64,000 nucleotides of DNA from positions 1,792,001 to 1,856,000 of the forward strand of contig CP000070.1 of NCBI GenBank assembly GCA_000002445.1, read 5' to 3'. The DNA is from Trypanosoma brucei (lineage: Eukaryota). Positions within the stretch are counted from its first letter, which is position 1. Every line of letters begins with the position of its first letter. This document shows, in pieces, positions 1 to 64,000 of this stretch. The notes beneath the pieces were generated by a model. That model ran no database searches. It saw only the letters and a list, made by a program, of their open reading frames with translations, and had not been told where the DNA came from. Both the position numbers and the translations under genes were made by a program.

Positions 1-26
1 GAAACTAGCCGGTATATGGGGGAGAC

Positions 27-638
27 TCAAGGTCTCGGTGATGTTGCATTACCCCCTCCCACGGCGTCTGCCTCGTCGTCCTCATCTAATATTTCCCAAA
101 AGTGTTCTGAAGTACATTTCTCCTTCTCAGCCTTCTCCGCTTCTCTCTCAGCATTCCTACTCAACGTCTCGGCTCTGACGGTATACTCATGTGCATCTAG
201 AAAATTATCTTTCAACCCAAAAACGGCCTTCGTGGTGAGCACCGGTCTCTCGGGTGACTCCCCGCAGAACTTCACAACCTCAGTGAATAACTGACGGACA
301 CGCCTTTCACTATTCGACAGCTGCGGCTCAATGTACTTAATCGCCCTGTAGTACTGGTCCGCCAGCTTCTTTCGCTGTGCATTGACAGCGTCAACCAACT
401 CCTTCTGTTCATTCGACTTCACAATTGCGTCACATCTCTTCTTCACAACTTCAGCCCGCTCGGTGGCACGATCAAACCTGTGCCAAACATTAACTAAACG
501 CATGTTTAAGCGACCATACGAAACTTTCAACCCCAGGCAATACCGCAATCGGCGCGTCGTTGATAGAGCGACGCTCCCCCCCACATTGCACAGAATGGCA
601 ATGAAAAGGCACACGATGATTTTCTTCGCTAGATTCAT
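27..638 (-). CDS. Array member 1 (divergent): secreted protein with signal peptide MNLAKKIIVCLFIAILCNVGG and an ~180-aa Cys domain; HCGFW motif degenerated to FCGESPERPV; short acidic tail
   Basis: ORF 27..644 begins at GTG; the first ATG is at 638 (rc of cat 636-638). N-terminal hydrophobic signal peptide. Shares YC...C...YY(R/N)AIxYIE spacing with the paralogs at 1330, 2724, 4133, 8006 and 11709. TGA stop at 27-29. Confidence 0.75.
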   Translation of the reverse strand: MNLAKKIIVCLFIAILCNVGGSVALSTTRRLRYCLGLKVSYGRLNMRLVNVWHRFDRATERAEVVKKRCDAIVKSNEQKELVDAVNAQRKKLADQYYRAIKYIEPQLSNSERRVRQLFTEVVKFCGESPERPVLTTKAVFGLKDNFLDAHEYTVRAETLSRNAEREAEKAEKEKCTSEHFWEILDEDDEADAVGGGNATSPRP

Positions 639-644
639 TGTCAC

Positions 645-1047
645 ACACTTGTCTCTCCTATGTACCGCATGAAATTAAAAAAGAAAAACAGAATAATATC
701 TTTTGGGCAAGACAATACGAAAAGGGCAATGCAACATATGCAGGAGAGAGACAGTTTCCTCCTTCCCTCAAACAATAGACACACGCCACACTACAGTCTC
801 ACAATCACATTGGTTATTTAAAAGCACTCACAACACTGTAAAAGGGACAAAAAGTCACTTCAAGCAAAGCATTACTTAGCATGCGGTTACGTAGATATTC
901 ATATTGTTGCATGCCCTCCGTCACACGTTGGTACGTTGGAACATGCTAACATCAACCATCCGTCCGTCCACACACACACGCACATACCGCTATTTAAAGC
1001 GGTTTCTATACATCATTCCACTACCCAGATCCCTTATGGAAAAGTTA
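645..1047 (-). repeat. Conserved intergenic cassette copy 1: 3'UTR of the upstream paralog plus polypyrimidine tract/splice-acceptor region and short 5'UTR of the downstream paralog
   Basis: Near-identical to 2047-2420, 3438-3840, 7425-7700 and 11066-11460 (e.g. ...gaaaaacagaataatatcttttgggcaagacaatacg...ccgtcacacgttggtacgttggaacatgctaacatcaaccatccgtccgtccacacacacacgcaca...ccgctatttaaagcggtttctatacatcatt). Confidence 0.85.
661..700 (-). promoter_or_regulatory. Putative polypyrimidine tract and AG trans-splice acceptor region serving gene 27..638; predicted 5'UTR is very short
   Basis: Minus-strand reading gives ...ttctgtttttcttttttaatttcatgcggtacatAGgAGAGacaAGtgtgtgacaATG. The same arrangement sits upstream of the genes starting at 3431 and 11059. 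Kinetoplastid SL trans-splicing is inferred, not shown by the sequence. Confidence 0.45.
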
Positions 1048-1329
1048 GTCCTTCCACTTGATACAACGCACGACGTCTCCTTACGACGCAGTATGTTATG
1101 TACAGAAAATAAAATCAAGTAAAGGTGTAGAAAGAGTGACGAAAAAGTGGCATGGTAAGTTGTTATGTGTCCCGCATCAGTATCATTCGAACAGTCGCTG
1201 CCAATACCGCCAAGGATGTGACCAACATGGCACTCAAAATTCCACCAAGCACTCGCACGAACCAGTGCCACTGCCGTCCCATACGCTCGCGGTGAATTCC
1301 TATCCAGCCTACCCATTACTCGGAACCGA

Positions 1330-2013
1330 TCACTGCGAGGTTACATTTTCACCACCAACAGGCGGGGCAGTGCCTTCGGGCGTTTCGGATGCTGCGCTTC
1401 CATCGTTGGGCTCCCCACCTTCTTTCTCTGGCTTTTTGTCTCCCTCTCCGCCCAATGCGTTCTTCGATTCAGCGGAACTGCATTGTGTCGTTCTGGCTTT
1501 CACTTCGCTTGTCTCCGCTTCCCTTGACAGCACCTCCATCTTTGATACTAAAGATTTGGCCTTCCACAATTTGACTCTCGCTTCACGCTTGAGCTCAGAA
1601 GACACTGGCATGAAAGACGACCAGAAGCCGCAATGCTTTCTTATACCATTAAGCAACTCGCGCACGTCTTTCTTGTACTCAATTACCTGAGTCTCAATAT
1701 ATCTAATGGCATTGTATTGTTCCACTACTAATTTCACTTTATCCGAGTTAGCGTTTTCCGTCCCTTCCCTAGTTTCACTTAGTCTAGCAGCCTTCTCACA
1801 GGATGTCCTCACAACCTTTGCACGATCCCGGCTACCATGAAGGGCCTGAAGCAAGGCTGTGCAGCGGCCACTTATTGAATTAATTGATCTTCTCAGTGAA
1901 TCACAATATCTCTCTCGCACTACCCTCTTGCTGAATGCAATACCACCCTGCACACTACATAGCATAGAAACGACAAGGCACACGGTGGCACCCCGCGCAA
2001 GCCTCATGGCCAT
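1330..2013 (-). CDS. Array member 2: secreted Cys-domain protein with signal peptide MAMRLARGATVCLVVSMLCSVQGG and short Gly/Glu-rich tail
   Basis: ATG start confirmed at 2011-2013 (rc). Contains NSDKVKLVVEQYNAIRYIE and HCGFWSSFMPVSS motifs shared with paralogs. Confidence 0.8.
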   Translation of the reverse strand: MAMRLARGATVCLVVSMLCSVQGGIAFSKRVVRERYCDSLRRSINSISGRCTALLQALHGSRDRAKVVRTSCEKAARLSETREGTENANSDKVKLVVEQYNAIRYIETQVIEYKKDVRELLNGIRKHCGFWSSFMPVSSELKREARVKLWKAKSLVSKMEVLSREAETSEVKARTTQCSSAESKNALGGEGDKKPEKEGGEPNDGSAASETPEGTAPPVGGENVTSQ

Positions 2014-2046
2014 CCTTGAAGACTACTTCCACAAACGAAAGTTATA

Positions 2047-2555
2047 AAAAAAAAAAGAAAAACAGAATAATATCTTTTGGGCAAGACAATACGAAAAGGG
2101 CAATGCAACATATGCAGGAGAGAGACAGTTCCCTCCTTCCCTCAAACAATACACACACGCCACACTACAGTCTCAAAATCACATTGGTTATTTAAAAGCA
2201 CTCACAACACTGTAAAAGGGACAAAAAGTCACTTCAAGCAAAGCATTACTTAGCATGCGATTACGTAGATATTCATATTGTTGCATGCCCTCCGCCACAC
2301 GTTGGTACGTTGGAACATGCTAACATCAACCATCCGTCCGTCCACACACACACGCACACACCGCTATTTAAAGCAGTTTCTATACATCATTTCATTACCC
2401 AAATCCCTTATGGAAAAATAGAACCCGGAGCACGTCGCCGATCTGTTTATATCTTCAATAAAAAGAACAAAAAGTAAAGCATATTAATGTTATAAAGCAA
2501 TAAAGGAAAGCCACAGCACGCAGCTGAATAACTTGTTATCGTCTAAGAGACCATA
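2047..2555 (-). repeat. Conserved intergenic cassette copy 2, with a ~140-bp extension also found at 11461-11600
   Basis: Direct sequence identity to the other cassette copies. Extension ...ccggagcacgtcgccgatctgtt(t/c)atatcttcaataaaaagaacaaaaagtaaagcatattaatgttataaagcaataaaggaaa... is shared with 11461-11600. Confidence 0.85.
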
Positions 2556-2723
2556 ATTCTGCCACCACTGCCCATCGGGCTGAAAGAACAGATGAGTGTA
2601 GCAATACTCTCGGCGGCCACATTAAGAAACAGCCTGTCGCATCCCTTTAGTATTCAGCGTGCCTTACATTCTCCTCAGCAGCGTAGTTAGCATCCACCCC
2701 CATTCCAGTTATCACTTAATGGC

Positions 2724-3431
2724 TCAATTAGCAGATTCTGTGCCCGCATGTTCCTCACGGGTCTCGGACGAGGTAGTGGACGTGGCCCTATCGAGCTCAC
2801 GAGTTCCGACAGTTGGAGTGGTGTCTTGTAGTGAGTCACCGCCACTTTGCGGCTCCGCTTCACTTCTTGTGACTTCCTCCTGCGTATCTGTAGCTGGCGC
2901 GGAGCACCACTCCCCTGAAGCGTGAGAAGCATAAGATTTCGCATTTTCACTGAGTGATTCCACCTTCGATATCAATTCTGAAGCCTCCTCAAGGTGGCGT
3001 TTTGTGATATCACGCAGAAACGAGGATACGGGAGTGAAAGACAACCAGAAGCCGCAGTGCTTTCCCAAACCGATTAATAAATCGTGAATTTTTTTTTCGT
3101 AATCGGATATCTGCCGTTCATTATACATAATAGCGTTGTAGTACTCATTCACTAATTTCATTTTATCCGAGTTAGCAGCATCACTCACTTCCTTCTCTTC
3201 ACTTAACTTAACAAACCTTTCGCAATTTTCTTTAACATTCTCCACCTTATGAAGTGCATCCTCAAAAACATTCCAGGTGTCAGTAAACCGCTTCCCCAAT
3301 TCCTCAACTGTTGCCTTCAACTTTGTACAGTATCCCCCTTTTTTTTCAACCAGAGAAAAACCACGCACGCCCCCCACATTGCACAGAATGGCAATGAAAA
3401 GGCACACGATGATTTTCTTCGCTAGATTCAT
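2724..3431 (-). CDS. Array member 3: secreted Cys-domain protein with signal peptide MNLAKKIIVCLFIAILCNVGGVRGF and Ser/Thr/Glu-rich tail
   Basis: ORF starts at GTG 3437; first ATG at 3431. Motifs NSDKMKLVNEYYNAIMYNE and HCGFWLSFTPVSS. 5' end nucleotide-identical to the members starting at 638 and 11059. Confidence 0.8.
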   Translation of the reverse strand: MNLAKKIIVCLFIAILCNVGGVRGFSLVEKKGGYCTKLKATVEELGKRFTDTWNVFEDALHKVENVKENCERFVKLSEEKEVSDAANSDKMKLVNEYYNAIMYNERQISDYEKKIHDLLIGLGKHCGFWLSFTPVSSFLRDITKRHLEEASELISKVESLSENAKSYASHASGEWCSAPATDTQEEVTRSEAEPQSGGDSLQDTTPTVGTRELDRATSTTSSETREEHAGTESAN

Positions 3432-3437
3432 TGTCAC

Positions 3438-3840
3438 ACACTTGTCTCTCCTATGTACCGCATGAAATTAAAAAAGAAAAACAGAATAATATCTTTTGGG
3501 CAAGACAATACGGAAAGCACATGTACATCCATATGCAGGAGAAAGACAGTTTCCTCCTTCCCTCAAACAATAGACACACGCCACACTACAGTCTCAAAAT
3601 CACGTTGGGTATTTAAAAGCACTCACAACACTGTAAAAGGGACAAAAAGTCACTTCAAGCAAAGCATTACTTAGCATGCGATTACGTAGATATTCATATT
3701 GTTGCATGCCCTCCGTCACACGTTGGTACGTTGGAACATGCTAACATCAACCATCCGTCCGTCCACACACACACGCACACACCGCTATTTAAAGCGGTTT
3801 CTATACATCATTTCATCACCCAATTCCCTTATGGAAAAAT
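3438..3840 (-). repeat. Conserved intergenic cassette copy 3
   Basis: Identity to the other cassette copies. Confidence 0.85.
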
Positions 3841-4132
3841 AGAACGACCACCATGGCACTTTTCCCACAAGCTCATCAGGCCCAAAGGAAGAAAATGAAC
3901 AATCTACATATTGCGTTTAGTATAGTGTAAGTGAAAAATAAAGCAATAAAAACAACACTAGTGAACACCGACACGACCCTTCACCACATAAACAGGACCA
4001 TTACTATTAACACTGTTCTAACAAACTAACCGACCAATAATTGAGCGATAATCACACTATCTACGATAAAACAAAAAAGGTATTCTACCCAACAGCTGCT
4101 GGATCACTATAAACACATCATGCCCAAATCCA
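3841..4132 (-). repeat. 3' flank (putative 3'UTR) of the long-repeat gene, duplicated at 7700-8005
   Basis: ccaccatggcacttttcccacaagctcatcaggcccaaaggaagaaaat(g/a)aacaatcta...ggtattctacccaacagctgctggatca(c/t)tataaacacatcatgcccaaatccattattgcacag is shared by both copies. Confidence 0.8.
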
Positions 4133-7100
4133 TTATTGCACAGACACACCCTCGGCACCTACGGATCCAGCAGTTTCTTTAGGTCCAGCACTTCCCTCAG
4201 ATCCAGCACTTTCTTTGGGTCCAGCAGTTTCTTTGGGTCCAGCAGCTTCTTTAGGTCCAGCATTTCCCTCAGATCCAGCACTTCCCTCAGATCCAGCACT
4301 TTCTTTAGGTCCAGCACTTTCTTTAGGTCCAGCACTTCCCTCAGATCCAGCACCTTCTTTAGGTTCAGCAGTTTCTTTAGGTCCAACACTTTCCTCAGAT
4401 CCAGCACCTTCTTTAGGTCCAGCAGTTTCTTTGGGTCCAGCAGCTTCTTTAGGCCCAGCACTTCCCTCAGATCCAGCACTTTCTTCAGGTCCAGCAGTTT
4501 CTTTAGGTCCAGCACTTCCCTCAGATCCAGCACTTTCTTTAGGTCCAGCAGTTTCTTTAGGTCCAGCACTTTCCTCAGATCCAGCACTTTCTTTGGGTCC
4601 AGCAGTTTCTTTGGGTCCAGCACTTTCTTTAGGTCCAGCAGCTTCTTTAGGTCCAGCACTTCCCTCAGATCCAGCACCTTCTTTAGGTCCAGCAGCTTCT
4701 TTAGGTCCAGCACTTCCCTCAGATCCAGCACTTTCTTTGGGTCCAGCAGTTTCTTTGGGTCCAGCAGCTTCTTTAGGTCCAGCACTTCCCTCAGATCCAG
4801 CACTTTCTTTAGGTCCAGCAGTTTCTTTAGGTCCAGCACTTTCCTCAGATCCAGCACTTTCTTTAGGTCCAGCACTTTCTTTAGGTCCAGCACTTCCCTC
4901 AGATCCAGCACCTTCTTTAGGTTCAGCAGTTTCTTTAGGTCCAACACTTTCCTCAGATCCAGCACCTTCTTTAGGTCCAGCAGTTTCTTTGGGTCCAGCA
5001 GCTTCTTTAGGCCCAGCACTTCCCTCAGATCCAGCACTTTCTTTAGGTCCAGCAGTTTCTTTAGGTCCAGCACTTCCCTCAGATCCAGCACCTTCTTTAG
5101 GTTCAGCAGTTTCTTTAGGTCCAGCACTTCCCTCAGATCCAGCACTTTCTTTGGGTCCAGCACTTTCTTTGGGTCCAGCACTTTCTTTAGGTCCAGCACT
5201 TCCCTCAGATCCAGCACCTTCTTTAGGTTCAGCAGTTTCTTTAGGTCCAGCACTTTCTTTAGGTCCAGCACTTTCCTCAGATCCAGCACTTTCTTTGGGT
5301 CCAGCAGTTTCTTTGGGTCCAGGACTTTCTTTAGGTCCAGCAGTTTTTTTAGGTCCAGCACTTTCTTTAGGTCCAGCACTTCCCTCAGATCCAGCACTTT
5401 CTTTAGGTCCAGCACTTTCTTTAGGTCCAGCAGTTTTTTTAGGTCCAGCACTTTCTTTAGGTCCAGCACTTCCCTCAGATCCAGCACTTTCTTTAGGTCC
5501 AGCAGTTTCTTTAGGTCCAGCACTTTCCTCAGATCCGGCACTTTCTTTAGGTCCAGCAGCTTCTTTAGGTCCAGCACTTCCCTCAGATCCAGCACTTTCT
5601 TTAGGTCCAGCACTTTCTTTAGGTCCAGCAGTTTCTTTGGGTCCAGCAGCTTCTTTAGGTCCAGCACTTCCCTCAGATCCAGCACTTTCTTTAGGTCCAG
5701 CAGTTTCTTTAGGTCCAGCACTTTCCTCAGATCCAGCACTTTCTTTGGGTCCAGCAGTTTCTTTGGGTCCAGCACTTTCTTTAGGTCCAGCAGCTTCTTT
5801 AGGTCCAGCACTTCCCTCAGATCCAGCACCTTCTTTAGGTCCAGCAGCTTCTTTAGGTCCAGCACTTCCCTCAGATCCAGCACTTTCTTTGGGTCCAGCA
5901 GTTTCTTTGGGTCCAGCAGCTTCTTTAGGTCCAGCACTTCCCTCAGATCCAGCACTTTCTTTAGGTCCAGCAGTTTCTTTAGGTCCAGCACTTTCCTCAG
6001 ATCCAGCACTTTCTTTGGGTCCAGCAGTTTCTTTGGGTCCAGCAGTTTCTTTGGGTCCAGCAGTTTCTTTGGGTCCAGCAGCTTCTTTAGGTCCAGCACT
6101 TCCCTCAGATCCAGCACCTTCTTTAGGTCCAGCAGCTTCTTTAGGTCCAGCACTTCCCTCAGATCCAGCACTTTCTTTGGGTCCAGCATTTCCCTCAGAT
6201 CCAGCACTTCCCTCAGATCCAGCATTTCCCTCAGATCCAGCACTTCCCTCAGGTCCAGCACCTTCTTTAGGTCCAGCACTTTCTTTAGGTCCAGCACTTT
6301 CTTTGGGTCCAGCACTTCCCTCAGATCCAGCACTTCCCTCAGATCCAGCACTTTCTTTAGGTCCAGTACTTTCTTTGGGTCCGGCACTTTCTTTAGGTCC
6401 AGCACTTTCTTTAGGTCCAGTACTTTCTTTGGATCCAGCACTTTCTTTAGGTCCAGTACTTTCTTTGGGTCCAGCACTTCCCTCAGATCCAGCACTTCCC
6501 TCAGGTCCAGCACCTTCTTTAGGTCCAGCACTTTCTTTAGGTCCAGCACTTTCTTTAGGTCCAGCACTTCCCTCAGATCCAGCACTTCCCTCAGATCCAG
6601 CACTTTCTTTAGGTCCAGTACTTTCTTTGGGTCCGGCACTTTCTTTAGGTCCAGCACTTTCTTTAGGTCCAGCACTTTCCTCAGATCCAGCACCTTCTTT
6701 AGGGTCGACAAGACCCCCAGGCGTGACGGGGGTACCTTGCGTTTTGGGCGACTCTAAGGAAGTTGGACTGCTATTTTTTGTTTTGTTTGTCCTATTGACC
6801 TCTTTTTCGGTGGACATTTCGTCGGTTTCTGTGCCAGGATCAAGGAAAGTGCATATTCCCTCTTTTAGATTTTCCCCGTAATACCTGGCATCAAAACTAA
6901 GAGCCTCAATTCTTGCCGTAAGAAATTTGACCTGTAACAAATTGGTAGTTGTATACCGGTGTACCTCATCAGATAATAGCGTGAAAGACACCCAAAAGCC
7001 ACATTCTTTTTTAATGTTGCCAACCAATTCGTGTACCTTCTTTTCGTGGTCATCAACCTTGCGTTTTATAAGAAGGATGGCATCATTGTACCCATCCAGT

Positions 7101-7363
7101 ATCTTTATTCGCTCCCATGCAAAAGTACTCCTACCACTGGTGTCAAGTATCCTACAGTTAACAACCTCCTCCCTAACATTTACAAGTGAACGCTTGACGT
7201 CACGTTTTGCCTGCTCCAAACGATTATTAATATCAAATAAAAGACGCTTCATTCTTGCACAATATCTCGCTCTGCTCTCCCATCTATTAAAAAAACTGCT
7301 GGCATCAACAACATATGATGTATGCACCACAAAAAATAGCACAATACACCACAGAACATGCAT
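4133..7363 (-). CDS. Array member 4: secreted Cys-domain protein with signal peptide MHVLWCIVLFFVVHTSYVVDA, fused to ~850 aa of AGPKE[S/T/A]/AGSEGS 6-aa tandem repeats; C-terminus ...GSVGAEGVSVQ
   Basis: ORF 4133..7417 starts at GTG; first ATG at 7363. The N-terminal domain has the family C/ECGFWVSF pattern. The repeat frame is continuous with the N-terminal domain. No C-terminal hydrophobic segment. Confidence 0.8.
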   Translation of the reverse strand: MHVLWCIVLFFVVHTSYVVDASSFFNRWESRARYCARMKRLLFDINNRLEQAKRDVKRSLVNVREEVVNCRILDTSGRSTFAWERIKILDGYNDAILLIKRKVDDHEKKVHELVGNIKKECGFWVSFTLLSDEVHRYTTTNLLQVKFLTARIEALSFDARYYGENLKEGICTFLDPGTETDEMSTEKEVNRTNKTKNSSPTSLESPKTQGTPVTPGGLVDPKEGAGSEESAGPKESAGPKESAGPKESTGPKESAGSEGSAGSEGSAGPKESAGPKESAGPKEGAGPEGSAGSEGSAGPKESTGPKESAGSKESTGPKESAGPKESAGPKESTGPKESAGSEGSAGSEGSAGPKESAGPKESAGPKEGAGPEGSAGSEGNAGSEGSAGSEGNAGPKESAGSEGSAGPKEAAGPKEGAGSEGSAGPKEAAGPKETAGPKETAGPKETAGPKESAGSEESAGPKETAGPKESAGSEGSAGPKEAAGPKETAGPKESAGSEGSAGPKEAAGPKEGAGSEGSAGPKEAAGPKESAGPKETAGPKESAGSEESAGPKETAGPKESAGSEGSAGPKEAAGPKETAGPKESAGPKESAGSEGSAGPKEAAGPKESAGSEESAGPKETAGPKESAGSEGSAGPKESAGPKKTAGPKESAGPKESAGSEGSAGPKESAGPKKTAGPKESPGPKETAGPKESAGSEESAGPKESAGPKETAEPKEGAGSEGSAGPKESAGPKESAGPKESAGSEGSAGPKETAEPKEGAGSEGSAGPKETAGPKESAGSEGSAGPKEAAGPKETAGPKEGAGSEESVGPKETAEPKEGAGSEGSAGPKESAGPKESAGSEESAGPKETAGPKESAGSEGSAGPKEAAGPKETAGPKESAGSEGSAGPKEAAGPKEGAGSEGSAGPKEAAGPKESAGPKETAGPKESAGSEESAGPKETAGPKESAGSEGSAGPKETAGPEESAGSEGSAGPKEAAGPKETAGPKEGAGSEESVGPKETAEPKEGAGSEGSAGPKESAGPKESAGSEGSAGSEGNAGPKEAAGPKETAGPKESAGSEGSAGPKETAGSVGAEGVSVQ
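4160..6715 (-). repeat. Coding tandem repeat array, 18-nt period, ~140 units, two unit types (gctggacc(t/c)aaagaa(a/g)(g/c)t = AGPKE[S/T/A]; gctggatctgagggaagt = AGSEGS)
   Basis: Visible as ggtccagca(c/g)tttctttaggtccagca / cttccctcagatccagca iterations on the + strand. Open in all six frames, which produces the spurious ORFs 4136..6757, 4159..6711 and 4215..6881. Confidence 0.95.
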
Positions 7364-7424
7364 TTTCTTCAACGACAACAACACAAAAACAATAAAAAAA
7401 AACAATAGCACATGCACATGCAGG

Positions 7425-7700
7425 AGAGAGACAGTTCCCTCCTTCCCTCAAACAATAGACACACGCCACACTACAGTCTCAAAATCACGTTCAGCATTTA
7501 ACAGCATACACGACACTGTAAAAGGGACAAAAAGTCACTTCAAGCAAAGCATTACTTAGCATGCGGTTACGTAGATATTCATATTGTTGCATGCCCTCCG
7601 TCACACGTTGGTACGTTGGAACATGCTAACTCCCTTATCTCACGGCCGCTCCTCCCCACCGCTATTTAAAGCGGTCCTAACGTAATCTTATAACTAACCG
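7425..7700 (-). repeat. Conserved intergenic cassette copy 4 (partial/diverged; lacks the 5'-proximal ~60 bp)
   Basis: Shares ...gcaggagagagacagttccctccttccctcaaacaatagacacacgccacactacagtctca... and ...ccgtcacacgttggtacgttggaacatgctaac... with the other copies; the central part is diverged. Confidence 0.75.
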
Positions 7701-8005
7701 GATCCCTTATGGAAAAATAGAACGACCACCATGGCACTTTTCCCACAAGCTCATCAGGCCCAAAGGAAGAAAATAAACAATCTAAATGATATCAATAATA
7801 TAATGTAAAAATAAAGCAATAAAAACAACACTAGTGAACACCGACACGACCCTTCACCACATAAACAGGACCATTACTATTAACAGTGTTCTAACAAACT
7901 AACCGACCAATAATTGAGCGATAATCACACTATCTACGATAAAACAAAAAAGGTATTCTACCCAACAGCTGCTGGATCATTATAAACACATCATGCCCAA
8001 ATCCA
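7700..8005 (-). repeat. Second copy of the long-repeat-gene 3' flank (see 3841-4132)
   Basis: Near-identical to 3841-4132. Confidence 0.8.
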
Positions 8006-11000
8006 TTATTGCACAGACACACCCTCGGCACCTACGGATCCAGCACTTTCTTTAGGTCCAGCAGTTTCTTTGGGTCCAGCACTTTCTTTAGGTCCAGCAC
8101 TTCCCTCAGATCCAGCACTTTCTTTGGGTCCAGCAGTTTCTTTGGGTCCAGCACTTCCCTCAGATCCAGCACTTTCTTTAGGTCCAGCAGTTTCTTTAGG
8201 TCCAGCACTTTCCTCAGATCCGGCACTTTCTTTAGGTCCAGCACTTTCTTTAGGTCCAGCAGTTTCTTTGGGTCCAGCAGTTTCTTTGGGTCCAGCACTT
8301 CCCTCAGATCCAGCAGTTTCTTTGGGTCCAGCACTTCCCTCAGATCCAGCACCTTCTTTAGGTCCAGCATTTCCCTCAGATCCAGCACTTCCCTCAGATC
8401 CAGCACTTTCTTTAGGTCCAGCACTTCCCTCAGATCCGGCACTTTCTTTAGGTCCAGCACTTTCTTTGGGTCCAGCACTTTCTTTAGGTCCAGCATTTCC
8501 CTCAGATCCAGCACTTCCCTCAGATCCAGCACTTTCTTTAGGTCCAGCACTTTCTTTAGGTCCAGCACTTCCCTCAGATCCAGCACCTTCTTTAGGTCCA
8601 GCACTTTCTTTAGGTCCAGCAGCTTCTTTAGGTCCAGCACTTTCTTTAGGTCCAGCAGTTTCTTTAGGTCCAGCACTTTCCTCAGATCCGGCACTTTCTT
8701 TAGGTCCAGCACTTTCTTTGGGTCCGGCACTTTCTTTAGGTCCAGCAGCTTCTTTAGGTCCAGCACTTTCCTCAGATCCGGCACTTTCTTTAGGTCCAGC
8801 ACTTTCCTCAGATCCAGCAGCTTCTTTAGGTCCAGCACTTTCCTCAGATCCAGCAGTTTCTTTAGGTTCAGCACTTTCTTTAGGTCCAGCACTTTCCTCA
8901 GATCCGGCACTTTCTTTAGGTCCAGCACTTTCTTTGGGTCCAGCACTTTCCTCAGATCCAGCAGCTTCTTTAGGTCCAGCACTTTCCTCAGATCCAGCAG
9001 TTTCTTTAGGTCCAGCACTTTCCTCAGATCCAGCAGTTTCTTTAGGTTCAGCACTTTCTTTAGGTCCAGCACTTTCTTTAGGTCCAGCACCTTCTTTAGG
9101 TCCAGCACTTTCTTTAGGTCCAGCACTTTCTTTAGGTCCAGCACCTTCTTTAGGTCCAGCACTTTCCTCAGATCCAGCAGTTTCTTTAGGTTCAGCACTT
9201 TCTTTAGGTCCAGCACTTTCTTTAGGTCCAGCAGCTTCTTTAGGTCCAGCACTTTCTTTAGGTCCAGCACCTTCTTTAGGTCCAGTACTTTCTTTAGGTC
9301 CAGCACTTTCTTTAGGTCCAGCACCTTCTTTAGGTCCAGCACTTTCTTTAGGTCCAGCAGCTTCTTTAGGTCCAGCAGCTTCTTTAGGTCCAGCACTTCC
9401 CTCAGATCCAGCACCTTCTTTAGGTCCAGCATTTCCCTCAGATCCAGCATTTCCCCCAGATCCAGCACTTTCTTTGGGTCCAGCATTTCCCTCAGATCCA
9501 GCATTTCCCCCAGATCCAGCACTTTCTTTGGGTCCAGCACTTTCCTCAGATCCAGCAGCTTCTTTAGGTCCAGCACTTTCTTTAGGTCCAGCACTTTCTT
9601 TAGGTCCAGCAGCTTCTTTAGGTCCAGCAGCTTCTTTAGGTCCAGCACTTCCCTCAGATCCAGCACCTTCTTTAGGTCCAGCATTTCCCTCAGATCCAGC
9701 ATTTCCCCCAGATCCAGCACTTTCTTTGGGTCCAGCATTTCCCTCAGATCCAGCATTTCCCCCAGATCCAGCACTTTCTTTGGGTCCAGCACTTTCTTTA
9801 GGTCCAGCACTTTCTTTAGGTCCAGCACTTTCTTTAGGTCCAGCAGCTTCTTTAGGTCCAGCATTTCCCTCAGATCCAGCAGCTTCTTTAGGTCCAGCAC
9901 TTTCCTCAGATCCAGCACCTTCTTTAGGTTCAGCACTTTCTTTAGGTCCAGCACTTTCTTTAGGTCCAGCAGCTTCTTTAGGTCCAGCATTTCCCTCAGA
10001 TCCAGCATTTCCCCCAGATCCAGCACTTTCCTCAGATCCGGCACTTTCTTTAGGTCCAGCACTTCCCTCAGATCCAGCAGCTTCTTTAGGTCCAGCACTT
10101 TCTTTGGGTCCAGCAGCTTCTTTAGGTCCAGCACTTCCCTCAGATCCAGCAGCTTCTTTAGGTCCAGCATTTCCCTCAGATCCAGCATTTCCCCCAGATC
10201 CAGCACTTTCTTTGGGTCCAGCATTTCCCTCAGATCCAGCAGTTTCTTTAGGTCCGGCAGTTTCTTTGGGTCCAGCACTTTCTTTAGGTCCAGCAGTTTC
10301 TTTAGGTCCAGCACTTTCCTCAGATCCAGCACTTTCTTTAGGTCCAGCAGCTTCTTTAGGTCCAGCACTTTCCTCAGATCCAGCACTTTCTTTGGGTCCA
10401 GCAGCTTCCTTGGTGGTGACCGTTTCTTTTGGCGACTGGGATGTCGCACCACTGCTTTTGGGTTCCTCTTGTTTTTTCTTTGCCTTTTCTTCCTCCTCCC
10501 CCGCCAATACATTCTCTGTCCCCACCAAGACGCATCTGTTTCTTGCGGCGGTATCGCTGTGATTTTTTGCACCAAGACTGAGTTTGTCTATCATTATCGT
10601 TAGGGATCTTGCTTCTAACAGTTTTTCTTTAACAGTTCTTTTGAATGACGATGTGAGTGGCATGAAAGACAACCAGAAGCCGCAGCCGTTCCATATTTCA
10701 CCAGTCAAAGTGTTGATCTTCCTTTCGCAATCACCGATGAGCAGTTCAATTTGCCTAATGGCACTGTAGCTCTCGTCTACTAACTTAAGTTTTTCTGAGT
10801 TGGTGGCGCCAGAAACGTCCTTGGCTTTCTTATGCTTCAAAATACCTTCGCATTCTGCTTTTACGGCTAGCGTGTTATTGAACGCACGGTCGAATACGTT
10901 CCATGACTCTGAAAATCGGTTGTTAACTTTGTTAATAACACTTTTGACCTTTTTACAATGAGCTGCTCTGCTTTCCCGCCTCTCGAAACCACGCACGCCC

Positions 11001-11059
11001 CCCACATTGCACAGAATGGCAATGAAAAGGCACACGATGATTTTCTTCGCTAGATTCAT
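8006..11059 (-). CDS. Array member 5: secreted Cys-domain protein with signal peptide MNLAKKIIVCLFIAILCNVGGVRGF, fused to ~790 aa of AGPKE[S/T/A]/AGSEGS/AGSGGN repeats; same C-terminus as member 4
   Basis: ORF starts at GTG 11065; first ATG at 11059. N-terminal domain carries NSEKLKLVDESYSAIRQIE and CGFWLSFMPLTSS. The last 28 nt of the CDS and the 3' flank are identical to member 4. Confidence 0.8.
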   Translation of the reverse strand: MNLAKKIIVCLFIAILCNVGGVRGFERRESRAAHCKKVKSVINKVNNRFSESWNVFDRAFNNTLAVKAECEGILKHKKAKDVSGATNSEKLKLVDESYSAIRQIELLIGDCERKINTLTGEIWNGCGFWLSFMPLTSSFKRTVKEKLLEARSLTIMIDKLSLGAKNHSDTAARNRCVLVGTENVLAGEEEEKAKKKQEEPKSSGATSQSPKETVTTKEAAGPKESAGSEESAGPKEAAGPKESAGSEESAGPKETAGPKESAGPKETAGPKETAGSEGNAGPKESAGSGGNAGSEGNAGPKEAAGSEGSAGPKEAAGPKESAGPKEAAGSEGSAGPKESAGSEESAGSGGNAGSEGNAGPKEAAGPKESAGPKESAEPKEGAGSEESAGPKEAAGSEGNAGPKEAAGPKESAGPKESAGPKESAGPKESAGSGGNAGSEGNAGPKESAGSGGNAGSEGNAGPKEGAGSEGSAGPKEAAGPKEAAGPKESAGPKESAGPKEAAGSEESAGPKESAGSGGNAGSEGNAGPKESAGSGGNAGSEGNAGPKEGAGSEGSAGPKEAAGPKEAAGPKESAGPKEGAGPKESAGPKESTGPKEGAGPKESAGPKEAAGPKESAGPKESAEPKETAGSEESAGPKEGAGPKESAGPKESAGPKEGAGPKESAGPKESAEPKETAGSEESAGPKETAGSEESAGPKEAAGSEESAGPKESAGPKESAGSEESAGPKESAEPKETAGSEESAGPKEAAGSEESAGPKESAGSEESAGPKEAAGPKESAGPKESAGPKESAGSEESAGPKETAGPKESAGPKEAAGPKESAGPKEGAGSEGSAGPKESAGPKESAGSEGSAGSEGNAGPKESAGPKESAGPKESAGSEGSAGPKESAGSEGSAGSEGNAGPKEGAGSEGSAGPKETAGSEGSAGPKETAGPKETAGPKESAGPKESAGSEESAGPKETAGPKESAGSEGSAGPKETAGPKESAGSEGSAGPKESAGPKETAGPKESAGSVGAEGVSVQ
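8033..10410 (-). repeat. Coding 18-nt tandem repeat array (second copy; different unit order and length from 4160-6715; includes GGN/EES variants)
   Basis: Same ggtccagca.../cttccctcagatccagca units. Spurious alternative-frame ORFs 8009..10603, 8032..10575 and 8070..10562. Confidence 0.95.
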
Positions 11060-11065
11060 TGTCAC

Positions 11066-11600
11066 ACACTTGTCTCTCCTATGTACCGCATGAAATTAAA
11101 AAAGAAAAACAGAATAATATCTTTTGGGCAAGACAATAGGGAAAGCACATGTACATCCATATGCAGGAGAAAGACAGTTTCCTCCTTCCCTCAAACAATA
11201 GACACACGCCACACTACAGTCTCACAATCACGTTGGGTATTTAAAAGCACTCACAACACTGTAAAAGGGACAAAAAGTCACTTCAAGCAAAGCATTACTT
11301 AGCATGCGATTACGTAGATATTCATATTGTTGCATGCCCTCCGTCACACGTTGGTACGTTGGAACATGCTAACATCAACCATCCGTCCGTCCACACACAC
11401 ACGCACACACCGCTATTTAAAGCAGTTTCTATACATCATTCCACTACCCAAATGTCCCATGCTTATCCGGAAGCCGGAGCACGTCGCCGATCTGTTCATA
11501 TCTTCAATAAAAAGAACAAAAAGTAAAGCATATTAATGTTATAAAGCAATAAAGGAAAACCACAGCACGCAGCTGAATAACTTGTTATCATCGAAGCAGC
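11066..11600 (-). repeat. Conserved intergenic cassette copy 5 plus the extension shared with 2420-2555
   Basis: Identity to 3438-3840 (core) and 2420-2555 (extension). Confidence 0.85.
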
Positions 11601-11708
11601 ATCTCAACCTACGTAGCCTTGAGCAAGACGAAGCAACATCTTCCATCGTCGTGTTCCCAATCAAATAAAATCCGTTGACTCCTTCTTACATTCAACTTGT
11701 CTCATGCT

Positions 11709-12515
11709 CTAATCCACCTCTGCCTGGGCCTCCTTCCCTACCGCAGGTTCAGCAACAACAGCAGGTTCCTCGTCGGCGGTTTTTTCCCCAAGACCTTCTT
11801 GGCTGCTATCGGTGTCACCTTTAGCGGTGTCAGTCGACCTCTTTTCTTCTCTCTGCTCATCCATACTTGTGGGTGATTCAGGAGATTCGGGCACGGGGCC
11901 ATCGGATGTTTCCTCGTTCTGTTTGCCGGAAGTGTCTTCACCAGCACCTGCCTCCTTCTCTCTGCGTTTATCCTCCACCGTGGAGCACTCATCATTCGCC
12001 GCATCAGCGGCATAGCTCGCCGCATCTCCACTAAGAGTTTCAATTTTCGACACCTTGCCTGTAGCTTCAGCCGTCGTCTCCTCAATGCTCCGTTTGAATG
12101 AAATGGTTACTGGCATGAAGGACAACCAAAACCCGCATCGGTCCTTTAGATACACCGTTAGTTTGTGTAAATCGCGCTCGTAGTTCCTAATCTCTGTTCC
12201 GACATACATGATCGCGTTGTAGTACTCATCTACAACTCTCTTCTTTCCGCTGTCTGCAACATCTGTTATCTCATCGTCGCTGACTTTCTTCACGTCCTCG
12301 TCGCACTTTCCCTTGACAACACTGGTTCGCTTGAGAGCAACTTCAAACGTGTGCCATGCGTTTGCATAGCGGGTATTAATGGCCCGAACTGATTTGGCCA
12401 CTGTAGTACAGTATTCTGAGCGGCTTATCCTTCCCCAATGAGAAGAGGACTTGCCTCCAATACTGCATAGCCCGGCCACGAGAATATATAGTGTTACGCC
12501 CCTTGCGAAAACCAT
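11709..12515 (-). CDS. Array member 6 (most upstream): secreted Cys-domain protein with signal peptide MVFARGVTLYILVAGLCSIGG and acidic Glu/Asp/Ser-rich tail
   Basis: ORF starts at TTG 12524; first ATG at 12515. Motifs VVDEYYNAIMYVGTE and RCGFWLSFMPVTIS. Has a different 5' flank from the other members (no cassette upstream). Confidence 0.75.
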   Translation of the reverse strand: MVFARGVTLYILVAGLCSIGGKSSSHWGRISRSEYCTTVAKSVRAINTRYANAWHTFEVALKRTSVVKGKCDEDVKKVSDDEITDVADSGKKRVVDEYYNAIMYVGTEIRNYERDLHKLTVYLKDRCGFWLSFMPVTISFKRSIEETTAEATGKVSKIETLSGDAASYAADAANDECSTVEDKRREKEAGAGEDTSGKQNEETSDGPVPESPESPTSMDEQREEKRSTDTAKGDTDSSQEGLGEKTADEEPAVVAEPAVGKEAQAEVD

Positions 12516-13098
12516 TATTTTCAATAGCGATCCTCTTTTTTCCGCCCCTCCTTTCCAGACCTAAAAAGACGACGGTGGGATGAAGAAGGGAAGCGAGACA
12601 AATGGAGGGACGCGTCCAAGCCACTAAAAGGCAATCCAGAAATGGAAACTTTAACAACACAAGTAATCAAAATAGGGGGGGGGCGTAGAAATCACCGGGT
12701 GAATAATTGATAAGGAAAAAAGAAAAACGGAAAATATACGGGTGGCCACCAGATACAATGCAGTTTGGGCACTTCATGCGCCACGCACCCTGACTCCCCT
12801 GCCACTGCGCACTAGATTTTCATCCCCGTGCCTCTGCACGGTGGATCACCACAGATCTGCAGCTGTCTAGATAGGGATACTCCTCAAACGGCGCCGTTTA
12901 GTGCATTAACAGACAAAAAAGGTAAAAAAGAGAAAAGAAAAGAAAAGTGCAGCCCCAGACAGAAATGACATAATCAAAACAAAAATATTTTCGTCGCTAC
13001 ACTCCACCGGAAGTGCCGCATGAAGAAGAAAACGGGGTGACAAGCACCGATGCAGGGGAGTCACACCTGTCACCCTACACTCAAGACTTATCCAACAT

Positions 13099-15792
13099 TT
13101 ACTTCACTTTTTGTGGACGATGCGCCACACGGGAGACTCTCGGAGACGAGACTATCCGCGGGGCACTCGGCCAAAGCGATGATGATGAAGTTCGTCCCAC
13201 CGCATGCGAGTGGGAGTCCACCGAAGTAGCTTTGGTTATGGGGCCCAGCCCAGTGTGTGATCTCGAGGTGGAAGGCATTCCTTTACTTGATTGCAATTCC
13301 CTTCTCATAACACCCGGCTCGTGGATTTCGCCCGTCGATCGCGAGAGGGTGGAGCCGCGAGGTGCTGGAGACCCGCCAGGGGAACGCAACGCTCCCACAC
13401 ATAAACCCGGGGGCTCCACAGCAGCAACCTCTGTCTCTGTAGGCTTTGCGTTGGGTGATTGCGCGGTGGTCCGGCGGTGCCGCCGTTTACCCGGACGCCC
13501 CCTAGCGGCTCCCTTTGTCCCTCCTACACCCAATGACGGGGCCGTTAGCTTTGGTGAAGTTTGTACTTCACGAAACGGCGAGCACCGCTGGGACGTTCCC
13601 CTGGCAACCTCACTGCTCCCAGTTCCAGTCCTTGCCGGAGCAGCGGTGGAAGGTGGAACCTGTCCTAAAGTATGCATCCGTGATGACGCCGAACTCACCG
13701 TCACCTGAGAATGATTCTCACCACTAGTGGAAGATCGGCTGCGATTCCGGCTCTCCCGCTTACCTTGCACTCCAGAGCTGGTAATGTCAACAATTGCCTT
13801 TACAACTCCCAATACCTCACGACAATTACTAATACAGCCCTCGAGATCGGACTTTATAGAAGGGTTTCTCAGATCATGCAACAGTAAATCTTCCGCTTTG
13901 CCAATGTATCGTAGGCACTTCGTCCGGCATTCCTGCACTTGCGCCGAAACACCAGGATCAACAAAGAAATTACGCCGTGAGGCTGCCTGAATTTCGAGGA
14001 GTTTGGGCTGTTCTTTTCGTACCAACTCCCGCACCCGCTGGCAGAGCAAGTCACAGTCAGACACAACAGAAGAAATGTCGTTCTCACCACGGGGAGAGAT
14101 GGAGGCCCTTCCAGCCGACGAAAAATTCCTCCTCCGTCTCCGGGGGGTGTACAACGTATCTTCGGGTTGCTTCTTTTTCAAAACTTCCAAAAGCGCACTA
14201 ACGTTCCAACGATCCGGAGCGCTTTGATATGAAAAAATATCCTCTGCAGCTGCCAGTGGTGCTTCGCCCAATGGGTTTTTCCTTCCGTTTAACGTCGCAC
14301 CACCTCGTGAGCTCTCCCGACCATCACGATGGCCTTCTTTGAATGAGGGCAAATCGATCTCAATAACAGTAAAGCGGTTCGTGAGAAGGGACTGAAACAA
14401 GCTACGCTCTGCGAGCAATGTAACTTTGGATCCCACACGCTGAGCCTCACTGTACAGGTTCCGGAGGGCTGACTGGGCTGGCGAATCCCCATTCTGCCAA
14501 GCCAACTCCGTGTCACGATCAAGCACAGCGTAGTAGCAGGCACCTTTGAGTGACGCAAGTTCCAAGTGAGCATCGTCTTGCTGATTATTGGTTATCCACC
14601 TCCCATCCATATCAGCGCACAGTGCAGCCACAGCAAAAACAACCTCTTCCATTTGCTGTACCTTTCCGCCACATGTTACAACAGCCGCGCGGTACCGATT
14701 TTCAACAGCACTTGTCAGGAAAAAAAAGATGCGCCCCACAAAAAGCGCACTACGTGAGCGACTCAACCTCGCCGGAGAGGAAATAGGGTACAATGGGAAC
14801 GGAGATTCATCACACTCTGGCCTCAGGTATTCTGCTTCGGAAGAACAATCATCCCCATGCAGTATTGGAACGCCAGAGCACGCTGGTAATGGCGTTGCTG
14901 CCAAAGGTGATGCTGCATTGCGCGCCAAAGTAGCGAACCACTTAGGGATGTACCCAGGTTCCACCACGGTGTAGCCACAGGCAAGTGCAGCAATACACGC
15001 GGGGTCGTCATGAGTGAGGGCAGACGTGCAGTGCAGCAGCCCAACAGGAAGCGGTACATCAAGTTCACGTGTTGGAGTAAGCCCGGGGACCACAGTTGCA
15101 CCACGGCGGTAGCACGCGCACTCGAGGTCGCACGCCTGCCTGCCACTTAAGCTACTGCGTGACACCGTTACGACGAGTGGACGGAAACGGAAGCGGAGGC
15201 GCACACGATCACCAAGTGACAACTGGCCACCGTCCATAACAAGATGCGGTTGCGTATCGGTCACTTCGGTGGCTCCCACTGCAACGCGACCACCATCAGG
15301 AAGCCTACGAACGAGCACAACGAGAGGATTTCTCTCCTTTACCACCTTTGTGTCTGTGCTTTTCTTTTCACCGTGGTCGTGGGTGAGGGCATTGTGTCCA
15401 CAACATGAAGATTGTGTTTCCCTGCCCTCACAACAGTTATTTGTGTCGTTCAGAAAACTCCCGTCGACGACGCTGTCAAGAGATCCCATATTACACGCCT
15501 TCATGATAGCGCTGTCACCTGAGGCACCGCAATCGTCACCATTAATAAGATCTGGAAAACTTCTTTCACATATTGATACATTTGCGTCATCCTTTGATTG
15601 TTTCTCAATCAACTTTTTGGCGTTGCTCCGCCTCATCACAGAAAGGGATACATGTTGGGCCGCAATGTCAGGCTGATTTAGTACAATATCGCAGAGGCTC
15701 GCGCGACCAACAACATATGGTTCTCGAACGACAATCGCGTAGTAGGGTGCACTCATGGGAGGCCTCCCACTTACAAACTCAACGGAGAACAT
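13099..15792 (-). CDS. FHA (forkhead-associated) domain protein, ~897 aa; the rest is Ser/Arg-rich with no recognised domains
   Basis: ORF starts at GTG 15819; first ATG at 15792. N-terminus ...YYAIVVREPYVVGRASLCDIVLNQPDIAAQHVSL matches the FHA signature G-R...C-D-I-L...-S-x-x-H-A. Confidence 0.7.
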   Translation of the reverse strand: MFSVEFVSGRPPMSAPYYAIVVREPYVVGRASLCDIVLNQPDIAAQHVSLSVMRRSNAKKLIEKQSKDDANVSICERSFPDLINGDDCGASGDSAIMKACNMGSLDSVVDGSFLNDTNNCCEGRETQSSCCGHNALTHDHGEKKSTDTKVVKERNPLVVLVRRLPDGGRVAVGATEVTDTQPHLVMDGGQLSLGDRVRLRFRFRPLVVTVSRSSLSGRQACDLECACYRRGATVVPGLTPTRELDVPLPVGLLHCTSALTHDDPACIAALACGYTVVEPGYIPKWFATLARNAASPLAATPLPACSGVPILHGDDCSSEAEYLRPECDESPFPLYPISSPARLSRSRSALFVGRIFFFLTSAVENRYRAAVVTCGGKVQQMEEVVFAVAALCADMDGRWITNNQQDDAHLELASLKGACYYAVLDRDTELAWQNGDSPAQSALRNLYSEAQRVGSKVTLLAERSLFQSLLTNRFTVIEIDLPSFKEGHRDGRESSRGGATLNGRKNPLGEAPLAAAEDIFSYQSAPDRWNVSALLEVLKKKQPEDTLYTPRRRRRNFSSAGRASISPRGENDISSVVSDCDLLCQRVRELVRKEQPKLLEIQAASRRNFFVDPGVSAQVQECRTKCLRYIGKAEDLLLHDLRNPSIKSDLEGCISNCREVLGVVKAIVDITSSGVQGKRESRNRSRSSTSGENHSQVTVSSASSRMHTLGQVPPSTAAPARTGTGSSEVARGTSQRCSPFREVQTSPKLTAPSLGVGGTKGAARGRPGKRRHRRTTAQSPNAKPTETEVAAVEPPGLCVGALRSPGGSPAPRGSTLSRSTGEIHEPGVMRRELQSSKGMPSTSRSHTGLGPITKATSVDSHSHAVGRTSSSSLWPSAPRIVSSPRVSRVAHRPQKVK

Positions 15793-16850
15793 TGCACAAC
15801 AAAACCAAAAACAGAGCACGCACTACTCCAAAGTGGCGTGATATATGAATATATTTTTACAGTTAGTGTCCCTGTGATTGCGTCTCGGCGCCGCTGCTAC
15901 TGTTATTATTATTTACTCCTGGTGTTGACGCCTGCTTCCCACACAAACTTCCCCGGTAGCACGACAGGAACGAGCAAACGGACCCTTCCAGCGCACTCAA
16001 CGTTATGCAGTCAGCGCCGTTTACTGGCTCGGTCTCTTTTTTTTTTTTGCCCTCCGCCGCTTTAATTCCTAGAAAATCTTTACCACGTTTGATATGTATA
16101 TTATATATATATATATATAATATATGTATGTGTGCCTGTGTACAGGTGTACGTCCCGTTCGCAATTTATTTCGTCTTTTGGTCGCCGTATATTTTTTGTT
16201 TGCTACCGTCCTTGAGTCCCTTCCCTTCTCTTCCACCTTCGGCTAGTGTTGGATTCAGATACTTTTGTCACTTTCTGTGAGGCGAAAATGCGGGGTGATG
16301 GCGCCAACACGAGAAACACAAATATAGAATAGGAAAAAAGAAAACGACGCGCAGCAACACTGAATAAATTTTAACGTAAGGGTGAGACATTAACAAAAAA
16401 GAAGGAGCGTAACGAAGGGAAAAAGAAGAGAAAAAAAAAAACATCATGCAATTCGTTAGCCGGCCTGACCCAGTACTCACCTTTGCAGACGCACCCTCGC
16501 ACGCGCGAGCATATATAAATATATATAACCTCATCATTTATTTTCTTGTTCCGCATGCACGCCGAAGCGCATACACGGAGCCCTGGAAACGGAAGGTTCT
16601 ACTCGTTTTCACGCAAAAAGGCAAGTGCGGGCCGGAAGTACAGCGTCACGAGATTGCCTGAATTTGACCTCTCTCTATTAACGGTCCGCAAGGCCGCGCC
16701 ACCACAGCAACGCTCCTCTTCCTTCCTTTATTTTTTTTCTTTTGTCCATATTGTGCTCAACCCTATTTAACACCTTATTTTCGTCTGTGATCTGCCAAGA
16801 ATATCACCATTGGCGGCGCACTGCACTTCCCCCTGTAATGCAACCGCGCC

Positions 16851-18332
16851 TTATTTCCCGCCCTCTCCATTCCTCTGTTGCAGTTGATAATTTTTCTTTA
16901 TATCCTTTATCCATTGCAACAGCTCCTTCATACGGTTGAAAAGCGGAGACTTGTACTTCCGCGTAGCATCCGCCGCCAGTTCATTTAGTTTTTGCTTCTG
17001 TAAAGGAACGTTGGCATATGCCTCAACACATTCCTTCATGGCACCCACATACGTAACGGCCACCTCGCCACCCACATCAGCCAATCGAGTTTCCATTGTC
17101 TCAATGTTCTCAATCATTCCGCGCATCTCCTCGAGCATACCATCGAATTGCTCTTTGCAAGAAACTAATGCAGCGTCCACCTCATTCACTGCTGCTGCTG
17201 CTGTTGCTGATGCCGCTGCTTCTGCCGCGTTATCACCTTGTGCCTCCATCTTGGCGCGCTTCAGCTGTAGCTTCAGCATTTGATCCAAAGACTTCTGTAG
17301 CACATCAACGTGCCGTTTGAAGTTGTCAATTACCTCCCGCAGTGCCGCCACAAGAGAATATGTTTCGCCATAGTCCACTTCCTCCTCTTGACTGCAGCCA
17401 GCGCCCTCAACAGCAGCCGCCGAAGGAACGAAATGATCACCATTTGCGTACACCGCCAAACCATCGGGGATGTAACCCCATTTCATTGCGCTGATGGGAA
17501 TTCCTGCAATATCGGCTTCACGACCTGTTGCCGTATCACCCTTCAGTGCACTTTCTACAGTGTTGGTGCGCAAAGTGGCGGGAAGCGGTTGCTCCCCACG
17601 TCTATCACGCTGTTGTGCCTGAGCAACAAAAGCCTTTTCCGACTCGCGCAGGTCGTTCGCCATTTGTATAGCGGCCACAATCTTCGGATCATCAGGTGGA
17701 AGCTCCTCATTCACCTGCGACAGTCGTGTGGGTCTGTAGTTGGTGAAACAAACGTACTGATAGGTAAGGTGTGCAATAGCTGGGCGGAAGGTTGCAATGA
17801 ATAGTGGCCCATCCAACAGTCCTTCCAACATGGTATGATTTTCCATCACAGTTGTGAAGAGTAACTTTCCTCCGTTACGCAAAAGGAGCTTGGCCGTTTG
17901 AATGTACGCTGTCCATACGTCCTCTGTGATGAAAGGCGGATCAGCTACAACGTAGTCGAAGGCACCAAAGTACTGCACGGGGACCTCCTCCGGTCGATGA
18001 AAGTCGTAGAAGACAAAACCGGTGTCGTCCTTCCACTGTTTGTCGTACTCAAAAAGACGACTGTCCCGAACTAGAGCGGACTTTGCATTACTGTCACCTT
18101 TGGAGGCCTCTTCCGTGTTACCGTCCCCACCATTCTTGTCAGCTGCAATCATTGCAAAATACAGCGATGGAGTCGAGAGGAAAGCACATGCAGTTGCATG
18201 ATGACGGACCTCACCTATGAGTGCATCAATGGTGTGGATGGAGTACCAGTATTGGTTAAACTCAGCACGCTCTACGTTGTGGTCAAACCGCACCCCGCTC
18301 TCAGTCACGAAGCATGGAGCCGCTTCCGTCAT
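16851..18332 (-). CDS. EEF1A-KMT1/N6AMT2 (EFM5)-family class I methyltransferase-like N-terminal domain fused to a ~280-aa C-terminal coiled-coil extension
   Basis: QYWYS and VVADPPF (DPPF) motifs typical of the EFM5/N6AMT2 protein-lysine methyltransferases. The ORF track extends to 18506, but the homology-supported start is ATG at 18330-18332 (MTEAAPCFVTESGVRF...). C-terminal part is heptad-like and Ala/Glu/Leu/Lys-rich. Confidence 0.7.
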   Translation of the reverse strand: MTEAAPCFVTESGVRFDHNVERAEFNQYWYSIHTIDALIGEVRHHATACAFLSTPSLYFAMIAADKNGGDGNTEEASKGDSNAKSALVRDSRLFEYDKQWKDDTGFVFYDFHRPEEVPVQYFGAFDYVVADPPFITEDVWTAYIQTAKLLLRNGGKLLFTTVMENHTMLEGLLDGPLFIATFRPAIAHLTYQYVCFTNYRPTRLSQVNEELPPDDPKIVAAIQMANDLRESEKAFVAQAQQRDRRGEQPLPATLRTNTVESALKGDTATGREADIAGIPISAMKWGYIPDGLAVYANGDHFVPSAAAVEGAGCSQEEEVDYGETYSLVAALREVIDNFKRHVDVLQKSLDQMLKLQLKRAKMEAQGDNAAEAAASATAAAAVNEVDAALVSCKEQFDGMLEEMRGMIENIETMETRLADVGGEVAVTYVGAMKECVEAYANVPLQKQKLNELAADATRKYKSPLFNRMKELLQWIKDIKKNYQLQQRNGEGGK

Positions 18333-20421
18333 TTGTTCCTCACACAAATCCCCCCCCTCTCTGTAACAGTAATTCCTCCTCCTCCCCCTCCCTTTTGAAT
18401 GTTTTCCCTCCTCTACTTTGAGATGTCCATGAAATGGATACATGAAAGTCATATTGCACAGACACGTTGTCATGGTAATTGAAAGAGTATTAAAGTGAAG
18501 ACACACAAAAAGAGAGAGAAATATATATATTTATATATTTATATATATGTCATGCAGCACAAGCAAATTAGAAAGGAAGGAATGTGTAGTCTTGCGTCCT
18601 AAACACCAACCCGGGTGCAGGTACATTTTACACATCTATGTATATATTAATCTACGTGTGGATGTGTCGGATTACAAATGCAATAATATATTAAGCCATC
18701 ACACTCCCTTTCTTGGTGCCTCCAGGGACTAAAAATAACAAGAGGAGGAGGAGGAGAAAAAAAAAACACCATGATGGGAGGAAGTAACGAGATGTGAAGT
18801 TAAAACAATAATAATAACGGAACGCACAACCTCTTATTCACTCCCACACACACATAAACACACACAAACATACATATATATATATATATAGTTTCGAAAA
18901 AGGACATCTTCACGTGGCCAGCGCTGTTCATCCAATGTCCTCAGCCCCTTTTTTGTTATTCTCCTCTGATGGTAATGCTGGAGTTAAAGTTGGAATTGGG
19001 GTTGCTTCCAAAGAATTGTCATATCGTCCAGTGCTCCGCACATTTTCCGTACGACGTCTCACTCGGCTAAACCTTCAGCATAACTCTCTATGCTTTGCCA
19101 CTTTTCTTTCCCTTTTTTTTTTTACTCTCTTTACTTTAAGACAAAACATGAAAGGACAAAATGGAAAAAGAAACAGATATAAAAGCAGTTAGTCCAATCA
19201 CGAAACTGAGACAATGTGAAGTTGCGAAGGTTAAGAAAAACAAAGTAGGGAGTCAGAAATTTTCTCAAAGCCATCAAGGACAAGAAATGGAAGGAGGAAA
19301 AAAAAGAGGAGAAGTAAAGGATGGAAAAAAAAATGAATGCGGGAAAAAAAAAGGAAACAAATAATATGAAAAGCGCAACTTACAGACACAAATACGAACA
19401 CAAACACTCACCTACCACCGCATTTCCCTTCCACTTTTTTTTTCCGATGTACTTCTTTCCGCCTACTCGATGTCTCTCACCACCTCTTTATTTTGTTGTT
19501 TCTCTTCTTTTCTTTTTCTTTTCTTTTCTTTTTCTTTTCCTTTTTCTTTTTTTACTTATTCTCATTATGATTTCTACTACATTTCCTTCCCCATCTTACA
19601 CATTACCCCTTCGTCTCTGCAGTGCACACGGCGTACGTACTCACAACAAAAAAAAAGTGAAAAATAAAATGTGGCTTCTACATCTATTATTCACAATGGA
19701 CTTTATTACTTTGTGTTTTTTTATTTAAAAAAAAAAGCAAACAAGACACAAATATTATGATAGTAATTATAACCGTTAAAATGACAATAATAATGGTAAC
19801 AATAAATAAATAAATATATATATGTATGTGTGTGTGCGTGTAAGTGGGGGGAATGGTGAAGAGGCTCCAAATAAATGAATGAAAGGAGAGGGAAGAAAAA
19901 AGGGGGGAAATCACTCGTCTAGAAAAAAAAAACATACAAATAAATTTGCTCCCACCACCCTCCCACACACACGCACACACAGAAGCGCTATCCTGTCTCT
20001 TACTCACTCTATAATGCATCTAAAGCATAGACGTAATAATAATAATAATAACAAAAATAATGACAAAAATACCAAAAAGAAAACCTCCTAACCGCTTACT
20101 TGGGAGCGTATCAAACACACAAAAAGATACTCATACGTACGCGTACGTTTATAAAGATGAATAAATATGCGCGTGCAGAAGAGAAAAAGGGATTTTGCTT
20201 GCACACCGCATGACAGCTCTACGTAAAGCACACGGTGAAGTCAGACTCTAAAATTTAAAATAAGGAAGGGGAAGACGCGAAAATATCGAAGAGGGGGGGT
20301 CAAAGAAAAGAAACCACTTGTAACAACTCCCCTCTCCGCCTACTACCGATGTTGCGGTGGATGACATGACGGTTCATCACCGATCCAGCCTACAGAATTT
20401 ACCCTCGTTGCTGGCGGCGTT

Positions 20422-20423
<2 letters not shown>

Positions 20424-20458
<35 letters not shown>
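20424..20458. repeat. (TG)n microsatellite
   Basis: tgtgtgtgtg... run. Similar (TG)n/(CA)n runs at ~31192-31212, ~47180-47198, ~50263-50282 and ~62167-62200. Confidence 0.95.
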
Positions 20459-20460
<2 letters not shown>

Positions 20461-20746
20461 CTCTTTTTTTAATTTTTACACGTCATTTTTGTAACACCAC
20501 ATTCTAAAGTAATTTACCTCAATTCAACTCATCAGATGACTGATCGCGTCTATGTGTTCACGCATGTGCCACCTTTTCTTCTTTTCACTCACGCAACACT
20601 AACTGAGTGTTTGCACGTGAATCAGGAGAGGGAACACAAGAAGAAACAGATACAAAGAGAAAGAGAGCCACAGAGGAGAAGGAGAAGCAATTATGTGTTG
20701 TTTCTCCCATAGCCAAGCGCATCGCATTGCCCCACCCCCCCCCCTT

Positions 20747-23284
20747 TCACCACAACTCAGCGAGGCTATGAGCAAAGACGCGGTAATTCACCATCACGTC
20801 AAGTGGCGGGGGATGATAGCGATGGCGCCCCTGTTGACATCCCAAACGGTTTAATTGCTGCCGCAGAAGCGGGAGACACGTGGGTGTCATGAGACGAGCC
20901 TCCGAGTCGGTTCCATCACTGCCATCATCCGCCTCCCCAGACGGTTGCACGCCGAGGCGCTCCATAACACCGCGTTCCCCAAAGCATTCGTGGAAGCAGC
21001 GCCAGAGACCTATATACATTTTCATGGCATCATCCTCCATGGCTGATGCCTTCCGTCGGTTCAACATCCTTTCCCACAGGCTCCTATGAGTTGCAGAAGG
21101 CGACGATACCCCCCCACTTGATATCGTGTGGAGGGTGCCGGGGGATGCCACCGACATTGGAGACTGGCTCTTCTGGTGTTGTAGTTTTGTTACGGGTGAG
21201 GGCGACGCAATGCACATGGAAAGATCCGCGGCCTCTTCACTGTTGGGTGCAACACTGGAAGGGGAACCAATCATAAGCACTTGCTGCACCACGCGAACCA
21301 CAACAATCATTGGAAGCGTTCCCGCTTCATCCAAGTCATAGCCATGCAGCCGCCGCGAAATGGCAGCGGCGTGTGTTGCCAGCTGCCGGCGGAGAGAACT
21401 GGTATCGGATAAAATCGAGTTTATACTGTCACCTCTGCTGCCGCTATGGCTTAAAGTGCTTCGACCTTGTGCTAACTCGAGCTCGCCCAAGACGACAGAA
21501 CTGCGGTTGAGACTGAGTTGAAGTGAGCGCACCACACGGCGCCCCTCAGCGGCCACCACGGCATCCTGACTGGCACTTTGAATCGCTTCGGATGGACCAT
21601 TCGCATCAGCAGCGGCGCCGCCGTCCACATTGGATCCACTGTACGTGCGGCTTACTTCCTCCAACTTAGCTAAAAGGCGTTCGCTCGCACGCCGTACTTC
21701 ACTCCTGGCACCTTCAACGAATGATCGAAACTCTTCACTAAGACGCGGCGAAGACACTAACTCGGCGCAGCCCTCACCATCAGGAACCACTGTACGGTGA
21801 TCGGTGCTCCGAGGCCCACGTTCCGCGTTACCCCCCACACCTGAGAAACCACCTACGGCTTTATTGCCGAGGGTTTCCTTGCAATCACAACATTCCTCGG
21901 TTGTATCCGAAATGCGCAGTGCACATTCCCCCTCTCCGGTGCCGTCCCCAGCAGCCACGTTACGGGGCCACACGGAATCGTAATCACTTCCAACGAGGGA
22001 AGTTTCGTTATTTGGTGCTGTAGAAGCAGGAGCCGAAGTGTTAGCGTTGGCACTGTCGCGGGTGTCTAAAATCTCCGAGGCACAGCCAGCGCCATCTCTC
22101 ACAGGCGTCCCAGTGAGTACCTGCAAGGAAGGCGTTGGTGTTGAGCCGCTAACAAGTAGCAGAGATTCACGTCCCCGTGGTTCAGTTGCAGGCGACAGCC
22201 TCACGTCCCACGATCCACTCAGGCAGCTGTTAGATAATTGGGTCTGCTGCACATCAGTAGCCGCCGTTCTCATCAGCGCTTCATTCCGCCTCTGTGCTGC
22301 CTCGGCGTCCGGACGAAACCGCTTCCTCTCATCTTCCTCATCCGGAGCGTTCGTCACCTGAGTCCCAACCTCCGAGGCGCCACCTACAAGTGGGCTGATG
22401 CCCCCGTTGCACAACAATAACGAAGACTGGAGGGAGCGTACCCGCTTCCCACAACCGGGTCGCAGCTGCTCTTCATGAATGGTTGGTTCACCAGGCGGTG
22501 TTAGCCCACCGGACATCGCGCCCAATGCAGCTCCCGGTGGCAACAACATACTCCGCCGCATAGCATTGCTCCCACAGCCTTCCTCATATACCTCTTGGCT
22601 GGTTATCAGTGGCTGCCGTCCAAAAACTTCCGCTGACTCCGCTTCCGCATCGAAGCACTCCCCATGTCCCTCCAAACATGCTTGAAACTCCTGCTCCAAC
22701 GCAGAACCTTGTGAATCGGGTACGTGCTCATCATTGTCACCCTGTGAGACTTCACAGTCTGAAAGCTGCAAGTGAGGGAAGTTTCTCGGCGTGATCGTCG
22801 CTCGGGGTTCCCTTAGTAGCGAGGACGGGGACGAAGAGCGATCCTCGGTGGATTGTGTCGAGTTCAATTCACGTGAAATGGAAAACACCGGCGGACGGCC
22901 GCTCGAAAGAGCACTTGAGTCAGCGCAGGCATTGTCATTAGCTTCACTGACATCCATTCCCCCTTCCACTTCGTTATCACACGCACCGCTAGCGGGACCG
23001 ACAGCACCTGGTCTTGGCGGCGGTGTGAGTGACTGAGTCTCAGGTATGAAGTCGGACTGCGAAAGTGAAGGTGATGTTAGCGCCGTGCATGCAAATGATG
23101 ACCGGTGCTGGTGCCGTTGCTGCTTTAGTTGATTTTTCCTGGCGGATGCCGTGACGTTGGAGTCACATGGCGTTAGGACCATTGGTGTAGGGGGGAGGGA
23201 ATCGAGTCGTAACGCGGGACGGCCTTGAGGCTGTGAAAGACTCGCTACGGAGCTTTCATCACAATAAATGGTATCACTGTCCAT
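20747..23284 (-). CDS. Hypothetical Ser/Ala/Pro-rich protein (~845 aa), no recognisable domain
   Basis: Long uninterrupted ORF with coding-like composition in the same orientation as its neighbours. ORF begins at TTG 23290; first ATG at 23284. Confidence 0.6.
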   Translation of the reverse strand: MDSDTIYCDESSVASLSQPQGRPALRLDSLPPTPMVLTPCDSNVTASARKNQLKQQRHQHRSSFACTALTSPSLSQSDFIPETQSLTPPPRPGAVGPASGACDNEVEGGMDVSEANDNACADSSALSSGRPPVFSISRELNSTQSTEDRSSSPSSLLREPRATITPRNFPHLQLSDCEVSQGDNDEHVPDSQGSALEQEFQACLEGHGECFDAEAESAEVFGRQPLITSQEVYEEGCGSNAMRRSMLLPPGAALGAMSGGLTPPGEPTIHEEQLRPGCGKRVRSLQSSLLLCNGGISPLVGGASEVGTQVTNAPDEEDERKRFRPDAEAAQRRNEALMRTAATDVQQTQLSNSCLSGSWDVRLSPATEPRGRESLLLVSGSTPTPSLQVLTGTPVRDGAGCASEILDTRDSANANTSAPASTAPNNETSLVGSDYDSVWPRNVAAGDGTGEGECALRISDTTEECCDCKETLGNKAVGGFSGVGGNAERGPRSTDHRTVVPDGEGCAELVSSPRLSEEFRSFVEGARSEVRRASERLLAKLEEVSRTYSGSNVDGGAAADANGPSEAIQSASQDAVVAAEGRRVVRSLQLSLNRSSVVLGELELAQGRSTLSHSGSRGDSINSILSDTSSLRRQLATHAAAISRRLHGYDLDEAGTLPMIVVVRVVQQVLMIGSPSSVAPNSEEAADLSMCIASPSPVTKLQHQKSQSPMSVASPGTLHTISSGGVSSPSATHRSLWERMLNRRKASAMEDDAMKMYIGLWRCFHECFGERGVMERLGVQPSGEADDGSDGTDSEARLMTPTCLPLLRQQLNRLGCQQGRHRYHPPPLDVMVNYRVFAHSLAELW

Positions 23285-25376
23285 TGTCAATGCGCTGTTG
23301 CCACCGATGCCCCTTCCCTTCGTTTCTCCTCAGTACAACACTGTTGTTGATTTTTATTGTGTGAGCACAACCGCTCGCTCAAGCGAATGAATGATGACGA
23401 TGACCGCAAAATGGAAGTGAGGCGGCAACGTATAATATATATATATATATATATATGTTATAAACAAGTGCCTCCTTCACTTGACGATGCACAAGTAGGA
23501 GTATAGAACCGAGGGATGTATGCGCGGGTGTGCCTTTTTTTTCTTTGTGTGTATTCGTGAGTGCACGTCTAACAAATGTAAGCGAAAATGAAACAAAGTT
23601 TCTAGTGCTCTACCTTTCTTTGTTTCGCTTCCTTCCTCTTTACTTATTGCTTTGTCCACCCGCACGTGTTTTCTAAGCCCTTCGGCACTCCTCTGTGTTT
23701 TCTCCGCAGCTCTGGCTGCGCTTCCGCACTAATATTATTCTCACCGGAGCCCTAAAAAAAAAACCCAAATATCTTAATTTGAACTACGTGTGCTCTATGC
23801 TCGAAAAAAAGAAGAGGAAATAACAATTATGTGTACCGTTATTCTTCACCCTTTATGTTTGTTTGTCCCTTCACTTTCCTCCTTCTCTCTCCTTCGTGTC
23901 TACTTCCTTCCTACTTTATTTATTTTGTTTGCTTGTCTGTCTTGCTTTTTTTTCTCTTCCTTTTCAATCTGTTCCTTCGCTGAGTTAATTCCCACTCCTT
24001 CGATCCCTAACCCAAATGTTGCTGTTTTTTTTTTCCTTGTTCTTGTTGCCTTGTCTTGCTTTTTGTTTCGTTTTCGGAGGGGGAGAGGGAAAAAAAAAAT
24101 GATTCTTCCTTGTGCCTTCGGCGAAAGAAATCTATTGAAATGCAGAAGGTTAAAAGGCAAAATAAGACAAAATAAGAGAGTCGGATGTGTCAAACAAGAA
24201 AAGAGGAAAGGCCACAAAAAGAGTGACGTTCAGTTACTGAATTCATGCACAATAATAATAACAATAATAACAATGATAATGATAATGATGATAACGGTGA
24301 TATAAAACATAATGAAAGGAAAGGGGAGAGAAAAGTGGGAAGAAGGCACATGAAGGAGAGTGCGACAAGAGGAAAAAAGAAAAAAAGAAAGTTTTCCCGA
24401 ACCCCTGAGGCATCATCAACATCACACTCATTTTTTTCATATATGTTTTTATATGCACACGCGCATGTCGTAACGCTGAATAACAAACGTAAATATGCTT
24501 GTTTGTTCATATTTAGTTCATATAAGAAATGGAAGGGTGAAAAGAAGAAACAAAAAGAATGCTGAAGTTCAACACCGTTCCCACCAATACTTGCGCCACA
24601 GTAAAACGAAACAAAGTGATTAAAAATGGTGAACAAAAAAGAGTTCACATATCAAAGCAGACCGATGATGATGAAAACAACAGCAGCGAAAAAAAAAAGG
24701 TGCAGAGTTACGGACTGGTGTAGCAAACAAAAGAATCTGGAAAGAAAGAAACACCGTGAAATGCGAGTAAAAGTTGCGACAATATCGTAAGAGCATGCAC
24801 ATGCGCACTTTCATATCTGCATTTGAGCACACACACACACAACATCGTAGAAAGACAAAGAGACCCATAAAATACAACAGTACATAGGCATACGAGCATA
24901 TACATGGATGTATATGTATACGTATACATGAATAAATATATGTATATACATAATATATATATCTACAGTCCTTTCTTTTATCTTTCTTTTTACTGGTTTA
25001 CGGGCGCATTCCCATGCACCCAAACATCCCGTTTCATGATACCAATTCTCCCCTTTTTTTTTTCATTACTTTCAGATGCCCAGCATTGAACACACATACA
25101 TACAAGTACATCATTCATATATACATATCTTCCTGTTTCTCTTGCTTCCTCACCAACGAATATATATATATATATATGTATATAACGCAGTGACTCAATC
25201 TGCTACGTTCTTCATCATTTTTTTTTGTCTTTCCTCCCTTCTTTCTAACTACTCTACCAATCCATCTCCTTTCTACTCTCCTTCTTCATGTAAAATATAA
25301 CGAAAAAAACAGAGGGAAACCAACACACAAAGTAACTAAACAAAAGCGGCATCGCTCCCATGTAGTTCTATTGGGC

Positions 25377-28300
25377 TTATGGACTCATTCGGAAACTGCT
25401 ATTGGGACTTACAGATGGAGGATGACGGCCACCAAGATGACGCAACTCCAAAGGCACAAGTACCCAGTTAGAACATAACTCGGCACCTCTCCGCGCCAAA
25501 ATGCATTGCTTCACGAAGAATGCCCTTCTCGGGAGACGCTTTGCGGAATGACGAAGGGTTCGTGCACGATTAGCTGAATAACGTAGAATTTGCTTCCTAA
25601 TTAGTGCACCCGAGAGCCGTGGAGGGCTGAAATCCCCCGAACCGCAGCTTTGAACTTTCTGTACATACCTCTTCACAACGTTCCGGCAGAATGCGAGGTT
25701 GGAAGGGCGACGTCCCAAAGTGCTCTGACACAGCCGATTAACGTTGCGCAGTAGACTCCGCTGAACGCATTTCGCCGTTGACGAGAGCGGCCGCCACGAC
25801 TGGGGTAGTCCCGATTCTTGCCATAAATTTTCATCGACGCCCACATCACCTAATGTGATGTTAATGCACGGCAAGGGCGAACACATTTTCAGGTTGCGGC
25901 CCACGGGGCGAAGAGCACTAGTACCTCTTCTGCGGGAAATGTCGTTTGAATGGCCACCCTCAGCACCCATGTTTACGTATGGCCGAGGTCGAACGACTGG
26001 ATTCGATTGGACAGACGACATTGTGCTGATAGGGTTGAAACACTTGAACATGTTCGGCTCAAGTACGGGACTTTCCGGAAGAACGGGCCCAGTGGCTGAT
26101 TTGGGGCGGTGAGCCAGGAGCATTCTGGAGAGAGACCGATAGTAGGCCTCCTCAGCTGGTCTCAGGTACGTCCGTGCGGTGGGAAAGCCCTCCGTCCCTA
26201 TGTCTAAAGTTACCCCGGGTTTTAACTTACGTTGGGGCAATTCGTGAGTACGAGCCAACTTACGCTGCAGCGGAAGTGGCTTATACGCACCGCGATGAGC
26301 AAATCCGGTGCCGGGGCCGCCTCCACCACTACCACCAGCACCGTAACCATAGCCAAAACTACCGTGGCCGGCGCGGGCATCACTGTGACCAGTGCCAGGA
26401 CCATAACCAACACTGCCGGGGCCAGTGCGCTCACTGTAACCAGTACCGCCGGCACCAACACTACCGGGGCCAGTGCGGGCATCACGGCCAGCCCGGGAAC
26501 CATAACCAAAACTGCCAGGAACAGTGCGGGCATCGCGGCCAGTGGCAGAACCATAACCAACACTGCCGGGGCCAGCGCGCTCACTGTAGCCAGTGCGCTC
26601 ACTGTAACCAGTACCGCCGGCACCAACACTGCCTCGTTCTCTCCCACGTCCAATGCCTGCGAAAATTTGTTCAGCCGTACGCGGGGTGAAGGTATAAGCA
26701 TGCAGCAGCCGCTGCTCCCGAGGCTCGTACTGATCCTCGTCGCCTTCTAACAGAGGTGTGCCAGGATCATACCAAGGTGTCCCACGCTGTTGAATAAAGG
26801 AGAAGTTCTGCTGCAACCCTGTGAACCTGGCTGGGGGCGCACGGTCCCTTTGCTTTACCTCAGGAATGTCGGTTAACAGGTCGACGCGAATCACCGAAGC
26901 CCGCCACGGAATACGCTGTACCCCACGCCGCGTAAGTGTCACGGGAGGCGGTGATCTCTCCCTTACATATCCCGAAGCCTCTGAAAGAAAGGGGACAAAT
27001 GTTGCACCACCGGTGCTCTCCGAAACCTTGGTATCCCTATCGTCGGAGCACGGAAGATCCGAAGTACCAGGGCCAAACTGGGGAGCATCCGTAATAGGTC
27101 CTCGAAGACTTCCAGGGGCGCTACGCTTGGCAGGGACTGCGGTCGGACGCGGTGCTGTATCAGGTGGAGTGTCCACTTTTTCCACTGCAGAACTAGAGAA
27201 CACACTCGAACCCCCTCCCACAGTCCCGTGCGAAGGTTGAATCGGGTGCGCTGTTCCGCCCTTTGACCACCGCCGCTTGGAGTCTGCCAACGAACCCGAG
27301 TCATGAGACTGAAAGCTCTTTGGTGAACTGCGGCCACCTCCACTCCTCGAAAGTTGAGAAGAGACCTTTCGACCCCTCGGCGACTGTGGTTGCACTTGAG
27401 CCGGCAAATCAGTTTTACCTCCCTGCTGATAGCGTTCATCTGAGGAAATATCACCAGACGATTCCCTTCCTCTAACTTGACCGGGTCCATGCCTGCTTGC
27501 CGGCTTCGCTGTGGTACGCACATCACCATCCCCTCCTGTAGCTGGTTGCTGCTGACCACCTGAGCCCCTCACCGGGCTCGCCTTTTGATTACTTGGCGAC
27601 GCCGCAGATCTGGTGCTTCCACCACCAACGCTCGTGACAGGAGAAGCAGCAGCAACAGCACGCACCTTTCTCGCCTGCTGAGCACCTTTCGCCTGCGGGG
27701 AACCGGTGTCGTCTGCCCTTCCCGGTGCACGTAACCCCTGTGACGCCCCTGTGCCCTTCGATGGAAACTTGGGGGCAGCACCACCTCGGGGGCTCCCGGG
27801 GGCCAAATTGTTTGACGAAGATAGGCTACTTCTCTCGCCCGTAGTATCGCTGGCGCTTCCTCCAGATGGCAACCTCCCGCGCACGTGACGCAGAAAATTC
27901 TCCAGTACTAGTGTGTCACTCAATACTACTTCTGACATGTGCTCCGTCAGTACGACGGTATTTGTGTTAGGCCCTGGTGCGCGGAACTTCACGGTCTTTG
28001 TTGAGTCCGTGCTGCCCCTTAGCGACAACGATTCCAACAGTTCATTTAGTGCAATGACAGACTGGTGCAGCAAGCCATAGTGACGAGCGAGTTCGGCGAC
28101 GTGATTGCCAACGCTTACCGACAAAGGACTCATCCGAGCCATAAGTTCCATCGTTTGAGAGAGTGAGCGTGTCTCCTGAGAGTTCTCGCGCTCACCATCG
28201 TCAGTAGTAGCCTCACCGCCGGCACCGGCAGAAGATCCCCGTCCTACTCCCAAAGGAGGCAGTGCATGTGAGCTCAAATCTCTCGTCGTAGCTGTCCCAC

Positions 28301-30230
28301 CTCGGGAAGTCTGCGAATGGCTCGCTGTCCTTCGCTCAGATGGAGTCTTCCTCCTCTCACGGATGTCTGCATCCTCAGCGGTCGTTAAGCTTCTCTTTGA
28401 AGCTGACGTCACCCTCCTCCTCCCAGTATCGCTGCTGCGCGTGCTTCCACCGGAGAAAGGCCGTTGCGAAGCATCATCGCGGCGCGACTGCTTTTCGGTG
28501 CGGGACTCACCGTGGGCCCCACGCCTCGTTGAGTCGCTACCAGCACTTGGGACACGAGCGTCTGTGTTGTCACTAGGGAGGAATGACAGATCCGAAGCCG
28601 CGCGTTCACCCGAGTGACCTGCCGCCCCCGATTTAGAGGCTGTTGCCTCTTTCGCCGGCCGTTTGGAAGTGCTCTTCTTTTTACTTTTTTCCGTCGTCCG
28701 TGTAGTTAGCGACTGTCTGGGCGATGATGTAGAACCGGTGTCTGGTCGCGGCAAACCCAGAGGAGAGAACAAATCCCCTTTTGTCTTAGGAGGTTGAGCG
28801 GCGCCACTCTGCCGACCTTTGCTAGACGGTGGTAACGCCGCATCGTCGACAGAAGTTGCCAATTTATCCCAGCTCACAGAAGCACGTGAGTCCCGTCCCG
28901 ATGTAACACTAGGCGGCAGCACGTTAGACTTCTTTTTTGACTTCGTCTTCGGAACCGCTTCCTCCGCAGAGGGCACGTCTTCCTCACTGTCTGAAAGAGT
29001 GGAATGAGATGCAATGAGAGGCGTTCGCTCAACAGAGCCCTCATCATCTGTGAAGACATCCCTCCTAGCCACGAGTTGAGCCGGAACCACGCTGGTAGGA
29101 GCGCCCTGAAGAGTGGCCCCATCAGCCGACTTCGGAGAGGCACGTCCCAAGGAAAGCCGGTCTTGCGTGCTATCGAATTTGGTGGAGCGCCCATCCCCGG
29201 TGGTAGGGACGGATTCGGTCTCCTCTTGTGTTCCCTCAGCAGGGGGGCCGACACATACATGCGATAACACAGCATCTTCCTTTGCCATGCACAGCGTTTC
29301 GTACGCCTCCGTCACCTCTTGTACATGTTTACGGTAGAGCGTGTGACGCATCATAATATATTTCTTTTCGTCCTCTAATTTCCTGATCTCCGACTCCAGT
29401 CCTAGCGTATAAAGTCGATGCTCTGCCTCAACTGAGTTCCCCTCAACGCCCTCCGCGATAATTTTGAGTGCTTCCGCGGAGTACTCGCCACCCTCGTGCA
29501 TCAGTTGCTGGTGAGGAAGGCGCCTCCCGTAACTAGCCATCCCGATCTGTCGCCGCAGGTTTGTAATGATGGTTTCCTTTAATGAAAGCGCAACAAGTCC
29601 CTCGGCCACACGGTTGTTTGAAATCTGAAGCTCCTCGTCCCGTTTCGCCATCCGATCTTCAAACATCCCTAACTCAGCCTTCAACCGGCTAATTTGTTGA
29701 CGCAACTGGTCCGCTGAGATATTCTGTCTAGCGATACTTTGATGCAACTGTGTATTGTTCTTCTCTAGTTCCAGGGAGCGCTTCTCAAGAACGTCATATG
29801 ATGCCTGCAGCTGCTCATACCGAGCGTTCGTTTCATTCAACTCCTGACAGCGCGTGTGGAGTTCCGCCCGAGTGCGCTCCAACACCAATTCCGTATTCAC
29901 GAAGCGAGTTTGCACCGACTCGAATAACTCAAAAGAAACGGAAATGGCGGGGATAGTGCTTGGCGGAGGTCCCTCTTCCCCGTAAAAGAGCGCCTTCATA
30001 GCGCCGTAACCCGGCTCTCCCATGGACTCCAGAATAACCCGGTAGCCCTCTCCGTATTCAATCGCGGCTTTGGCCTCAACGCTGATGGGCCGCTCGCTGC
30101 CAGCCGCCGCGCCATCGTTTGCGGCGGCGCCGGTGACTGACCCGATGCTGCTGGACGGGCTGCGATCCTCACCCAATGGGTTGGGTCGATGGAACCCTCC
30201 AGAGTGACCTGCAACAGCGGCATCGTTCAT
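25377..30230 (-). CDS. Large coiled-coil protein (~1617 aa) with a long Ser/Arg/Gly-rich disordered middle and a C-proximal Gly-Tyr-Gly/SERTG low-complexity repeat region
   Basis: N-terminal heptad-rich segment (…LERTRAELHTRCQELNETNARYEQLQASYDVLEKRSLELEKNNTQLHQS…). ORF begins at TTG 30269; the in-frame ATG MNDAAVAG is at 30230. Confidence 0.6.
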   Translation of the reverse strand: MNDAAVAGHSGGFHRPNPLGEDRSPSSSIGSVTGAAANDGAAAGSERPISVEAKAAIEYGEGYRVILESMGEPGYGAMKALFYGEEGPPPSTIPAISVSFELFESVQTRFVNTELVLERTRAELHTRCQELNETNARYEQLQASYDVLEKRSLELEKNNTQLHQSIARQNISADQLRQQISRLKAELGMFEDRMAKRDEELQISNNRVAEGLVALSLKETIITNLRRQIGMASYGRRLPHQQLMHEGGEYSAEALKIIAEGVEGNSVEAEHRLYTLGLESEIRKLEDEKKYIMMRHTLYRKHVQEVTEAYETLCMAKEDAVLSHVCVGPPAEGTQEETESVPTTGDGRSTKFDSTQDRLSLGRASPKSADGATLQGAPTSVVPAQLVARRDVFTDDEGSVERTPLIASHSTLSDSEEDVPSAEEAVPKTKSKKKSNVLPPSVTSGRDSRASVSWDKLATSVDDAALPPSSKGRQSGAAQPPKTKGDLFSPLGLPRPDTGSTSSPRQSLTTRTTEKSKKKSTSKRPAKEATASKSGAAGHSGERAASDLSFLPSDNTDARVPSAGSDSTRRGAHGESRTEKQSRRDDASQRPFSGGSTRSSDTGRRRVTSASKRSLTTAEDADIRERRKTPSERRTASHSQTSRGGTATTRDLSSHALPPLGVGRGSSAGAGGEATTDDGERENSQETRSLSQTMELMARMSPLSVSVGNHVAELARHYGLLHQSVIALNELLESLSLRGSTDSTKTVKFRAPGPNTNTVVLTEHMSEVVLSDTLVLENFLRHVRGRLPSGGSASDTTGERSSLSSSNNLAPGSPRGGAAPKFPSKGTGASQGLRAPGRADDTGSPQAKGAQQARKVRAVAAASPVTSVGGGSTRSAASPSNQKASPVRGSGGQQQPATGGDGDVRTTAKPASRHGPGQVRGRESSGDISSDERYQQGGKTDLPAQVQPQSPRGRKVSSQLSRSGGGRSSPKSFQSHDSGSLADSKRRWSKGGTAHPIQPSHGTVGGGSSVFSSSAVEKVDTPPDTAPRPTAVPAKRSAPGSLRGPITDAPQFGPGTSDLPCSDDRDTKVSESTGGATFVPFLSEASGYVRERSPPPVTLTRRGVQRIPWRASVIRVDLLTDIPEVKQRDRAPPARFTGLQQNFSFIQQRGTPWYDPGTPLLEGDEDQYEPREQRLLHAYTFTPRTAEQIFAGIGRGRERGSVGAGGTGYSERTGYSERAGPGSVGYGSATGRDARTVPGSFGYGSRAGRDARTGPGSVGAGGTGYSERTGPGSVGYGPGTGHSDARAGHGSFGYGYGAGGSGGGGPGTGFAHRGAYKPLPLQRKLARTHELPQRKLKPGVTLDIGTEGFPTARTYLRPAEEAYYRSLSRMLLAHRPKSATGPVLPESPVLEPNMFKCFNPISTMSSVQSNPVVRPRPYVNMGAEGGHSNDISRRRGTSALRPVGRNLKMCSPLPCINITLGDVGVDENLWQESGLPQSWRPLSSTAKCVQRSLLRNVNRLCQSTLGRRPSNLAFCRNVVKRYVQKVQSCGSGDFSPPRLSGALIRKQILRYSANRARTLRHSAKRLPRRAFFVKQCILARRGAELCSNWVLVPLELRHLGGRHPPSVSPNSSFRMSP
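26250..26690 (-). repeat. Coding low-complexity G/Y/S repeat (GSVGYG..TGYSERTGPGSVGYG... iterations)
   Basis: Degenerate ~45-60-nt repeats, open in several frames (spurious ORFs 26174..26689+, 26222..26701-, 26232..26750+). Confidence 0.8.
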
Positions 30231-31740
30231 TTCTTTTGCCAAGATGGCTAACGCACAGACCGAATACAACCAGAGCCAGGTAAACTATATGTTACCTGCT
30301 TCCCTTTTCGTTCCCCCCTTTTCTTTCCTTTTTAGTCACTTTCAGACCTGAATAGGAGGCAAGTAATGGCAAAATAATGTTTTTGCTTTGTAATGATGAT
30401 GATAATAATAATAATAACGGATGGAGAGAATGTCAGCACACAAAGGGCATCGATTTCGGTGCCACACACGTTCTTGTCTCCCTTCCCCCCTTTTTTCCTC
30501 CTTATCCCTGGGTCAAAAGGTGGAGAAAAGCAAAAACACCTTACATTTCCCCCCTTTCACCAAGTCCTTCTTATCACACCACAATGTGAACGTACGCGAG
30601 CACATTTGCAGCTGCTTCGTGCCTCACTTCCACCCACCTTACCGCTCCTTACGCACAACAGGAGCCAGAAAAGATTAAGTGAAAGGGGGACGAACTGAAT
30701 GTGGACTGATATTAAGGTCCAGCCCTGTTGGCATGAGTTACAGTCATAAATTTACAACCCACGACATGCAGGTGAAAGGGAGGAGGAAAAAAACAGAGAA
30801 GGAAAAAAAAGGTGAATCAAGCAGCAAAGAACACCAACTACCATTGCTCAATAGACCCCTGGTTGGAGAACCAATAGAGGTAGAATCTATGAGCACTGGC
30901 AATCAACATAAAATTATTCGCACACGCACGCACCTCCCCCCTCCCTCCCCCACCCCCTCCTCCCGCTAGCGCCATCACAGACCCAACGAAACAACAGCGC
31001 CCATTTGCGCACGCCGCAAGAACCTGCCATATTTCCCCCCTTCCTTTCCTCCACACCCTCACAGTGATGCGCCGCAAGGCAAGCACTTACGAAGCCCCAA
31101 ACCATCATCATTATCAGTCGTCACTTTAAAAGAAAAAAACAGCTACGACCATTCCCCCGCACACGGTGGTCTTTCCTCCCATTTCCTCATGCACACACAC
31201 ACACACACACAACAAAAGGCAGGCAAGTGCACTTCCCAATCGCGGCAAAAAGTAACGTAAACACGAAAAAAAACACGAAAAGGGAACGCTTTTCCTTTTG
31301 CCTTGGTGCTGCATTTCTCGAAAAGGTTTGGTAAGCCCGTGGGAAGAGAGAGTAAAGTGCGGTAACCGCACAATCAGCAACAAGCAAAGTAACATTTAAT
31401 GGAAAGAATGACAACAGCAATAACCATAATAATACAACGAAAAAAAAAAACAGGGAACCCGTCGGGAAGAGAAACACGGAATGCCTGAAAACTTGAAGAG
31501 GGATAACAAAAAAAAAAGGACGAACGAATTCCATGTAAACAGCCTCCGTAATAATAAAAACAATAAAGCCATCGCATGAACATGGAACACCGCGATTTTG
31601 GCAGGCAAAAAAAAAATGCCGAAGCATCAACAGTGAACAATCATGTAAAAAACGAGACGCATTCAAGACAAACAAAAAGAAAAGCAGTACCATACGTGTC
31701 TAAACAAATGTGGCACCGAGGCTGAAGCGTATATTGGTTC

Positions 31741-34700
31741 TCACACCGCATTGACACCCCCTTCTGCTAACAACTGTCGATACTTCGCTGTCGCGGGAAC
31801 TAATTGCTGAGGCACTGCCTCGTCGAAATGTGGCTGGCGAAGCAAGCAGCCGATGATGATCTCATACACTGCCATGAATTCTATTGCTTTTCGGCCCCTT
31901 CTCCCCCTACCTGCAACAACATTACCGTTACCACCACCACATTGCCCGTCCTTCGCGTGAGGGTTAGTGCCATTGATGCGCAAAGTAGATTCTTCCTCTT
32001 CTTCCTCTACTATCTTCAGAGACGACCGGAAAATGTCTCCCATCAGTCGCGCATGAATGAGACGCTCCGTAGGTCCGAGTCCCTGCTGAGAATGACTCAC
32101 AACAGAGTAGAGATATTTCGCTGCCTCCACAAGCCGTTTTTCCTGTAACAGCACCTCCACAATCTTATCATCGGCACGGAGCCTCACTAACGTATCCATG
32201 CCCATCTGCCACCACTCCTCACCCATATCCAGGAAGAGAAGAGCCATGGGTAATTGATCTGTTATGACGGTAGACCGCAGGAAATGCCTCAGAGGACCAC
32301 AACCATCGGCGACGTATGGGAAAAGGCGCATGAGGTCCTGCTGAAGTCCACCTATCAGTGTAACACCGGTGCCCACCACACAACGAGCATATTCCAGTAG
32401 GGCGTAAAAGAGGTACCGGCAGAAACACAAGTGCGCGGAAGCCGAACCGCTGGTCGAAGCAAGCGACCCCGCATCCATCGCATCCCCTGCGTACGTTTGT
32501 GTACCCTCTCTCATGTGACGCATCGCAGAGTCAACCAAAGGAGTAAACACGTCACGCTCTAGTCCAACCTGACCAATGCTTTCCTCAAGTAGTGAAACAT
32601 CACGACGATGGGTCGAGGCATGAGACGATGTACATGCCGCAAGGATGTCCTGTATCGTCAGAGAACTCCTGCAGCGCCACGGTGGGCAATACGGCAACGG
32701 TCCATCCGTATCCTCCTCCGGAAGCCAATGGCAGAGCGCGGTAAGATTACCCGTAAGTAAAGCCGTACGGCTGAACTCCTGCTGGGGTATCAGAGAATAT
32801 GTATCCCTCCCCGGTGTTCCACGTACAGTGGCCTCATGCAACGTGCTGGTTGAGGTTCGCGGACCCTTTATGCCGCATGGTGCCCGCAAGTGGTGATGAG
32901 CCGCATGGTGAGCTGTGATTAACTCGAAAGTACGGCCCACAGCAGAAAGGTGTTTCCGCCTCAAAAGCATATCGTACACAAGCGAGTGAACAGCCTTCCC
33001 AGCACAGTACATACGATTAAGATAAAACTGCACACGCTGACAGGGCTGCGACATTACAGCAGCTAATGCAAAGGGATTAACACCAACGAGGCACACGGCA
33101 CCACTGCGGCGGTTGAGCAACAACGGCAGTGCACCAGAGACAAAATCGAGGTTGTAAATCTCATTATCTTCACACGAAATGGGATTGAACTTGTCCACGC
33201 GTTCCCCTGGGTGCAGTGAAAGTGCCGCACTAAGCAGCGGTTGCATAACAGGAATCGCCACTTCTGCCCCGGAAGCATCGTCACACATGCAAATACGGCC
33301 TTTTCTCACGCAGCTATTCCGAACTCTGTTCGCCAGCCATGAAAACCACGAGGACTGCGTGAACATCCTGCGCCCCGCTTGGTCATTCCCCTCTCCTGAA
33401 CTTATCGTATCCGACGAGATAACCCCTGAGCGACGCTGCATTTCAGATTCCCCAACTGAGCCTCGTGCACCAGAAGCGTTGGTATGCCATGAACAGTCAT
33501 GGTTGGCATCCTCTTCCCAATCCTCCTCGCAGTGAAGAATGTCAAATGCTGTCGATACGCCCAAACGCGGGGCATGCAAAACAACAAGATTATCGATCAC
33601 CTGAAGTGCGATCGGCTCTCGACGCATATGCAGTTGGAAGTCAGTGCGCAACACTGCGTGCATCGTGAAAGAACTAACACCCCCGCTCTTTCCATCATCC
33701 GCAGAAGGAACGTAGCGAAACAATGTAACGCCGCTACTCCTCCGTGAAAGGCTACAGACAAACAGCTGCTGGTACAGCGCAAGCAGAACAACAGGATATC
33801 GCACAGGAGGTGCGTTCATACATGCGGCAGCTGGGAGTAGTGAAGAGGCCGTCGTCTCCCGCTCCCCTTCAGCCGCCAGAAAGTTCTCCTCCAGCCTTAA
33901 TGACGGCAGCCTACGAAGCCCCTGTTCTCCCTGAAGCTCAAACACCTTTACGTGCCACGGTTTCAGCATATTAATTGACAGTATAGCCATAGCTGCTGGA
34001 CAGTAGTGCCAGTAGTCTGTGTGCGTCGTGTAGCGGCATAAAAGCACCCAGCCATCTTTGTTTTCAGCACTCTTAGCACCGTACGGTATCCCAAGGAGAT
34101 CTATGCTAATTGACGTGATGCAAAGGATCCGGCGAGTCGAAGGAGTGGCGGACTCACTGCTTTTTGTAGCACACCGCTGCTGCCGGTGCGGGTCACTCGC
34201 CGTAAACGGCGTAAGCAGCAAACCCCGATATGGCGCCTGACTTCCATTATCTCCTCTGTCCCCCCACACATTTTCCACCCAATAAAATGCACAGACGGGG
34301 TAAAAACCTTTGCGGAACCGCAGGTTTCGCGGTTTACACTGATAGGTTGCTATGAGGCTGTTTTCCCACTTGTTCTCCCCTTGCATTTGCAGGTGGCAAA
34401 GAAAGAAGAAAACAGCATCAGTGTTTAAACTAACCGCAATGAGATGAGCCGGGCCCGTAGCATTACTGCACACGGGAATGGGGCAGCGCTTGGCGTGGTG
34501 AATTACTGACTGGTCATCGCTGCTCTTGGGCACAATTCTGAATGAAACGGCGTCACCGCACAGCATGGGGTGGTGCCGCAGCCACTTCTCCTCCTCTGTA
34601 AACCGTTGCTGTTGATGTTTCTGGTCCCCGGGTTGGTCAAGTGAGGTTTCTATCCGATCCGCCGCCCCCTCCTCCTCCTCCTCATGCAACAATAACTGGT

Positions 34701-34950
34701 AAAAGCACACCTCGCGAGAATTATCACTGAAAATGACGACGTCATTTGCTACCTCATCAATGTATATTCGCGATACAACAATGTTAGGGGCCCCCTCCAC
34801 GCTACCGCCATTCTTACAGCCATTAGCAGCTGTACCGCTGGCACTGGTTTTGCCTTCGCGAACACCGACAGGACCCCCATGCGTTTTGAAGCGGAATATG
34901 GGCTTCTGGAACACTACGAATGGTGGGGTAGTGGACGCGTTGTACGACAT
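31741..34950 (-). CDS. Hypothetical protein (~1070 aa), no domain recognised
   Basis: Long ORF on the cluster strand. ORF begins at TTG 35016; first ATG (MSYNASTTPPF...) at 34950. Confidence 0.6.
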   Translation of the reverse strand: MSYNASTTPPFVVFQKPIFRFKTHGGPVGVREGKTSASGTAANGCKNGGSVEGAPNIVVSRIYIDEVANDVVIFSDNSREVCFYQLLLHEEEEEGAADRIETSLDQPGDQKHQQQRFTEEEKWLRHHPMLCGDAVSFRIVPKSSDDQSVIHHAKRCPIPVCSNATGPAHLIAVSLNTDAVFFFLCHLQMQGENKWENSLIATYQCKPRNLRFRKGFYPVCAFYWVENVWGDRGDNGSQAPYRGLLLTPFTASDPHRQQRCATKSSESATPSTRRILCITSISIDLLGIPYGAKSAENKDGWVLLCRYTTHTDYWHYCPAAMAILSINMLKPWHVKVFELQGEQGLRRLPSLRLEENFLAAEGERETTASSLLPAAACMNAPPVRYPVVLLALYQQLFVCSLSRRSSGVTLFRYVPSADDGKSGGVSSFTMHAVLRTDFQLHMRREPIALQVIDNLVVLHAPRLGVSTAFDILHCEEDWEEDANHDCSWHTNASGARGSVGESEMQRRSGVISSDTISSGEGNDQAGRRMFTQSSWFSWLANRVRNSCVRKGRICMCDDASGAEVAIPVMQPLLSAALSLHPGERVDKFNPISCEDNEIYNLDFVSGALPLLLNRRSGAVCLVGVNPFALAAVMSQPCQRVQFYLNRMYCAGKAVHSLVYDMLLRRKHLSAVGRTFELITAHHAAHHHLRAPCGIKGPRTSTSTLHEATVRGTPGRDTYSLIPQQEFSRTALLTGNLTALCHWLPEEDTDGPLPYCPPWRCRSSLTIQDILAACTSSHASTHRRDVSLLEESIGQVGLERDVFTPLVDSAMRHMREGTQTYAGDAMDAGSLASTSGSASAHLCFCRYLFYALLEYARCVVGTGVTLIGGLQQDLMRLFPYVADGCGPLRHFLRSTVITDQLPMALLFLDMGEEWWQMGMDTLVRLRADDKIVEVLLQEKRLVEAAKYLYSVVSHSQQGLGPTERLIHARLMGDIFRSSLKIVEEEEEESTLRINGTNPHAKDGQCGGGNGNVVAGRGRRGRKAIEFMAVYEIIIGCLLRQPHFDEAVPQQLVPATAKYRQLLAEGGVNAV

Positions 34951-35733
34951 GCCTATGGAAAAAAGCGAAACAAAAAAAAAAGCGGCAACAACAATAACAA
35001 AAATGAAAGCAACCAAAAATGAGTTGCTACTGGCGCTGCGGCCTAAAAGACCCTATTATTTCTTTTCCCGCTTGCTGCTGTTAACGGGGGGTAGTTTCTT
35101 TTTCTTTTTCTCTCCCTCTGGGGGAAAGAGCGGGGATTCTTGACCTTCTCTCCCTCACACTTCTCTTTGCGACCTTTTCTTCCACCAGCGCACTCTGAAG
35201 CCAGTAGGAATTACTGATTGCAACATTGTGTTACGGGAAATGGGGAGACATGTACAAGTGTGTGTGGGTGTTTAAGCACAAAAGGGAAAGAATAGAGAGA
35301 AAACGGGCAGCAGTAGTAACCAGAGCGGTAAACGACAGACGACCAAAAAAAAAAAAACGAACGAACATGGGTATGCAAAAGCATTCAACAAGAGGCTCAC
35401 AGTAAAGAACCCCACCAACATGTTAAGTGCAAAAGCAGGGTTAGGGGGCGTGAAGACACGCTTCCTAACCTTCGCTAAAGAAATAACAGAGAAAAATAAA
35501 CTTCTGTTTTTTTTTTATTTAAAGAAAACAAAGACTAGCGGAAAAGTGTTATTAGACAAACGCTGCGCAGTGTATGAACCATACCCAAGACCACAAAAAC
35601 AAGACGTATCTTCACGTACGTGTATGTGTGCCCGCACCTAGGCATCTGCCCGAGCATCAACGTGTTTGTCATTACACGAAGGTATAGAAGAAAACATATG
35701 TGTACCAGACAAATGACGCATTACTTTTGTCAA

Positions 35734-36507
35734 CTAATAACTTAACTCACGTTTGAGGAAGGATTTGGGGCTCGTCAGCCAAGCCATATCATAGCTCTGT
35801 GACGACATAATGGCGTACAAAAACAGCATAGAGCATGTCGCCGGTGCAGTCATTGTATGAAACAGAATATCGAATGAGAGGGAAAGCAGGAACGCTGTTG
35901 TGAGCACTGGGAAGGCAGCGTAAAAGCGCCCCACCATGTAGCAACCACAGCAAAGCAGAAACACCTGAAACGCACCAGGAGTACGCCACCGGACCCAACT
36001 CCAGTATCGAGGCATCTCATCGACATTCCGTGCCATCCATTCGGGAAGAAACTTGTAGTAAAAATATTGCGTGTCACTTACTAAGTTACGATAGCGACGG
36101 TCTATGGTGGGGCTCTTTGTAATGATTTCGTATGCTTTATTGATCTGATTCAACCTCGATATGTCGCCGACACGATTTGGCTCCAGATCGGGGTGGACCT
36201 CACGCATAAGCTCATGGTAACGCAACCGTACCATATGAGTGGAAGCCCCGGGCTTCAAGCCAAGTACCCGCCACGGGTCATAACCCTCCGCCTCATACGC
36301 GGGTGTCTCTTCATTCGCCTGATCCGAACCCGACCTGCCTGATATATTTTTCAACACATCCTCCTCGCGTGGTTTACGACTATGGCGGGAGCTCTCAATA
36401 TCAGCAGGGACGCTGCCGTACGGAACTCCGCTGCCTCTACGGTAAATATGACCAATACACCCACATGGCATGGCGACGCGAGGGCGCCGTAATGCCACGC
36501 GCCACAT
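35734..36507 (-). CDS. DnaJ (J-domain) protein with C-terminal transmembrane segments
   Basis: J-domain signature YDPWRVLGLKPGAS...LRYHELMREVHPDLEPN...INKAYEII with an HPD tripeptide (roughly nt 36090-36285). Two hydrophobic helices follow near the C-terminus. ATG start confirmed at 36505-36507. Confidence 0.75.
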   Translation of the reverse strand: MWRVALRRPRVAMPCGCIGHIYRRGSGVPYGSVPADIESSRHSRKPREEDVLKNISGRSGSDQANEETPAYEAEGYDPWRVLGLKPGASTHMVRLRYHELMREVHPDLEPNRVGDISRLNQINKAYEIITKSPTIDRRYRNLVSDTQYFYYKFLPEWMARNVDEMPRYWSWVRWRTPGAFQVFLLCCGCYMVGRFYAAFPVLTTAFLLSLSFDILFHTMTAPATCSMLFLYAIMSSQSYDMAWLTSPKSFLKRELSY

Positions 36508-37564
36508 GGAATGTATAAACTTATGAGTAAATAGATAATAAAATAATGTGTACGGACAATTTTACTTGTGGTCGGTGGTTTTAATTACACGGTGGCGCCT
36601 TTGATTAAGTAACTAAGCGCACGAAGGGAAATCTCTTCACACGGTTTCTTTTTTTTTCCTTCTCGCCACTTCCTTTCCTTCGTTTTAACGTGTCAGTCAA
36701 CTCCCCGTTTAAACGAGCTGCGGAGACACGTAATAGAAGCTTGCGTGAATGACCCTTGTACTCAAGTGTAGAGCTAAGAAGCGTGCTCGTTGGCGCTCTA
36801 AAAAAAAAAAATTACGCCTCCACTTTGCTACTAGCAGCACGTCTCACTGTGCCCTTTTTTTTATTTAAAAAATCTTTTTGGAGGAAAAATCAGTTAAAGG
36901 TGGTGAAAGAATCAACGGCAGAGGGCGATGTATTTTTGTTTGACGTGCTTCGCATACGCACACACACGTGAACCTTGGTCACAAGTGGGAGAAGAACTTT
37001 AAGTGGATGACGGACATGTGTGCAACCTTCGGCAGTAAAATTATAACCTCAAAATAAATGGGTGTGCTTCACTCTTAGCGACGTCACCGCCAACAAAAAG
37101 AACACACGCACAAGCGCTACACCCCACCTCACGCCTTCCCATCGACGAAAAAAAATGTTCGTTGGGCACAAACATTAGTGTACACTTGCGTACACACCAA
37201 CATGCGCACACTTATTACTCGCAGACATTATCGTGGCGCACAACTTAAAAGCAGGAAGAGTGAGAGAGAGAGAGGTGTGTGTATATATAAATATATAAGT
37301 AAATGTTACATTCCGCCTCCGGCCACCCTACAACCGAGAGAGTGAAAACAACCAGACAAAGAGTAGGTGTGGCAAGTGCACACTCACACAAACATACAGC
37401 CCCATTCCAAAGCGCTCCACCACACAATTAACGTTAACGTCACCTTTTCCCTTTGGTACTTCCCCTTTCAGTCCTTCGTTGCCGGAATCTGCCTAACCTG
37501 CAAAGACGAAAGCACTCAAACTAGGCCACCTACGCAATCACCCAACAATATTGAGTCAAAGTAA

Positions 37565-40500
37565 CTACAAAATGAAGGTCCACAGAAGCCCGTGTATAAT
37601 CATTACAATGGCAGTTGCCAACCGCCGCTCATGATACAGCACAAATGCCCACAACGAGAGAACCAATGACACCCAGAGCCATTCCACTAACGGGCACAAG
37701 AACAGTAAAGCCACAAACAACATGGTAGTTAGTCCTATGCTTGCCGTATGAAGGTCCTGCGGACTGCGGAGAAGGAGCAAACGTCTCACTGGCAATTGCT
37801 GAAGCGCAGCGTAGCCCACAACAGCTGTAACCACATGATGTAAAAGAAGCAGTGGGTAATATATGAGCCCCCACAAGATTCGATACCAACTCGCGTACGG
37901 AGCCCCAGCATACGGCTCTTCCATAAGAAGAAGGCTGTGAGTAAAACTGACTACGGAACACTGCGGGTCGAGGTTTACCTGCGAAGGGGTCCCATCTCCC
38001 CTCGTTGACGAGTGTGGAATGGCAGGAACACATACTTTCAGGAACACGGAACCATTCACTGCGAGCGCTCCGCCGCTTTGGGGCTCATCACGTACGTAAT
38101 CGTGCACGCTATGTACGTGCGCCCGGCCGTAACGAACAAAATCGGCTGCCATCATCGCGTAAGCCCGAGCCGCCGCAGACGTGTTAACGTTAAACATAAT
38201 CTCCGGTATCATCTCCTCCCCCTGTGCCGTTTTAACATGCGTTTGCTTCAGCAGATGCCCTAAAGGCACGGAAACGCTGGTGAGTATGGCGGCAGGCCGA
38301 CGCGCGAGCGGTACCTCCCCACCAAGCATATCACGCAAACTATACACCACCAGCTCCATAACCAAGAAGGGTTGAACGCCCTGGTTATTCCAACTATGCC
38401 ATAGGGAGCGGAGAGCCACTAAAGCAGCGGTAGGGCACATGGTCGTGAAGCGCCACTCACGAGGCACAACCGCCGCGTCATAGAATGGGATCCGAAGCGG
38501 GGCAGAGAACGTAGACCTAGCAGGCTGTGACGACTGCAAATACCGTGTTTGTAGCATGGATGGCGACGACCACAGACCAGTGAGATCACCCGCAACAAAG
38601 AATGTGCTGTCGGCAAGTAGACAGCCTTGGCACTCTGTGGCTATGCCAGGAACAGCGAAGAGAATCTCCTCAATAGTACTGAAGGGACGAATTGGGGGAA
38701 GCAAGTTGGTACCATCGTCCACTACAAGCGAAGCACCCATGTAATACTTGTCATGCGTTCCGCTGCTCAATGTATCCTTCTGCATGTTTCGCTCAGAAGT
38801 AATGCGTACACCGATGAATGTGTCATTGTAGCGATAGATGAGCCGCTGTTGTTGTCCGTTCCCGGGGTCCTTAAGAACCTCAGAGAAAAAGTAACTGACA
38901 AAATGGGAACGGTAAACGCCACCTTGCTGCAGAAACAGGTGGTGGACACTGTCAAAACTGTGATGCTCCACAATGCTGAAACTGTTCAGTAACGCCACAC
39001 TATGTGGAGAACGCTTGCGCTTTCCAACGCCCGCACGGCTCCGTCCCTCGCTTTGCCCCGGTCGCAACCGTCTCGTGTTCAACGAAGACCCAGCATTAAC
39101 AACAGCCCATCCGCCCGATCCTTCGACGATTGGTGCATTACTGTCATCATCAGCATCGTAATCATCAGAACTGTAACCGTAGTCACCCGGATTGGCAGCA
39201 CCCTCTTCATCTTCACCCACGTGTTCGTTCCAAGTGTCCCCAATGAGTTCAACACCGAGCTCCACGCCTTTACGTCGCATATCAGCCTCACACAATAGCA
39301 GGGGGCGTTTCCTTCCCGTTGCCGCCCAAACCACCGGAAGGGAATCACCTTGAGAGGGTAGTGATCGCAGGTGCAGCAGCGCCAACGTAGGTCGAACCTC
39401 CACCACAAACGAAATAGTGGTCCGCCCTTGGGTGTGACTATCTTGTACAAGGGCATCACGCATTGTGATGCGGAGCAGTCGGGGAAGTTGAAGCCGCTTC
39501 AACAGCTGCCCACTTTCCTGCTGCTCGTTGTACTCAATCGGACTCAGCATCTGAAACGAAGGGCAAGGAGACAGCTGCAGCCGCAAATGCTTGCGTGTCG
39601 CAGAATCAACGCTCACATCCATCCCGGCACGCATCTGTGCCAAACAAGAGGCGAGGCCCACGCCTGCCGTAGAGCCCTCTGGGCCACCGCCCTCCTCTAT
39701 GACATCAGGATTCTGCAGCTCCTCTAACAAAACATTCTGCGGAGGAAACGCGCCTCCACTAACGAACCTTGTGCCGCTTACATTAATAAAAATGGTCGGA
39801 ACTCGCCCCTCAACCTCGCACTGCTTAATCGCTGGTGGCGACGCCCCCACCGCTGGCGGTTCGTCCATTACCTCAACACGGGAAAACAGCACGAGCGAAG
39901 CGGGCGCAGTGGATGTGACTGAAATGTTTGTTCCACATATCAAATCCTTGTGTAGAGCCGTCCGAAGAAATAAGTTGTGGGGAACCGAGAATGAAGCGTA
40001 GTAAGGTAACTTAACTCGGATGGCGTACACACCCTCACCCGTTACGCCCTCGTACAAACGTGCAGCGGCCACGAAGCGCTCCTCCGCTGTCATGGCAGCA
40101 GTTGCCGCAGTGAGCACCAGTTGTTGTTGCTGCTGAGCATGCTGCCGATCTTTTTCAGCCTTTTCCCGTCGTGCTTTTTCGATCTCATCAAGTTGACTCT
40201 TTGTTATTCTTCGGCGGGCGAGCGCCTGCTGCACTTCTGGTCGCAACCCCGTCACGTCAATACCCTCACGCGTGAGACGGAATTCCTCTCGTAGCGCTTT
40301 TAGTTGCTGTTCGACCACCTCCTGAGACACAAACTTCTGTTCCTTCGAAGGAACGAAGCTGGCACGCCGAGAACGCAGAGTGGATTCCGTATCATCAGGA
40401 AGTCTAAGAAGCTGCTCGAGCGAAGCAAAAAGTGGTTCGCATGTCACCTCAGCGCCGCCCACGTGGCGAACGTACTCTTCCCACTCGGGGGCAGTCCCCC

Positions 40501-43500
40501 CCGCGGCCCCGTCAGGATGGTTGACCTCAGTCCAATACGTAAGCACCTCCGACCCGCGCAGTGTACCACGGACACATTTGGCAAGGAAGCTCTCCATCAC
40601 CTCCCGCTCCTGATGGTGATCGTGACTACCTTCTCCCTTTTGACCAGCATATGGATGTGAAGACGTGGCGTGAAGAAAACTCGCCATGCGCCCTGGCTGA
40701 CTTCGGTCCAAGTGAAAGACGACGTCCACCGACCTGCTACCATTCTTCATTCCCGCCCCCCTGTCTGTCGCATTGCTCCTCTCCCAGTGCATATACGTCC
40801 TTTCACTAATATCCAACTCGGAGGCAACAATATCAGCAACGCCCAGCTGACCAAGCAATGGCCGCATTGCCCGATCCTCACGCACGAGGGTGGAGGGGTT
40901 CATAAAAGGCAAAAATTTTGACAGCCCATCAGATGCCTCAGCAGCAGGACGGGAGCGGAAGCGAAACCATGACGAATCCTCAGCCGACCCACCAACGCTC
41001 CAGGTAGAAGCCCCCTCAATCACTTCGCTCGGTACAAAATCCCCCCCAGTGTGATGGCATGGTTGTGACATGCTGAGGTGCTCCTGGGCGAGGAAAAGGT
41101 GATGCGATACCTCTTTCGACTGCAAGTGATGTTCTGTTGCTATGACAGTAAAGGAAATGCACTGTCTTGAGTTATCAACCTTGATGTCGGACCAGCGCGT
41201 GGTGCGTGCAACCCACCATGGTAACGAGCAGCCACTGGCCGTAAGCCGCTCAGCACTACTCTTAATAGAATTCTCAAAGTCACCGGGTGCGACAAGGTGC
41301 ACACCCAAATTCGACGACGAGGGCTTCTCCTGGGCCGCTACAGCATTAGAGGAGCTTGCTGGTTTAATACCTTCCGCATGAAGGCAGATAGAAAAGCGAC
41401 CGCGTCCAGAGTACGCGTCGCATTCGTGATCTAGTGTGGTATTCACTGAGAGAAATGCAGAAACACGCTCAATTGTCAGCAGTCGCTGTTGTACAAATGG
41501 GCAACGTTTCCTCAGCATAGCCCCAAACAACCGAGGTGATGCGTGAAGCTCATACTGCAAATGGGTGGTGCCAACCGGAAGATTCCCCACGAATAAGGCT
41601 GTCTCCTCCGGTGCATCTTCCGACCTTCCACTATTGTTCCCTCCGCCACCAATACCGCTTGTAGTCTGATTTTTATAGACGCGACCGACTCGTAAGGTTG
41701 GATCGCGAGCTGACAGTAAAGCTGACGCCCTACGGTCAGCGGGCTCTACGAGCACCCAGCCTAATGTTGAGCCCGTGATGAGCATCTCAACACTACTCGA
41801 CAATGTCACAAGGCGAGTTGTGCGAAGGTTTTCCGTTAAAACCAGCAGCCGCACCGTGTCATAATCCACCAAAATACCAGGTTGACCCTTCTGCCTTCGT
41901 TCATCGTCATCCGTTGTGCGTGCGCTGGCATATACGGACCAGCGTACGGTGACAATACCAAACGGAAGCCCCTTCACCACAGTGTGGGGACTGCTAACAT
42001 CCTCAAACTTAATACCACTAAAGTTCGTCTCGTCTGTCAGCGTAATGTTGTCCGCCGTTTGCACTGACACCACTTCCCACCTCGTAGTAAAGCTACAATT
42101 AATGGCTTGTGGTAGTGGGGCCGCGGTGAGTACAGCCGTGTCCCCACATACAGTCAACTCATTCTCCAACACTCGTGCGTGTGTCACATGCAAAGTTTCG
42201 GTGACGGTGACGTTGGGGCACACGTTGGGATGGACAGGATCAAGGTGCTGGTGAGACAACGTGTACATTCCTGGAACTCGAATGTTATTCAGAAGGACAG
42301 TCGCACCACCGGCACCGCGAAGGATCGCACGGGGGTGCGGTTGACGCAGCGGGATAATCTGTATCGAATCCAAAAGCCGCTGCGTACCGACTGAGGTGGT
42401 TTCCGCCGGCACGACAGTAACTGCCCGCCACTGCGATGTGCGACCATCAGCTGGAGCGTCAACATGCAAAACGGCACGCTTCCCTACAATCCAATGTGTT
42501 CTCATTCCGGCTGCCGAGCTTTGGTGCTTACCCAGCGGTTCTCCACCTTCTTTTCCTGCTGTTGTGCGTGATTGGGACCCAAAGGAATTACTCTGTCGTC
42601 CAGAGCGCCGCATCGGGCAGTTACCAGGGGCCCAATTGTCGCTCAACACACTGAAGTTCAAAGTTACGGGCGCCGGATGTACACGCTTTAGCATAAATGT
42701 CTCGGACTCCAAAGTTTCGGTTAGTGCATTGTACACTGTGAGTTTGCACGGAGTAGCACCCGCTGAACCTTGATACAGAATTGAAAACGTTGGGCTGCGC
42801 TTCTCCACCATCATCACGCCATCAGCAGTATTGCTGTCAGTGCTGGACCGCCCAGTAGCAGTATTTTCACACGTCCATGTAAAGTCGTAGTGGTATTTTG
42901 TGTGGAGCCACGGATGACGAGAAAAGTTAAAAGTGGATTCGCAGAACGCGATGTCGCGCACACCAATCACATCCACCAAACCACGTGGGTTGAGGGCAAG
43001 AAACGAAATATTCCCGGGCCGCGAAAGACACATTCCACGGCGCGCAAACTCTGCAGCAGCGCCCTTCCGAGAAGGCAGTTCAGCCGCTGCGGCAACGGCA
43101 GCTAAAGACAGTCGTACATTATACTGAAACGGGTAGTTCGAGCTGTTACTGAGCCCATGAAGCTGCATATATTGTCCTGTCTGCGAGTTGTTGTGTGAAA
43201 AGCGGGCATCACATTCACGATCAATGTTGTAATCGCGGTGGTGTCTTTCCATCTCCCAGTACGCTGCTTCGTCACTAAATATACCTTCATTGTTATCCTT
43301 CCCATTGGAGCCGTGTTCGTGCGAGCCACTGACACCAACAGTGGGTGGGCGGACGAAGCGGCGAAGCAGCAACGGTCCAGCAGTGGTGGCAGCGGCGCTA
43401 TCGTCGGGATCGGTGAAGGTATTGGGTTCGTCACTCTTCCCACTTCTATCGTCACTTACCGCAAGCCCTGTCCGTGCAAAGTGACTTGCCGTCACGTGCA

Positions 43501-46500
43501 GCTGATGGGCAGCATCATGTTCGTAAGCGAAATCCACCTCGTAATCTCCTTGTGAACCGGAATAGTTGAAAGTGTAGTGAACCGCAGCAGCGTACCCTGC
43601 GATAGGGATGACGCGACGCGCGAAATAACGCGGTTGTGCCTCGTGATGCACCATAGTTTCGTCAGTGGTGTTACTGTTGTCGCCACTGCGAGTAACGGTA
43701 TGTTGGCTCTCATCGCCTGTTGTGATACCACCATCCAGCCACTCCACAGAAGGCAACGCAAGCGTATCAATGGGTGACCCACTACCACGTCTATCCCCAC
43801 CGCTGAATTTATGAAACAGCAGATGTGGTGGTCGCTGACAGCGTCGCAGCGAAAACGTTTGTGTAACACTCCCCACCAAATTGCGTGCACTCCACATGGC
43901 TTCACACCACCGGTCCACCTCGACACCACATACAACCACTAAAGCATCAGCCGAGCCATTATACCCCTTCGTCAAATCTACTTTCTGTTTTTCCTTGGAG
44001 AAATATGGTGGAGCTGAGGCCTCTTGGCAGGGGCGGATGTCCCAGCGAACCTCCTCATCCTTCTGTGGTTCCCGTGGCGGTGACAGCGCAACACAACCGT
44101 CCTCCGTGTACACCGGCACGAACTCTGGCGCGACAGGTGGTGCAGGGACGGCAACGAGAGAAACAATGTACTCTACAACGCGTGGGGGACAGCGTGATGT
44201 ATAAGGGGCAGCTAGTAACTTATCCTGCACCGCTTCTCCCGGATCCTCCGCTATGAACTGTAGCGTCCCCTCTGGTAGCACTTGCCGAATGTTGGGTACA
44301 GCGGATGTGTTCAGTTCCGCGGCGTAAGTCTCGTCGACGGATATCAAGCTGATTGGAGGGTTGACAACCCACCGGCCCGTAATCTGTATATCTGTGTCTT
44401 TATCCCTCTCATCTAAGCTTTCCTCATGCTGACCAATTACAGGATGCGGAGGACGAACGGTCAACCGACGTTCATGCATCGGTAGTTTGACGTCAACCCT
44501 TCTAGGCAAAGCAGACATTCGGCGCACAATGAGGACCGACGGCGAGCGTACCTCAATAACTGTGAGCCTCCCATCAGAAGAGATAACACGTGAAAGCGAG
44601 GGATCGAGAAAGCCTCCAAATGGTCCCTCATTATCATTGTCATCATCAACAACATCACTTCCCTGACGTTGCCGCAGTTGCTCGATGTGCTGTAGATATG
44701 AAGTATCCACTTCAACACGCACGACCCACATCAGCTCCGCTACCCCCCGCTTCAACATCTGCAATACACCGAAGTGGCTGCCTCCCATTCCCGTAGCGAT
44801 CCGACAGGGGCCAACGCCGCTTTCAGTGCACTTAAAGTGCCCCTCTACAACCTCCTGTGTACCACCCGACCGGGCCAAATCTTCCCATGGCAAATCCCCC
44901 GCGAGACGTATAAGCATCCGCTGCCGAGACCGCATCGTCTCTAACAGCCCTCTAAGCTCAAACGCCTCTAGCGAAATCCTGTCATCACAAACTGTAACTG
45001 GAGAAGTGACCGGCTCCAGTAGCAATGCCTGGACCGCCCACAACTCCTGCATCTCCAGTAGCACCGGCTCACACACCTCGTCCATGTCACGCACGTAGTA
45101 CGACAGTACGTTGCGGCCAACGGTAAGCGGGTACCAAACAAACGCTTCGGAGAATGGGTTGTGGGGTACATGGGGTGGTGAACCATCGCTCCCACGCACC
45201 TCATCGCTGGTTTGTGTACGGATCCAATACCCGGTATGGGATGGGCGCCCTTCATCAGGTAGCATGGCAAACGCTTGTTTCAGCTCTTCTCTTTCACGCG
45301 TGATGCGTGAAAGACGCAAGCGCCGGCCGACGCCAAAGTGAGGTTGTGTAACGTTAGAAAACTGCGCTGCTTTGCCTTCCAGTGTAAGAGGCAACCGTAA
45401 AACGAAAAGGCCGCTTAAGGTTTGCGTGGCAGCGCCACGAGAAACTGTTACCATCACGTTGTAAGTATGGTGCGGTATGACACTGAAGTAGCCGCTGGTG
45501 GTTATCTGTGGTTGAACCATTCCAGAGCCTTCCACCTCCTCTCTTAGTGCGGTATACAGGGAGACATTAAGTACAGCATTGGCTGCCCCTGTTACTGCAG
45601 TGGTATCTGTGATAATCCAATGCACGAGTGTTGCTGGAAGCAGTGCCGGTTGTAGAGTGAGAGACGCCGCCCACCCACCGTTGGCTAACTGTATAACAGG
45701 CTGACGAAGGACCTTCCCTTTAACATCCATTTCGGGTGTCACACTTCGGAGCTTTTGTCCCACACCACAATGCGATCCCAACCCAACTATAGATATTGGT
45801 GGTAGTGTGTCTGGCCGAGCGTGAAGCACAGGCATTACAAGCAGCGTGTGGGGGCACTTGCACTTTATTGCGACGTTAGAGACCCTGAGCTGGATATCGG
45901 CGGACGTACCGACAGCACCATCGACAGCACTGCCACTACCAACGCTACTATTACCAGTACGGGAACCGAGAGGCATGTCAAAGCCCCCACGGAGACCCGA
46001 AAGGGGGAGATTTAACGCAGTGGTTGTTGGCGGCTGTTGGAGCGGTACGCGACGAATGCCAGGCCCGACAGCACCGGTCACAAGCACAATTACGTCACCA
46101 TCACCATCATTACCCCGCTGCATCTCCTCAGCGGAAGGCACATGTGAACTTTCGTAACGGTGTGGCGGCTGTCGCTGAGTGTCAAATATAACAACCCTAT
46201 CACGGGGAAACATCCTCCGCTTCTCCCCAAGAGTTAAGGTATGAAACGGCGTGGACCGCAAGAGATCGTACAGGAAAGTATCGTAGCGAGATTGTTCCCG
46301 TAGCAACCGCCCGTTGAACTTATAACCGCAACACAAATTCAACTGAAGCGTGAGGTTGGCTGATACAAGGAAGCTTGCCGGCGTGAGTACGTCAGGGGCC
46401 GTGAAGGTTCCTGTGGCCCACACCATAGAGGCATGTGGACAGCCGTGATGTACCGAACATGGGGAAGATGAAACATTCGGCACGAGAAACTCGGACGATT

Positions 46501-46657
46501 TGAACAACTGCTCATTCAGTTCAGAAAGGTTATGTGGCGTCGCCTCAACTGATGCCTCCACAAATGCGTGTGTGGCGAGTGCGGCGATAATTACCGACAC
46601 CGTAAGAAATGCAAACGGCGGCCTCGACAGAACCCCATCTCCAACAACGCGCGTCAT
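37565..46657 (-). CDS. Giant hypothetical protein (3030 aa) with N-terminal signal peptide/anchor and a C-terminal cluster of ~4 hydrophobic helices
   Basis: Uninterrupted 9.1-kb ORF with ATG confirmed at 46655-46657. N-terminus MTRVVGDGVLSRPPFAFLTVSVIIAALATHAFVEA. C-terminus ...LIYYPLLLLHHVVTAVVGYAAL...IGLTTMLFVALLFLCPLVEWLWVSLVLSLWAFVLY...IVMIIHGLLWTFIL. No homology recognised by eye. Confidence 0.75.
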   Translation of the reverse strand: MTRVVGDGVLSRPPFAFLTVSVIIAALATHAFVEASVEATPHNLSELNEQLFKSSEFLVPNVSSSPCSVHHGCPHASMVWATGTFTAPDVLTPASFLVSANLTLQLNLCCGYKFNGRLLREQSRYDTFLYDLLRSTPFHTLTLGEKRRMFPRDRVVIFDTQRQPPHRYESSHVPSAEEMQRGNDGDGDVIVLVTGAVGPGIRRVPLQQPPTTTALNLPLSGLRGGFDMPLGSRTGNSSVGSGSAVDGAVGTSADIQLRVSNVAIKCKCPHTLLVMPVLHARPDTLPPISIVGLGSHCGVGQKLRSVTPEMDVKGKVLRQPVIQLANGGWAASLTLQPALLPATLVHWIITDTTAVTGAANAVLNVSLYTALREEVEGSGMVQPQITTSGYFSVIPHHTYNVMVTVSRGAATQTLSGLFVLRLPLTLEGKAAQFSNVTQPHFGVGRRLRLSRITREREELKQAFAMLPDEGRPSHTGYWIRTQTSDEVRGSDGSPPHVPHNPFSEAFVWYPLTVGRNVLSYYVRDMDEVCEPVLLEMQELWAVQALLLEPVTSPVTVCDDRISLEAFELRGLLETMRSRQRMLIRLAGDLPWEDLARSGGTQEVVEGHFKCTESGVGPCRIATGMGGSHFGVLQMLKRGVAELMWVVRVEVDTSYLQHIEQLRQRQGSDVVDDDNDNEGPFGGFLDPSLSRVISSDGRLTVIEVRSPSVLIVRRMSALPRRVDVKLPMHERRLTVRPPHPVIGQHEESLDERDKDTDIQITGRWVVNPPISLISVDETYAAELNTSAVPNIRQVLPEGTLQFIAEDPGEAVQDKLLAAPYTSRCPPRVVEYIVSLVAVPAPPVAPEFVPVYTEDGCVALSPPREPQKDEEVRWDIRPCQEASAPPYFSKEKQKVDLTKGYNGSADALVVVCGVEVDRWCEAMWSARNLVGSVTQTFSLRRCQRPPHLLFHKFSGGDRRGSGSPIDTLALPSVEWLDGGITTGDESQHTVTRSGDNSNTTDETMVHHEAQPRYFARRVIPIAGYAAAVHYTFNYSGSQGDYEVDFAYEHDAAHQLHVTASHFARTGLAVSDDRSGKSDEPNTFTDPDDSAAATTAGPLLLRRFVRPPTVGVSGSHEHGSNGKDNNEGIFSDEAAYWEMERHHRDYNIDRECDARFSHNNSQTGQYMQLHGLSNSSNYPFQYNVRLSLAAVAAAAELPSRKGAAAEFARRGMCLSRPGNISFLALNPRGLVDVIGVRDIAFCESTFNFSRHPWLHTKYHYDFTWTCENTATGRSSTDSNTADGVMMVEKRSPTFSILYQGSAGATPCKLTVYNALTETLESETFMLKRVHPAPVTLNFSVLSDNWAPGNCPMRRSGRQSNSFGSQSRTTAGKEGGEPLGKHQSSAAGMRTHWIVGKRAVLHVDAPADGRTSQWRAVTVVPAETTSVGTQRLLDSIQIIPLRQPHPRAILRGAGGATVLLNNIRVPGMYTLSHQHLDPVHPNVCPNVTVTETLHVTHARVLENELTVCGDTAVLTAAPLPQAINCSFTTRWEVVSVQTADNITLTDETNFSGIKFEDVSSPHTVVKGLPFGIVTVRWSVYASARTTDDDERRQKGQPGILVDYDTVRLLVLTENLRTTRLVTLSSSVEMLITGSTLGWVLVEPADRRASALLSARDPTLRVGRVYKNQTTSGIGGGGNNSGRSEDAPEETALFVGNLPVGTTHLQYELHASPRLFGAMLRKRCPFVQQRLLTIERVSAFLSVNTTLDHECDAYSGRGRFSICLHAEGIKPASSSNAVAAQEKPSSSNLGVHLVAPGDFENSIKSSAERLTASGCSLPWWVARTTRWSDIKVDNSRQCISFTVIATEHHLQSKEVSHHLFLAQEHLSMSQPCHHTGGDFVPSEVIEGASTWSVGGSAEDSSWFRFRSRPAAEASDGLSKFLPFMNPSTLVREDRAMRPLLGQLGVADIVASELDISERTYMHWERSNATDRGAGMKNGSRSVDVVFHLDRSQPGRMASFLHATSSHPYAGQKGEGSHDHHQEREVMESFLAKCVRGTLRGSEVLTYWTEVNHPDGAAGGTAPEWEEYVRHVGGAEVTCEPLFASLEQLLRLPDDTESTLRSRRASFVPSKEQKFVSQEVVEQQLKALREEFRLTREGIDVTGLRPEVQQALARRRITKSQLDEIEKARREKAEKDRQHAQQQQQLVLTAATAAMTAEERFVAAARLYEGVTGEGVYAIRVKLPYYASFSVPHNLFLRTALHKDLICGTNISVTSTAPASLVLFSRVEVMDEPPAVGASPPAIKQCEVEGRVPTIFINVSGTRFVSGGAFPPQNVLLEELQNPDVIEEGGGPEGSTAGVGLASCLAQMRAGMDVSVDSATRKHLRLQLSPCPSFQMLSPIEYNEQQESGQLLKRLQLPRLLRITMRDALVQDSHTQGRTTISFVVEVRPTLALLHLRSLPSQGDSLPVVWAATGRKRPLLLCEADMRRKGVELGVELIGDTWNEHVGEDEEGAANPGDYGYSSDDYDADDDSNAPIVEGSGGWAVVNAGSSLNTRRLRPGQSEGRSRAGVGKRKRSPHSVALLNSFSIVEHHSFDSVHHLFLQQGGVYRSHFVSYFFSEVLKDPGNGQQQRLIYRYNDTFIGVRITSERNMQKDTLSSGTHDKYYMGASLVVDDGTNLLPPIRPFSTIEEILFAVPGIATECQGCLLADSTFFVAGDLTGLWSSPSMLQTRYLQSSQPARSTFSAPLRIPFYDAAVVPREWRFTTMCPTAALVALRSLWHSWNNQGVQPFLVMELVVYSLRDMLGGEVPLARRPAAILTSVSVPLGHLLKQTHVKTAQGEEMIPEIMFNVNTSAAARAYAMMAADFVRYGRAHVHSVHDYVRDEPQSGGALAVNGSVFLKVCVPAIPHSSTRGDGTPSQVNLDPQCSVVSFTHSLLLMEEPYAGAPYASWYRILWGLIYYPLLLLHHVVTAVVGYAALQQLPVRRLLLLRSPQDLHTASIGLTTMLFVALLFLCPLVEWLWVSLVLSLWAFVLYHERRLATAIVMIIHGLLWTFIL

Positions 46658-49600
46658 CGCTAAGGAAGGGAAACGACTTCTATCACGTAAATAAACCTTC
46701 GTTCCCTTATCTTTTCTATGTTTACTTCGCTCGCTATGTTAGTGCCACCCTCAAAGACAACAACAACAACAATAATAATAATAATAATGGTAATGTACGC
46801 AGCACTTGAGTGTGGGTGTGCTGTTACGTTCCCTCTCCCCTTTTCTTCTTTCCCCCCCCCTTTGCTTTGCTTTTTTGCTTCCGTCCCTCTTCTTCTTTTG
46901 GAACTTTTTCCACTCCTCCTGTCACCTCACCTTCAATCCCAGCGGTGCGCCTCTCAGGAGCTTGAAATGGATCAAAGTCCAAAGAAGTGACTTCAATTTC
47001 AGAAGAAGAAAAAAATGAAAAAAAAAAGGTGGACAAACGAAAGGATGAAAATGAGAAGTGAGCGATTAATCCAACAACAACAAAAAAAAAGTGTATGGAG
47101 GCGTTGAAGCAAGGTGAAAGAACCAAAAACAAAAAATAAACCCTTCCTTTTTGTTTGTTGTTGTTTTTTTTTTTGCCACGCGTGTGTGTGTGTGTGTGTT
47201 GGTGCATATGGATTAGAAGTTACGGAATCGGCTCATGGGAATTTAGTGAGCAAAATAAAAGGAAGATAACCGCATATTTGCCTGAGGAGGGGGGGGGCGT
47301 ATCCTCGGATTTCTCAGCCCTCATTTGTCGGCGGGATGGTGGTTTTCCTTTTTTTTTTTGTCCCACCCCCGCCACCAAAGCACATGTTTTCCTTTATTAT
47401 TATTGTTATTATTATTGTTATTATTTTACGATTGCTTTGTTGTTTTTGTTGTTTCCGTCTTACATGCATTTACTTATGAGTGCGAAGTTAACTCAACGCC
47501 ATACCGCAATGCAAACAATCCCAAGCAGAAGATTACCGACAACACAAATAGAAGAGAAATAAAGAGAGAGAGAAAGACAAAAGTAGAGGTAGAACTAAGT
47601 AATTTAAAAAAAAAGTGAAAAATCATTCTTCAAACAAAAAAATGAACAAATGAATGAATAGACGGGTGAACATATTTATAAAAGGGGGAAGGAAAAGAGG
47701 AAAGAAGAAAAAGGGATTAAATTAAGAATAGAAGTGTTTTCGCTACGAAGCAATAAGTTGCTCTTCCTTTTGTGACTATTATTTATTTATTTATTTTTCA
47801 CTTTCCCTCTCTCTCTCTTTTTTTTTTTTTTTTTGAGTGGGAAAAAGGTGCCGGTGGCACGTTAGGCGGAATCAAACAACAGCCACCAAATGAGGGTGGA
47901 GGAAGTCAAAAAAAGAAAAAAGAAAAAGGAACAAAAGAAAAGAAAAGAAAAGGAAGAAAACATAAACGTAAACGTGAACGTAATTCATATATTTTTTTTC
48001 TATTTGTTACCATAAAAGGGGGAAGAAAAAGAAGTAGAAAAATTTTAAAAAAAAAAGGAAGCGTAACATTACTTAACCCTGAAGCATGATGTGGCACCAC
48101 AGTTGTCAACACCTCTTCAACCCGTGACTAATCACTTGAAATACACATCCCACATGCAAAATATATATATATTTTTTTTTAGTTTTTTCTCTTCGTTTTT
48201 TTTGTTGTTTCTGTTTAATTTTGGCTTAGGTGATACGACTACCTTTTGTGCTTAATTCTTTATTTTGTTTTATCTGTTTGTTTCTTTTCGTTGCGCTTTT
48301 TATATATATTTCGTTGCCGTAACATATGCACGAAGACAAGAAAAAATAAAAAGAGGAGCATAGAAAAGAGTTATAACAACCAAAACGCCAAAATAAAACA
48401 AAGACAACCAAAAAAGAAAAAAAAGGAAAAAAAATGACGAAAGCGCAAATAAACAAAACAAATAAATAAATCATGAAGAAACGGGAGGAAGACGAAAGGA
48501 ACCCGGCCGATTGAACGACAGATTTGTAACATCTGAAGCGCTTAAAACAAAAAAAGAGGAAAGATGGAAAAAAAAAAGAAAAAGAAACACATGAGGGGCG
48601 TAGCCGCCATTTGCGACGTTCACATCATCCTTTAGGGTTTCATCACCATGTTCCAAATTCATATAAACGCATCACCAGCGCTATGTCTTTTTAAAAAATT
48701 AAAAATAAAAAATAAAAATAGAGATGGAAAGCAGGGAGAGAGAAGACGAAAAAAAAAAAAGAGAGAGAGAGAGAGAGAAAAAAAGGCACATACAAGCACA
48801 TAAACACACATGCAAAACACAAGATTTTTAAAAATAAAAAAGTAAATGCACGCCTGTACACAGTGATGTTGTACGGCACATGTAAACACGAACGGGTGCA
48901 CTTTTTTCTTTTTATTTCTCAAAGCAGCTGGTTCCTTTCTTCCCTCAATCTTTCTCCTATTTGGTTAGCCATTTATTTCATTTTATTTATTTTTTCTTTT
49001 TTCTTTTTTTTTTTTCATCTTTCCTCTTTTTTTCTTTGATCATTCACTCCTTTTGGTTTTCCCCTTTTCTTTTTTCCTCAACTAATAAAATTCCACCACG
49101 ACATGACCACTTCCAAACACCTTTATACATCAACATTTACCGCCCGTCACTCCTTAATTGGGTACAACACAAAAGAAAAAGAAAGAAAGAAAGAAACATA
49201 CACACAAATATAAATATAAACATATATTTGTGTTTATATGTGGATGAATAAATGAGTGAATGAGTGAATACCCACACCAGAAATACCATTCGACAGAATA
49301 AAACTACCAAATGCAAAAAAAAAGGGAGAAGAAAAGAAAGGAAAGGAAAAGGAGGAAAAAGGCAAACCTAAATAAATCGAGACGAAAAGTGGAAGAAAAG
49401 AGGTCATTTAAGACTAAAGAGAAAAGATGAAGCAGATCTCTAAAAAAACAAAAAAGGAGTGGAAAGGATAAATATACACAGGAATATAAATAAAGCAGAA
49501 AAAGAAGGAACAGCAGAACGTAAAAACGTAAAAAAAAAAATTTAATTAATTATCAAAGCGTATCCTCCCACTCCTCCTTCACTGCTCATCTCCCGTTGTA

Positions 49601-50412
49601 AGTCGAGCAATGAGTCCATCGGCGAAATAAACAAAAATACTTATAATTGTAATACGCCTCCTCACATATGCCTAAAGAAAACGGGAATAAAAAGAGAAGA
49701 AGAGGAAGAAGCATATAAAAGATATAAAAGATGTAAAAGATATATATAAATACTACCAACTATATTCAGTGAATGCAAAACGCACGTATGATAAAGTTAA
49801 AAACTCGACTTTCTTTTTTTTTTTTCGCCCCCATCCCGTGCACTCGCAGCCATCGATGATGTTATTGTTGTTGTTTCATTGGGTCTTTCTTTTATTTTTT
49901 TTTCCTCTCTCTCTTCTTCTTTTTACCCCACTTGTGCTTTCTTTTTTTTTTTTTATTTTCTTCATTTTATCAAAGGTGGAATGATGGAGTAACCAAATCT
50001 GCCAAACATGCAGAGCTAAGAAAACATATGCAATCACCAATAGGTTCATTATGCTACCACATATCACCTCAACTGCGAAGAAAACATACTGTCGACGATC
50101 CGTGAGCCTCTTTTCCTTTCCTTTCCTTTTTATTTTTATTTTTTCTACAACCCCCTTCTCTTCTTCTTTTAAGTATACATATATATATATATATATATAT
50201 TCGTGGAGTAAATCCAACAACTCACTCATTTCTGCACTTACTTTCGCTCCTCTTCCCCATGCACACACACACACACACACACGCTTCTCTGCTGTATCTA
50301 CTTGTATTTTAGCTACGCTGAATGCAAAAAAAAAAAAAGAAAAAAATGGAAAGGGAAAACATGCACAAATATATATATATATATATATATACCCGTTCAT
50401 GTACACCTTTGC

Positions 50413-53112
50413 TCACTCATCGTCTGGTGGCACCTCCTCCAGCTGAGACTCCGGACATTTGATCCATTCATGTTCCAACAGTTCCGCTGCCGTGGCACGC
50501 TTTGGTACATCACGCTCAAAACACCTTGAAAAGAAATCGTACAGCATTTTGGGGCATTTCTTCGGCACTCCCGTCGGCATGGAAGTACTCTTTGAAATTT
50601 GGTACATGACTTGAAAAGCATTGGCGTTAGCGCTAATGGACCATGGCTGGCGTCCAAGTAACTCAACCACAAGACAACCCGCAGACCAAACATCTGCCGG
50701 GGCACCGTAATTGCCGTTGCCACTTAGAACCTCTGGTGCCATAAAAAAGGGGGTTCCAACAAATGTTTGGCCACCGGGACCCGTATTTCCACAATCCTGC
50801 ATGGCACTTGTGCCAATACGCTTGCTACAACCAAAGTCAGCGAGCTTTGCTTCACCCTGGGAAGAAATAAGAACGTTGTCGCTTTTAATATCGCGATGGA
50901 CAACCTTCATACTATGCAAATAGGAAAGACCCTGAAGTATCTGTCTGGTATACGTTCGCACGAGGGAAATTGAAAACGATTCCTTTGCTCGCTCAAACTT
51001 CCGTCGCAGCTGCGTCAAGCTACCACCGTGACAATGCTCAAGGAATATCTCCAAGCAGCGCGCGCCACTTTCCTGAACTTTCGTCTGGCATCCGTAGTAC
51101 GCCACGATGTTGGGGTGCTTCAAGGAACGCATCAGATTAATCTCGCGCAAAACACCTTCAAGCTCCGCCGTGTCTTCAGAAAATGGTATATCCTGCACCT
51201 TCACAGCAAATATTTTACCATCGTTGGAAATACCCTCGTACACGCAACCAAAGGATCCTTTGCCCAGTACACCCACCTTACTCCACTGCAGCTCTGAGTC
51301 CTCAGTAATTACAAGTGTATGATTTAACGTACTTGACGTTCTGTTAAGTTGAGTCGAGACGGTACCAAAAGTGGAGGTGAGACAATCGGTGTTTACATGA
51401 CTTGAAGAAGGATTAGGCGACATGACATCCTGCTCATCCCGCTTCTCTACCTGCATGGGCATCTCTGTTGCAGATTGCTCCGGCATGAGTTGCTTGCGTG
51501 TATCCGGCAAACCAATCTGAGATCCCAACAACCGACGCTGCTCCTCCCGCTGCCGGATCTTGTGCGAATCACGCACGTAAAGGCGAAGCACCGTCGTGTT
51601 GCTACAACTACCATCCTCTACGCTCGTTTGAAATTCATGCGCTATTACGGGTGTGCGTGTTAGAGCTGCACTACCTGCCCGTGCCTCACTCGCCACAAAT
51701 CGGCGTGAGAGTGGACTCGCTGCCGCACTTGGACTGCCTCGGCCAGAGGCGCACGTTGGCTTCGGTACCGTTTGACTTGCACAGACCTCTTTTCCTCCCT
51801 CTGTCATTAACCTCTTGAGGAACTGCGTGACGAGATTCCTAAAGTCTTTGGAAACATCAATATCCACGTGATCACCCGCAGCATTGATGCAATAAATATC
51901 AAAATCACCCATTCTCTCATAGCCGAACCGCCGCTTGATGTTGCTCCGAAATTGTGAGAACCGCGTAGATAGGCCAATGAAAAAAATTTTTACATTACGG
52001 TCCCCTTCACGTGATACCTTCACGGTAACTTTCTGGCGCCTCATCCACTTGAGTTCTGCGGCCTTCGCATTTCTGGCTTTCCCGTGAGTTTGACCGTGCT
52101 CGCCATCAAACACGTCTGAATCATCATCCCCATCATCATCACAATCATCCTCCTCATCATCATCATCTTCTTCATCTTCATTGTCATCATCCTCATCATC
52201 ATCATCCTCTTCGTCGTCATCCTCCTCATCGTCTTCCTCGTCGTCGTCATCCTCCTCATCGTCTTCTTCGTCATCATCTTCATCATCATCGTCATCGTTA
52301 TCATCATCATCATCACTATCCGAGGCGGCACAGTTTAGAGTCGGAACTTTTTTACTTTTTGACGCATCATTCTTTGATCCCTTGCCACGGGGTCCTGTCC
52401 CCACTAATCCCGCTGAAACCACTGAAGATGACGCCACTACTCCGCTACACCCTTTGGTACGTTCATTTTTACCGCTTCCTACCGAAACTAAATGACTCGT
52501 CGGCTCAGGACCCGCTTCTCCTGCTCGCCCATGAGGTATTGGAGGCAACTGCTCTATTGCCGTATAGGTCCCATCCAATTCTTCGACCATGGTTGAGCAG
52601 CGTGAGATTGGCTGAGTTGAACCGTCTTTTCCCACCACCGTTTGCTCAGATCCTGCGCCGCTTCCACGGCCTTCACTCGGAGTATTGGTGATGATATTCC
52701 TCATTTCCCTCTTCTGCTCTGGTGGGGCTAACGGATCATCGGTGCCGCGTCCCGTTTTGGCCTCCTCACATGCTTTAGTTGAAGTTTTGTGGTTTGTGGG
52801 TCGCAATCCCGGACGTAAAGTCGTTTCCGTCCCCTTTTTCCGACTTGCTGCAGCGCCTTTCTTGAGGCCGGTGCCGGGCACTTCACCACCACCTGGCGAT
52901 GGCGCTTTGGCTAAATTCACTCCCGCTCCTGCCACCTGACGGGAATTCTCAACTCCTGATGGCAAATCCCCAACAGTTTTCCCACCTTTAGATGCGGGTG
53001 CCTCCCTCGTCACTTCTTTATTTCCGCTACCGGCGATGGGGGTCTTTTTAGTTGAGGTGGTTGCAGTCACACGCCGCCCAGTCGCTGCCTTCGCGCCCTT
53101 CACGACAGGCAT
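50413..53112 (-). CDS. Ser/Thr protein kinase (STE11/MAP3K-like C-terminal catalytic domain) with a central PB1-like module and an ~80-aa poly-Asp/Glu tract
   Basis: Kinase motifs GKGSFGCVYEG, AVK, HRDIKSDNVLI, LADFGCSK, GTPFFMAPE, DVWSAGC. ORF starts at GTG 53211 and translates the (TA)n microsatellite as IYIYIY; first plausible ATG (MPVVKGAKA...) is at 53112. Confidence 0.85.
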   Translation of the reverse strand: MPVVKGAKAATGRRVTATTSTKKTPIAGSGNKEVTREAPASKGGKTVGDLPSGVENSRQVAGAGVNLAKAPSPGGGEVPGTGLKKGAAASRKKGTETTLRPGLRPTNHKTSTKACEEAKTGRGTDDPLAPPEQKREMRNIITNTPSEGRGSGAGSEQTVVGKDGSTQPISRCSTMVEELDGTYTAIEQLPPIPHGRAGEAGPEPTSHLVSVGSGKNERTKGCSGVVASSSVVSAGLVGTGPRGKGSKNDASKSKKVPTLNCAASDSDDDDDNDDDDDEDDDEEDDEEDDDDEEDDEEDDDEEDDDDEDDDNEDEEDDDDEEDDCDDDGDDDSDVFDGEHGQTHGKARNAKAAELKWMRRQKVTVKVSREGDRNVKIFFIGLSTRFSQFRSNIKRRFGYERMGDFDIYCINAAGDHVDIDVSKDFRNLVTQFLKRLMTEGGKEVCASQTVPKPTCASGRGSPSAAASPLSRRFVASEARAGSAALTRTPVIAHEFQTSVEDGSCSNTTVLRLYVRDSHKIRQREEQRRLLGSQIGLPDTRKQLMPEQSATEMPMQVEKRDEQDVMSPNPSSSHVNTDCLTSTFGTVSTQLNRTSSTLNHTLVITEDSELQWSKVGVLGKGSFGCVYEGISNDGKIFAVKVQDIPFSEDTAELEGVLREINLMRSLKHPNIVAYYGCQTKVQESGARCLEIFLEHCHGGSLTQLRRKFERAKESFSISLVRTYTRQILQGLSYLHSMKVVHRDIKSDNVLISSQGEAKLADFGCSKRIGTSAMQDCGNTGPGGQTFVGTPFFMAPEVLSGNGNYGAPADVWSAGCLVVELLGRQPWSISANANAFQVMYQISKSTSMPTGVPKKCPKMLYDFFSRCFERDVPKRATAAELLEHEWIKCPESQLEEVPPDDE
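52090..52320 (-). repeat. Coding GAT/GAA/GAG trinucleotide repeat giving a D/E-only acidic tract
   Basis: …gatgatgaagaagatgatgaagaggatgacgacgaagag… runs on the coding strand. Spurious all-Ser (+) and M/K/R-rich (-) ORFs overlap it. Confidence 0.9.
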
Positions 53113-53170
53113 GACAAGCGCGGTCAAACCGTGCACTCTCTGCTTGGCTCTTCCTTCTTGATATTTTTTC

Positions 53171-53198
53171 TTATATATATATATATATATATATATAT
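53171..53198. repeat. (TA)n microsatellite just upstream of the kinase gene
   Basis: tatatatatata run. Other (TA)n runs at ~16090-16116, ~18870-18892, ~23428-23456, ~50186-50210 and ~50372-50392. Confidence 0.95.
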
Positions 53199-53479
53199 CC
53201 TTCCTAAACACGTAATGTAAATATATGCTTACGCGCGCTCAGGTGCGTGAGCCCAACAACTGAACAGATAAATCAAAAGGAAAAAGGAATATCAGTAGTT
53301 ATTACAATCTTTATTATTGTTGTTGTTATTGTTATTATAATTATATGCTGATGGGAACAAAAGAAACACAAAAAGTGAATGATCTGCTGTGGGACAATTC
53401 CTTAATTTAAAGCACTCACACACGAAAGTGGCGGCATCTTTCATTCATATCTCTACTCGATTTTCGAAAACGTTTATGC

Positions 53480-53720
53480 ACACAATAATATGTAGGAAAG
53501 GTTGTAAAAAAAAAAATTTAAAAAAAAAAAAGAAACACGCACGATAATGCATGCTATGGAAAGTGGAAACGAAAAAAGAAAAAAAAAGCGATGTAAGTGA
53601 GGCAAAAAAAAAAAAAAAATCTGGCCATAATGACATCGTTTCAGCAAACAAAAGGAAAGGGAAAAGGAAAAAAGAAAAAAGAAAAAAAGGGGGAAAAAAA
53701 GCGCTGTCCCTCTAAATGTA
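53480..53720 (-). promoter_or_regulatory. Long polypyrimidine region on the minus strand, candidate trans-splice/polyadenylation signal upstream of the kinase gene
   Basis: The plus strand is almost pure A/G here (aaaaaaaaatttaaaaaaaaaaaagaaacacgcacg...ggaaagggaaaaggaaaaaagaaaaaagaaaaaaaggggg), so the minus strand is C/T-rich 370-600 nt 5' of ATG 53112. Confidence 0.35.
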
Positions 53721-55787
53721 CGGCTTACTAATACTCGTACAAATATTGAAACCGTCACATACAACAACACATATAACATCACACAAACACCTCCTCCGAC
53801 ACAATTACTTCACATGTGTCAATCGGTACTTGAATTAATCCTCTCAACATATTTATTTAATATATATTTCCTTTCCCCTCCTATTTGTGTCCCTCGTGTA
53901 CTTTTTTTTTCCTTCTTCCTTTTATTCCTCATTTAATTTTCCTCCTTTTACAGTTCCTCTTTTCTCTTGATTTTTTTTTGTTCTTTTAAAGTTCTAAAAA
54001 TAGGTACAAAAATTGAATGCACATTTCCTGTGCGTAAAGGTTACAAATAAAAAAAAAAGAGGCGATTGTCTGAAAGGAAATAAGAAAGGTGAAGCTAACA
54101 AAAATAAGTAATATAAGGGTGAAATTTACAAAAGTAGCGCCCATAACAATTCAAACGAAAAACAAAAAAGAAACTGAGAGGATTGAGTAGCATAATTAAA
54201 AAAATCTTTAATGAGAAAACAATACAAAACATGACGGAAAGAAAGAAAGAAATGTGAAGTAATGAGTGAGTAACTCGATCTAACAAAAACAAAAAAAGTG
54301 CAATTAGAAATCATGTAGAATCAACAATGATAATGATAATAATAACAATAACAATAACAGCAACAGTAATAGTAAAATGGAAGAAACAGAGACGTGAAAC
54401 AAAATATCGAATTCTCCATTGAAACCAATAAAAGAGGGAAAATAGGAATAACAGAGTACTATTTGAATCCTCTTTCTTTTTATTTCTTTTTTTTTTGCTT
54501 TGCTTTCCTTCTCTTCCCCTTTTTTCCTCTTTATTCTCACCATCAGGACCAGACGGCGGAAAATTTAAAATAAAAAAAGTACATACGCACAAATATATAT
54601 ATATATATATTTATTTATATTTATTTATTTAGGTGTGGAAAAAACACAAAAGTGGACGCCTGTGCGAGTGGAGCAGAAAATAAAAACACAAGGCAGCCAC
54701 TGCGTCTCTAATGATAACAACTAAAAGATGATATAATAAGGAAAATTAAAAAAGAAAAAGGGATGGGATGGGATGGGATGGAATGGGACAAGCAAGAGAA
54801 ATGTTTCCGGTGGCGAAAAAAAAAAAATGGGTTGACCACCAAATCTCAATAAGTTTCACAGATTGTGGATTACCCTGAAGAACAATAGTAAAAACCATTC
54901 TTGAAATAAAAAAATTTAAAAAAAAAAGATCATAAAAATCATAATAAAACAAAACTAGGAGTTCTACATCTCCTCCTCCAAGAAGCTTTCATCCCCGAAT
55001 GCTTCTAACACTGTTGTCATTTAAAATATTAAATGTCATTTGTGATCTGTTAATCCATTTCACAGCCCATACATTCAACTGTCAGTATTTCGTGTATATC
55101 CCACACTCTCCTAAACTCATTCACCCCCCTTTAAATCCACTTAGTGAAGAAGAAAAATAAAAAACAAAACAGTGCTCGAGGTATATATAGATATGAGAAG
55201 AGGGAAGGGAGAAAGGGAAAGAGAGGAGAAACAAACTAAAGAAAAGGAATGTTTCTTTTTCTCGATTTCCTCATCCGTCTTTTGCCAAGACAATAAACTT
55301 ATCTTTGACCTTTTTATCTCCATGACTCGCATTACGTAACCTTTTATTTTCCTTCTTGTCACCATCTCGTTTTCTTATGCGCCTCTACTAAATTTATTTT
55401 CTTTCCTTCTTTCTTTCTTTTTTTTTTCATTTAGTCCGTCATGACCTCATCTTTCCTCTTATTCCATCCCTTTCCTTCCTACCCCCTTTTTGCTGATATT
55501 TCCCTCACTGCTCTGTGTAGCTCTGTCATCTATATTATTTGTTACGGGGTGAAATCTTCCCTTCTAATTATATCACACATCCACTTATTTCTAGTCAAGT
55601 AGCCCTCCAAAATTCCCCCAAGCATGTACATTTACAAAATAAAATAAAAGAAAGAGAAATAGAAACAGAAACAGAAACAGAAATAGAAATAGAAAAGGCG
55701 AAAAACGCACACATATACATACACACACTTTAGGACCAAAGGGACCTGCTACGATGCTTCAATAACAATTACGAAAGCAGCGCACAC

Positions 55788-57254
55788 TCATGCGGAGCGA
55801 AGTGTCCCACGTTGCGGCACCCGCCCACTCGCGATGTTGATGTTTTCATTTCCTTTTGTCTTTGGCCCGTTGACTCTCACCGTCTCATTCAACATTGACT
55901 GCGGGCGGAGGCACAATCCAGCCTTGGGTTTGGATCCCTCGGATGATAATGTTTCATTCAGCACCGCTGGACGACGCGATGAGTGCACATTGCTGCCCGG
56001 GCTGAGAGGTATGGATGGCGGCAATTCCAAAAAAAATCCACCGACACGGTGCGGTGCACCACGCATTTCGTATTCCGGAAGCGGAACGGAACTGCCCCGG
56101 CTTTCCCCTGTGGCACTTGAAGCAATTCCACTATCATCATAACGGCCTGGAGCCAGGCTCCTTCTCACAGCATCATCCCCACTGATCCCCTCAGAGTCAC
56201 ACCGCCCACTTTGTATATCTGCATTCCCGCTATCAACTGCACTGCGGGCTGCAAATTCTTGAGGAGTGCAAGTCGGGTTGCGCGGTGCAGGTGACCAACT
56301 TACGCTGTGCTCGCTATGATGTGGTCCACCTCCAGATCTGCTCTTATTTATCCGATGTGATGCCAAGCTCACGCGGCCGGCTGTTCGAGATGTCAATTGA
56401 TAGTTCCCCCTTGTAGTCACGGCTGGTATTTTTGCGCATGGTGACTTTGATGCACGGTTGACACCTCCACTGGGTTGCATGGCTTGATTTGTGTTACCAC
56501 ACGCCCTACCAGCCGCTCCTGCGGAATCCACCGGACTGGTCGTGCCGACAGGAGTCGTGAGCGAATGTCCCCACGACACGCACGACAGATCCATCGGCAG
56601 TTGCCCGTCCGTTGAGGACTCCGTGAACTGCACACGAGAGCAACTTCCCTCCCGCTGCGAAAAGAAATCGACTGGGAGGTTGAGCGGACTATTTGGCGGC
56701 ACATTTCCCTCTTGCGACCGAGATGAAAAAGCACCAGACTCCAGCTGCAACTCTACCAAGCTTTCTCCACATCTCATCATGCTGTTGGTGCTGCTGCGAC
56801 GACACAAACACGTTTGTCCAAGTAGACTTGTATCGCATACGGCACTGCATTGGCTGACATATACCATAGAAGGTGCGGCGGAACGGTGCGCAACGCTATT
56901 GGCTTCGCTACGTGTGCCACCCCACGTCCCGGGTTCGCGTTCAACAACAGTTCGGCATCCAAACTCAACGGATTCGGTTTCTCTGTCACTTACCATCAGA
57001 TGCTGCGGGGACGGAGAAACATCTCTGAGAGGAGGTGTGGCGGAAACACTTTCCGTCCCTGGAGGATCGCAAGTACAAACAACCGCTGGTGGGAAATTCG
57101 GAAGCGGCGAGGTATCGGCTACGGAGCGGGCGAGAAGCGACGTCGGGCAACGCTCACGAAGCGGTGATACGCCCGGGTAGGGAATGGGAGATTTGCGAAA
57201 TGAAGTAACGGCTGCGGTGGGACGCGTCGCCTCAGGGCTTCTGGAGAGGCTCAT
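55788..57254 (-). CDS. Hypothetical Ser/Pro-rich protein (488 aa)
   Basis: GC-richer island inside a low-complexity AT-rich region. ATG confirmed at 57252-57254. Same orientation as the cluster. No domain recognised. Confidence 0.4.
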   Translation of the reverse strand: MSLSRSPEATRPTAAVTSFRKSPIPYPGVSPLRERCPTSLLARSVADTSPLPNFPPAVVCTCDPPGTESVSATPPLRDVSPSPQHLMVSDRETESVEFGCRTVVEREPGTWGGTRSEANSVAHRSAAPSMVYVSQCSAVCDTSLLGQTCLCRRSSTNSMMRCGESLVELQLESGAFSSRSQEGNVPPNSPLNLPVDFFSQREGSCSRVQFTESSTDGQLPMDLSCVSWGHSLTTPVGTTSPVDSAGAAGRACGNTNQAMQPSGGVNRASKSPCAKIPAVTTRGNYQLTSRTAGRVSLASHRINKSRSGGGPHHSEHSVSWSPAPRNPTCTPQEFAARSAVDSGNADIQSGRCDSEGISGDDAVRRSLAPGRYDDSGIASSATGESRGSSVPLPEYEMRGAPHRVGGFFLELPPSIPLSPGSNVHSSRRPAVLNETLSSEGSKPKAGLCLRPQSMLNETVRVNGPKTKGNENINIASGRVPQRGTLRSA

Positions 57255-57722
57255 TTCTTTGTTTTGCTGTTCCTTTTTTTTTCTTTTTGATTTTTTATTT
57301 TATTTTATTTTCAGTTGTTTGTTTGTTTGTTTGTTCGTTTGTTCGTTTGTCCCCTCACCTCTCCTACTGTTAATGGGGTGATGAGAAAATGTAATAAAGT
57401 TGCCCCCTGTGTGATCCAAATGATAGAACAACTTATTCTTCTCAACCCTTTTTTTCTTTTCCTTTTTTTTTTCCTCTTTCTTCCCCGAGATGTATGCGAT
57501 TAATACGGGACGCGACTACCTTTTCCTATTGCCCCCTACTAACCCTTTATTCACCGCGTATATCCCCAGAGCCTTCACTTGACAGCAACTTCACTTTTCC
57601 CCCCGAGATCGTCCACAACTATCTGCTGCTTTTCTGTTTTACGTCCTCCTTTTTCTTTTTTTTCTCCTCCTCCTCCCCTTTCCTCTCTCGCCGTTTTAAT
57701 GCCTTCCAAATCTTACACACAA

Positions 57723-57754
<32 letters not shown>

Positions 57755-60700
57755 TTATATATTTCTTTTATTTCTTTTTATTTATGCCTCAGTTGATGAG
57801 AAATAAACTCTCCCTTTCCCTCGCTATAACACAACCTTTGCGCCGTAAAGAAACGTGTGGTGTCGTTTACGATGCAGGAGGTGACGGACTCTAATTCCCC
57901 TTTCCCGTTCTTTCACTTTTGCCGCTAGCTATTTGATTTGGCTTTTGTTTCTTTTCTTTTTTTTTCTTTTTTTTTTTTGCTTTGGTTTGCTTTTTGTTTA
58001 TGCCTTCTCTCTTCTTCTTTATTATTATTATTCCTCTCGATGTTCGTTAACAACAACAAAAAAAAGAAAAAAAGAACTACCGGATAATTGTTTTGCTATT
58101 CTTCCTGTTTGTCTGTCTGTTTCCTAAACGATTGTTTTTTCCTGCTAACGACGTAATACACACGCACAGTAAGCAGTTTTGAAATTTTCTGCTCAGTGAA
58201 ATAAATAATAAAAGGAAAGCGTAAATATATAACAACCAAATCACGAGAAAAATTAAAAAAATTAAAAAGGAAAGAAAAGAAAAGGAAAGGAAAGGAAATG
58301 GGAGAAAGAGTGAAGCACGCTAACAACAACAACAACAACAGCGGCAGTAACAGCAGAAGCGGCAGCAAATAAAAGAGCACAGAACGAAGGACAAATAATA
58401 AATTAACAAATGAATAAATAGAGACAGTGGAGACATCAAATATTTCGCCAAGACGACGAGAGAACCGGCTAATATTTACAAAAAAAAAAGAAAGAAAGAA
58501 AGAACAAACAAACAAAAACTATTATTTACGTTATTTATTAATAGGCGAGTCTGCCATTTAAACATTGAGTCGGTGAGTAATAATTAAAAAACGGAACAGA
58601 ACAGAAAAAACAAAACAAAACAAGAACTAAGAGGAATGGCAAGAACAACAAAAAAAAAGAAATAGAAAAGGTTTGATCGAATAAACGAATGAATGAATGC
58701 GTGAGTAAACGCGTGAGAGTTCGTACACGCTCCTCAGTAACGCATCAAACGGGAGCGTAAAAGAAGCAAAGTTGAGAAGCAAATAAAACAAAAAAAAAGA
58801 AACAGACAGAGACATAAATAAGCAGAGAAAATAAAAATAAAAATAAAATAAATAAATGAGCAGAAAAGATAAATAGAAAGGGAAATAGAGAAGAAGACAA
58901 GCAAACCAAACAAGCACTTACGGGCTCACACCTACACACTTACATGCGAAACACATTAATATAAATATACACACACATAAACATATAAATATAAAATATG
59001 TATATATGCATATAAGTTTTTCTTTGTTTTTTTTTTGCCCTCCTTTTCACATATAATAATAACACACATCCGGCAAAATGCATCATCAGGAATATTCGCT
59101 TTCATCCACTTGCATCTAAATATTCATCCAGCGGATAACATATTGTCAAAAAGATTTCTTTTTTAAAAAATGGGGGAGAATCAGAAAATGAGTAAAAAGG
59201 GAAGATAAAAGAAGTACGAGGACAATATGTTAAAATAAAGAAAAATTTTAAAAACAAAAAAAAAACAAAAAAGGAAGGACCTCCTATCTACAACACACAG
59301 AGAGAAACAAATACCTGTAAAAAGAAAACAAAAATTACTTTACATTAACAAGCAAACACACAAAAACAAAAGGCGCAAAAAGAACACAAAAGTATAAACC
59401 AAAGATTTTAAAAAAAAAAAGATATAAAAATAAATAAAAAATGAACTAAAGAAACTAAACCAAACAAAAGGTGGAAATGTCGCATAATCTCATCTTGAAA
59501 AGAAACCGTCACGTCTTCTTCACATCTCTTTTTTATTTCTTTTCTTTTTGTTGTTGTTGTTGTTGTTGATTTCCTTATTCGTGAGTTTCCTGGGCAATTT
59601 AACACCTACACATTCATTCAAATCATTCATTCAAATCATTCGTTTAGCTAAAGAAAGAGAAAGACCTTACGGCGGAAAAGCAATAGTGATGACTCAAAAA
59701 AAAAAAAAAACACAACACAACACAACACAACAACGGACTAAAATAAGATAAGATAAGAATATTATTCAGAGAAAAACAAAAAAGTAAGATAAGATAAGAT
59801 AAGATGAAGTGGGGTGAAGTGAAGTCAGGTGAAGTGAGGTAGTAAAGAAGCAGGAGGGAAATAAGTAAGAATATTTAAAAAGAAAAAAAGTACGAAATTA
59901 TTAAAATCACAATATAATATGATAATTAAATATATAGTAATTTATCTATTCATTCATCCATTTTTTTTTAAAGAAGAAAAAGAATGAAAGAATACGATAA
60001 TGTGCGAGGAGAGGGTAAGAGAAACAAAAAAAAGGGATGAATAATGCGAGTCAAATATTACTAATTGTTGTAAATAAACATATTTATCGATTTCCTCCTC
60101 CCTTTCGTAACTTCTTGTTGTCGTTCCCTTTTCTTCTCTTTTTTTTTTCTTTTTTTTTACTTTTTTTTCTCTCTCTCTCTCCCTTTTCTTCTCTTTCTCT
60201 TTCTTTTATTTTGCTTTTACTGATGTCTCTGTTGTTTTGCATCAGGACACCCTCTCATTCTCTCACTTTCCTAATCCTAACACTTTTTCCTTGTCCGCTT
60301 GATTATTTTTGTTTTCTCTTGAAGCAAAAACAAAAAGCAATTATGCTTTTCTTTCATTTTAATATTATTATTATTTTTTTTCATTTCTTGTCCCTCCACT
60401 TTAACCCCATCTCTCTTTCCATATTTCCATAGTAGTGTAAAAAAGTGACACTCGCATGGTCTTCTGTACATGAGAAATGCACATAACGTTTAAATCATCC
60501 CCTTTCCATTCTCTTCCCCTTTTCGCATGTGCCGTTACAAAACCAAAAAAAAAAGAAACAGCAATAAGTAGCGCTACATCCGCATTATATCATGCGGAAG
60601 GGGAGAGGAAAGAAGTGCCTTACACAAAAAAAAAAATGGGGGGAAGTAAAAATAAAAGTAAAGTAAAGGAATGGAAAGGAAAGGAAAGAAAACATAGAAA

Positions 60701-61001
60701 CACACACACACACACATATACGAAAATGTGCAGCAACGTCAGCTCGCACTTGCATCATTACTCATTTCACCAGGCCTGCACGACCGCAAGCGAGTGCATT
60801 AAATCCTCACTTTACCAATAACGTGGTTAAACCACGCACATACATATACATACAAGTGCATACACGTGTATGCACTTCATATATATATATATATATGCAT
60901 GAATGGACGGGTTCATGTAAATATATATTTATCTATTTATATTTATGTATAAATGAATGGGTTGCATACCCGTACGCATGGGCTTGTTGTTGCTTGCTTG
61001 C

Positions 61002-61823
61002 TTACGTGATCTCGCAGTCACGCACGGATGCTAAAGGCGAGGTTGCAATTGCCTCTCCATCACCCCTACCACTTCGGCTGCAACTGCAACTGCAATAACC
61101 ATGACGGCTGTTACTTCTCCGATTGTGAAGTCCATTGTGATTACGCTTGTAGTAACCGGGGTTTGGATATGGAAGTATGGAAGGTGATGGATCTTTTAAC
61201 CATCGGCGTGCGAGAGGCACAAATGCTTGTCCATATGATGGCCGTGGCGAAGAACAACTACTCACAGCACAAATATCAGCAACTCCAATTGAAGCACTCG
61301 CAGTTGCAACGGCGGGACCACCCGTCAGCTCATCTCCGTTAAGCGTAGAGGCGTCTTCACATGCACACCACGCGAGAGGAGTCATGCGACCACCCGTAAA
61401 ACCAAACGAACCCGTACGCGAAAACCAACGTGAGCGACTTCCAGAGCGACGGCATGATTCCTCCGCCATTAAAACATCATCGCAACAACAACAACAACAA
61501 CCGCCAGCGCCATCATCATCCCCATTGGAGAAGTAATAATAAAAGCCATCATCGTCATCGACATCATCGTCGCGGTTATGGTTATGGTTATGGTTACGTT
61601 CAGCGCCGTAACAACAATCACTTGCGTAGTTGTTATCACTACTATTGAAACCGACGCTGTTGGCGCGGCCCTCTGTTCTTTCTTTTTTTTCCTTCTTTAG
61701 AGTTGCTAACATTAATTGTCGTCTGGCGCGAGTCGGTGGGCTCGGGGCCCGTGGGGGAAAATTAGCGATGGAAAATACGCCAGCAGCAACGGTCCTCTCA
61801 GGATCTTGTGGAATGTCTTCCAT
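61002..61823 (-). CDS. Possible hypothetical protein (273 aa); low-complexity content (CCCCCC, NHNHNHN, DDDD)
   Basis: GC-rich island with ATG at 61821-61823. Heavy internal simple repeats make the coding status doubtful. Confidence 0.2.
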   Translation of the reverse strand: MEDIPQDPERTVAAGVFSIANFPPRAPSPPTRARRQLMLATLKKEKKERTEGRANSVGFNSSDNNYASDCCYGAERNHNHNHNRDDDVDDDDGFYYYFSNGDDDGAGGCCCCCCDDVLMAEESCRRSGSRSRWFSRTGSFGFTGGRMTPLAWCACEDASTLNGDELTGGPAVATASASIGVADICAVSSCSSPRPSYGQAFVPLARRWLKDPSPSILPYPNPGYYKRNHNGLHNRRSNSRHGYCSCSCSRSGRGDGEAIATSPLASVRDCEIT

Positions 61824-62166
61824 CCAGCTTTCGAGAGGAAATATTTTCTCTTCTCTTTTTATTTTCCTTATTTTTTATTTTCTTTTCTTTTATCTGTTTC
61901 CTCCTCCTTCCTTTTGTTGTTTAGCACAACACACGACTTTGCTATTGGTGATTGTGAATCAAATGTATCGTTGCCGTTGTGAAGGCGGCGTCCGTACCTT
62001 TCAGGTGGTTGTTCGCCTGCTTTTATCAACTTTTCAACCCTTCCGTTTTGTTTTTTTGATGATGTTGTTGTTGCTTTTGCCTACAAATAAATAAATATCC
62101 TTTTTTTTTCTTTTCTTTCCTCTCTCTCTCACTCACTCACTCACACCCTCTCTTTTCTTTTTTTTC

Positions 62167-62200
<34 letters not shown>

Positions 62201-64000
62201 CTTCCGAGTCTGATCTTCTCTCTCTTGCTGACCTCTTCCTTTTATTTTGTTTTTGTTTTTTTTTTAATGTTCCTCCTTTTCCCCTCCGTTCTCCTTTTAT
62301 TTATTTATTTTGCTACTGCTTTTGTTGTTGGCTCTTCCCTACTCGAGGGATGTGCAGTTCCCTACTCGTTATTTTTCCGCTTGAAGCGTGTTTAATTGCT
62401 CTATGCGTGCGGAAGTTAATTTTTAAATAAAGTAAAAAAGCAGTTTCTATTGGAATGGGCACTTGAACCAAAAACATCGTGTGGAATATATTAATATTCA
62501 AATACAAAAGAGAAAAAAAAGAAAAAAGAATAGAGATAAGGAGAGAAGCGAAAGAAAAATATGTAATAACTGAAACAAATATACACGGAGAAAGACAAAT
62601 AGAAAAAGCAAAAAAGGTGAAGGAGTGATTTTAGGGTGAAGATGACGGGAGTGAAACGATATAATCCCTCTTTTTGTTTTTCTTTTACTTTTTCTTTTAA
62701 AGAAAAAAAACCTTCGATTAGATGATGGAAAAAAATTAGGAGGAAGCGGGGCGTCATGTCTAAAATAGAGAGGATGAGAAAAACCGAGTAGAAACAAAAC
62801 CACGCGGTCACTCATGTTCACACAAACACAAACACACACACACACACGTAATCACCCGTCCATATTAATAAATTTATATATATTTATATTTACCCCTCTA
62901 GTGCCTATTGTACCAAAGAAGCGGAGGAAGTGAGAACTTTTTTTTAACAAAAAGAAAAATATGGAGAAAAAAAAAAAGAAACAAGGTGTGGGTAAACTTT
63001 TTCTTTAAAAAAAGAAAAGAAAAGAAAAGCAAACAAATGAGACGGAATTGTGTCTAAACACACAAATACATGAACTAGGAAAAGAGGGAGAAAAGGAAGG
63101 AAAAAAAAAAGAAAACAAATGCGTTACACAGTGCCGGGGCAATAAAGGGTTTAAAGAGGAGAGCAAAAAAAGAAAAAAGAAAAAAATTGATATCAAGAAA
63201 GGAAAAGGGAAAGTGTGAAACCCAAAAGCAGGAACTTAAACGCGAACAAAGGAAGGGAAAGAGGAGAAGGAGAAGGAGAAAAGTGGGGGGGAGAAAAATA
63301 TGGGAAAGGGGGCGAAATAATTGACACGAAAAAAAACAAAAATTGTACTGATTTATTTTTATATTCAGCAGAAATAAAACACGCACATTGGGAAAGAAAA
63401 ATACATTCATTTCAATGCATGCGTGTCCTGAATCCCGTCGATAGGCGAATGTACGGGAATAATTAAGAAAAATAGAAAAAAAATACAGCAGTGGGTGTTG
63501 CACAGCAGCGTTGTTCCAAACAGTCGGTTGGTTGAAAAGCCGTAAACAAACACGCATGCGCGTAAGAGAATCCCAAAATAGATATAAGTGAAGACAGACA
63601 TATGTTTACGCATATATACATATTTACATATTTATAAACAAACGCATGCGTTCGAGCGGCCTTTCATTGATGGAACCCTGCCTTGCTTGAAATCTGCACC
63701 GGGTTTGGTCATATTTTTCTTTTCCTTATTCTCCATTTATTTGCATGTTTACTTTCCCTCCTCCCTTTACTTCCGTTTGTTATTAATGTTAGTCTCTTTT
63801 CCCTCGTCGCCGTTCACTGAAGGAATGATCGCTCGTTTTTTTTTTCTCTCTTTTTTTTCTCTCTCTATTCCAAGCTTTCGCACATTCAATACCGCTCGTT
63901 TTTAAGGCGGTTTCATGCAGTTTGAAGTAAAACCTCGCACGGTGGGACAGGAAGCGGGAAAAAAGGAATAGCATAAACCTTCCATGCACGTGCACACGCA

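What the first reader, a model, noticed from the sequence alone, without database searches (positions are those of the whole stretch)
27..12515. Tandem array of six paralogous secreted-protein genes forming an unrecognised family
Six head-to-tail genes on the minus strand each encode a cleavable-looking signal peptide followed by a ~180-aa domain with four positionally conserved cysteines. The shared motifs are YC…C…NSDKxKLVxEYYNAIxYxE…HCGFWLSFMPV(S/T)S…C. The tails are then hypervariable: short acidic or Ser/Thr-rich tails in four members, and >2.4-kb repeat arrays in the other two. None has a C-terminal hydrophobic GPI or TM signal, so the products are predicted to be soluble and secreted. 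Pairwise identity in the domain is low outside the motifs, indicating old divergent paralogs maintained in one array. I cannot match the domain to any family I know from sequence alone. It may correspond to a named kinetoplastid surface/secreted family or be undescribed.
Basis: partly seen in the sequence, partly recalled or inferred. Interest (0 to 1): 0.85.

Follow-up and report, generated by a model that had tools for sequence, protein, structure and literature searches.

The report
Known trypanosome Fam10/SGM1 secreted-protein gene array
The six tandem genes are real, but they are the already named Fam10/SGM1 family of Trypanosoma brucei: anchorless secreted proteins made by the fly-transmitted infective stage, one of which has been tested as a vaccine antigen, so the family is not new.

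Summary
Six head-to-tail minus-strand genes (27-12515) each encode a signal peptide, a ~150-aa domain with four conserved cysteines, and a variable tail. Two tails consist of 140 and 131 hexapeptide (GPKESA-type) repeats. None has a hydrophobic C-terminus.

The claim of an "unrecognised family" fails. Four products are letter-for-letter identical to T. b. brucei TREU927 chromosome 7 proteins. Gene 3 is ESP17 (Tb927.7.6570). The family is Fam10 of the 2013 cell-surface phylome, scored there as signal peptide yes, GPI no, no TM helix, with members in T. brucei and T. congolense and none in T. vivax. It was renamed SGM1.1-1.7 in 2020. Published work shows metacyclic-stage expression, SGM1.7 on the metacyclic surface, partial vaccine protection, and the two repeat-bearing members in the flagellar-pocket lumen.

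Function and mode of surface attachment remain unknown. Novelty: already known. Interest: low.

The parts
27..638 (-). Gene 1, 203 aa. Identical to AAZ12716. Inferred to be Tb927.7.6550 / SGM1.2. Signal peptide MNLAKKIIVCLFIAILCNVGG, helical domain lacking the GFW loop motif, 28-aa acidic tail.
   Evidence: Ortholog of T. congolense P0010 at 100% bootstrap.
1330..2013 (-). Gene 2, 227 aa. Identical to AAZ12717. Inferred to be Tb927.7.6560 / SGM1.3.
2724..3431 (-). Gene 3, 235 aa. Identical to AAZ12718, which is ESP17 / Tb927.7.6570 (inferred SGM1.4). Its domain was modelled as a three-helix bundle.
4133..7363 (-). Gene 4, 1076 aa from the ATG at 7363. Inferred to be Tb927.7.6580 / SGM1.5. N-terminal domain plus 140 hexapeptide repeats; ends GSVGAEGVSVQ.
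   Evidence: TrypTag reports it as lumenal in the flagellar pocket.
4166..6703 (-). 18-nt (GPKESA-type) repeat array of gene 4. Net acidic, rich in G/E/A/S/P/K.
8006..11059 (-). Gene 5, 1017 aa. Inferred to be Tb927.7.6590 / SGM1.6. N-terminal domain plus 131 hexapeptide repeats, with the same C-terminal 11 residues as gene 4.
8039..10411 (-). 18-nt repeat array of gene 5.
11709..12515 (-). Gene 6, 268 aa. Identical to AAZ12721. Inferred to be Tb927.7.6600 / SGM1.7. Three-helix bundle plus a 91-aa disordered acidic tail.
577..1043 (-). Homogenised block covering the signal-peptide codons and the ~400 nt upstream of gene 1. It is 96% identical to 3370-3838 (gene 3) and 96.5% identical to 10998-11453 (gene 5). 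The block ends at the predicted cleavage site.
2051..2547 (-). Upstream flank of gene 2. It is 93-97% identical to the upstream flanks of genes 1, 3 and 5, and 86% identical to that of gene 4 (7415-7723).
3525..4165 (-). Intergenic region and 3' end of gene 4. It is 90% identical to 7410-8038, which lies downstream of gene 5.

Best explanation
Window 27-12515 is six of the seven genes of the Fam10 / SGM1 family on T. b. brucei TREU927 chromosome 7 (Tb927.7.6550-6600). The seventh, SGM1.1 (Tb927.7.6490), lies beyond the left edge of the window.

Shown here or published:
- Each gene encodes a cleavable-type signal peptide, a ~150-aa domain, and a low-complexity tail without a TM or GPI signal.
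- The proteins are most abundant in metacyclic forms in the tsetse salivary gland.
- SGM1.7 and ESP17 localise to the cell surface.
- The two repeat-tailed members localise to the flagellar-pocket lumen.

Predicted:
- The domain is an elongated antiparallel three-helix bundle. From helix geometry, it is probably stapled by Cys1-Cys3 at one pole and Cys2-Cys4 at the other.
- The tail is disordered.

Inferred mechanism:
- The proteins are co-translationally secreted, leave through the flagellar pocket, and stay either free in the pocket or peripherally bound to the coat, since they have no anchor of their own.
- They act as anchorless, ligand-binding relatives of the trypanosome three-helix-bundle surface receptors at the moment of transmission. 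The ligand is unknown.
- The divergent paralogs give different binding or antigenic specificities. Gene conversion keeps their 5' flanks and signal peptides uniform, which may help explain their shared metacyclic expression.
For: Identity of the family:
- Products of genes 1, 2, 3 and 6 are exactly AAZ12716, AAZ12717, AAZ12718 and AAZ12721 of TREU927.
- Gene 3 is named ESP17 in public records. ESP17 is Tb927.7.6570 and a Fam10 member.
- SGM1.7 is Tb927.7.6600, and SGM1.5 and SGM1.6 carry the repeats. SGM1.1 is Tb927.7.6490.
- Fam10 in Jackson Table S1: signal peptide yes, GPI no, TM helices 0, 8 T. brucei genes, 6 T. congolense, 0 T. vivax.

No anchor:
- Hydropathy analysis.
- The six T. congolense homologs also lack a hydrophobic C-terminus.
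- The MISP paper states the same for Fam10.

Secretory route: Tb927.7.6580 and 6590 are reported as lumenal flagellar-pocket proteins.

Fold:
- AF2 model of the gene 3 domain: pLDDT 89, pTM 0.81, helices 7-55, 61-101 and 113-149.
- An independent model of mature gene 6 gives the same three helices, and its tail has pLDDT below 50.

Concerted flanks against divergent domains:
- Positions -400 to -101 are 96-98% identical among genes 1, 2, 3 and 5.
- Signal-peptide codons are 98-100% identical in genes 1, 3 and 5.
- Mature-domain DNA is ~62-67% identical.
- Gene 1 pairs with T. congolense P0010 at 100% bootstrap.
- Four T. congolense members likewise share one signal peptide, MGPGSRFALLFLALM…, on domains that are 16-23% identical.
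Against: - No ligand or function is known, so the receptor-like role is inference from fold alone.
- There is no sequence-level link to HpHbR, GARP, MISP or ISG65. Pfam gives nothing and a profile search of PDB sequences returns no trypanosome chain at E<=10.
- The models rest on a six-sequence alignment.
- Two papers list GPI predictions for some members: 0.51-0.91 in Gadelha's table and 'Predicted GPI' in the TUSK paper.
- The assignment of SGM numbers to genes 1, 2, 4 and 5 is inferred from gene order and consecutive accession numbers. It was not read from a database.
Confidence: 0.8

Rival explanations
1. The proteins are GPI-anchored surface proteins whose attachment signal is atypical, which would explain the surface localisation of SGM1.7 and ESP17.
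For: Gadelha's table gives GPI scores of 0.51-0.91 for three members. The TUSK paper lists Tb927.7.6490 and Tb927.7.6600 as 'Predicted GPI'. Surface localisation is published.
Against: No member, in either T. brucei or T. congolense, has a hydrophobic C-terminal stretch. The tails end in acidic or polar residues, for example ...EEEEAGDDE and ...KEAQAEVD. Jackson 2013 scores the family GPI 'n'. The MISP paper states there is no identifiable GPI site. The two long members appear lumenal rather than membrane-bound.
Confidence: 0.07
2. The N-terminal hydrophobic segment is an uncleaved signal anchor, making these type II membrane proteins.
For: Gadelha's table counts one TM helix for Tb927.7.6570 and 6550. 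The only hydrophobic segment in each protein is N-terminal.
Against: The same table gives signal-peptide probability 0.988-0.999 against signal-anchor 0.001-0.006. All six genes have small residues at -3 and -1 after a short h-region of ~11-13 residues. The two long members are lumenal in the pocket.
Confidence: 0.04
3. The helical bundle is a generic or convergent scaffold. The proteins would then be structural or matrix components rather than ligand-binding receptors: highly charged, disordered, mucin- or procyclin-like material of the flagellar-pocket lumen or metacyclic coat.
Against: Among 48,164 chains, the same four trypanosome surface bundles rank first for two independently modelled paralogs. 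The domain, with its four cysteines and the H2-H3 loop, has been conserved since before the T. brucei/T. congolense split, while the tails are not conserved.
Confidence: 0.25
4. This is an undescribed protein family.
For: No Pfam family matches. Public names are mostly 'hypothetical protein'.
Against: The family is named and studied as Fam10, ESP17 and SGM1.1-1.7 in at least five papers.
Confidence: 0.01

Closest known systems
Fam10 / SGM1 (salivary gland metacyclic 1) family of T. brucei, including ESP17
   Same: It is this family. The sequences are exactly those of TREU927. It is the chromosome 7 tandem array, with signal peptide present, no GPI signal and no TM helix. The fifth and sixth members carry the repeats. 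Homologs occur in T. congolense only.
   Different: Nothing differs. The window holds six of the seven SGM1 genes. Jackson counted eight T. brucei members, and I could account for only seven.
MISP / BARP / GARP (Fam50) three-helix-bundle coat proteins of salivary-gland and epimastigote stages
   Different: MISP, BARP and GARP are GPI-anchored and Fam10 is not. MISP paralogs are more than 80% identical, while Fam10 domains are 22-38% identical. No sequence-level similarity was detectable.
Trypanosome three-helix-bundle receptors: HpHbR, factor H receptor, ISG65, C3bBbR
   Different: Those receptors are GPI- or TM-anchored with known ligands. Fam10 has no anchor and no known ligand. The bundle is shorter (~150 aa) and no membrane-distal head was identified.
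ESAG7, the anchorless subunit of the transferrin receptor
   Same: It is a secreted-type trypanosome surface-family protein that lacks its own anchor yet is retained at the surface or pocket. This is a precedent for peripheral retention through a partner.
   Different: ESAG7 has a VSG-like fold and a known GPI-anchored partner, ESAG6. No anchored Fam10 paralog exists in either species.
Procyclins (EP / GPEET repeat proteins)
   Same: They have long, short-period Pro/Glu-containing repeats forming an extended, charged, disordered region. GPEET is a pentapeptide repeat; the repeat here is the hexapeptide GPKE(S/T)A.
   Different: Procyclins are GPI-anchored, have no folded N-terminal bundle, and are procyclic-stage proteins.

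Membership tests
Fam10 / SGM1 (T. brucei) | Sequence identity to the annotated TREU927 members | tested here: met
   Genes 1, 2, 3 and 6 are exact matches to AAZ12716, AAZ12717, AAZ12718 and AAZ12721. Gene 3 carries the name ESP17, and ESP17 is Tb927.7.6570, Fam10.
Fam10 / SGM1 (T. brucei) | Tandem array on chromosome 7 in which the fifth and sixth members carry a repeat region | tested here: met
   The contig lengths of 2.2 Mb correspond to chromosome 7. The gene order and the repeats in genes 4 and 5 match SI Fig. S5 of Vigneron 2020.
Fam10 / SGM1 (T. brucei) | Signal peptide present, no GPI signal, no TM helix (Jackson 2013 Table S1) | tested here: met
   Hydropathy and the (-3,-1) rule; the table itself. 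SignalP and NetGPI were not available.
Fam10 / SGM1 (T. brucei) | Present in T. brucei and T. congolense, absent from T. vivax and elsewhere | tested here: met
   An exhaustive HMM scan of 1.84 billion representative proteins found only T. brucei-group and T. congolense IL3000 members, plus two coiled-coil repeat proteins that are probably spurious.
Fam10 / SGM1 (T. brucei) | Peak expression in metacyclic forms | not testable with these tools
   Taken from the literature only.
Trypanosome three-helix-bundle surface protein class (GARP/BARP/MISP, HpHbR, FHR, ISG65) | Elongated antiparallel three-helix bundle | tested here: met
Trypanosome three-helix-bundle surface protein class (GARP/BARP/MISP, HpHbR, FHR, ISG65) | Detectable sequence homology to a member or to a Pfam model of the class | tested here: not met
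Trypanosome three-helix-bundle surface protein class (GARP/BARP/MISP, HpHbR, FHR, ISG65) | Membrane attachment by GPI anchor or a C-terminal TM helix | tested here: not met
   No hydrophobic C-terminal segment in any T. brucei or T. congolense member.
Trypanosome three-helix-bundle surface protein class (GARP/BARP/MISP, HpHbR, FHR, ISG65) | Binding of a host or vector macromolecule | not testable with these tools
   No ligand is reported for Fam10 in the papers read.

The most novel reading that the evidence does not exclude
Fam10/SGM1 proteins are true, anciently diverged, anchorless offshoots of the trypanosome three-helix-bundle receptor superfamily. Metacyclic forms release them through the flagellar pocket, and they bind host innate-immune or tsetse factors at the bite site either as soluble decoys or as coat-associated proteins. 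The distinct paralog specificities have been preserved since before the T. brucei/T. congolense split, while gene conversion homogenises only their regulatory flanks and signal peptides.
Probability: 0.3. Interest if true: 0.5.

Novelty: already known. Interest (0 to 1): 0.22.

Why it matters
The family is one of the few invariant antigens reported on the mammal-infective metacyclic trypanosome, and it has been tried as a transmission-blocking vaccine with partial effect. It therefore matters, but it has already been found.

This check adds a structural hypothesis that is cheap to test. The predicted fold is that of receptors which bind haptoglobin-haemoglobin, factor H, C3 and factor B. Fam10 could therefore go into the existing ligand screens. 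The lack of any anchor, conserved in two species, also sharpens the open question of how these proteins stay on the cell.

The split between homogenised flanks and anciently divergent domains is a clean example of region-specific concerted evolution. It could be used to find the elements that drive metacyclic-specific expression.

Tried and rejected
- Pfam scan of all six proteins gave only sub-threshold noise: COG3_N, CSF-1, DRE2_N and others, E 0.008-0.6, all below the gathering scores.
- The profile search against PDB sequences gave no meaningful hit. The best was a phage fibre and Borrelia VspA at E 0.3-0.4.
- The first single-sequence homolog search found only two clusters because of the word-index limit. 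The exhaustive profile search was needed.
- Foldseek against the PDB gave no hit at E<=0.001, so on its own it does not establish homology.
- The AlphaFold-database library (afdb50) was unavailable, so I could not test whether other trypanosome families resemble the model.
- pN/pS between TREU927 and T. b. gambiense or T. b. equiperdum orthologs of genes 1-3 rested on only 1-7 differences per gene. Gene 2 had 5-6 nonsynonymous against 1 synonymous, and gene 1 had 0 against 1-3. This is too few to claim selection.
- blastn of a T. congolense Fam10 contig against the array showed no nucleotide similarity.
- The repeat finder on the whole region was swamped by the 18-nt arrays. A masked self-BLAST replaced it.
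- One literature search was uninformative because 'Fam10' matched human FAM10x genes.
- P0013 and P0014 (E 6e-12 and 8e-9) hit the profile in 9-11 short stretches of a coiled-coil repeat. I treated them as compositional matches, not family members.
Full report
OBSERVATION

Six ORFs lie head to tail on the minus strand between 27 and 12515. Taking the first ATG of each, they are:
- 27-638 (203 aa)
- 1330-2013 (227 aa)
- 2724-3431 (235 aa)
- 4133-7363 (1076 aa)
- 8006-11059 (1017 aa)
- 11709-12515 (268 aa)

All six align over about 155 residues. Twelve columns are invariant, including four cysteines and the CG of the CGFW motif. Pairwise domain identity is 22-38%.

Each protein starts with a short hydrophobic segment followed by small residues at -3 and -1. 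After residue 40, no 19-residue window exceeds a Kyte-Doolittle mean of 1.0. The last 20 residues are hydrophilic, with means of -0.15 to -1.34.

Four tails are short and acidic or Ser/Thr-rich. Genes 4 and 5 carry 140 and 131 copies of an 18-nt unit. The encoded hexapeptides are GPKESA, GSEGSA, GPKETA, GPKEAA and similar. Both genes end in the same 11 residues, GSVGAEGVSVQ.

WHAT IT IS

A homolog search with gene 3 returned a 99% match named 'Enriched in surface-labeled proteome protein 17' from T. brucei. The products of genes 1, 2, 3 and 6 are identical, residue for residue, to AAZ12716, AAZ12717, AAZ12718 and AAZ12721 of T. b. brucei TREU927 chromosome 7. The window is therefore from that chromosome.

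The literature then places the family:
- ESP17 is Tb927.7.6570 and belongs to Fam10 of the cell-surface phylome (Gadelha 2015, PMC4587319).
- Jackson 2013 Table S1 lists Fam10 with example Tb927.7.6600, signal peptide yes, GPI no, TM helices 0, 8 T. brucei genes, 6 T. congolense and 0 T. vivax (PMC3605285).
- Vigneron 2020 renamed the seven genes sgm1.1-1.7 in chromosomal order and noted a repeat region in SGM1.5 and SGM1.6.
- Vigneron 2020 also found peak expression in metacyclic cells, localised SGM1.7 (Tb927.7.6600) to the metacyclic surface, and obtained reduced early parasitaemia after vaccination (PMC7007551).
- SGM1.1 is Tb927.7.6490.
- TrypTag reports Tb927.7.6580 and 6590 as apparently lumenal flagellar-pocket proteins (PMC9981465).
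- The MISP paper states that Fam10 proteins lack a TM domain or GPI site and that their mode of membrane association is undetermined (PMC10089363).

From gene order, consecutive accession numbers and the position of the repeats, I infer that genes 1-6 are Tb927.7.6550-6600, that is SGM1.2-1.7. This mapping is an inference for genes 1, 2, 4 and 5.

Downstream of gene 1, in two sister genomes, lie a retroelement-type ORF and a VSG gene. So the array ends there, and SGM1.1 sits further away, outside the window.

INDEPENDENT CHECK OF THE FAMILY'S EXTENT

I scored a profile of the six domains against 1.84 billion representative proteins. It found only the T. brucei members, six T. congolense IL3000 proteins annotated 'Putative cell surface-expressed gene family', and two coiled-coil repeat proteins that I regard as compositional matches. 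This reproduces Jackson's species distribution. None of the T. congolense proteins has a hydrophobic C-terminus. The absence of an anchor is therefore conserved in both species and is not an annotation accident.

STRUCTURE (PREDICTED)

- AlphaFold2 on the gene 3 domain, using the six-paralog alignment, gave pLDDT 89 and pTM 0.81. The model has three long helices at 7-55, 61-101 and 113-149.
- A separate run on mature gene 6 gave the same three helices. Its 77 C-terminal residues have pLDDT below 50.

In an up-down-up bundle with these helix lengths, Cys1 (start of H1) lies next to Cys3 (end of H2). Cys2 (nine residues before the end of H1) lies next to Cys4 (three residues after H3). I therefore infer Cys1-Cys3 and Cys2-Cys4 disulfides. 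I could not measure distances in the model.

Across the 13 T. brucei and T. congolense sequences, the most conserved segment is the H2-H3 loop, C-G-F-W-x-S-F-x-P. Together with the N-terminus it forms one pole of the bundle.

Several caveats apply:
- Foldseek gives no E<=0.001, and its best TM scores are 0.59-0.63 to GARP and the factor H receptor.
- There is no sequence-level link to those families.
- The alignment behind the models is shallow.
- In the open literature I could search, I found no statement that Fam10 adopts this fold.
- AlphaFold models of TREU927 proteins are public, so this is at most a small addition.

EVOLUTION OF THE ARRAY

A masked self-comparison shows strong similarity in the flanks:
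- The ~400 nt upstream of genes 1, 2, 3 and 5 are 93-98% identical to each other.
- They are 86-89% identical to the region upstream of gene 4.
- In genes 1, 3 and 5 the identity runs through the signal-peptide codons (98-100%) and stops at the predicted cleavage site.
- Mature-domain DNA is only ~62-67% identical.
- The intergenic regions downstream of genes 4 and 5 are 90-96% identical.

Despite this, gene 1 groups with T. congolense P0010 at 100% bootstrap. The two share the loss of the GFW loop and a C-terminal CxSEHFWE(I/V)LD motif. At least this paralog split therefore predates the T. brucei/T. congolense divergence.

Near-allelic identity of non-coding flanks between such old paralogs is best explained by recent gene conversion confined to the flanks and the signal peptide. 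The mature domains are kept distinct. T. congolense shows the same pattern at protein level: four members share the signal peptide MGPGSRFALLFLALM… on domains that are 16-23% identical.

Ortholog comparisons among T. brucei subspecies have too few differences to test for selection.

HOW IT MOST LIKELY WORKS

Shown or published:
- The proteins enter the secretory pathway.
- They lack a TM or GPI signal.
- They are most abundant in metacyclics.
- They are seen in the pocket lumen (SGM1.5, SGM1.6) or on the cell surface (SGM1.7, ESP17).

Predicted: a folded three-helix bundle followed by a disordered charged tail.

Inferred:
- The proteins are released through the flagellar pocket.
- They then stay free or adhere peripherally to the coat, possibly through an anchored partner, as ESAG7 does with ESAG6.
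- The bundle binds a host or vector ligand. Other bundles of this shape bind haptoglobin-haemoglobin, factor H, C3 and factor B.

The main rival is that the bundle is only a scaffold and the proteins are charged matrix or coat material. I give that about 0.25. A cryptic GPI anchor (0.07) and a signal anchor (0.04) are unlikely on the sequence evidence.

VERDICT

The family is already named, catalogued and partly characterised, so the finding is not novel. What remains open is the ligand, the mode of surface retention and the role of the repeats. These gaps are already acknowledged in the literature.

Noticed in passing
L002:1-6530 (T. b. gambiense DAL972 chr 7), corresponding to window 4133-11059: The genes called over the two repeat-bearing Fam10 members lie on the antisense strand, and the product is an LGPALS-type repeat. 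The exact sense products of window genes 4 and 5 are absent from the 15-billion-protein collection, and the profile search returned no long member. All six frames of the 18-nt arrays are open. Public gene models for SGM1.5 and SGM1.6 may be on the wrong strand or otherwise differ.
   Followed up: partly
L004:1-1583 (T. congolense IL3000 contig CAEQ01001252): Directly upstream of the T. congolense ortholog of gene 1 (P0010) is an ORF of PVEPEK-type hexapeptide repeats that stays open to the contig start. It may be the tail of a repeat-bearing Fam10 member cut off by the draft assembly, paralleling the GPKESA tails in T. brucei.
   Followed up: partly
window 577-1043, 2051-2547, 3358-3845, 7410-7723, 10986-11596: A ~400-500-nt upstream block is 86-98% identical between paralogs whose coding domains are ~30% identical. 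In genes 1, 3 and 5 the block includes the signal-peptide codons and stops at the cleavage site. It is a candidate gene-conversion tract and shared regulatory element.
   Followed up: yes
window 12516-64000: Every ORF over 250 aa is on the minus strand, which is consistent with one polycistronic unit. Pfam hits are an N6-adenine-methyltransferase-like protein (16851-18506), an RMC1_C protein (31741-35016), a DnaJ protein (35734-36507) and a protein kinase (50413-53211). A 3030-aa ORF (37565-46657) and a 1630-aa ORF (25377-30269) have no Pfam match.
   Followed up: partly
L001:13681-14766 and 19653-20612; L002:19637-20612 (beyond the window's left edge): Downstream of gene 1 in T. b. equiperdum there is an Exo_endo_phos_2 (retroelement-type) ORF. 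In both T. b. equiperdum and T. b. gambiense there is a VSG gene on the opposite strand. The Fam10 array therefore abuts VSG/retroelement sequence that separates it from SGM1.1.
   Followed up: no
window 990-1316 (-) and L002:9323-9649: A 108-aa ORF between genes 1 and 2 is called as a gene in the T. b. gambiense record. It has no family match and is probably a spurious call in the intergenic region.
   Followed up: no
window 47000-50000 and 58000-60000: Two markedly AT-rich stretches (GC 0.30-0.33, against ~0.48 for the window as a whole) lie in intergenic parts of the polycistron.
   Followed up: no
Literature, Fam10 member count: Jackson 2013 counts 8 T. brucei Fam10 genes. Gadelha 2015 and the Vigneron 2020 supplement count 7, and the Vigneron main text says 6. 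I could identify only 7 distinct T. brucei proteins.
   Followed up: no

What the first reader, a model, noticed from the sequence alone, without database searches (positions are those of the whole stretch)
560..11100. Nucleotide-identical signal-peptide exon plus 5' flank shared by three divergent paralogs, with the breakpoint at a G6-7 homopolymer (segmental gene conversion)
Members 1, 3 and 5 are identical at the DNA level from the upstream cassette through the signal-peptide codons ...tgcaatgtggggggg. Immediately after the G-run they diverge: SVALSTTRR vs VRGFSLVEKK vs VRGFERRESR; members 3 and 5 stay identical for 12 more nt. Likewise the last 28 nt of CDS plus ~300 bp of 3' flank are identical between members 4 and 5 (4133-4160 vs 8006-8033). 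So the 5' and 3' ends are homogenised while the mature-protein cores diversify. That is a mosaic pattern like antigen-family gene conversion, with a homopolymer tract at the junction.
Basis: seen in the sequence. Interest (0 to 1): 0.7.

Follow-up and report, generated by a model that had tools for sequence, protein, structure and literature searches.

The report
Shared signal-peptide module in trypanosome Fam10 array
In a six-gene array of Trypanosoma brucei surface-protein genes (Fam10/SGM1), three very old and very different paralogs carry the same upstream region and signal-peptide codons because recombination between copies keeps overwriting that 5' piece only; the pattern is real and is repeated in T. 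congolense, but it is a known kind of concerted evolution, not an antigen-variation system.

Summary
The window is T. b. brucei TREU927 chromosome 7. The array is Fam10/SGM1, Tb927.7.6550-6600, all on the minus strand. Members 1, 3 and 5 are 100% identical over the last ~130 nt before the break and 95-98% identical over ~470 nt. Identity then falls to 17-40% within 30 nt, at CDS nt 62 (m1 vs m3/m5) and nt 74 (m3 vs m5). The cores are only 24-39% identical in protein and saturated at third codon positions.

Inter-paralog recombination is supported. Orthologous upstream cassettes of TREU927 and T. b. gambiense differ by 3.0-7.6%, against 0.76% in unique DNA, and the differences are patches that match other cassettes. 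T. congolense homologues share a different, species-specific 5' module with the same abrupt break, while their cores pair with T. brucei cores (m1/P0013, NJ bootstrap 94%).

The signal-peptide/core junctions are fixed in all four assemblies. The cores are ~99% identical between subspecies, so they are invariant rather than diversifying. The G-run encodes a conserved Gly-Gly, is constant in length, is interrupted in gambiense m5 and is absent in T. congolense.

This is a new member of a known kind and is of modest interest.

The parts
27..638 (-). m1 CDS (inferred Tb927.7.6550; 203 aa), Fam10 member carrying the shared signal peptide MNLAKKIIVCLFIAILCNVGG
   Evidence: ORF. The protein is identical to P0002 / AAZ12716.1. 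Its core is the reciprocal best hit of T. congolense P0013.
571..1043 (-). 5' module of m1: intergenic cassette, polypyrimidine tract (677-691), presumed 5' UTR and the first 62 nt of CDS
   Evidence: 95.6-96.1% identical to the m3 and m5 modules, and 100% over the proximal ~130 nt.
576..582 (-). G7 run, codons GTG GGG GGG for Val-Gly-Gly at the end of the signal peptide; breakpoint between m1 and m3/m5
   Evidence: The length is the same in four assemblies.
1330..2013 (-). m2 CDS (inferred Tb927.7.6560; 227 aa), with its own signal peptide that is 65% nt identical to the shared one
   Evidence: The protein is identical to AAZ12717.1, in the P0008 cluster.
2051..2424 (-). Partial cassette upstream of m2; identity with the other cassettes ends in the poly-T tract at 2051-2065
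2724..3431 (-). m3 CDS = Tb927.7.6570 = ESP17 (235 aa), carrying the shared signal peptide
   Evidence: Exact match to XP_846277.1. ESP17 is given as Tb927.7.6570 and Fam10 in the supplement of PMC4587319.
3358..3838 (-). 5' module of m3 (cassette, 5' UTR and the first 74 nt of CDS); G6 run at 3370-3375; variant block A at 3512-3538
   Evidence: Block A is replaced by block B at the orthologous site in DAL972 and in T. b. equiperdum.
3935..4164 (-). 3' end of the m4 CDS plus proximal 3' flank, near-identical to that of m5
   Evidence: 2 mismatches in about 230 nt.
4133..7363 (-). m4 CDS (Tb927.7.6580): own signal peptide, three-helix core, then about 2.5 kb of 18-nt (KESAGP-type) repeats at 4166-6703
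   Evidence: TrypTag places the protein in the flagellar pocket lumen (PMC9981465).
7410..7723 (-). Partial cassette upstream of m4; identity ends at about 7418 ('CTCCTGCAT'); an m4-type patch lies at 7625-7660
   Evidence: The orthologous DAL972 copy differs by patches of the common type.
7808..8037 (-). 3' end of the m5 CDS plus proximal 3' flank, near-identical to that of m4
8006..11059 (-). m5 CDS (Tb927.7.6590): shared signal peptide, three-helix core, repeats at 8039-10411
10986..11458 (-). 5' module of m5; G6 run at 10998-11003; variant block A at 11140-11166
11709..12515 (-). m6 CDS = Tb927.7.6600 = SGM1.7 (268 aa), with its own signal peptide and no cassette upstream; first gene of the array
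   Evidence: Exact match to XP_846280.1. SGM1.7 is given as Tb927.7.6600 in PMC7007551. No cassette homology upstream.

Best explanation
The region is the Fam10/SGM1 tandem array of T. b. brucei TREU927. The genes encode secreted or surface-associated proteins with a signal peptide, a predicted three-helix-bundle core with four conserved Cys, and a disordered or repetitive tail.

The paralog cores are ancient and split before the T. brucei / T. congolense divergence. The intergenic cassettes are not ancient. Each holds the end of the upstream gene's 3' region, the polypyrimidine tract and splice-acceptor zone, and the short 5' UTR of the next gene. Homologous recombination between copies keeps homogenising these cassettes through short-patch gene conversion, possibly with unequal crossing-over as well.

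In three T. brucei members the homogenised tract runs through the start codon to the end of the signal peptide. It stops at the last island of inter-paralog homology, the ...TGC AAT GTG GGG GG(N) codons for the conserved C-N/S-V-G-G end of the signal peptide. Beyond that point the mature N-terminus is too diverged to support homologous exchange. A chimeric mature domain would presumably also be selected against.

Once set, the boundary reinforces itself. Everything 5' of it is repeatedly overwritten and everything 3' keeps diverging, which gives the step from 100% to ~45% identity.

Shown here: the abrupt mosaic; saturated cores; patch exchange within the cassettes between strains; a species-specific 5' module in two species over cores that pair across species.

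Inferred: the molecular route (conversion vs crossover, one-sided 'anchored' resolution); the position of the splice acceptor; and any selective benefit of a common 5' UTR and signal peptide, such as co-regulation in metacyclic forms.
For: Identification:
- m3 and m6 are exact matches to TREU927 XP_846277 and XP_846280.
- ESP17 = Tb927.7.6570 = Fam10. SGM1.7 = Tb927.7.6600.

Abrupt breakpoints lie at CDS nt 62 and nt 74, with chi2 259-296.

Cores against signal peptide:
- Third-codon-position identity is 27-44% in the cores. Signal-peptide nucleotide identity is 98-100%.
- The m1, m3 and m5 cores are no closer to each other than to m2 or m6.

Strain comparison:
- TREU927 vs DAL972 differ by 0.76% in 5,495 nt of unique sequence.
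- The orthologous cassettes differ by 3.0% (IG6-5), 4.1% (IG3-2), 7.6% (IG4-3) and 1.4% (IG2-1).
- Block A (ATGGATGTACATGTGCTTTCCG) and block B (ATG--TTGCATTGCCCTTTTCG) are swapped at IG4-3 and IG3-2 between TREU927 on one side and DAL972 plus T. b. equiperdum on the other.
- The m4-type patch GGGGAGGAGCGGCCGTGAGATAAGGGA sits in IG4-3 of DAL972. Patch differences are also seen at IG5-4.
- 176 of 351 informative site pairs fail the four-gamete test.

T. congolense:
- P0010, P0011, P0013 and P0014 share 134-400 nt of upstream sequence plus the first 49-76 nt of CDS at >=93-95% identity. Identity then drops to 18-47%.
- Each of their cores hits a T. brucei core better than any other T. congolense core.
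- m1 and P0013 are reciprocal best hits (124 and 114 bits, against 85 and 51 for the next hits), with NJ bootstrap 94%.

Precedent: partial gene conversion spanning start and stop codons, with UTRs more conserved than the CDS, is documented for T. brucei tandem arrays such as BARP (PMC1855330).
Against: - The signal-peptide/core junctions are identical in all four T. brucei-group assemblies. No exchange of the whole module onto a new core was caught in progress.
- The PHI test on the cassettes is only marginal, p = 0.04.
- Standard double-strand-break repair needs homology on both sides of a conversion tract. How the original tract ended in weakly homologous DNA is not explained by data.
- Strain evidence rests on few assemblies. 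DAL972 has two gaps and an apparently mis-oriented contig in the array. The T. b. equiperdum assembly breaks inside it.
- The T. congolense contigs are short (2-5 kb).
- Apart from the m1/P0013 pair, the core tree is poorly resolved, with bootstraps of 40% or less.
Confidence: 0.8

Rival explanations
1. Common descent plus purifying selection. On this view m1, m3 and m5 form a subfamily that inherited one signal peptide and 5' UTR. Selection for ER targeting, translation or RNA processing then kept the module unchanged while the mature domains drifted.
For: The shared block contains functional elements: a polypyrimidine tract, a presumed splice acceptor, the start codon and the signal peptide. 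The junction is fixed in all strains.
Against: - Identity covers every synonymous site of 21 codons and about 400 nt of non-coding DNA, while core third positions are saturated.
- The m1, m3 and m5 cores do not cluster.
- The ortholog of m1 in T. congolense carries a completely different signal peptide (14% identity), which it shares with other T. congolense paralogs.
- Cassettes differ between strains by patches that match paralogous cassettes.
Confidence: 0.05
2. Recent duplication followed by targeted hyper-diversification of the mature domain, in the manner of conotoxins or antigen families. The 5' and 3' ends would be the unchanged remains of young duplicates, and the cores would be evolving extremely fast under positive selection.
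For: The architecture of a conserved signal peptide with a divergent mature region resembles such families. The proteins are surface-exposed and immunogenic (PMC7007551).
Against: - The cores are 98.6-99.8% identical between TREU927 and DAL972, the same as neighbouring housekeeping DNA. There is no ongoing fast evolution.
- Divergence affects synonymous sites and the unalignable proximal 3' UTRs equally.
- The cores have cross-species counterparts in T. congolense.
Confidence: 0.03
3. Unequal crossing-over rather than non-reciprocal conversion. Chimeric genes would arise from misaligned exchange within the signal-peptide/cassette region, with gain and loss of array members. The breakpoint would be the crossover site, placed at the G-rich microhomology.
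For: - The array is tandem and carries 5-7 cassette copies that could misalign.
- Blocks A and B look reciprocally swapped between IG4-3 and IG3-2 in TREU927 compared with the other strains.
- A truncated seventh cassette lies downstream of m1 in DAL972 and in T. b. equiperdum.
- The nested breakpoints at nt 62 and nt 74 lie in the last stretch of homology.
Against: - Gene number and order are the same in TREU927 and DAL972.
- The patches exchanged between strains are short (about 20-60 nt) and internal to the cassettes, which is typical of conversion tracts.
- The present data cannot separate the two mechanisms for the founding events.
Confidence: 0.1
4. Assembly artefact. Repeats collapsed or cross-corrected during assembly would make the 5' modules look identical.
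For: The array is repeat-rich, and other assemblies show gaps and an apparent mis-orientation here.
Against: The same module and the same junctions appear in four independently produced T. brucei-group assemblies. The analogous pattern appears on four separate T. congolense contigs. The identical stretch is short enough, and close enough to unique core sequence, to be spanned by single Sanger reads.
Confidence: 0.02

Closest known systems
[quoted passage not shown]
   Same: These are tandem duplicates in a polycistron. The non-coding flanks are more conserved than the CDS (BARP: CDS 0.335 substitutions per site, against 0.073 and 0.038 for the UTRs). Conversion events span start or stop codons. 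The phylogenetic signal of the CDS conflicts with that of the UTRs.
   Different: Fam10 was not among the arrays analysed there; searches for Tb927.7.64.65 and .66 in the paper found nothing. Here the cores are far more diverged (24-39% amino-acid identity, predating speciation). The contrast between module and core is therefore extreme, and the tract boundary coincides with the end of the signal peptide in two species.
T. cruzi MASP / TcMUC surface gene families (Bartholomeu et al. 2009, PMC2691823)
   Same: Sequence encoding the signal peptide and the 5'/3' UTRs is highly conserved around a variable central region. Segmental gene conversion, and 'anchored' recombination with one site in a conserved flank, have been proposed. 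A chimera is documented that joins a TcMUCII signal peptide plus 20 residues to a MASP body.
   Different: MASP has hundreds of genes and pseudogenes, a conserved GPI-signal end and a truly hypervariable, mosaic centre. Fam10 has seven T. brucei members, no GPI or transmembrane signal, structured helical cores that are invariant between strains, and no mosaicism detected within the cores.
VSG switching by duplicative gene conversion between 70-bp repeats and the conserved 3' end (own knowledge; only touched on in PMC10089363)
   Same: Conserved flanks act as recombination substrates around a divergent coding core in T. brucei.
   Different: In VSG switching the core is what moves, into an expression site, to give antigenic variation. 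Here the flank and signal peptide are what is overwritten, and the cores stay in place and invariant. There are no 70-bp repeats in the region.
Fam10 / SGM1 protein family itself (Jackson 2013 cell-surface phylome; Gadelha 2015, PMC4587319; Vigneron 2020, PMC7007551)
   Same: The genes in the window are this family, shown by exact sequence matches.
   Different: The papers that could be read describe expression, localisation and vaccine tests. I found no description of the shared 5' module, of the conversion pattern or of the T. congolense parallel in the searchable literature.
Trypanosome three-helix-bundle surface proteins (GARP 2y44, MISP 5vtl, HpHbR 4e40, factor H receptor 6xz6)
   Same: The AlphaFold2 model of m3 has three long helices (residues 31-79, 85-125, 137-173) at pLDDT above 90 for most of them, followed by a disordered tail. 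These proteins are among the top Foldseek hits by probability.
   Different: No hit reaches E < 0.001 and TM-scores are 0.3-0.5. Long helical bundles match many unrelated proteins, so this is a resemblance and not a demonstrated relationship.

Membership tests
Fam10 / SGM1 family of T. brucei | Sequence identity with the named members on chromosome 7 (Tb927.7.6570 = ESP17, Tb927.7.6600 = SGM1.7) | tested here: met
   m3 equals XP_846277.1 and m6 equals XP_846280.1 exactly. The gene identifiers come from PMC4587319 and PMC7007551.
Fam10 / SGM1 family of T. brucei | N-terminal signal peptide, with no C-terminal transmembrane or GPI-addition signal | tested here: met
   All six proteins have a hydrophobic N-terminus. 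All six have hydrophilic, acidic or repeat C-termini. PMC10089363 says the same. No SignalP or GPI predictor was available, so this rests on reading the sequences.
Fam10 / SGM1 family of T. brucei | 'T. brucei spp.-specific', as annotated | tested here: not met
   The profile search finds T. congolense IL3000 homologues at E = 6e-32 to 2e-21. The family is therefore older than its label suggests.
Concerted evolution by segmental gene conversion among tandem paralogs | Abrupt rather than gradual change of identity along aligned paralogs | tested here: met
   Identity goes from 1.00 to 0.17-0.40 in adjacent 30-nt bins, chi2 259-296. The same is seen in T. congolense.
Concerted evolution by segmental gene conversion among tandem paralogs | Phylogenetic incongruence: the segment is homogeneous within a species while the rest of the gene keeps cross-species orthology | tested here: met
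   The signal peptide is 100% identical within T. brucei and 71-95% within T. congolense, but 10-19% between the species. The cores of m1 and P0013 are reciprocal best hits with 94% bootstrap.
Concerted evolution by segmental gene conversion among tandem paralogs | Evidence of recent transfer: orthologous copies in different strains differ by tracts that match paralogs | tested here: met
   3.0-7.6% divergence against a 0.76% baseline. Blocks A and B are swapped, and the m4-type patch is found in DAL972 IG4-3. This applies within the cassettes only, not at the signal-peptide/core junction.
Concerted evolution by segmental gene conversion among tandem paralogs | Significant formal recombination test (GARD, RDP, GENECONV or PHI) | tested here: inconclusive
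   My own PHI implementation gave p = 0.04, and 176 of 351 site pairs were incompatible. GARD and RDP were not available.
Antigenic-variation-type diversifying gene conversion (VSG- or MASP-like) | Variable cores: high between-strain polymorphism or mosaic cores drawn from a donor archive | tested here: not met
   The cores are 98.6-99.8% identical between TREU927 and DAL972. Only seven family members exist in T. brucei. No shared sub-blocks were found among the cores by self-BLAST, apart from one 75% match of 145 nt.
Homopolymer (slipped-strand) contingency locus | Tract length polymorphism between strains, switching the reading frame on and off | tested here: not met
   G7 in m1 and G6 in m3 are constant in every assembly that covers them (four for m1, three for m3), and always in frame. 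DAL972 m5 has GGGAGG, a synonymous change.

The most novel reading that the evidence does not exclude
The 5' UTR plus signal peptide may be a true exchangeable 'expression and targeting module' of this family. On this reading it has been independently re-homogenised over paralogs that predate speciation in both T. brucei and T. congolense. Selection would favour a common 5' end, for example for coordinated metacyclic-stage translation or ER entry. Alternatively, a recombination process anchored in the conserved cassette would resolve without homology at the signal-peptide boundary. If so, the array would be a small, tractable natural system for measuring one-sided (anchored) gene conversion in trypanosomes. 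That process is the one invoked, but hard to study, in mosaic VSG and MASP formation.
Probability: 0.2. Interest if true: 0.5.

Novelty: new member of a known kind. Interest (0 to 1): 0.35.

Why it matters

For that work it matters that the mature cores are old, distinct and stable between subspecies. It also matters that only the 5' module is shuffled. Primers, probes, RNAi fragments or tagging constructs aimed at the first ~75 nt or at the upstream region will hit three genes at once. Read mapping there is ambiguous for the same reason.

For evolutionary biology, the array is a compact example of concerted evolution confined to one module: two species, the same boundary, different sequences. 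It adds no new principle beyond what is described for other trypanosomatid surface-gene arrays.

Tried and rejected
- Pfam scan of the six N-terminal domains gave nothing above threshold.
- Rfam scan of 1-13500 gave no family, so the cassette is not a known RNA element.
- The cassette was searched in the rest of the window. It occurs only in the array, five copies.
- Exact-protein look-ups for the TREU927 m2, m3 and m6 proteins found nothing, because TREU927 is not in the gene-position index. The strain comparison therefore rests on DAL972, T. b. equiperdum and fragments of T. equiperdum OVI.
- The OVI contig L004 seemed to join m1 to an m5-type flank and to the 5' end of m4. I rejected it as evidence of reassortment. 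It is a 2.2-kb scaffold with an N-gap, and the join runs through repeated flank sequence.
- T. b. equiperdum IG4-3 carries an IG5-4-type patch, which could mean that m4 was deleted by unequal crossover. The assembly has a gap immediately upstream and unrelated sequence beyond it, so this was left open.
- A simple two-gene-unit duplication (signal-peptide-sharing genes at positions 1, 3 and 5) was considered. It was rejected as the cause of the identity because all cores are about equally and anciently diverged. The alternation itself has a chance probability of about 0.1.
- Foldseek against the PDB gave no significant match. The three-helix-bundle resemblance is only a lead.
- A frameshift relation between m1 and m3 across the G-run was examined by eye. 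None was found.


Full report
**What the region is**

Every long ORF in the window lies on the minus strand, which is the look of a trypanosomatid polycistron. The 235-aa protein of member 3 is an exact match to T. b. brucei TREU927 XP_846277.1. The 268-aa protein of member 6 is an exact match to XP_846280.1. The close relative P0001 is named 'Enriched in surface-labeled proteome protein 17'.

ESP17 is Tb927.7.6570, a member of 'Fam10' of the trypanosome cell-surface phylome (PMC4587319). Fam10 is also called SGM1. SGM1.7 is Tb927.7.6600, a non-variant protein on the surface of metacyclic forms that has been tested as a transmission-blocking antigen (PMC7007551). Tb927.7.6580 and Tb927.7.6590 were localised to the flagellar pocket lumen (PMC9981465). 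The family lacks a transmembrane or GPI signal (PMC10089363).

The six genes are therefore m1 to m6 = Tb927.7.6550 to Tb927.7.6600. The numbers 6550, 6560, 6580 and 6590 are inferred from the consecutive GenBank accessions. With ATG starts the coordinates are 27-638, 1330-2013, 2724-3431, 4133-7363, 8006-11059 and 11709-12515.

**Check of the observation**

Members 1, 3 and 5 share about 470 nt at 95.6-98.3% identity. The block is the intergenic cassette plus the first 62-74 nt of CDS. The last ~130 nt before the break are 100% identical in all three.

A maximum chi-square scan puts the break at CDS nt 62 for m1 against m3 or m5, and at nt 74 for m3 against m5. Identity is 1.00 in the four 30-nt bins before the break and 0.17-0.40 in the bin after it (chi2 259-296). 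The G7 in m1, the G6 in m3 and m5, and the quoted peptides are correct.

The cores are only 24-39% identical in protein. Their third-codon-position identity is 27-44%, which means synonymous sites are saturated. The signal-peptide codons are 98-100% identical in nucleotides.

On the 3' side, m4 and m5 share the last ~32 nt of CDS and ~195 nt of flank with two mismatches. Further out the similarity is patchy. They also share the entire array of 18-nt repeats.

- There are no exons here.
- The distal flank is 95-98% identical rather than identical.
- m2 and m4 also carry the distal cassette. Identity ends at a poly-T tract 38 nt upstream of the m2 ATG, and about 55 nt upstream of the m4 ATG.

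All intergenic regions are patchworks of shared blocks with different edges. The cassette occurs nowhere else in the window and matches no Rfam family.

**Is it recombination?**

Three lines of evidence say yes.

First, identity at every synonymous site of 21 codons and across ~400 nt of non-coding DNA, next to saturated cores, cannot be protein-level selection. The cores of m1, m3 and m5 are no closer to each other than to m2 or m6.

Second, I rebuilt the whole array of T. b. gambiense DAL972 from two loci and compared it with the window.
- Unique segments (cores, proximal 3' UTRs, the neighbouring gene) differ by 0.76%, or 42 of 5,495 nt.
- The orthologous cassettes differ by 3.0% (upstream of m5), 7.6% (upstream of m3), 4.1% (upstream of m2) and 1.4% (upstream of m1).
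- The differences are blocks that match other cassettes. A 22-nt variant 'A' and its alternative 'B' are exchanged between the cassettes flanking m3. TREU927 shows one arrangement, and DAL972 and T. b. equiperdum both show the other.
- An m4-type patch (window 7625-7660) sits upstream of m3 in DAL972.
- The m4 cassettes of the two strains also differ by such patches.
- Half of all informative site pairs fail the four-gamete test. My PHI test is only marginal, p = 0.04.

Third, a profile search of 1.8 billion representative proteins found a seventh T. brucei member and homologues in T. congolense IL3000.
- Four of the T. congolense proteins begin with the same MGPGSRFALLFLALMVCGV. This is unrelated to the T. 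brucei MNLAKKIIVCLFIAILCNVGG.
- At the DNA level their contigs share 134-400 nt of upstream sequence and the first 49-76 nt of CDS at >=93-95% identity. Identity then drops to 18-47%.
- With signal peptides removed, each of these four cores hits a T. brucei core better than any other T. congolense core.
- m1 and P0013 are reciprocal best hits by a wide margin (124 and 114 bits, against 85 and 51 for the next hits). They group with 94% bootstrap.

So the cores separated before the two species did, and the 5' module was homogenised afterwards, separately in each species. That is the signature of concerted evolution restricted to one segment.

**What is not supported**

The signal-peptide/core junctions are the same in TREU927, DAL972, T. 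b. equiperdum and T. equiperdum OVI. No reassortment of modules among cores is seen among these strains.

The cores are as conserved between subspecies as the flanking housekeeping gene. They are old invariant paralogs, not diversifying antigens.

The homopolymer is not special:
- Its length is constant in every assembly that covers it.
- It is interrupted by a synonymous G-to-A change in DAL972 m5.
- It encodes the Gly-Gly that ends most signal peptides of the family: m2 QGG, m6 IGG, the seventh member TGG, and T. congolense P0014 MGG.
- The T. congolense junctions have no G-run.

It is best seen as part of the last island of inter-paralog homology before the highly variable mature N-terminus. 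By the (-3,-1) rule, which I apply from general knowledge, it lies at the predicted signal-peptidase site.

**How it most likely works**

The cassette holds a polypyrimidine tract (for example window 3470-3484) followed by the first AG about 20 nt upstream of the ATG. By the general rules of trypanosome trans-splicing, the mature mRNAs of m1, m3 and m5 would share a short 5' UTR and the signal-peptide codons. The rest of the cassette would be the distal 3' region or spacer of the upstream gene. This is inference, since no RNA data were available.

Repeated short-tract conversion between cassettes lying 1.4-4 kb apart keeps them similar. A tract can run into the gene as far as homology lasts, which is to the end of the signal peptide.

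Founding events must have ended in weak homology. This is compatible with the 'anchored' model discussed for MASP and for Anaplasma MSP2, in which one end lies in a conserved flank and the other resolves with little or no homology (PMC2691823). It is also compatible with unequal crossing-over. After that, the boundary maintains itself.

Whether a common 5' module is selected, for example for co-expression in metacyclic forms (PMC7007551), or is a neutral by-product cannot be decided here.

**Comparison with what is known**

Jackson (2007, PMC1855330) documented partial gene conversion in 21 of 47 T. brucei tandem arrays. In that study UTRs were often more conserved than the CDS (the BARP array is one case), and events spanned start and stop codons. 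Fam10 was not among the arrays analysed.

T. cruzi MASP and TcMUC show conserved signal-peptide and UTR sequence around variable centres, and they include signal-peptide chimeras.

The present case is a further, unusually clean example, with a two-species parallel. I found no description of it in the searchable literature. It is a new member of a known kind.

**Side results**

An AlphaFold2 model of ESP17 gives a confident three-helix bundle with a disordered tail. Foldseek finds no significant PDB match, but it ranks trypanosome three-helix surface proteins among the most probable hits.

The DAL972 assembly holds the piece between its two gaps in inverted orientation, and its gene calls there are antisense ORFs of the repeats.

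**Verdict**

- Observation: confirmed.
- Interpretation: partly supported. Recombination is supported; antigen-like diversification and a homopolymer mechanism are not.
- Interest: 0.35.

Noticed in passing
L005/L003 (T. b. gambiense DAL972 chr 7, FN554970.1), merged coordinates 12318-19964: The 7.6-kb piece between two 100-N gaps is inverted relative to the rest of the array. It carries the m4 N-terminal domain, the m5-m4 intergenic region and repeats. The annotated 918-aa and 1080-aa genes there are ORFs on the strand opposite to the array. This is probably a scaffolding orientation error rather than a real inversion.
   Followed up: partly
window 4136-6881 and 8009-10603, + strand: The 18-nt repeat arrays of m4 and m5 are open in several frames on both strands, giving ORFs of 830-888 aa antisense to the real genes. 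This invites false gene calls.
   Followed up: partly
L003 10612-12100 and L001 13427-14150 (downstream of m1; outside the window, which starts 26 nt after the m1 stop): In DAL972 and in T. b. equiperdum, m1 is followed by an m4/m5-type 3' flank and a seventh, truncated cassette. In T. b. equiperdum a gene with an endonuclease/reverse-transcriptase-type domain (PF14529) comes next. In both assemblies a VSG gene lies about 9 kb downstream. The array may once have extended further.
   Followed up: partly
L001 1-9215 (T. b. equiperdum CM010678.1): This assembly has an N-gap directly upstream of the m3 cassette, and nothing matching m4, m5 or m6 beyond it. Its m3 cassette carries a patch typical of the TREU927 m4 cassette. 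This could be a deletion of m4 by unequal crossover or an assembly break.
   Followed up: partly
L008-L011 (T. congolense IL3000 contigs CAEQ01001252, CAEQ01000881, CAEQ01000446, CAEQ01000984): The family is annotated 'T. brucei spp.-specific' but has clear T. congolense homologues. At least one pair is in tandem: a P0012-like gene lies directly upstream of P0010 on L010. On L008 a 489-aa Pro/Glu/Lys repeat ORF lies upstream of P0013.
   Followed up: partly
window 660-879, 2016-2253, 3431-3674, 11081-11302, + strand: Short ORFs of 53-73 aa (MYRMKLKKKNRIISFGQDN..., MGKTIRKGQCNICRRETV...) recur on the non-coding strand of each cassette. They are most simply a by-product of the repeated cassette and were not tested as genes.
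   Followed up: no
window 2724-3431 (m3 / ESP17): The AlphaFold2 model shows three long helices (residues 31-79, 85-125, 137-173) with pLDDT above 90 over most of them, four conserved Cys in the family alignment, and a disordered tail from residue 183. This resembles other trypanosome three-helix surface proteins, but no PDB match is significant.
   Followed up: partly
window 3740-3782, 2319-2361, 11368-11410: Each full cassette contains an imperfect (TG)n stretch (GTGTGTGCGTGTGTGTGTGG), and several of the strain-specific patch differences border it. A possible link to conversion tract ends was not tested.
   Followed up: no
window 13099-64000: The rest of the window is one minus-strand polycistron of large genes. 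It includes a protein-kinase-like ORF at 50413-53211 and a 3030-aa ORF at 37565-46657. The DAL972 ortholog of the ORF at 16851-18506 carries an N6-adenine methyltransferase-like domain (PF10237). These genes are unrelated to the array.
   Followed up: no

What the first reader, a model, noticed from the sequence alone, without database searches (positions are those of the whole stretch)
645..11600. Five copies of a ~380-bp conserved intergenic cassette (3'UTR/5'UTR module) punctuating the array
Each inter-CDS spacer contains the same element: ...gaaaaacagaataatatcttttgggcaagacaatacg...gcaggagagagacagtt(t/c)cctccttccctcaaacaatagacacacgccacactacagtctca(c/a)aatcac...ccgtcacacgttggtacgttggaacatgctaacatcaaccatccgtccgtccacacacacacgcaca...ccgctatttaaagcggtttctatacatcatt. 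There are two sub-variant extensions (2420-2555 = 11461-11600; 3841-4132 = 7700-8005). On the transcribed strand it supplies the polypyrimidine tract and acceptor AG of the downstream gene and most of the 3'UTR of the upstream gene. Strong conservation against divergent coding cores suggests shared post-transcriptional regulation (e.g. a stage-specific 3'UTR element). It could also serve as the homology that drives array recombination. It contains the near-palindrome ccgctatttaaagcgg.
Basis: partly seen in the sequence, partly recalled or inferred. Interest (0 to 1): 0.55.

Follow-up and report, generated by a model that had tools for sequence, protein, structure and literature searches.

The report
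Shared spacer between trypanosome surface-protein genes
The repeated ~400-bp element is the spacer between tandem Trypanosoma brucei Fam10 (SGM1) surface-protein genes: it holds the end of one mRNA and the start signals of the next, and gene conversion keeps the copies alike, an ordinary pattern for trypanosome gene arrays.

Summary
Five copies of a 314-408 nt element (86-98% identical) lie between six minus-strand genes, and nowhere else in the 64 kb. A sixth, truncated copy follows the last gene just outside the window, seen in two other subspecies.

The window is T. brucei TREU927 chromosome 7, 1,792,001-1,856,000. The genes are the Fam10/SGM1 array Tb927.7.6550-6600, whose mRNAs are enriched in metacyclic and bloodstream forms.

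Published poly(A) mapping (Kolev 2010) puts the main poly(A) sites of Tb927.7.6560 and 6570 at window 806 and 2180. These are the same homologous position inside the cassette. The cassette therefore supplies about 45% of each upstream 3'UTR, not most of it. It also supplies a ~150-nt unexpressed spacer with a T-rich tract, a predicted splice acceptor and a 19-nt 5'UTR. For three genes it includes the first 62 nt of coding sequence.

Coding cores are saturated at synonymous sites, and identity collapses abruptly at the cassette edges. Variant sites are reshuffled among copies. Copies at the same position in different subspecies differ 4-7 times more than neighbouring unique sequence. That indicates gene conversion, not site-by-site purifying selection. 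A regulatory role for the shared 3'UTR end is plausible but untested. This is a new example of a known pattern.

The parts
645..1043 (-). Cassette copy between gene B (Tb927.7.6560) and gene A (Tb927.7.6550). The core shared by all copies is 735-1043.
806..806 (-). Experimentally mapped predominant poly(A) site of Tb927.7.6560 (chr7:1792806; 3'UTR 524 nt; dispersion 1.65)
   Evidence: Kolev 2010 Table S13. Coordinate offset checked on three genes.
677..698 (-). Predicted polypyrimidine tract for gene A (22 nt, 77% T). First AG at 659-658, giving a predicted 19-nt 5'UTR at 639-657.
   Evidence: The mapped poly(A) site lies 148 nt upstream of the predicted splice site; Kolev median is 142 nt. 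Inferred, not mapped.
2014..2424 (-). Cassette copy between gene C (Tb927.7.6570, ESP17) and gene B. Core is 2109-2424. Positions 2014-2050 are B-specific 5'UTR and hold the predicted AG at 2027-2026.
2180..2180 (-). Experimentally mapped predominant poly(A) site of Tb927.7.6570 (chr7:1794180; 3'UTR 544 nt; dispersion 2.21). Same alignment column as 806.
2425..2547 (-). 'Beta' 3'UTR module of gene C, shared with gene F (11454-11596)
   Evidence: one 93% alignment, 2051-2547 vs 11098-11596
3438..3845 (-). Cassette copy between gene D (Tb927.7.6580) and gene C. Core is 3525-3845. Predicted poly(A) site 3601, pyrimidine tract 3470-3491, AG 3452-3451.
3846..4132 (-). 'Alpha' 3'UTR module of gene D. 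Shared with gene E (7724-8005) and in part with the 3' flank of gene A (L001 13600-13818).
7410..7723 (-). Divergent cassette copy between gene E (Tb927.7.6590) and gene D. It is core only, with a replaced block near 7630-7660. Predicted poly(A) site is 7486. Sequence from 7409 downward is D-specific: the D-specific part of the pyrimidine tract runs 7371-7409 (the whole tract, 7371-7434, starts inside the core), with the AG at 7368-7367.
11066..11453 (-). Cassette copy between gene F (Tb927.7.6600, SGM1.7) and gene E. Core is 11143-11453. Predicted poly(A) site 11229, pyrimidine tract 11098-11119, AG 11080-11079.
11454..11596 (-). 'Beta' 3'UTR module of gene F
577..638 (-). First 62 nt of gene A coding sequence (signal peptide). 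It is 100% identical to 3370-3431 (gene C) and 10998-11059 (gene E). Identity collapses at a G-run.
833..885 (-). 53-nt block invariant in all 14 copies compared (three subspecies), 27-79 nt upstream of the poly(A) site. Also at 2207-2259, 3628-3680, 7513-7565 and 11256-11308. Candidate functional element.
   Evidence: longest invariant run, P about 0.009 with the E-to-D copy excluded
735..805 (-). 71-nt segment just downstream of the poly(A) site, 94-99% identical in all six copies, including the divergent and terminal ones. It contains a second pyrimidine tract, CTGTCTCTCTCCTGCATATG.

Best explanation
The cassette is the inter-gene region of the T. brucei Fam10/SGM1 tandem array, read on the minus strand. 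Each copy holds four things in order. First come the last ~240 nt of the upstream gene's 3'UTR, ending at one precise poly(A) site. Next is a ~150-nt stretch predicted to be removed during processing, carrying two pyrimidine tracts. These tracts direct both trans-splicing of the next gene and, through the known coupling of the two reactions, polyadenylation of the previous gene. Then comes a splice-acceptor AG and a ~19-nt 5'UTR. In genes A, C and E the signal-peptide coding sequence follows. The copies stay 94-98% alike because they repeatedly overwrite one another by gene conversion or unequal exchange, with tract ends at the edges of the divergent ectodomain coding cores. As a result all six paralogs share the same mRNA-processing signals and the same 3'-terminal UTR sequence, which may contribute to their common stage-regulated expression. 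Shown: copy number and boundaries, the two poly(A) sites, and the exchange signatures. Inferred: the splice-acceptor positions, poly(A) sites of the other four genes, and any regulatory effect.
For: Identity of the locus. The gene C protein is 99% identical to ESP17, which is Tb927.7.6570 in Fam10. The offset window = chr7 minus 1,792,000 reproduces three published 3'UTR lengths exactly: 524, 544 and 406 nt. Processing. Both mapped poly(A) sites fall in the same alignment column of the cassette. The predicted T-rich tract starts 41-47 nt upstream of the first AG, and the poly(A) sites lie 148 and 154 nt upstream of the predicted splice sites. Genome-wide medians are 43 and 142 nt, with an interquartile range of 123-178 for the latter. 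Every one of the six genes has the core in its 3' flank, including the last gene, which has no family gene downstream. The first gene has none upstream. Concerted evolution. Coding cores are 39-53% identical with synonymous differences of 0.66-0.85, i.e. saturated, against 94-98% in the cassette. Identity among A, C and E is 100% from -60 to +62 and then collapses within a few bases. Flanking modules (alpha, beta, unique) are combined as a mosaic. Of 300 pairs of informative sites, 141 fail the four-gamete test across 14 copies (PHI P = 0.02). Within the reference genome alone, 29 of 45 pairs fail. Cassettes at the same array position differ by 2.9% and 3.6% between subspecies, against 0.7% and 0.5% for adjacent coding plus unique UTR sequence (Fisher P = 3e-6 and 2e-10). 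Jackson 2007 (PMC1855330) described this pattern for other T. brucei arrays, including BARP, and attributed it to gene conversion.
Against: Splice-acceptor sites were not available; the relevant Kolev tables were truncated in the stored copy and no other source was found. Poly(A) sites are known for only two of the six genes, and from procyclic forms, where these mRNAs are scarce. Reads in near-identical copies can be mis-assigned, although the two sites are distinguishable by a nearby base difference. The T. b. gambiense and T. equiperdum assemblies have gaps in the array, and collapsed repeats could mimic some exchange; the reference-only test still shows incompatibilities. A 53-nt block is invariant in all 14 copies, more than random placement of variants predicts. 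That hints at some selective constraint on top of homogenisation.
Confidence: 0.8

Rival explanations
1. The cassette, or its 3'UTR part, is mainly a stage-specific cis-regulatory element. It would be bound by an RNA-binding protein, confer metacyclic and bloodstream-form expression on every Fam10 mRNA, and be conserved by purifying selection.
For: All Fam10 genes are co-expressed at high levels in metacyclic cells (Vigneron 2020). Tb927.7.6570 and 6600 are 'up' in long slender bloodstream forms versus procyclics (Nilsson 2010 Table S2). About 240 nt of the core are in the mature 3'UTR of each gene. The core follows even the last gene of the array. A 53-nt block 27-79 nt upstream of the poly(A) site is invariant in 14 copies. 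The one gene reported as an expression exception, sgm1.6, may be gene E, whose 3' cassette is the divergent copy; that gene-number mapping is not verified.
Against: The post-poly(A) 71 nt, predicted to be absent from mature mRNA, is equally or more conserved. Positional orthologues of the core diverge faster than neighbouring sequence. Folding is no more stable than shuffled sequence, z = -0.77 and +0.84. There is no Rfam match. The VSG 16-mer, the RBP10 UAUUUUUU motif, the PUF9 motif and AU-rich elements are absent (the motif list is from my own knowledge). No reporter data were found in the literature searched.
Confidence: 0.25
2. The cassette is a fragment of a dispersed repeat, such as a RIME/ingi or SIDER-type retroposon, that happens to sit in this array.
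For: An ingi-type ORF with an endonuclease domain lies about 3 kb downstream of the array. Retroposon-derived UTR elements are known in trypanosomatids (own knowledge).
Against: There are no copies in the other 52 kb of the window, nor in about 20 kb of extra flank examined in two other subspecies, which includes the ingi-type element. Every copy sits in the same position relative to a Fam10 stop codon. No poly(A) tail or target-site duplication is evident.
Confidence: 0.03
3. The cassette encodes a small non-coding RNA, such as a snoRNA, or a small peptide repeated in each spacer.
For: Trypanosome snoRNA clusters are tandemly repeated (own knowledge). Short ORFs exist in the cassette, and a 108-aa ORF in one spacer is annotated as a gene in T. 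b. gambiense.
Against: No Rfam family matches even at E <= 1, and no tRNA is found. Folding energy is unexceptional. Kolev's poly(A) table lists no novel transcript between Tb927.7.6560 and 6570. The ORFs are not preserved between copies, and a protein search with the longest one found nothing.
Confidence: 0.03

Closest known systems
Intergenic and UTR sequences of other T. brucei tandem arrays evolving in concert, especially BARP (Jackson 2007, BMC Evol Biol 7:54, PMC1855330)
   Same: Non-coding parts are far more alike than the coding sequences: for BARP, 0.335 substitutions per site in coding sequence against 0.073 and 0.038 in the UTRs. Coding and UTR phylogenies disagree. Gene-conversion tracts often span start or stop codons or lie in UTRs. 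Terminal UTRs of the array are shortened versions of internal spacers.
   Different: The Fam10 array was not among the 47 arrays analysed there. The contrast here is more extreme: synonymous sites are saturated while the cassette differs by 2-6%. The spacers are mosaics of three kinds of 3'UTR module.
MISP (Fam50) array on T. brucei chromosome 7 (Casas-Sanchez 2023, PMC10089363)
   Same: [quoted passage not shown]
   Different: MISP coding sequences are themselves highly conserved and are interleaved with unrelated genes. In Fam10 only the flanks and the signal peptide are homogenised.
Coupled trans-splicing and polyadenylation regions of trypanosomatid polycistrons (Kolev 2010, PMC2936537)
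   Same: There is a pyrimidine tract followed by an AG. The poly(A) site of the upstream gene lies about 142 nt upstream of the splice site. No other consensus signal is needed.
   Different: Nothing mechanistically different is evident. The poly(A) sites here are unusually tight, with dispersion of 1.7-2.2 nt.
Defined stage-specific 3'UTR elements: procyclin 26-mer and 16-mer, VSG 16-mer, Leishmania amastin 3'UTR (own knowledge)
   Same: A sequence shared by the 3'UTRs of a co-regulated surface-protein family.
   Different: Those are short, experimentally defined elements. Here no function has been tested, the VSG 16-mer is absent, and the conserved tract extends beyond the mature mRNA.

Membership tests
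Concertedly evolving intergenic sequence of a T. brucei tandem gene array (sensu Jackson 2007) | The same non-coding unit recurs between tandem paralogs | tested here: met
   Five copies in the window and a sixth after the last gene
Concertedly evolving intergenic sequence of a T. brucei tandem gene array (sensu Jackson 2007) | Non-coding parts are more alike than the coding sequences | tested here: met
   94-98% against 39-53% nucleotide identity; synonymous sites saturated
Concertedly evolving intergenic sequence of a T. brucei tandem gene array (sensu Jackson 2007) | Signals of exchange between copies: incompatible sites, mosaic structure, and paralogs closer than positional orthologues | tested here: met
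   141 of 300 site pairs incompatible, PHI P = 0.02. 29 of 45 incompatible within the reference alone. Orthologous cores diverge 4-7 times more than flanks. The D-to-C copy is closer to C-to-B copies than to its own orthologues.
Concertedly evolving intergenic sequence of a T. brucei tandem gene array (sensu Jackson 2007) | Terminal flanks of the array are shortened versions of the internal spacers | tested here: met
   The copy after gene A stops about 20 nt after CTGCATATG. There is no copy upstream of gene F.
Trypanosomatid coupled polyadenylation / trans-splicing region | The poly(A) site of the upstream gene lies inside the element | tested here: met
   Published sites at window 806 and 2180. 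Only two of six genes, in procyclic RNA.
Trypanosomatid coupled polyadenylation / trans-splicing region | A pyrimidine tract followed by an AG, at typical distances from the poly(A) site and the ATG | tested here: met
   A 22-29 nt tract, 77-79% T. The tract starts 41-47 nt before the AG. The poly(A) site is 148-154 nt before the AG.
Trypanosomatid coupled polyadenylation / trans-splicing region | Spliced leader is actually added at the predicted AG | not testable with these tools
   Kolev Tables S4 and S12 are truncated in the stored copy, and the Siegel 2010 supplement is not held
Stage-specific 3'UTR regulatory element | Lies within the mature 3'UTR | tested here: met
   About 240 nt of the core are upstream of the mapped poly(A) sites
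Stage-specific 3'UTR regulatory element | Conserved beyond the neutral expectation at orthologous positions | tested here: not met
   Cores diverge faster than adjacent coding and unique UTR sequence between subspecies. The 53-nt invariant block is the one exception.
Stage-specific 3'UTR regulatory element | Sufficient or necessary for stage-specific expression in reporter or deletion assays | not testable with these tools
   No such experiment was found in the papers searched
Dispersed retroposon-derived repeat (RIME/ingi/SIDER) | Copies scattered outside the gene family | tested here: not met
   None in the remaining 52 kb of the window or in the extra flanks of L001-L005. A genome-wide search was not possible.
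Known structured RNA family (Rfam) | Match to a covariance model, or a stable conserved fold | tested here: not met
   No Rfam match; z-scores of -0.77 and +0.84

The most novel reading that the evidence does not exclude
The 3'-terminal ~150 nt of every Fam10 mRNA, centred on the 53-nt block invariant in all 14 copies, is a real cis-element that sets metacyclic and bloodstream-form mRNA stability or translation. Gene conversion would then be how the family keeps six otherwise unrelated-looking ectodomain genes under one control. A second layer is possible. Choosing the upstream AG (window 701-700, 3494-3493, 11122-11121) over the proximal AG would add a 9-codon upstream ORF (MRYIGETSV) ending 2 nt before the start codon, giving a splice-site-dependent translational switch.
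Probability: 0.2. Interest if true: 0.55.

Novelty: new member of a known kind. Interest (0 to 1): 0.3.

Why it matters
[quoted passage not shown] There are three practical points.

- **Paralog quantification.** The last ~240 nt of all six mRNAs are nearly identical. Expression methods that read 3' ends, including droplet single-cell RNA-seq, therefore cannot reliably tell the paralogs apart. Published per-paralog differences should be read with that in mind. This is an inference from how those methods work.
- **Reporter design.** The cassette defines a compact candidate region, and a 53-nt invariant block within it, for reporter tests of metacyclic-specific expression.
- **Evolution.** The array is a clean, extreme example of gene conversion confined to gene flanks while the antigen-coding cores diverge to saturation. 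That is useful for studying how conversion tracts are bounded.

None of this changes current understanding of trypanosome gene expression.

Tried and rejected
- **Rfam and tRNA scans** of the array and the whole window: nothing.
- **RNA folding** of the 3'UTR part of the core and of a full 3'UTR: not more stable than shuffles. The hairpin idea for ccgctatttaaagcgg was dropped as unsupported.
- **VSG 3'UTR 16-mer** search: one chance-level hit elsewhere in the window and none in the array.
- **Known 3'UTR motifs** recalled from memory (RBP10, PUF9, AU-rich elements, CAUAGAA): none.
- **Pfam and PDB sequence searches** of the six proteins: no family.
- **Protein searches** to reach the seventh family member, Tb927.7.6490, and test whether its flank carries the cassette: only three array proteins came back.
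- **Protein search with the longest cassette ORF**, as a proxy for copies elsewhere: no hit, uninformative.
- **Metagenome scan** with a 33-nt invariant core string: no hit, uninformative for the T. brucei genome.
- **Splice-site tables:** truncated in the stored copy of Kolev 2010 and absent for Siegel 2010.
- **Jackson 2007 arrays Tb62 and Tb62a:** these are other chromosome 7 arrays (Tb927.7.6080 and Tb927.7.6110), not this one.
- **Inverted cassette copy in T. b. gambiense:** it lies in a segment bounded by two assembly gaps, so I treated it as a likely scaffolding artefact.
- **Literature search for Tb927.7.6500-6550:** nothing.
Full report
**1. What is there**

The region 1-12,600 carries six genes, all on the minus strand:
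- A: 27-638
- B: 1330-2007
- C: 2724-3431
- D: 4133-7363
- E: 8006-11059
- F: 11709-12515

I searched each inter-gene spacer against the whole window with blastn. This finds five copies of one element: 645-1043, 2051-2424, 3438-3845, 7410-7723 and 11066-11453. Four are 95-98% identical to each other. The 7410-7723 copy is about 86% identical, lacks the ATG-proximal ~90 nt, and has an internal replaced block.

No copy lies anywhere in 11,709-64,000.

**2. Where the window comes from**

The gene C protein is 99% identical to 'Enriched in surface-labeled proteome protein 17' of T. brucei equiperdum. ESP17 is Tb927.7.6570, a member of family Fam10 (Gadelha 2015).

Fam10 is the SGM1 family. Its genes are expressed at high levels in metacyclic cells, and SGM1.7 (Tb927.7.6600) has been tested as a vaccine antigen (Vigneron 2020). 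Tb927.7.6570 and 6600 are also listed as 'up' in long slender bloodstream forms relative to procyclics (Nilsson 2010 Table S2).

Kolev 2010 Table S13 gives predominant poly(A) sites on chromosome 7:

| Gene | chr7 coordinate | 3'UTR length |
|---|---|---|
| Tb927.7.6560 | 1,792,806 | 524 nt |
| Tb927.7.6570 | 1,794,180 | 544 nt |
| Tb927.7.6620 | 1,808,445 | 406 nt |

Subtracting 1,792,000 gives window positions 806, 2180 and 16445. Measured from the stop codons at 1330, 2724 and 16851, these reproduce all three lengths exactly.

The window is therefore TREU927 chromosome 7, 1,792,001-1,856,000. Gene B is 6560 and gene C is 6570. By order, A is 6550, D is 6580, E is 6590 and F is 6600. This fits TrypTag, which describes 6580 and 6590 together as flagellar-pocket lumen proteins. 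One older paper calls Tb927.7.6580 a kinase, which I take to be an identifier error.

Kolev's Table S14 places the array at the downstream end of a minus-strand transcription unit, Tb927.7.6820 to 6550.

**3. Anatomy on the transcribed strand**

I aligned the six 3' flanks. The sixth came from T. equiperdum (L001), because the window starts just after the stop codon of gene A. The spacers turn out to be mosaics.

- **Core.** A ~310-nt core, from 'CCATAAGGGA' to 'CTCCTGCATATG', follows every one of the six genes. That includes the last gene, which has no family gene downstream. There the homology stops about 20 nt past the core.
- **Upstream of the core.** The stop-codon-proximal 3'UTR comes in three kinds: alpha (genes D and E, and part of A), beta (C and F), and unique (B).
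- **Downstream of the core.** Genes A, C and E share an identical module made of a T-rich tract, a 5'UTR and the first 62 nt of coding sequence. Gene B shares only part of it. Gene D has its own.
- **First gene.** Gene F has no cassette upstream, in TREU927 or in T. b. gambiense.

**4. Processing sites**

The two mapped poly(A) sites fall in the same alignment column, on the minus strand at ...AAUGUG^AUU. They have very low dispersion, 1.65 and 2.21 nt.

The cassette therefore contributes 238 of 524 nt and 245 of 544 nt to these two 3'UTRs. That is about 45%, not 'most'.

I then applied Kolev's definition of a pyrimidine tract. Each of genes A, C and E has a 22-nt tract that is 77% T, and the first AG comes 19 nt after the tract ends. 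This predicts a 19-nt 5'UTR.

| Measure | Here | Genome-wide (Kolev) |
|---|---|---|
| Tract start to predicted splice site (A, C, E) | 41 nt | median 43 nt |
| Poly(A) site to predicted splice site | 148 nt (B to A); 154 nt (C to B) | median 142 nt, interquartile range 123-178 |

These splice sites are predictions, because splice-site tables were not available to me.

An upstream AG could also serve (window 701-700 and its equivalents). It would give a 61-nt 5'UTR containing a 9-codon upstream ORF.

By homology, the poly(A) sites of F, E and D would be at 11229, 7486 and 3601, giving 3'UTRs of 480, 520 and 532 nt.

**5. Why the copies are alike**

*Coding divergence.* The mature-domain coding sequences are only 39-53% identical at the nucleotide level. 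Proportions of synonymous differences are 0.66-0.85, which is saturated. Protein identity to gene A is 22-37%. The cassette is 94-98% identical.

*Sharp edges.* Among A, C and E identity is 100% from 60 nt upstream of the ATG to +62, and then collapses within a few bases at a G-run.

*Conservation outside the mRNA.* The 71 nt immediately after the poly(A) site should be absent from both mature mRNAs. They are 94-99% identical in all six copies, including the divergent E-to-D copy. Conservation therefore does not track the mature 3'UTR.

*Reshuffled variants.* I compared 14 core copies from TREU927, T. equiperdum and T. b. gambiense. Of 300 pairs of informative sites, 141 show all four haplotypes (PHI permutation P = 0.02). 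Within the reference genome alone, 29 of 45 pairs do. The same alternative bases and patches turn up in different array positions in different subspecies.

*Divergence at matching positions between subspecies.* This is the most telling result.

| Comparison | Cassette cores | Adjacent coding + unique 3'UTR | Fisher P |
|---|---|---|---|
| TREU927 vs T. equiperdum | 2.9% | 0.7% | 3e-6 |
| TREU927 vs T. b. gambiense | 3.6% | 0.5% | 2e-10 |

A sequence that is the most similar part between paralogs and the most changeable part between orthologous positions is being homogenised by exchange between copies. It is not being held constant site by site by selection.

Jackson (2007) reported this behaviour for many T. 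brucei arrays, with BARP as the leading example, and attributed it to gene conversion. The Fam10 array was not in that study.

**6. Is there function beyond processing?**

Possibly. The family is co-regulated, and in trypanosomes such regulation is post-transcriptional and usually acts through the 3'UTR (established knowledge). Each gene ends in the same ~240 nt.

Variation among the 14 copies is uneven. A 53-nt block lying 27-79 nt upstream of the poly(A) site is invariant in all of them. That run is longer than random placement of the variable sites predicts (P about 0.009 with the divergent copy excluded).

Against a structured or known element:
- Folding energies are ordinary.
- Rfam finds nothing.
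- The motifs I could recall are absent.
- The small hairpin at the 'near-palindrome' survives only as a U-G wobble in several copies.

I rate a dedicated regulatory element at about 0.2-0.25.

**7. Rivals set aside**

- *Dispersed retroposon.* There are no copies outside the array in roughly 70 kb of non-array sequence examined (about 50 kb of the window plus about 20 kb of extra flank), including next to an ingi-type element. A genome-wide search was not possible with these tools.
- *Small RNA or peptide gene.* Nothing supports it.

**8. Verdict**

Its evolutionary argument, that conservation implies regulation, is not. The suggestion that the cassette is the homology for array recombination has the best support. 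This is a further, unusually sharp example of a pattern already described for T. brucei tandem arrays, with one practical consequence. Methods that count mRNA 3' ends cannot separate the Fam10 paralogs well, because the terminal ~240 nt are shared.

Noticed in passing
window 4166-6703 and 8039-10411 (minus-strand genes D and E): About 2.4-2.5 kb in each gene consists of 18-nt (6-aa) repeats encoding GPKE[S/T/A]A and GSEGSA units. The repeats are open in all six reading frames, so long spurious ORFs appear on both strands. Both genes end in the same GSVGAEGVSVQ tail and the same alpha 3'UTR. TrypTag reports Tb927.7.6580 and 6590 as flagellar-pocket lumen proteins.
   Followed up: partly
window 27-638 (gene A, Tb927.7.6550): Gene A keeps the family signal peptide but has CGESPERP where the other five have the conserved CGFW(L/V/S)SF motif, and it lacks the long acidic C-terminal tail. 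It may be a degenerating member.
   Followed up: no
L001 13600-14149; L003 11025-11356 (just beyond window position 1): A sixth cassette copy (a partial alpha module plus the core) follows the last gene of the array in T. equiperdum and T. b. gambiense. It ends about 20 nt after CTGCATATG. An ingi-type ORF and a VSG-like gene on the opposite strand lie further downstream.
   Followed up: yes
window 990-1316, minus strand: A 108-aa ORF in the B-to-A spacer is called as a gene in the T. b. gambiense annotation (L003 9323-9649). It lies wholly inside the mapped 3'UTR of Tb927.7.6560, so it is probably not a real gene.
   Followed up: partly
L005 12219-20064 (T. b. gambiense DAL972 chromosome 7): The D/E repeat-gene block and its cassette appear in inverted orientation, but the segment is bounded by two 100-N gaps. 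This is most likely a misoriented contig in the scaffold.
   Followed up: partly
window 659-701, 3452-3494, 11080-11122 (minus strand): If the upstream AG were used for trans-splicing, the 61-nt 5'UTR would contain a 9-codon upstream ORF (MRYIGETSV) that stops 2 nt before the main ATG. Using the proximal AG excludes it.
   Followed up: no
window 48001-50000, 54001-56000, 58001-60000, 62001-64000: These stretches are markedly AT-rich (GC 0.30-0.36, against about 0.5 elsewhere). Not examined.
   Followed up: no
window 1-12600 in relation to chromosome 7: According to Kolev 2010 Table S14, the array is the last set of genes in a minus-strand Pol II transcription unit (Tb927.7.6820 to 6550). The seventh family member, Tb927.7.6490, sits at the end of the converging plus-strand unit. 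Position at the end of a transcription unit could itself influence expression.
   Followed up: no

What the first reader, a model, noticed from the sequence alone, without database searches (positions are those of the whole stretch)
4133..11059. Two family members carry ~2.5-kb arrays of 6-aa AGPKE[S/T/A]/AGSEGS repeats, an immunodominant-antigen-like architecture
Members 4 and 5 fuse the conserved Cys domain to ~130-140 tandem 18-nt units. The units are of two main types (AGPKES/T/A and AGSEGS, with AGSGGN and AGSEES variants in member 5), shuffled in different orders in the two genes. The result is a highly charged (K/E), Gly/Pro/Ser/Ala-rich, presumably disordered polymer on a secreted scaffold. 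Long perfect tandem repeats of this kind are typical of B-cell-immunodominant parasite antigens and adhesive mucin-like proteins. The two arrays differ in length and unit order, implying ongoing unequal crossing-over.
Basis: seen in the sequence. Interest (0 to 1): 0.75.

Follow-up and report, generated by a model that had tools for sequence, protein, structure and literature searches.

The report
Repeat-tailed Fam10 secreted trypanosome proteins
The two 2.4-2.6 kb repeat arrays are real coding sequence of two already catalogued Trypanosoma brucei genes (Tb927.7.6580 and Tb927.7.6590, also called SGM1.5 and SGM1.6); each gene joins a small helical head to a floppy acidic tail of about 800-850 residues, the proteins have been detected, and their function and antigenicity have not been tested.

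Summary
Two minus-strand genes (4133-7363 and 8006-11059) carry in-frame arrays of 142 and 133 units of 18 nt, with no indels and no Ns. The units encode AGPKE[S/T/A/G] and AGSE[G/E][S/N].

The window is T. brucei TREU927 chromosome 7. Published primers and annotation names identify the neighbouring genes as Tb927.7.6560, .6570 and .6600. The repeat genes are therefore Tb927.7.6580 and .6590, members SGM1.5 and SGM1.6 of cell-surface family Fam10.

Published work already records:
- the "repetition sequence";
- metacyclic-stage transcription of Tb927.7.6590 and the family;
- peptides in the bloodstream-form surface-labelled proteome;
- a flagellar-pocket-lumen location.

New here:
- the head is predicted to be a three-helix bundle whose best structural matches are trypanosome surface receptors;
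- none of the six window members has a membrane anchor signal;
- the tail is a net-acidic, probably disordered polymer;
- the arrays grew by internal block duplication (exact 366-bp and 219-bp copies);
- the .6590 ortholog in T. b. gambiense has 170 units;
- homologs of the head exist in T. congolense.

Immunodominance is plausible but untested, and the repeats are not perfect. The feature is already known and of modest interest.

The parts
4133..7363 (-). Member 4 CDS = Tb927.7.6580 / SGM1.5, 1076 aa, about 104 kDa, including the stop codon at 4133-4135
   Evidence: Translation. Gene identity comes from its position between ESP17/Tb927.7.6570 and Tb927.7.6600 (primers). SGM1.5 and SGM1.6 are the members published as carrying a repetition sequence.
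7295..7363 (-). Member 4 signal peptide (about aa 1-23)
   Evidence: The N-terminus is hydrophobic (15-aa Kyte-Doolittle maximum 2.06). The published signal-peptide probability is 0.997.
6839..7294 (-). Member 4 head domain (about aa 24-175) with four conserved Cys (C35, C70, C121, C171); predicted three-helix bundle
6692..6838 (-). Member 4 linker (aa 176-224) with three N-glycosylation sequons (NRT, NKT, NSS)
   Evidence: pLDDT is below 40. Sequons listed.
4136..6691 (-). Member 4 hexapeptide array: 142 units of 18 nt (140 canonical plus the terminal AGSVGA-EGVSVQ)
5651..6016 (-). Member 4 internal block, an exact 366-bp copy of 4499-4864
4499..4864 (-). Member 4 internal block, second copy
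8006..11059 (-). Member 5 CDS = Tb927.7.6590 / SGM1.6, 1017 aa, about 98 kDa
   Evidence: Translation. Identity established as for member 4. The LSMean profile in Vigneron's dataset matches the text's description of sgm1.6.
10988..11059 (-). Member 5 signal peptide; its codons are 99-100% identical to those of members 1 and 3
10520..10987 (-). Member 5 head domain (about aa 25-180): 43% identical to ESP17 (whole N-terminal region, signal peptide included) but only 30% identical to member 4's head
10403..10519 (-). Member 5 acidic/basic linker
8009..10402 (-). Member 5 hexapeptide array: 133 units of 18 nt
9578..9796 (-). Member 5 internal block, an exact 219-bp copy of 9326-9544
9326..9544 (-). 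Member 5 internal block, second copy
3733..4132 (-). 3' flank of member 4, 92% identical to the 3' flank of member 5 (7606-8005)
7606..8005 (-). 3' flank of member 5

Best explanation
The two arrays are the C-terminal parts of two paralogous Fam10 genes of Trypanosoma brucei, Tb927.7.6580 (SGM1.5) and Tb927.7.6590 (SGM1.6). These genes sit in a tandem gene cluster on chromosome 7.

Shown:
- Each gene encodes a signal peptide, a head domain of about 150 residues with four conserved cysteines, a short linker, and then about 800-850 residues of AGPKEx/AGSExx hexapeptides.
- None of the six family members in the window has a transmembrane segment or a GPI-addition signal.

Predicted: the head is a three-helix bundle, and the tail is unstructured.

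Inferred from the sequence and from published localisation data: the products are anchorless proteins secreted through the flagellar pocket. They stay in the pocket lumen or associate peripherally with the coat, presumably through the head. The net-acidic, Pro/Gly-punctuated tail would act as a long, hydrated, flexible polymer that works as a spacer or matrix-forming element, and it is exposed to host antibody.

Shown for array evolution: the arrays change by intragenic duplication of multi-unit blocks. The array and its 3' flank are shared by two genes whose heads are only 30% identical. That means either the tail module was transferred between the genes or it is kept similar by gene conversion.
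For: Identity:
- Four flanking proteins are exact matches to T. brucei TREU927 chromosome 7 entries AAZ12716-18 and AAZ12721.
- The ortholog of member 3 is named ESP17, which is Tb927.7.6570.
- Published TbSGM1.3 (Tb927.7.6560) primers map inside member 2.
- TbSGM1.7 (Tb927.7.6600) primers map inside member 6.
- Vigneron 2020 SI states that SGM1.5 and SGM1.6 carry a 'repetition sequence'.

Translation and exposure (Gadelha 2015 supplement):
- Tb427.07.6580: 16 peptides, 44.7% coverage.
- Tb927.7.6590: 9 peptides, 30.7% coverage.
- Both had fluorescein-modified peptides and were enriched 20-78x in the surface-labelled fraction.
- The head plus linker is only 21% of each protein, so the repeats must be translated.

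Location: TrypTag calls both 'apparently lumenal flagellar pocket proteins'.

Stage: Tb927.7.6590 LSMean is 119, 713 and 515 in epimastigote, Meta1 and Meta2 cells.

No anchor: no segment after the signal peptide reaches a 19-residue Kyte-Doolittle mean of 1.0, and all C-termini are hydrophilic. Casas-Sanchez 2023 says the same of Fam10.

Tail: composition and charge; no predicted secondary structure.

Array dynamics.

Heads versus tails.
Against: - The proposed role of the tail (spacer or matrix) is inference only. No knock-out, binding or biophysical data exist.
- TrypTag localisation comes from tagged protein in procyclic forms, which is not the natural stage of peak expression.
- The roughly 90-100 lysines per protein could bias enrichment in a lysine-directed surface-labelling experiment.
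- The proteomic coverage figure for .6580 refers to the Lister 427 gene model, whose length I could not check.
- Tb927.7.6580 is missing from the Vigneron differential-expression table, so its metacyclic expression is not documented here.
Confidence: 0.8

Rival explanations
1. One reading: the repeat tails are immunodominant, T-independent B-cell antigens. They would work as a 'smokescreen' that diverts antibody from functional epitopes, as proposed for Plasmodium CSP or T. cruzi SAPA repeats. This is compatible with the best explanation rather than exclusive of it.
For: - The arrays are long and of low complexity, with 130-140 near-identical charged units.
- The proteins are extracellular.
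- The family is expressed in the mammal-infective metacyclic stage.
- Array length and unit mix differ between subspecies.
- Antibody to a repeat-less paralog, SGM1.7, modestly reduced early parasitaemia.
Against: - No serology, epitope mapping or patient-serum data were found for these repeats.
- Their signal in bloodstream forms was among the lowest intensities listed in the surface-proteome table (log10 intensity about -7.5 to -8.0).
- A pocket-lumen location limits access.
- Length variation is equally expected from neutral repeat instability.
Confidence: 0.25
2. The arrays, or at least their lengths and unit order, are assembly artefacts of a repeat-rich region.
For: - Other assemblies fail at exactly this place. 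T. b. equiperdum has a 100-N gap where the arrays should be.
- T. b. gambiense DAL972 has two 100-N gaps, a mis-scaffolded inverted 7.6-kb contig and frame-broken arrays on that contig.
Against: - In the window the arrays have no Ns, no indels, an intact frame over more than 130 units, and a shared stop codon and 3' flank.
- An independent clean 170-unit array exists in DAL972.
- Peptide coverage exceeds what the head alone can give.
- Copy number could still be off by some units.
Confidence: 0.07
3. They are GPI-anchored or otherwise membrane-bound mucin-like coat or adhesin proteins. The Ser/Thr-containing repeats would carry O-glycans and form a glycocalyx stalk, like T. cruzi mucins or the procyclins.
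For: - Some published tables list Fam10 members as 'predicted GPI', and the predictor score for Tb427.07.6590 is 0.64.
- Repeat position 6 is mostly S or T.
- Procyclins are acidic Pro-rich repeat proteins from the same organism (established knowledge).
Against: - None of the six members has a hydrophobic C-terminal signal.
- The GPI score for Tb427.07.6580 is 0.145.
- Casas-Sanchez 2023 notes that Fam10 has no TM or GPI signal.
- S+T is only 17-19% of the tail.
- Mucin-type O-glycosylation of such repeats has not been described in T. brucei (my own knowledge).
Confidence: 0.08

Closest known systems
Fam10 / SGM1 family of T. brucei (SGM1.7 = Tb927.7.6600; ESP17 = Tb927.7.6570)
   Same: - Same chromosomal cluster.
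- Same signal peptide; in members 1, 3 and 5 it is encoded by 99-100% identical codons.
- Same four-Cys head with the CGFW motif.
- Same absence of a membrane anchor.
- Same surface or extracellular detection and metacyclic-stage transcription.
- Members 4 and 5 are members of this family (SGM1.5 and SGM1.6).
   Different: The other five members have short acidic tails of 25-90 residues and total lengths of 203-268 aa. These two have tails of about 800-850 residues made of hexapeptide units.
MISP / BARP / GARP (Fam50), HpHbR, FHR and ISG65: three-helix-bundle surface proteins of African trypanosomes
   Same: - MISP-A also places charged repeats (26-aa motifs, 1-3 copies) C-terminal to the bundle.
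- MISP is also expressed in salivary-gland and metacyclic stages.
   Different: - No detectable sequence homology (no Pfam hit; no PDB sequence hit at E<0.3).
- The helices are shorter (about 33-45 residues).
- Those proteins are anchored by GPI or a TM segment, whereas Fam10 has neither.
- The repeat number is two orders of magnitude higher.
Procyclins (EP and GPEET) of T. brucei
   Same: Acidic, Pro-containing short tandem repeats that form an extended extracellular polymer on a trypanosome life-cycle stage in or from the fly.
   Different: - Procyclins have no globular head.
- They are GPI-anchored.
- They have 5-30 repeats of 2 or 5 residues.
- They are expressed in procyclic forms.
CRAM (cysteine-rich acidic repetitive membrane protein) of T. 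brucei
   Same: A large flagellar-pocket protein built mostly from tens of short acidic tandem repeats (my own knowledge).
   Different: CRAM repeats are 12-residue Cys-rich units, and the protein has a transmembrane anchor. There is no sequence similarity.
Tandem-repeat B-cell antigens of parasites (Plasmodium CSP NANP repeats, T. cruzi SAPA, Leishmania K39, T. brucei GM6)
   Same: Long arrays of short, hydrophilic, near-identical units, and in the case of CSP, expression on the vector-to-mammal transmission stage.
   Different: Antigenicity has been demonstrated for those proteins and is untested here. Most trypanosomatid repeat antigens (K39, GM6) are intracellular cytoskeletal proteins, whereas these are secreted.

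Membership tests
Fam10 / SGM1 (T. brucei cell-surface phylome family 10) | Location in the chromosome 7 cluster Tb927.7.6550-6600 | tested here: met
   Flanking proteins are exact matches to TREU927 entries. Published primers for Tb927.7.6560 and .6600 map to members 2 and 6. ESP17 is Tb927.7.6570.
Fam10 / SGM1 (T. brucei cell-surface phylome family 10) | Sequence homology of the head domain to other members | tested here: met
   BLASTP results:
- member 5 vs ESP17: 43% identity, E=3e-59;
- member 4 vs ESP17: 28%, E=3e-21;
- member 4 vs member 5: 30%, E=1e-20.
Four Cys and the CG motif are invariant.
Fam10 / SGM1 (T. brucei cell-surface phylome family 10) | N-terminal signal peptide with no TM or GPI signal | tested here: met
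   Hydropathy scan. Agrees with Casas-Sanchez 2023.
Fam10 / SGM1 (T. brucei cell-surface phylome family 10) | Expression in metacyclic forms | not testable with these tools
   Published scRNA-seq gives Tb927.7.6590 LSMean of 119, 713 and 515. Tb927.7.6580 is absent from that table.
Trypanosome three-helix-bundle surface proteins (GARP/BARP/MISP/HpHbR type) | Elongated three-helix-bundle ectodomain | tested here: met
   [not shown]
Trypanosome three-helix-bundle surface proteins (GARP/BARP/MISP/HpHbR type) | Detectable sequence relationship | tested here: not met
   No Pfam family. Profile against PDB sequences gave a best E of 0.37, to unrelated proteins. Foldseek gave no match at E<=1e-3.
Trypanosome three-helix-bundle surface proteins (GARP/BARP/MISP/HpHbR type) | Membrane attachment by GPI or TM | tested here: not met
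Immunodominant tandem-repeat parasite antigens | Long array of short tandem amino-acid repeats | tested here: met
Immunodominant tandem-repeat parasite antigens | Strong antibody response to the repeats in infected hosts | not testable with these tools
   No paper in the library contains the motif, and none reports serology for these gene IDs.
Mucin-like proteins | Ser/Thr/Pro-dominated repeats carrying dense O-glycans | tested here: inconclusive
   S+T is 17-19% and P is 11-12% of the tail, which is lower than in typical mucin domains. Glycosylation cannot be tested here.
Collagen-like repeats (PF01391) | Gly at every third residue (G-X-Y) | tested here: not met
   The Pfam hit has E=0.98, below the family cut-off. 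Gly is fixed only at position 2 of 6. The only database hit to the repeats is a collagen-like protein at 48% identity over 58% of the query, which reflects composition.

The most novel reading that the evidence does not exclude
SGM1.5 and SGM1.6 are anchorless, secreted polymers that the parasite uses to build an extracellular matrix of its own. That matrix would be the gel of the flagellar-pocket lumen and perhaps a loose outer layer on metacyclic cells. A receptor-like three-helix-bundle head would dock onto the coat or capture a host ligand. The length-polymorphic acidic tail would set the physical properties of the matrix and also act as an antibody sink at the bite site. This would explain how anchorless Fam10 proteins stay surface-associated, and it would make array length a trait under selection.
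Probability: 0.15. Interest if true: 0.6.

Novelty: already known. Interest (0 to 1): 0.3.

Why it matters
Fam10 proteins are among the few invariant proteins exposed on the tsetse-transmitted, mammal-infective stage of T. brucei. [quoted passage not shown]

The two repeat-tailed members are the largest in the family and the least studied. If their repeats are antigenic, they could serve as simple synthetic-peptide diagnostics, or they could explain antibody diversion.

How anchorless Fam10 proteins remain at the surface is an open question stated in the literature. The head-plus-polymer anatomy described here suggests testable answers. None of this changes the fact that the genes and their repeats are already catalogued.

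Tried and rejected
- My first recollection that these were the MISP genes (Tb927.7.360-440) was wrong. MISP is Fam50, 357 aa, with 26-residue repeats and a GPI signal.
- Pfam, PDB sequence search and Foldseek gave nothing significant for the head.
- The word-indexed protein search with the family profile returned only three clusters and no repeat-bearing ortholog.
- The exact sequences of members 4 and 5 are not in the collection, although their four neighbours are. The exhaustive HMM search also returned no long homolog. Strain comparison through protein databases was therefore impossible.
- A search with the repeat region found only a collagen-like protein.
- Full-text searches for 'AGPKES' and for UniProt accessions found nothing.
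- Jackson 2013 and two transcriptome papers do not discuss Fam10 in their main text.
- The T. b. equiperdum assembly was useless for the arrays because of a gap.
- The DAL972 locus could be interpreted only in part, because it is mis-scaffolded and has frame-broken draft sequence.
- The weakest T. congolense homolog lies among VSG genes and is not syntenic. I did not pursue synteny for the stronger ones.
- Between-array exchange of interior blocks was tested and not found. The longest shared run is 5 units, which is at shuffle level.

Full report
**Observation**

Tandem Repeats Finder reports two arrays, at 4166-6703 and 8039-10411, with scores of 3214 and 2868, 84% matches and no indels within each array. 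Two minus-strand ORFs, 4133-7417 and 8006-11065, cover them. Each translation reads as a hydrophobic N-terminus, a domain of about 150 residues, a short linker and then uninterrupted hexapeptides. Both end in the same AGSVGAEGVSVQ-stop.

Counted from the first ATG:
- Member 4 (4133-7363) is 1076 aa with 142 units (array 4136-6691).
- Member 5 (8006-11059) is 1017 aa with 133 units (array 8009-10402).
- There are 22 and 19 distinct 18-nt unit types, and 14 are shared.
- The commonest units are AGPKES, AGSEGS, AGPKET, AGPKEA and AGSEES.
- AGSGGN occurs only in member 5. AGSEES occurs in both, contrary to the finding.

Four of the six frames are open through the arrays, so ORF length alone proves nothing. 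The coding frame is fixed by continuity with the head, by the stop shared with the gambiense ortholog, and by published peptide coverage (below).

**Identity**

The four short paralogs flanking the arrays are exact matches to T. brucei brucei TREU927 chromosome 7 proteins AAZ12716, 12717, 12718 and 12721. [quoted passage not shown] ESP17 is Tb927.7.6570 and belongs to Fam10 (Gadelha 2015, PMC4587319).

Published primers confirm the neighbours:
- The TbSGM1.3 (Tb927.7.6560) qPCR primers both map inside member 2.
- The TbSGM1.7 (Tb927.7.6600) primers map inside member 6.

By gene order, members 4 and 5 are Tb927.7.6580 and Tb927.7.6590. [quoted passage not shown] My first guess, the MISP genes Tb927.7.360-440, was wrong.

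**What is already published about these two genes**

- Both were found in the bloodstream-form surface-labelled proteome. Tb427.07.6580 gave 27 PSMs, 16 peptides and 44.7% coverage. Tb927.7.6590 gave 48 PSMs, 9 peptides and 30.7% coverage. Both had fluorescein-modified peptides and were enriched 20-78-fold.
- The head plus linker is only 21% of either protein, so such coverage requires peptides from the repeats. The arrays are therefore translated.
- The genome-wide tagging project calls both 'apparently lumenal flagellar pocket proteins' (PMC9981465).
- Single-cell RNA-seq shows Fam10 transcripts rising from epimastigotes to metacyclics. Tb927.7.6590 has LSMeans of 119, 713 and 515. Tb927.7.6580 is not in that table.
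- Casas-Sanchez 2023 notes that how Fam10 attaches to the membrane is unknown, because the proteins lack a TM or GPI signal.

**Anatomy added here**

1. *Head.* The six heads align with four invariant cysteines and a CG(F)W motif. AlphaFold2 on this shallow alignment gives three long helices (31-75, 82-121, 132-164 in member 4) with pLDDT above 90 in the core, and a disordered linker.
   - Foldseek found nothing at E<=1e-3.
   - From the topology I infer disulfides C35-C121 and C70-C171.
2. *No anchor.* In all six members, no 19-residue window after the signal peptide reaches a Kyte-Doolittle mean of 1.0, and the last 20 residues are hydrophilic.
3. *Tail.* Composition is G 21-22%, E 18%, A 17-19%, S 15%, P 11-12% and K 11-12%, with pI about 4.7 and net charge -54 and -57. 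Variation is concentrated at positions 3-6 of the hexapeptide, while A1 and G2 are nearly fixed. A single-sequence AlphaFold2 run shows no secondary structure and pLDDT of 45-55 across the repeats. This is weak but consistent evidence of disorder.

**Array dynamics**

Written as strings of DNA unit types, member 4 contains a 19-unit run present twice, 64 units apart. At nucleotide level this is an exact 366-bp duplication, 5651-6016 = 4499-4864. It also has a 10-unit run present twice. Member 5 contains an 11-unit run twice, an exact 219-bp duplication, 9578-9796 = 9326-9544. Shuffling the unit order gives at most 8 shared units.

Between the two arrays the longest shared run is 5 units, which is no more than in shuffles. 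Recent change is therefore by block duplication within each array, not by exchange between them.

The two genes nevertheless share their unit vocabulary, their last 12 codons and a 92%-identical 3' flank, while their heads are only 30% identical. Member 5's head is closer to ESP17, at 43% over the whole N-terminal region, signal peptide included. The tail module has therefore either moved between genes or been kept similar by gene conversion.

**Other assemblies**

- In T. b. gambiense DAL972 the locus has two 100-N gaps. A 7.6-kb contig carrying member-4-type heads is inserted in inverted orientation, and its arrays contain frameshifts.
- The sequences on either side of that insert are identical for 229 bp, including an idiosyncratic AGCEES unit. 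They are therefore one gene: a member-5 head followed by a clean 170-unit array that ends in AGSVGAEGVSVQ-stop and lies next to the ESP17 ortholog. Its unit mix also differs (84 AGPKES, 10 AGSKES).
- In a T. b. equiperdum assembly a 100-N gap replaces the arrays.

These results support length and composition polymorphism. The exact TREU927 unit counts cannot be verified with these tools.

**Wider family**

An exhaustive profile search finds the seventh T. brucei member, SGM1.1 (AAZ12713), which has a His/Asp/Glu-rich tail. It also finds seven T. congolense IL3000 proteins (E from 1.5e-31 to 1.7e-4) with the same Cys pattern and short tails. The head is therefore older than the 'T. brucei spp.-specific' annotation implies.

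No homolog with a hexapeptide array was found. However, the collection lacks even the TREU927 repeat proteins, so this absence is uninformative. A search with the repeats themselves hit only a collagen-like protein.

**How it most likely works**

Shown: these are real, translated, extracellular proteins with a head, a very long low-complexity acidic tail and no anchor signal.

Inferred: they are secreted through the flagellar pocket and remain in its lumen, or bind the coat peripherally through the head. The tail would behave as a long, flexible, hydrated polymer that acts as a spacer or matrix. A random coil of about 850 residues would have a radius of gyration near 11 nm (my estimate from standard polymer scaling), which is comparable to the thickness of the VSG coat.

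An antibody-decoy role is compatible with this but untested. A GPI-anchored mucin-like role is unlikely, and a pure assembly artefact is very unlikely.

**Verdict**

The feature is already known as annotated genes in a named family, with the repeats noted in print, peptides detected and a location published. What remains open is function, attachment and antigenicity.

Noticed in passing
window 639-1088, 2014-2463, 3432-3881, 7364-7813, 11060-11509, and the first 69 nt of each CDS: The 450 nt upstream of the ATG are 83-95% identical among members 1-5. The signal-peptide codons of members 1, 3 and 5 are 99-100% identical. The mature head codons are only about 60-66% identical at nucleotide level. 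The 5' flank and signal peptide look homogenised by gene conversion, or else the heads are diversifying fast. Member 6 has a different upstream region.
   Followed up: partly
proteins P0014-P0018, P0020, P0022 (T. congolense IL3000); locus L007: Fam10 heads have clear homologs in T. congolense (E down to 1.5e-31) with the same four-Cys pattern and CGFWLSF motif, although databases label the T. brucei genes 'T. brucei spp.-specific'. P0016 looks like a direct counterpart of member 1. The weakest homolog, P0022, sits among VSG genes.
   Followed up: partly
L001 12219-12318 and 19965-20064; L001 12319-19964; L003 9116-9215: In the public T. b. gambiense DAL972 chromosome 7, a 7.6-kb contig with member-4-type genes is inserted in inverted orientation between two gaps, inside what is really one member-5-type gene. 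The arrays on that contig are frame-broken. The T. b. equiperdum assembly has a gap in place of both repeat genes.
   Followed up: yes
window 4133-7363 and 8006-11059: The exact protein sequences of the two repeat genes are absent from the 15-billion-protein collection, although all four neighbouring family members are present. No long homolog appears in the exhaustive HMM search either. The collection may filter highly repetitive proteins, or the deposited models may differ.
   Followed up: no
window 50413-53211 (-), repeat at 52120-52315: This ORF is a 932-aa protein kinase (Pkinase E=3e-64) with an Asp/Glu run of about 65 residues encoded by a GAT/GAA triplet repeat. A 2009 microarray paper calls 'Tb927.7.6580' a CAMK-group kinase. 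That conflicts with every other source and is probably a mislabelled ID for a different gene.
   Followed up: no
window 26345-26612 within ORF 25377-30269 (-): There are imperfect 51-nt / 99-nt tandem repeats (66-76% matches) inside a 1630-aa ORF that has no Pfam family.
   Followed up: no
window 1-64000: Apart from the open mirror frames across the two arrays and a few ORFs that overlap minus-strand ORFs, every ORF of 200 aa or more lies on the minus strand. Intergenic regions are AT-rich with pyrimidine tracts. This fits a single kinetoplastid polycistronic transcription unit. Neighbouring genes include an N6-adenine methyltransferase-like protein, a DnaJ protein, an RMC1-like protein and a 3030-aa ORF with no family.
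   Followed up: no
window 12487-12506 (-): The TbSGM1.7 forward primer as printed in Vigneron 2020 Table S1 lacks one G compared with the TREU927 sequence. It matches only after a G is inserted. This is probably a typographical slip or a strain difference.
   Followed up: yes
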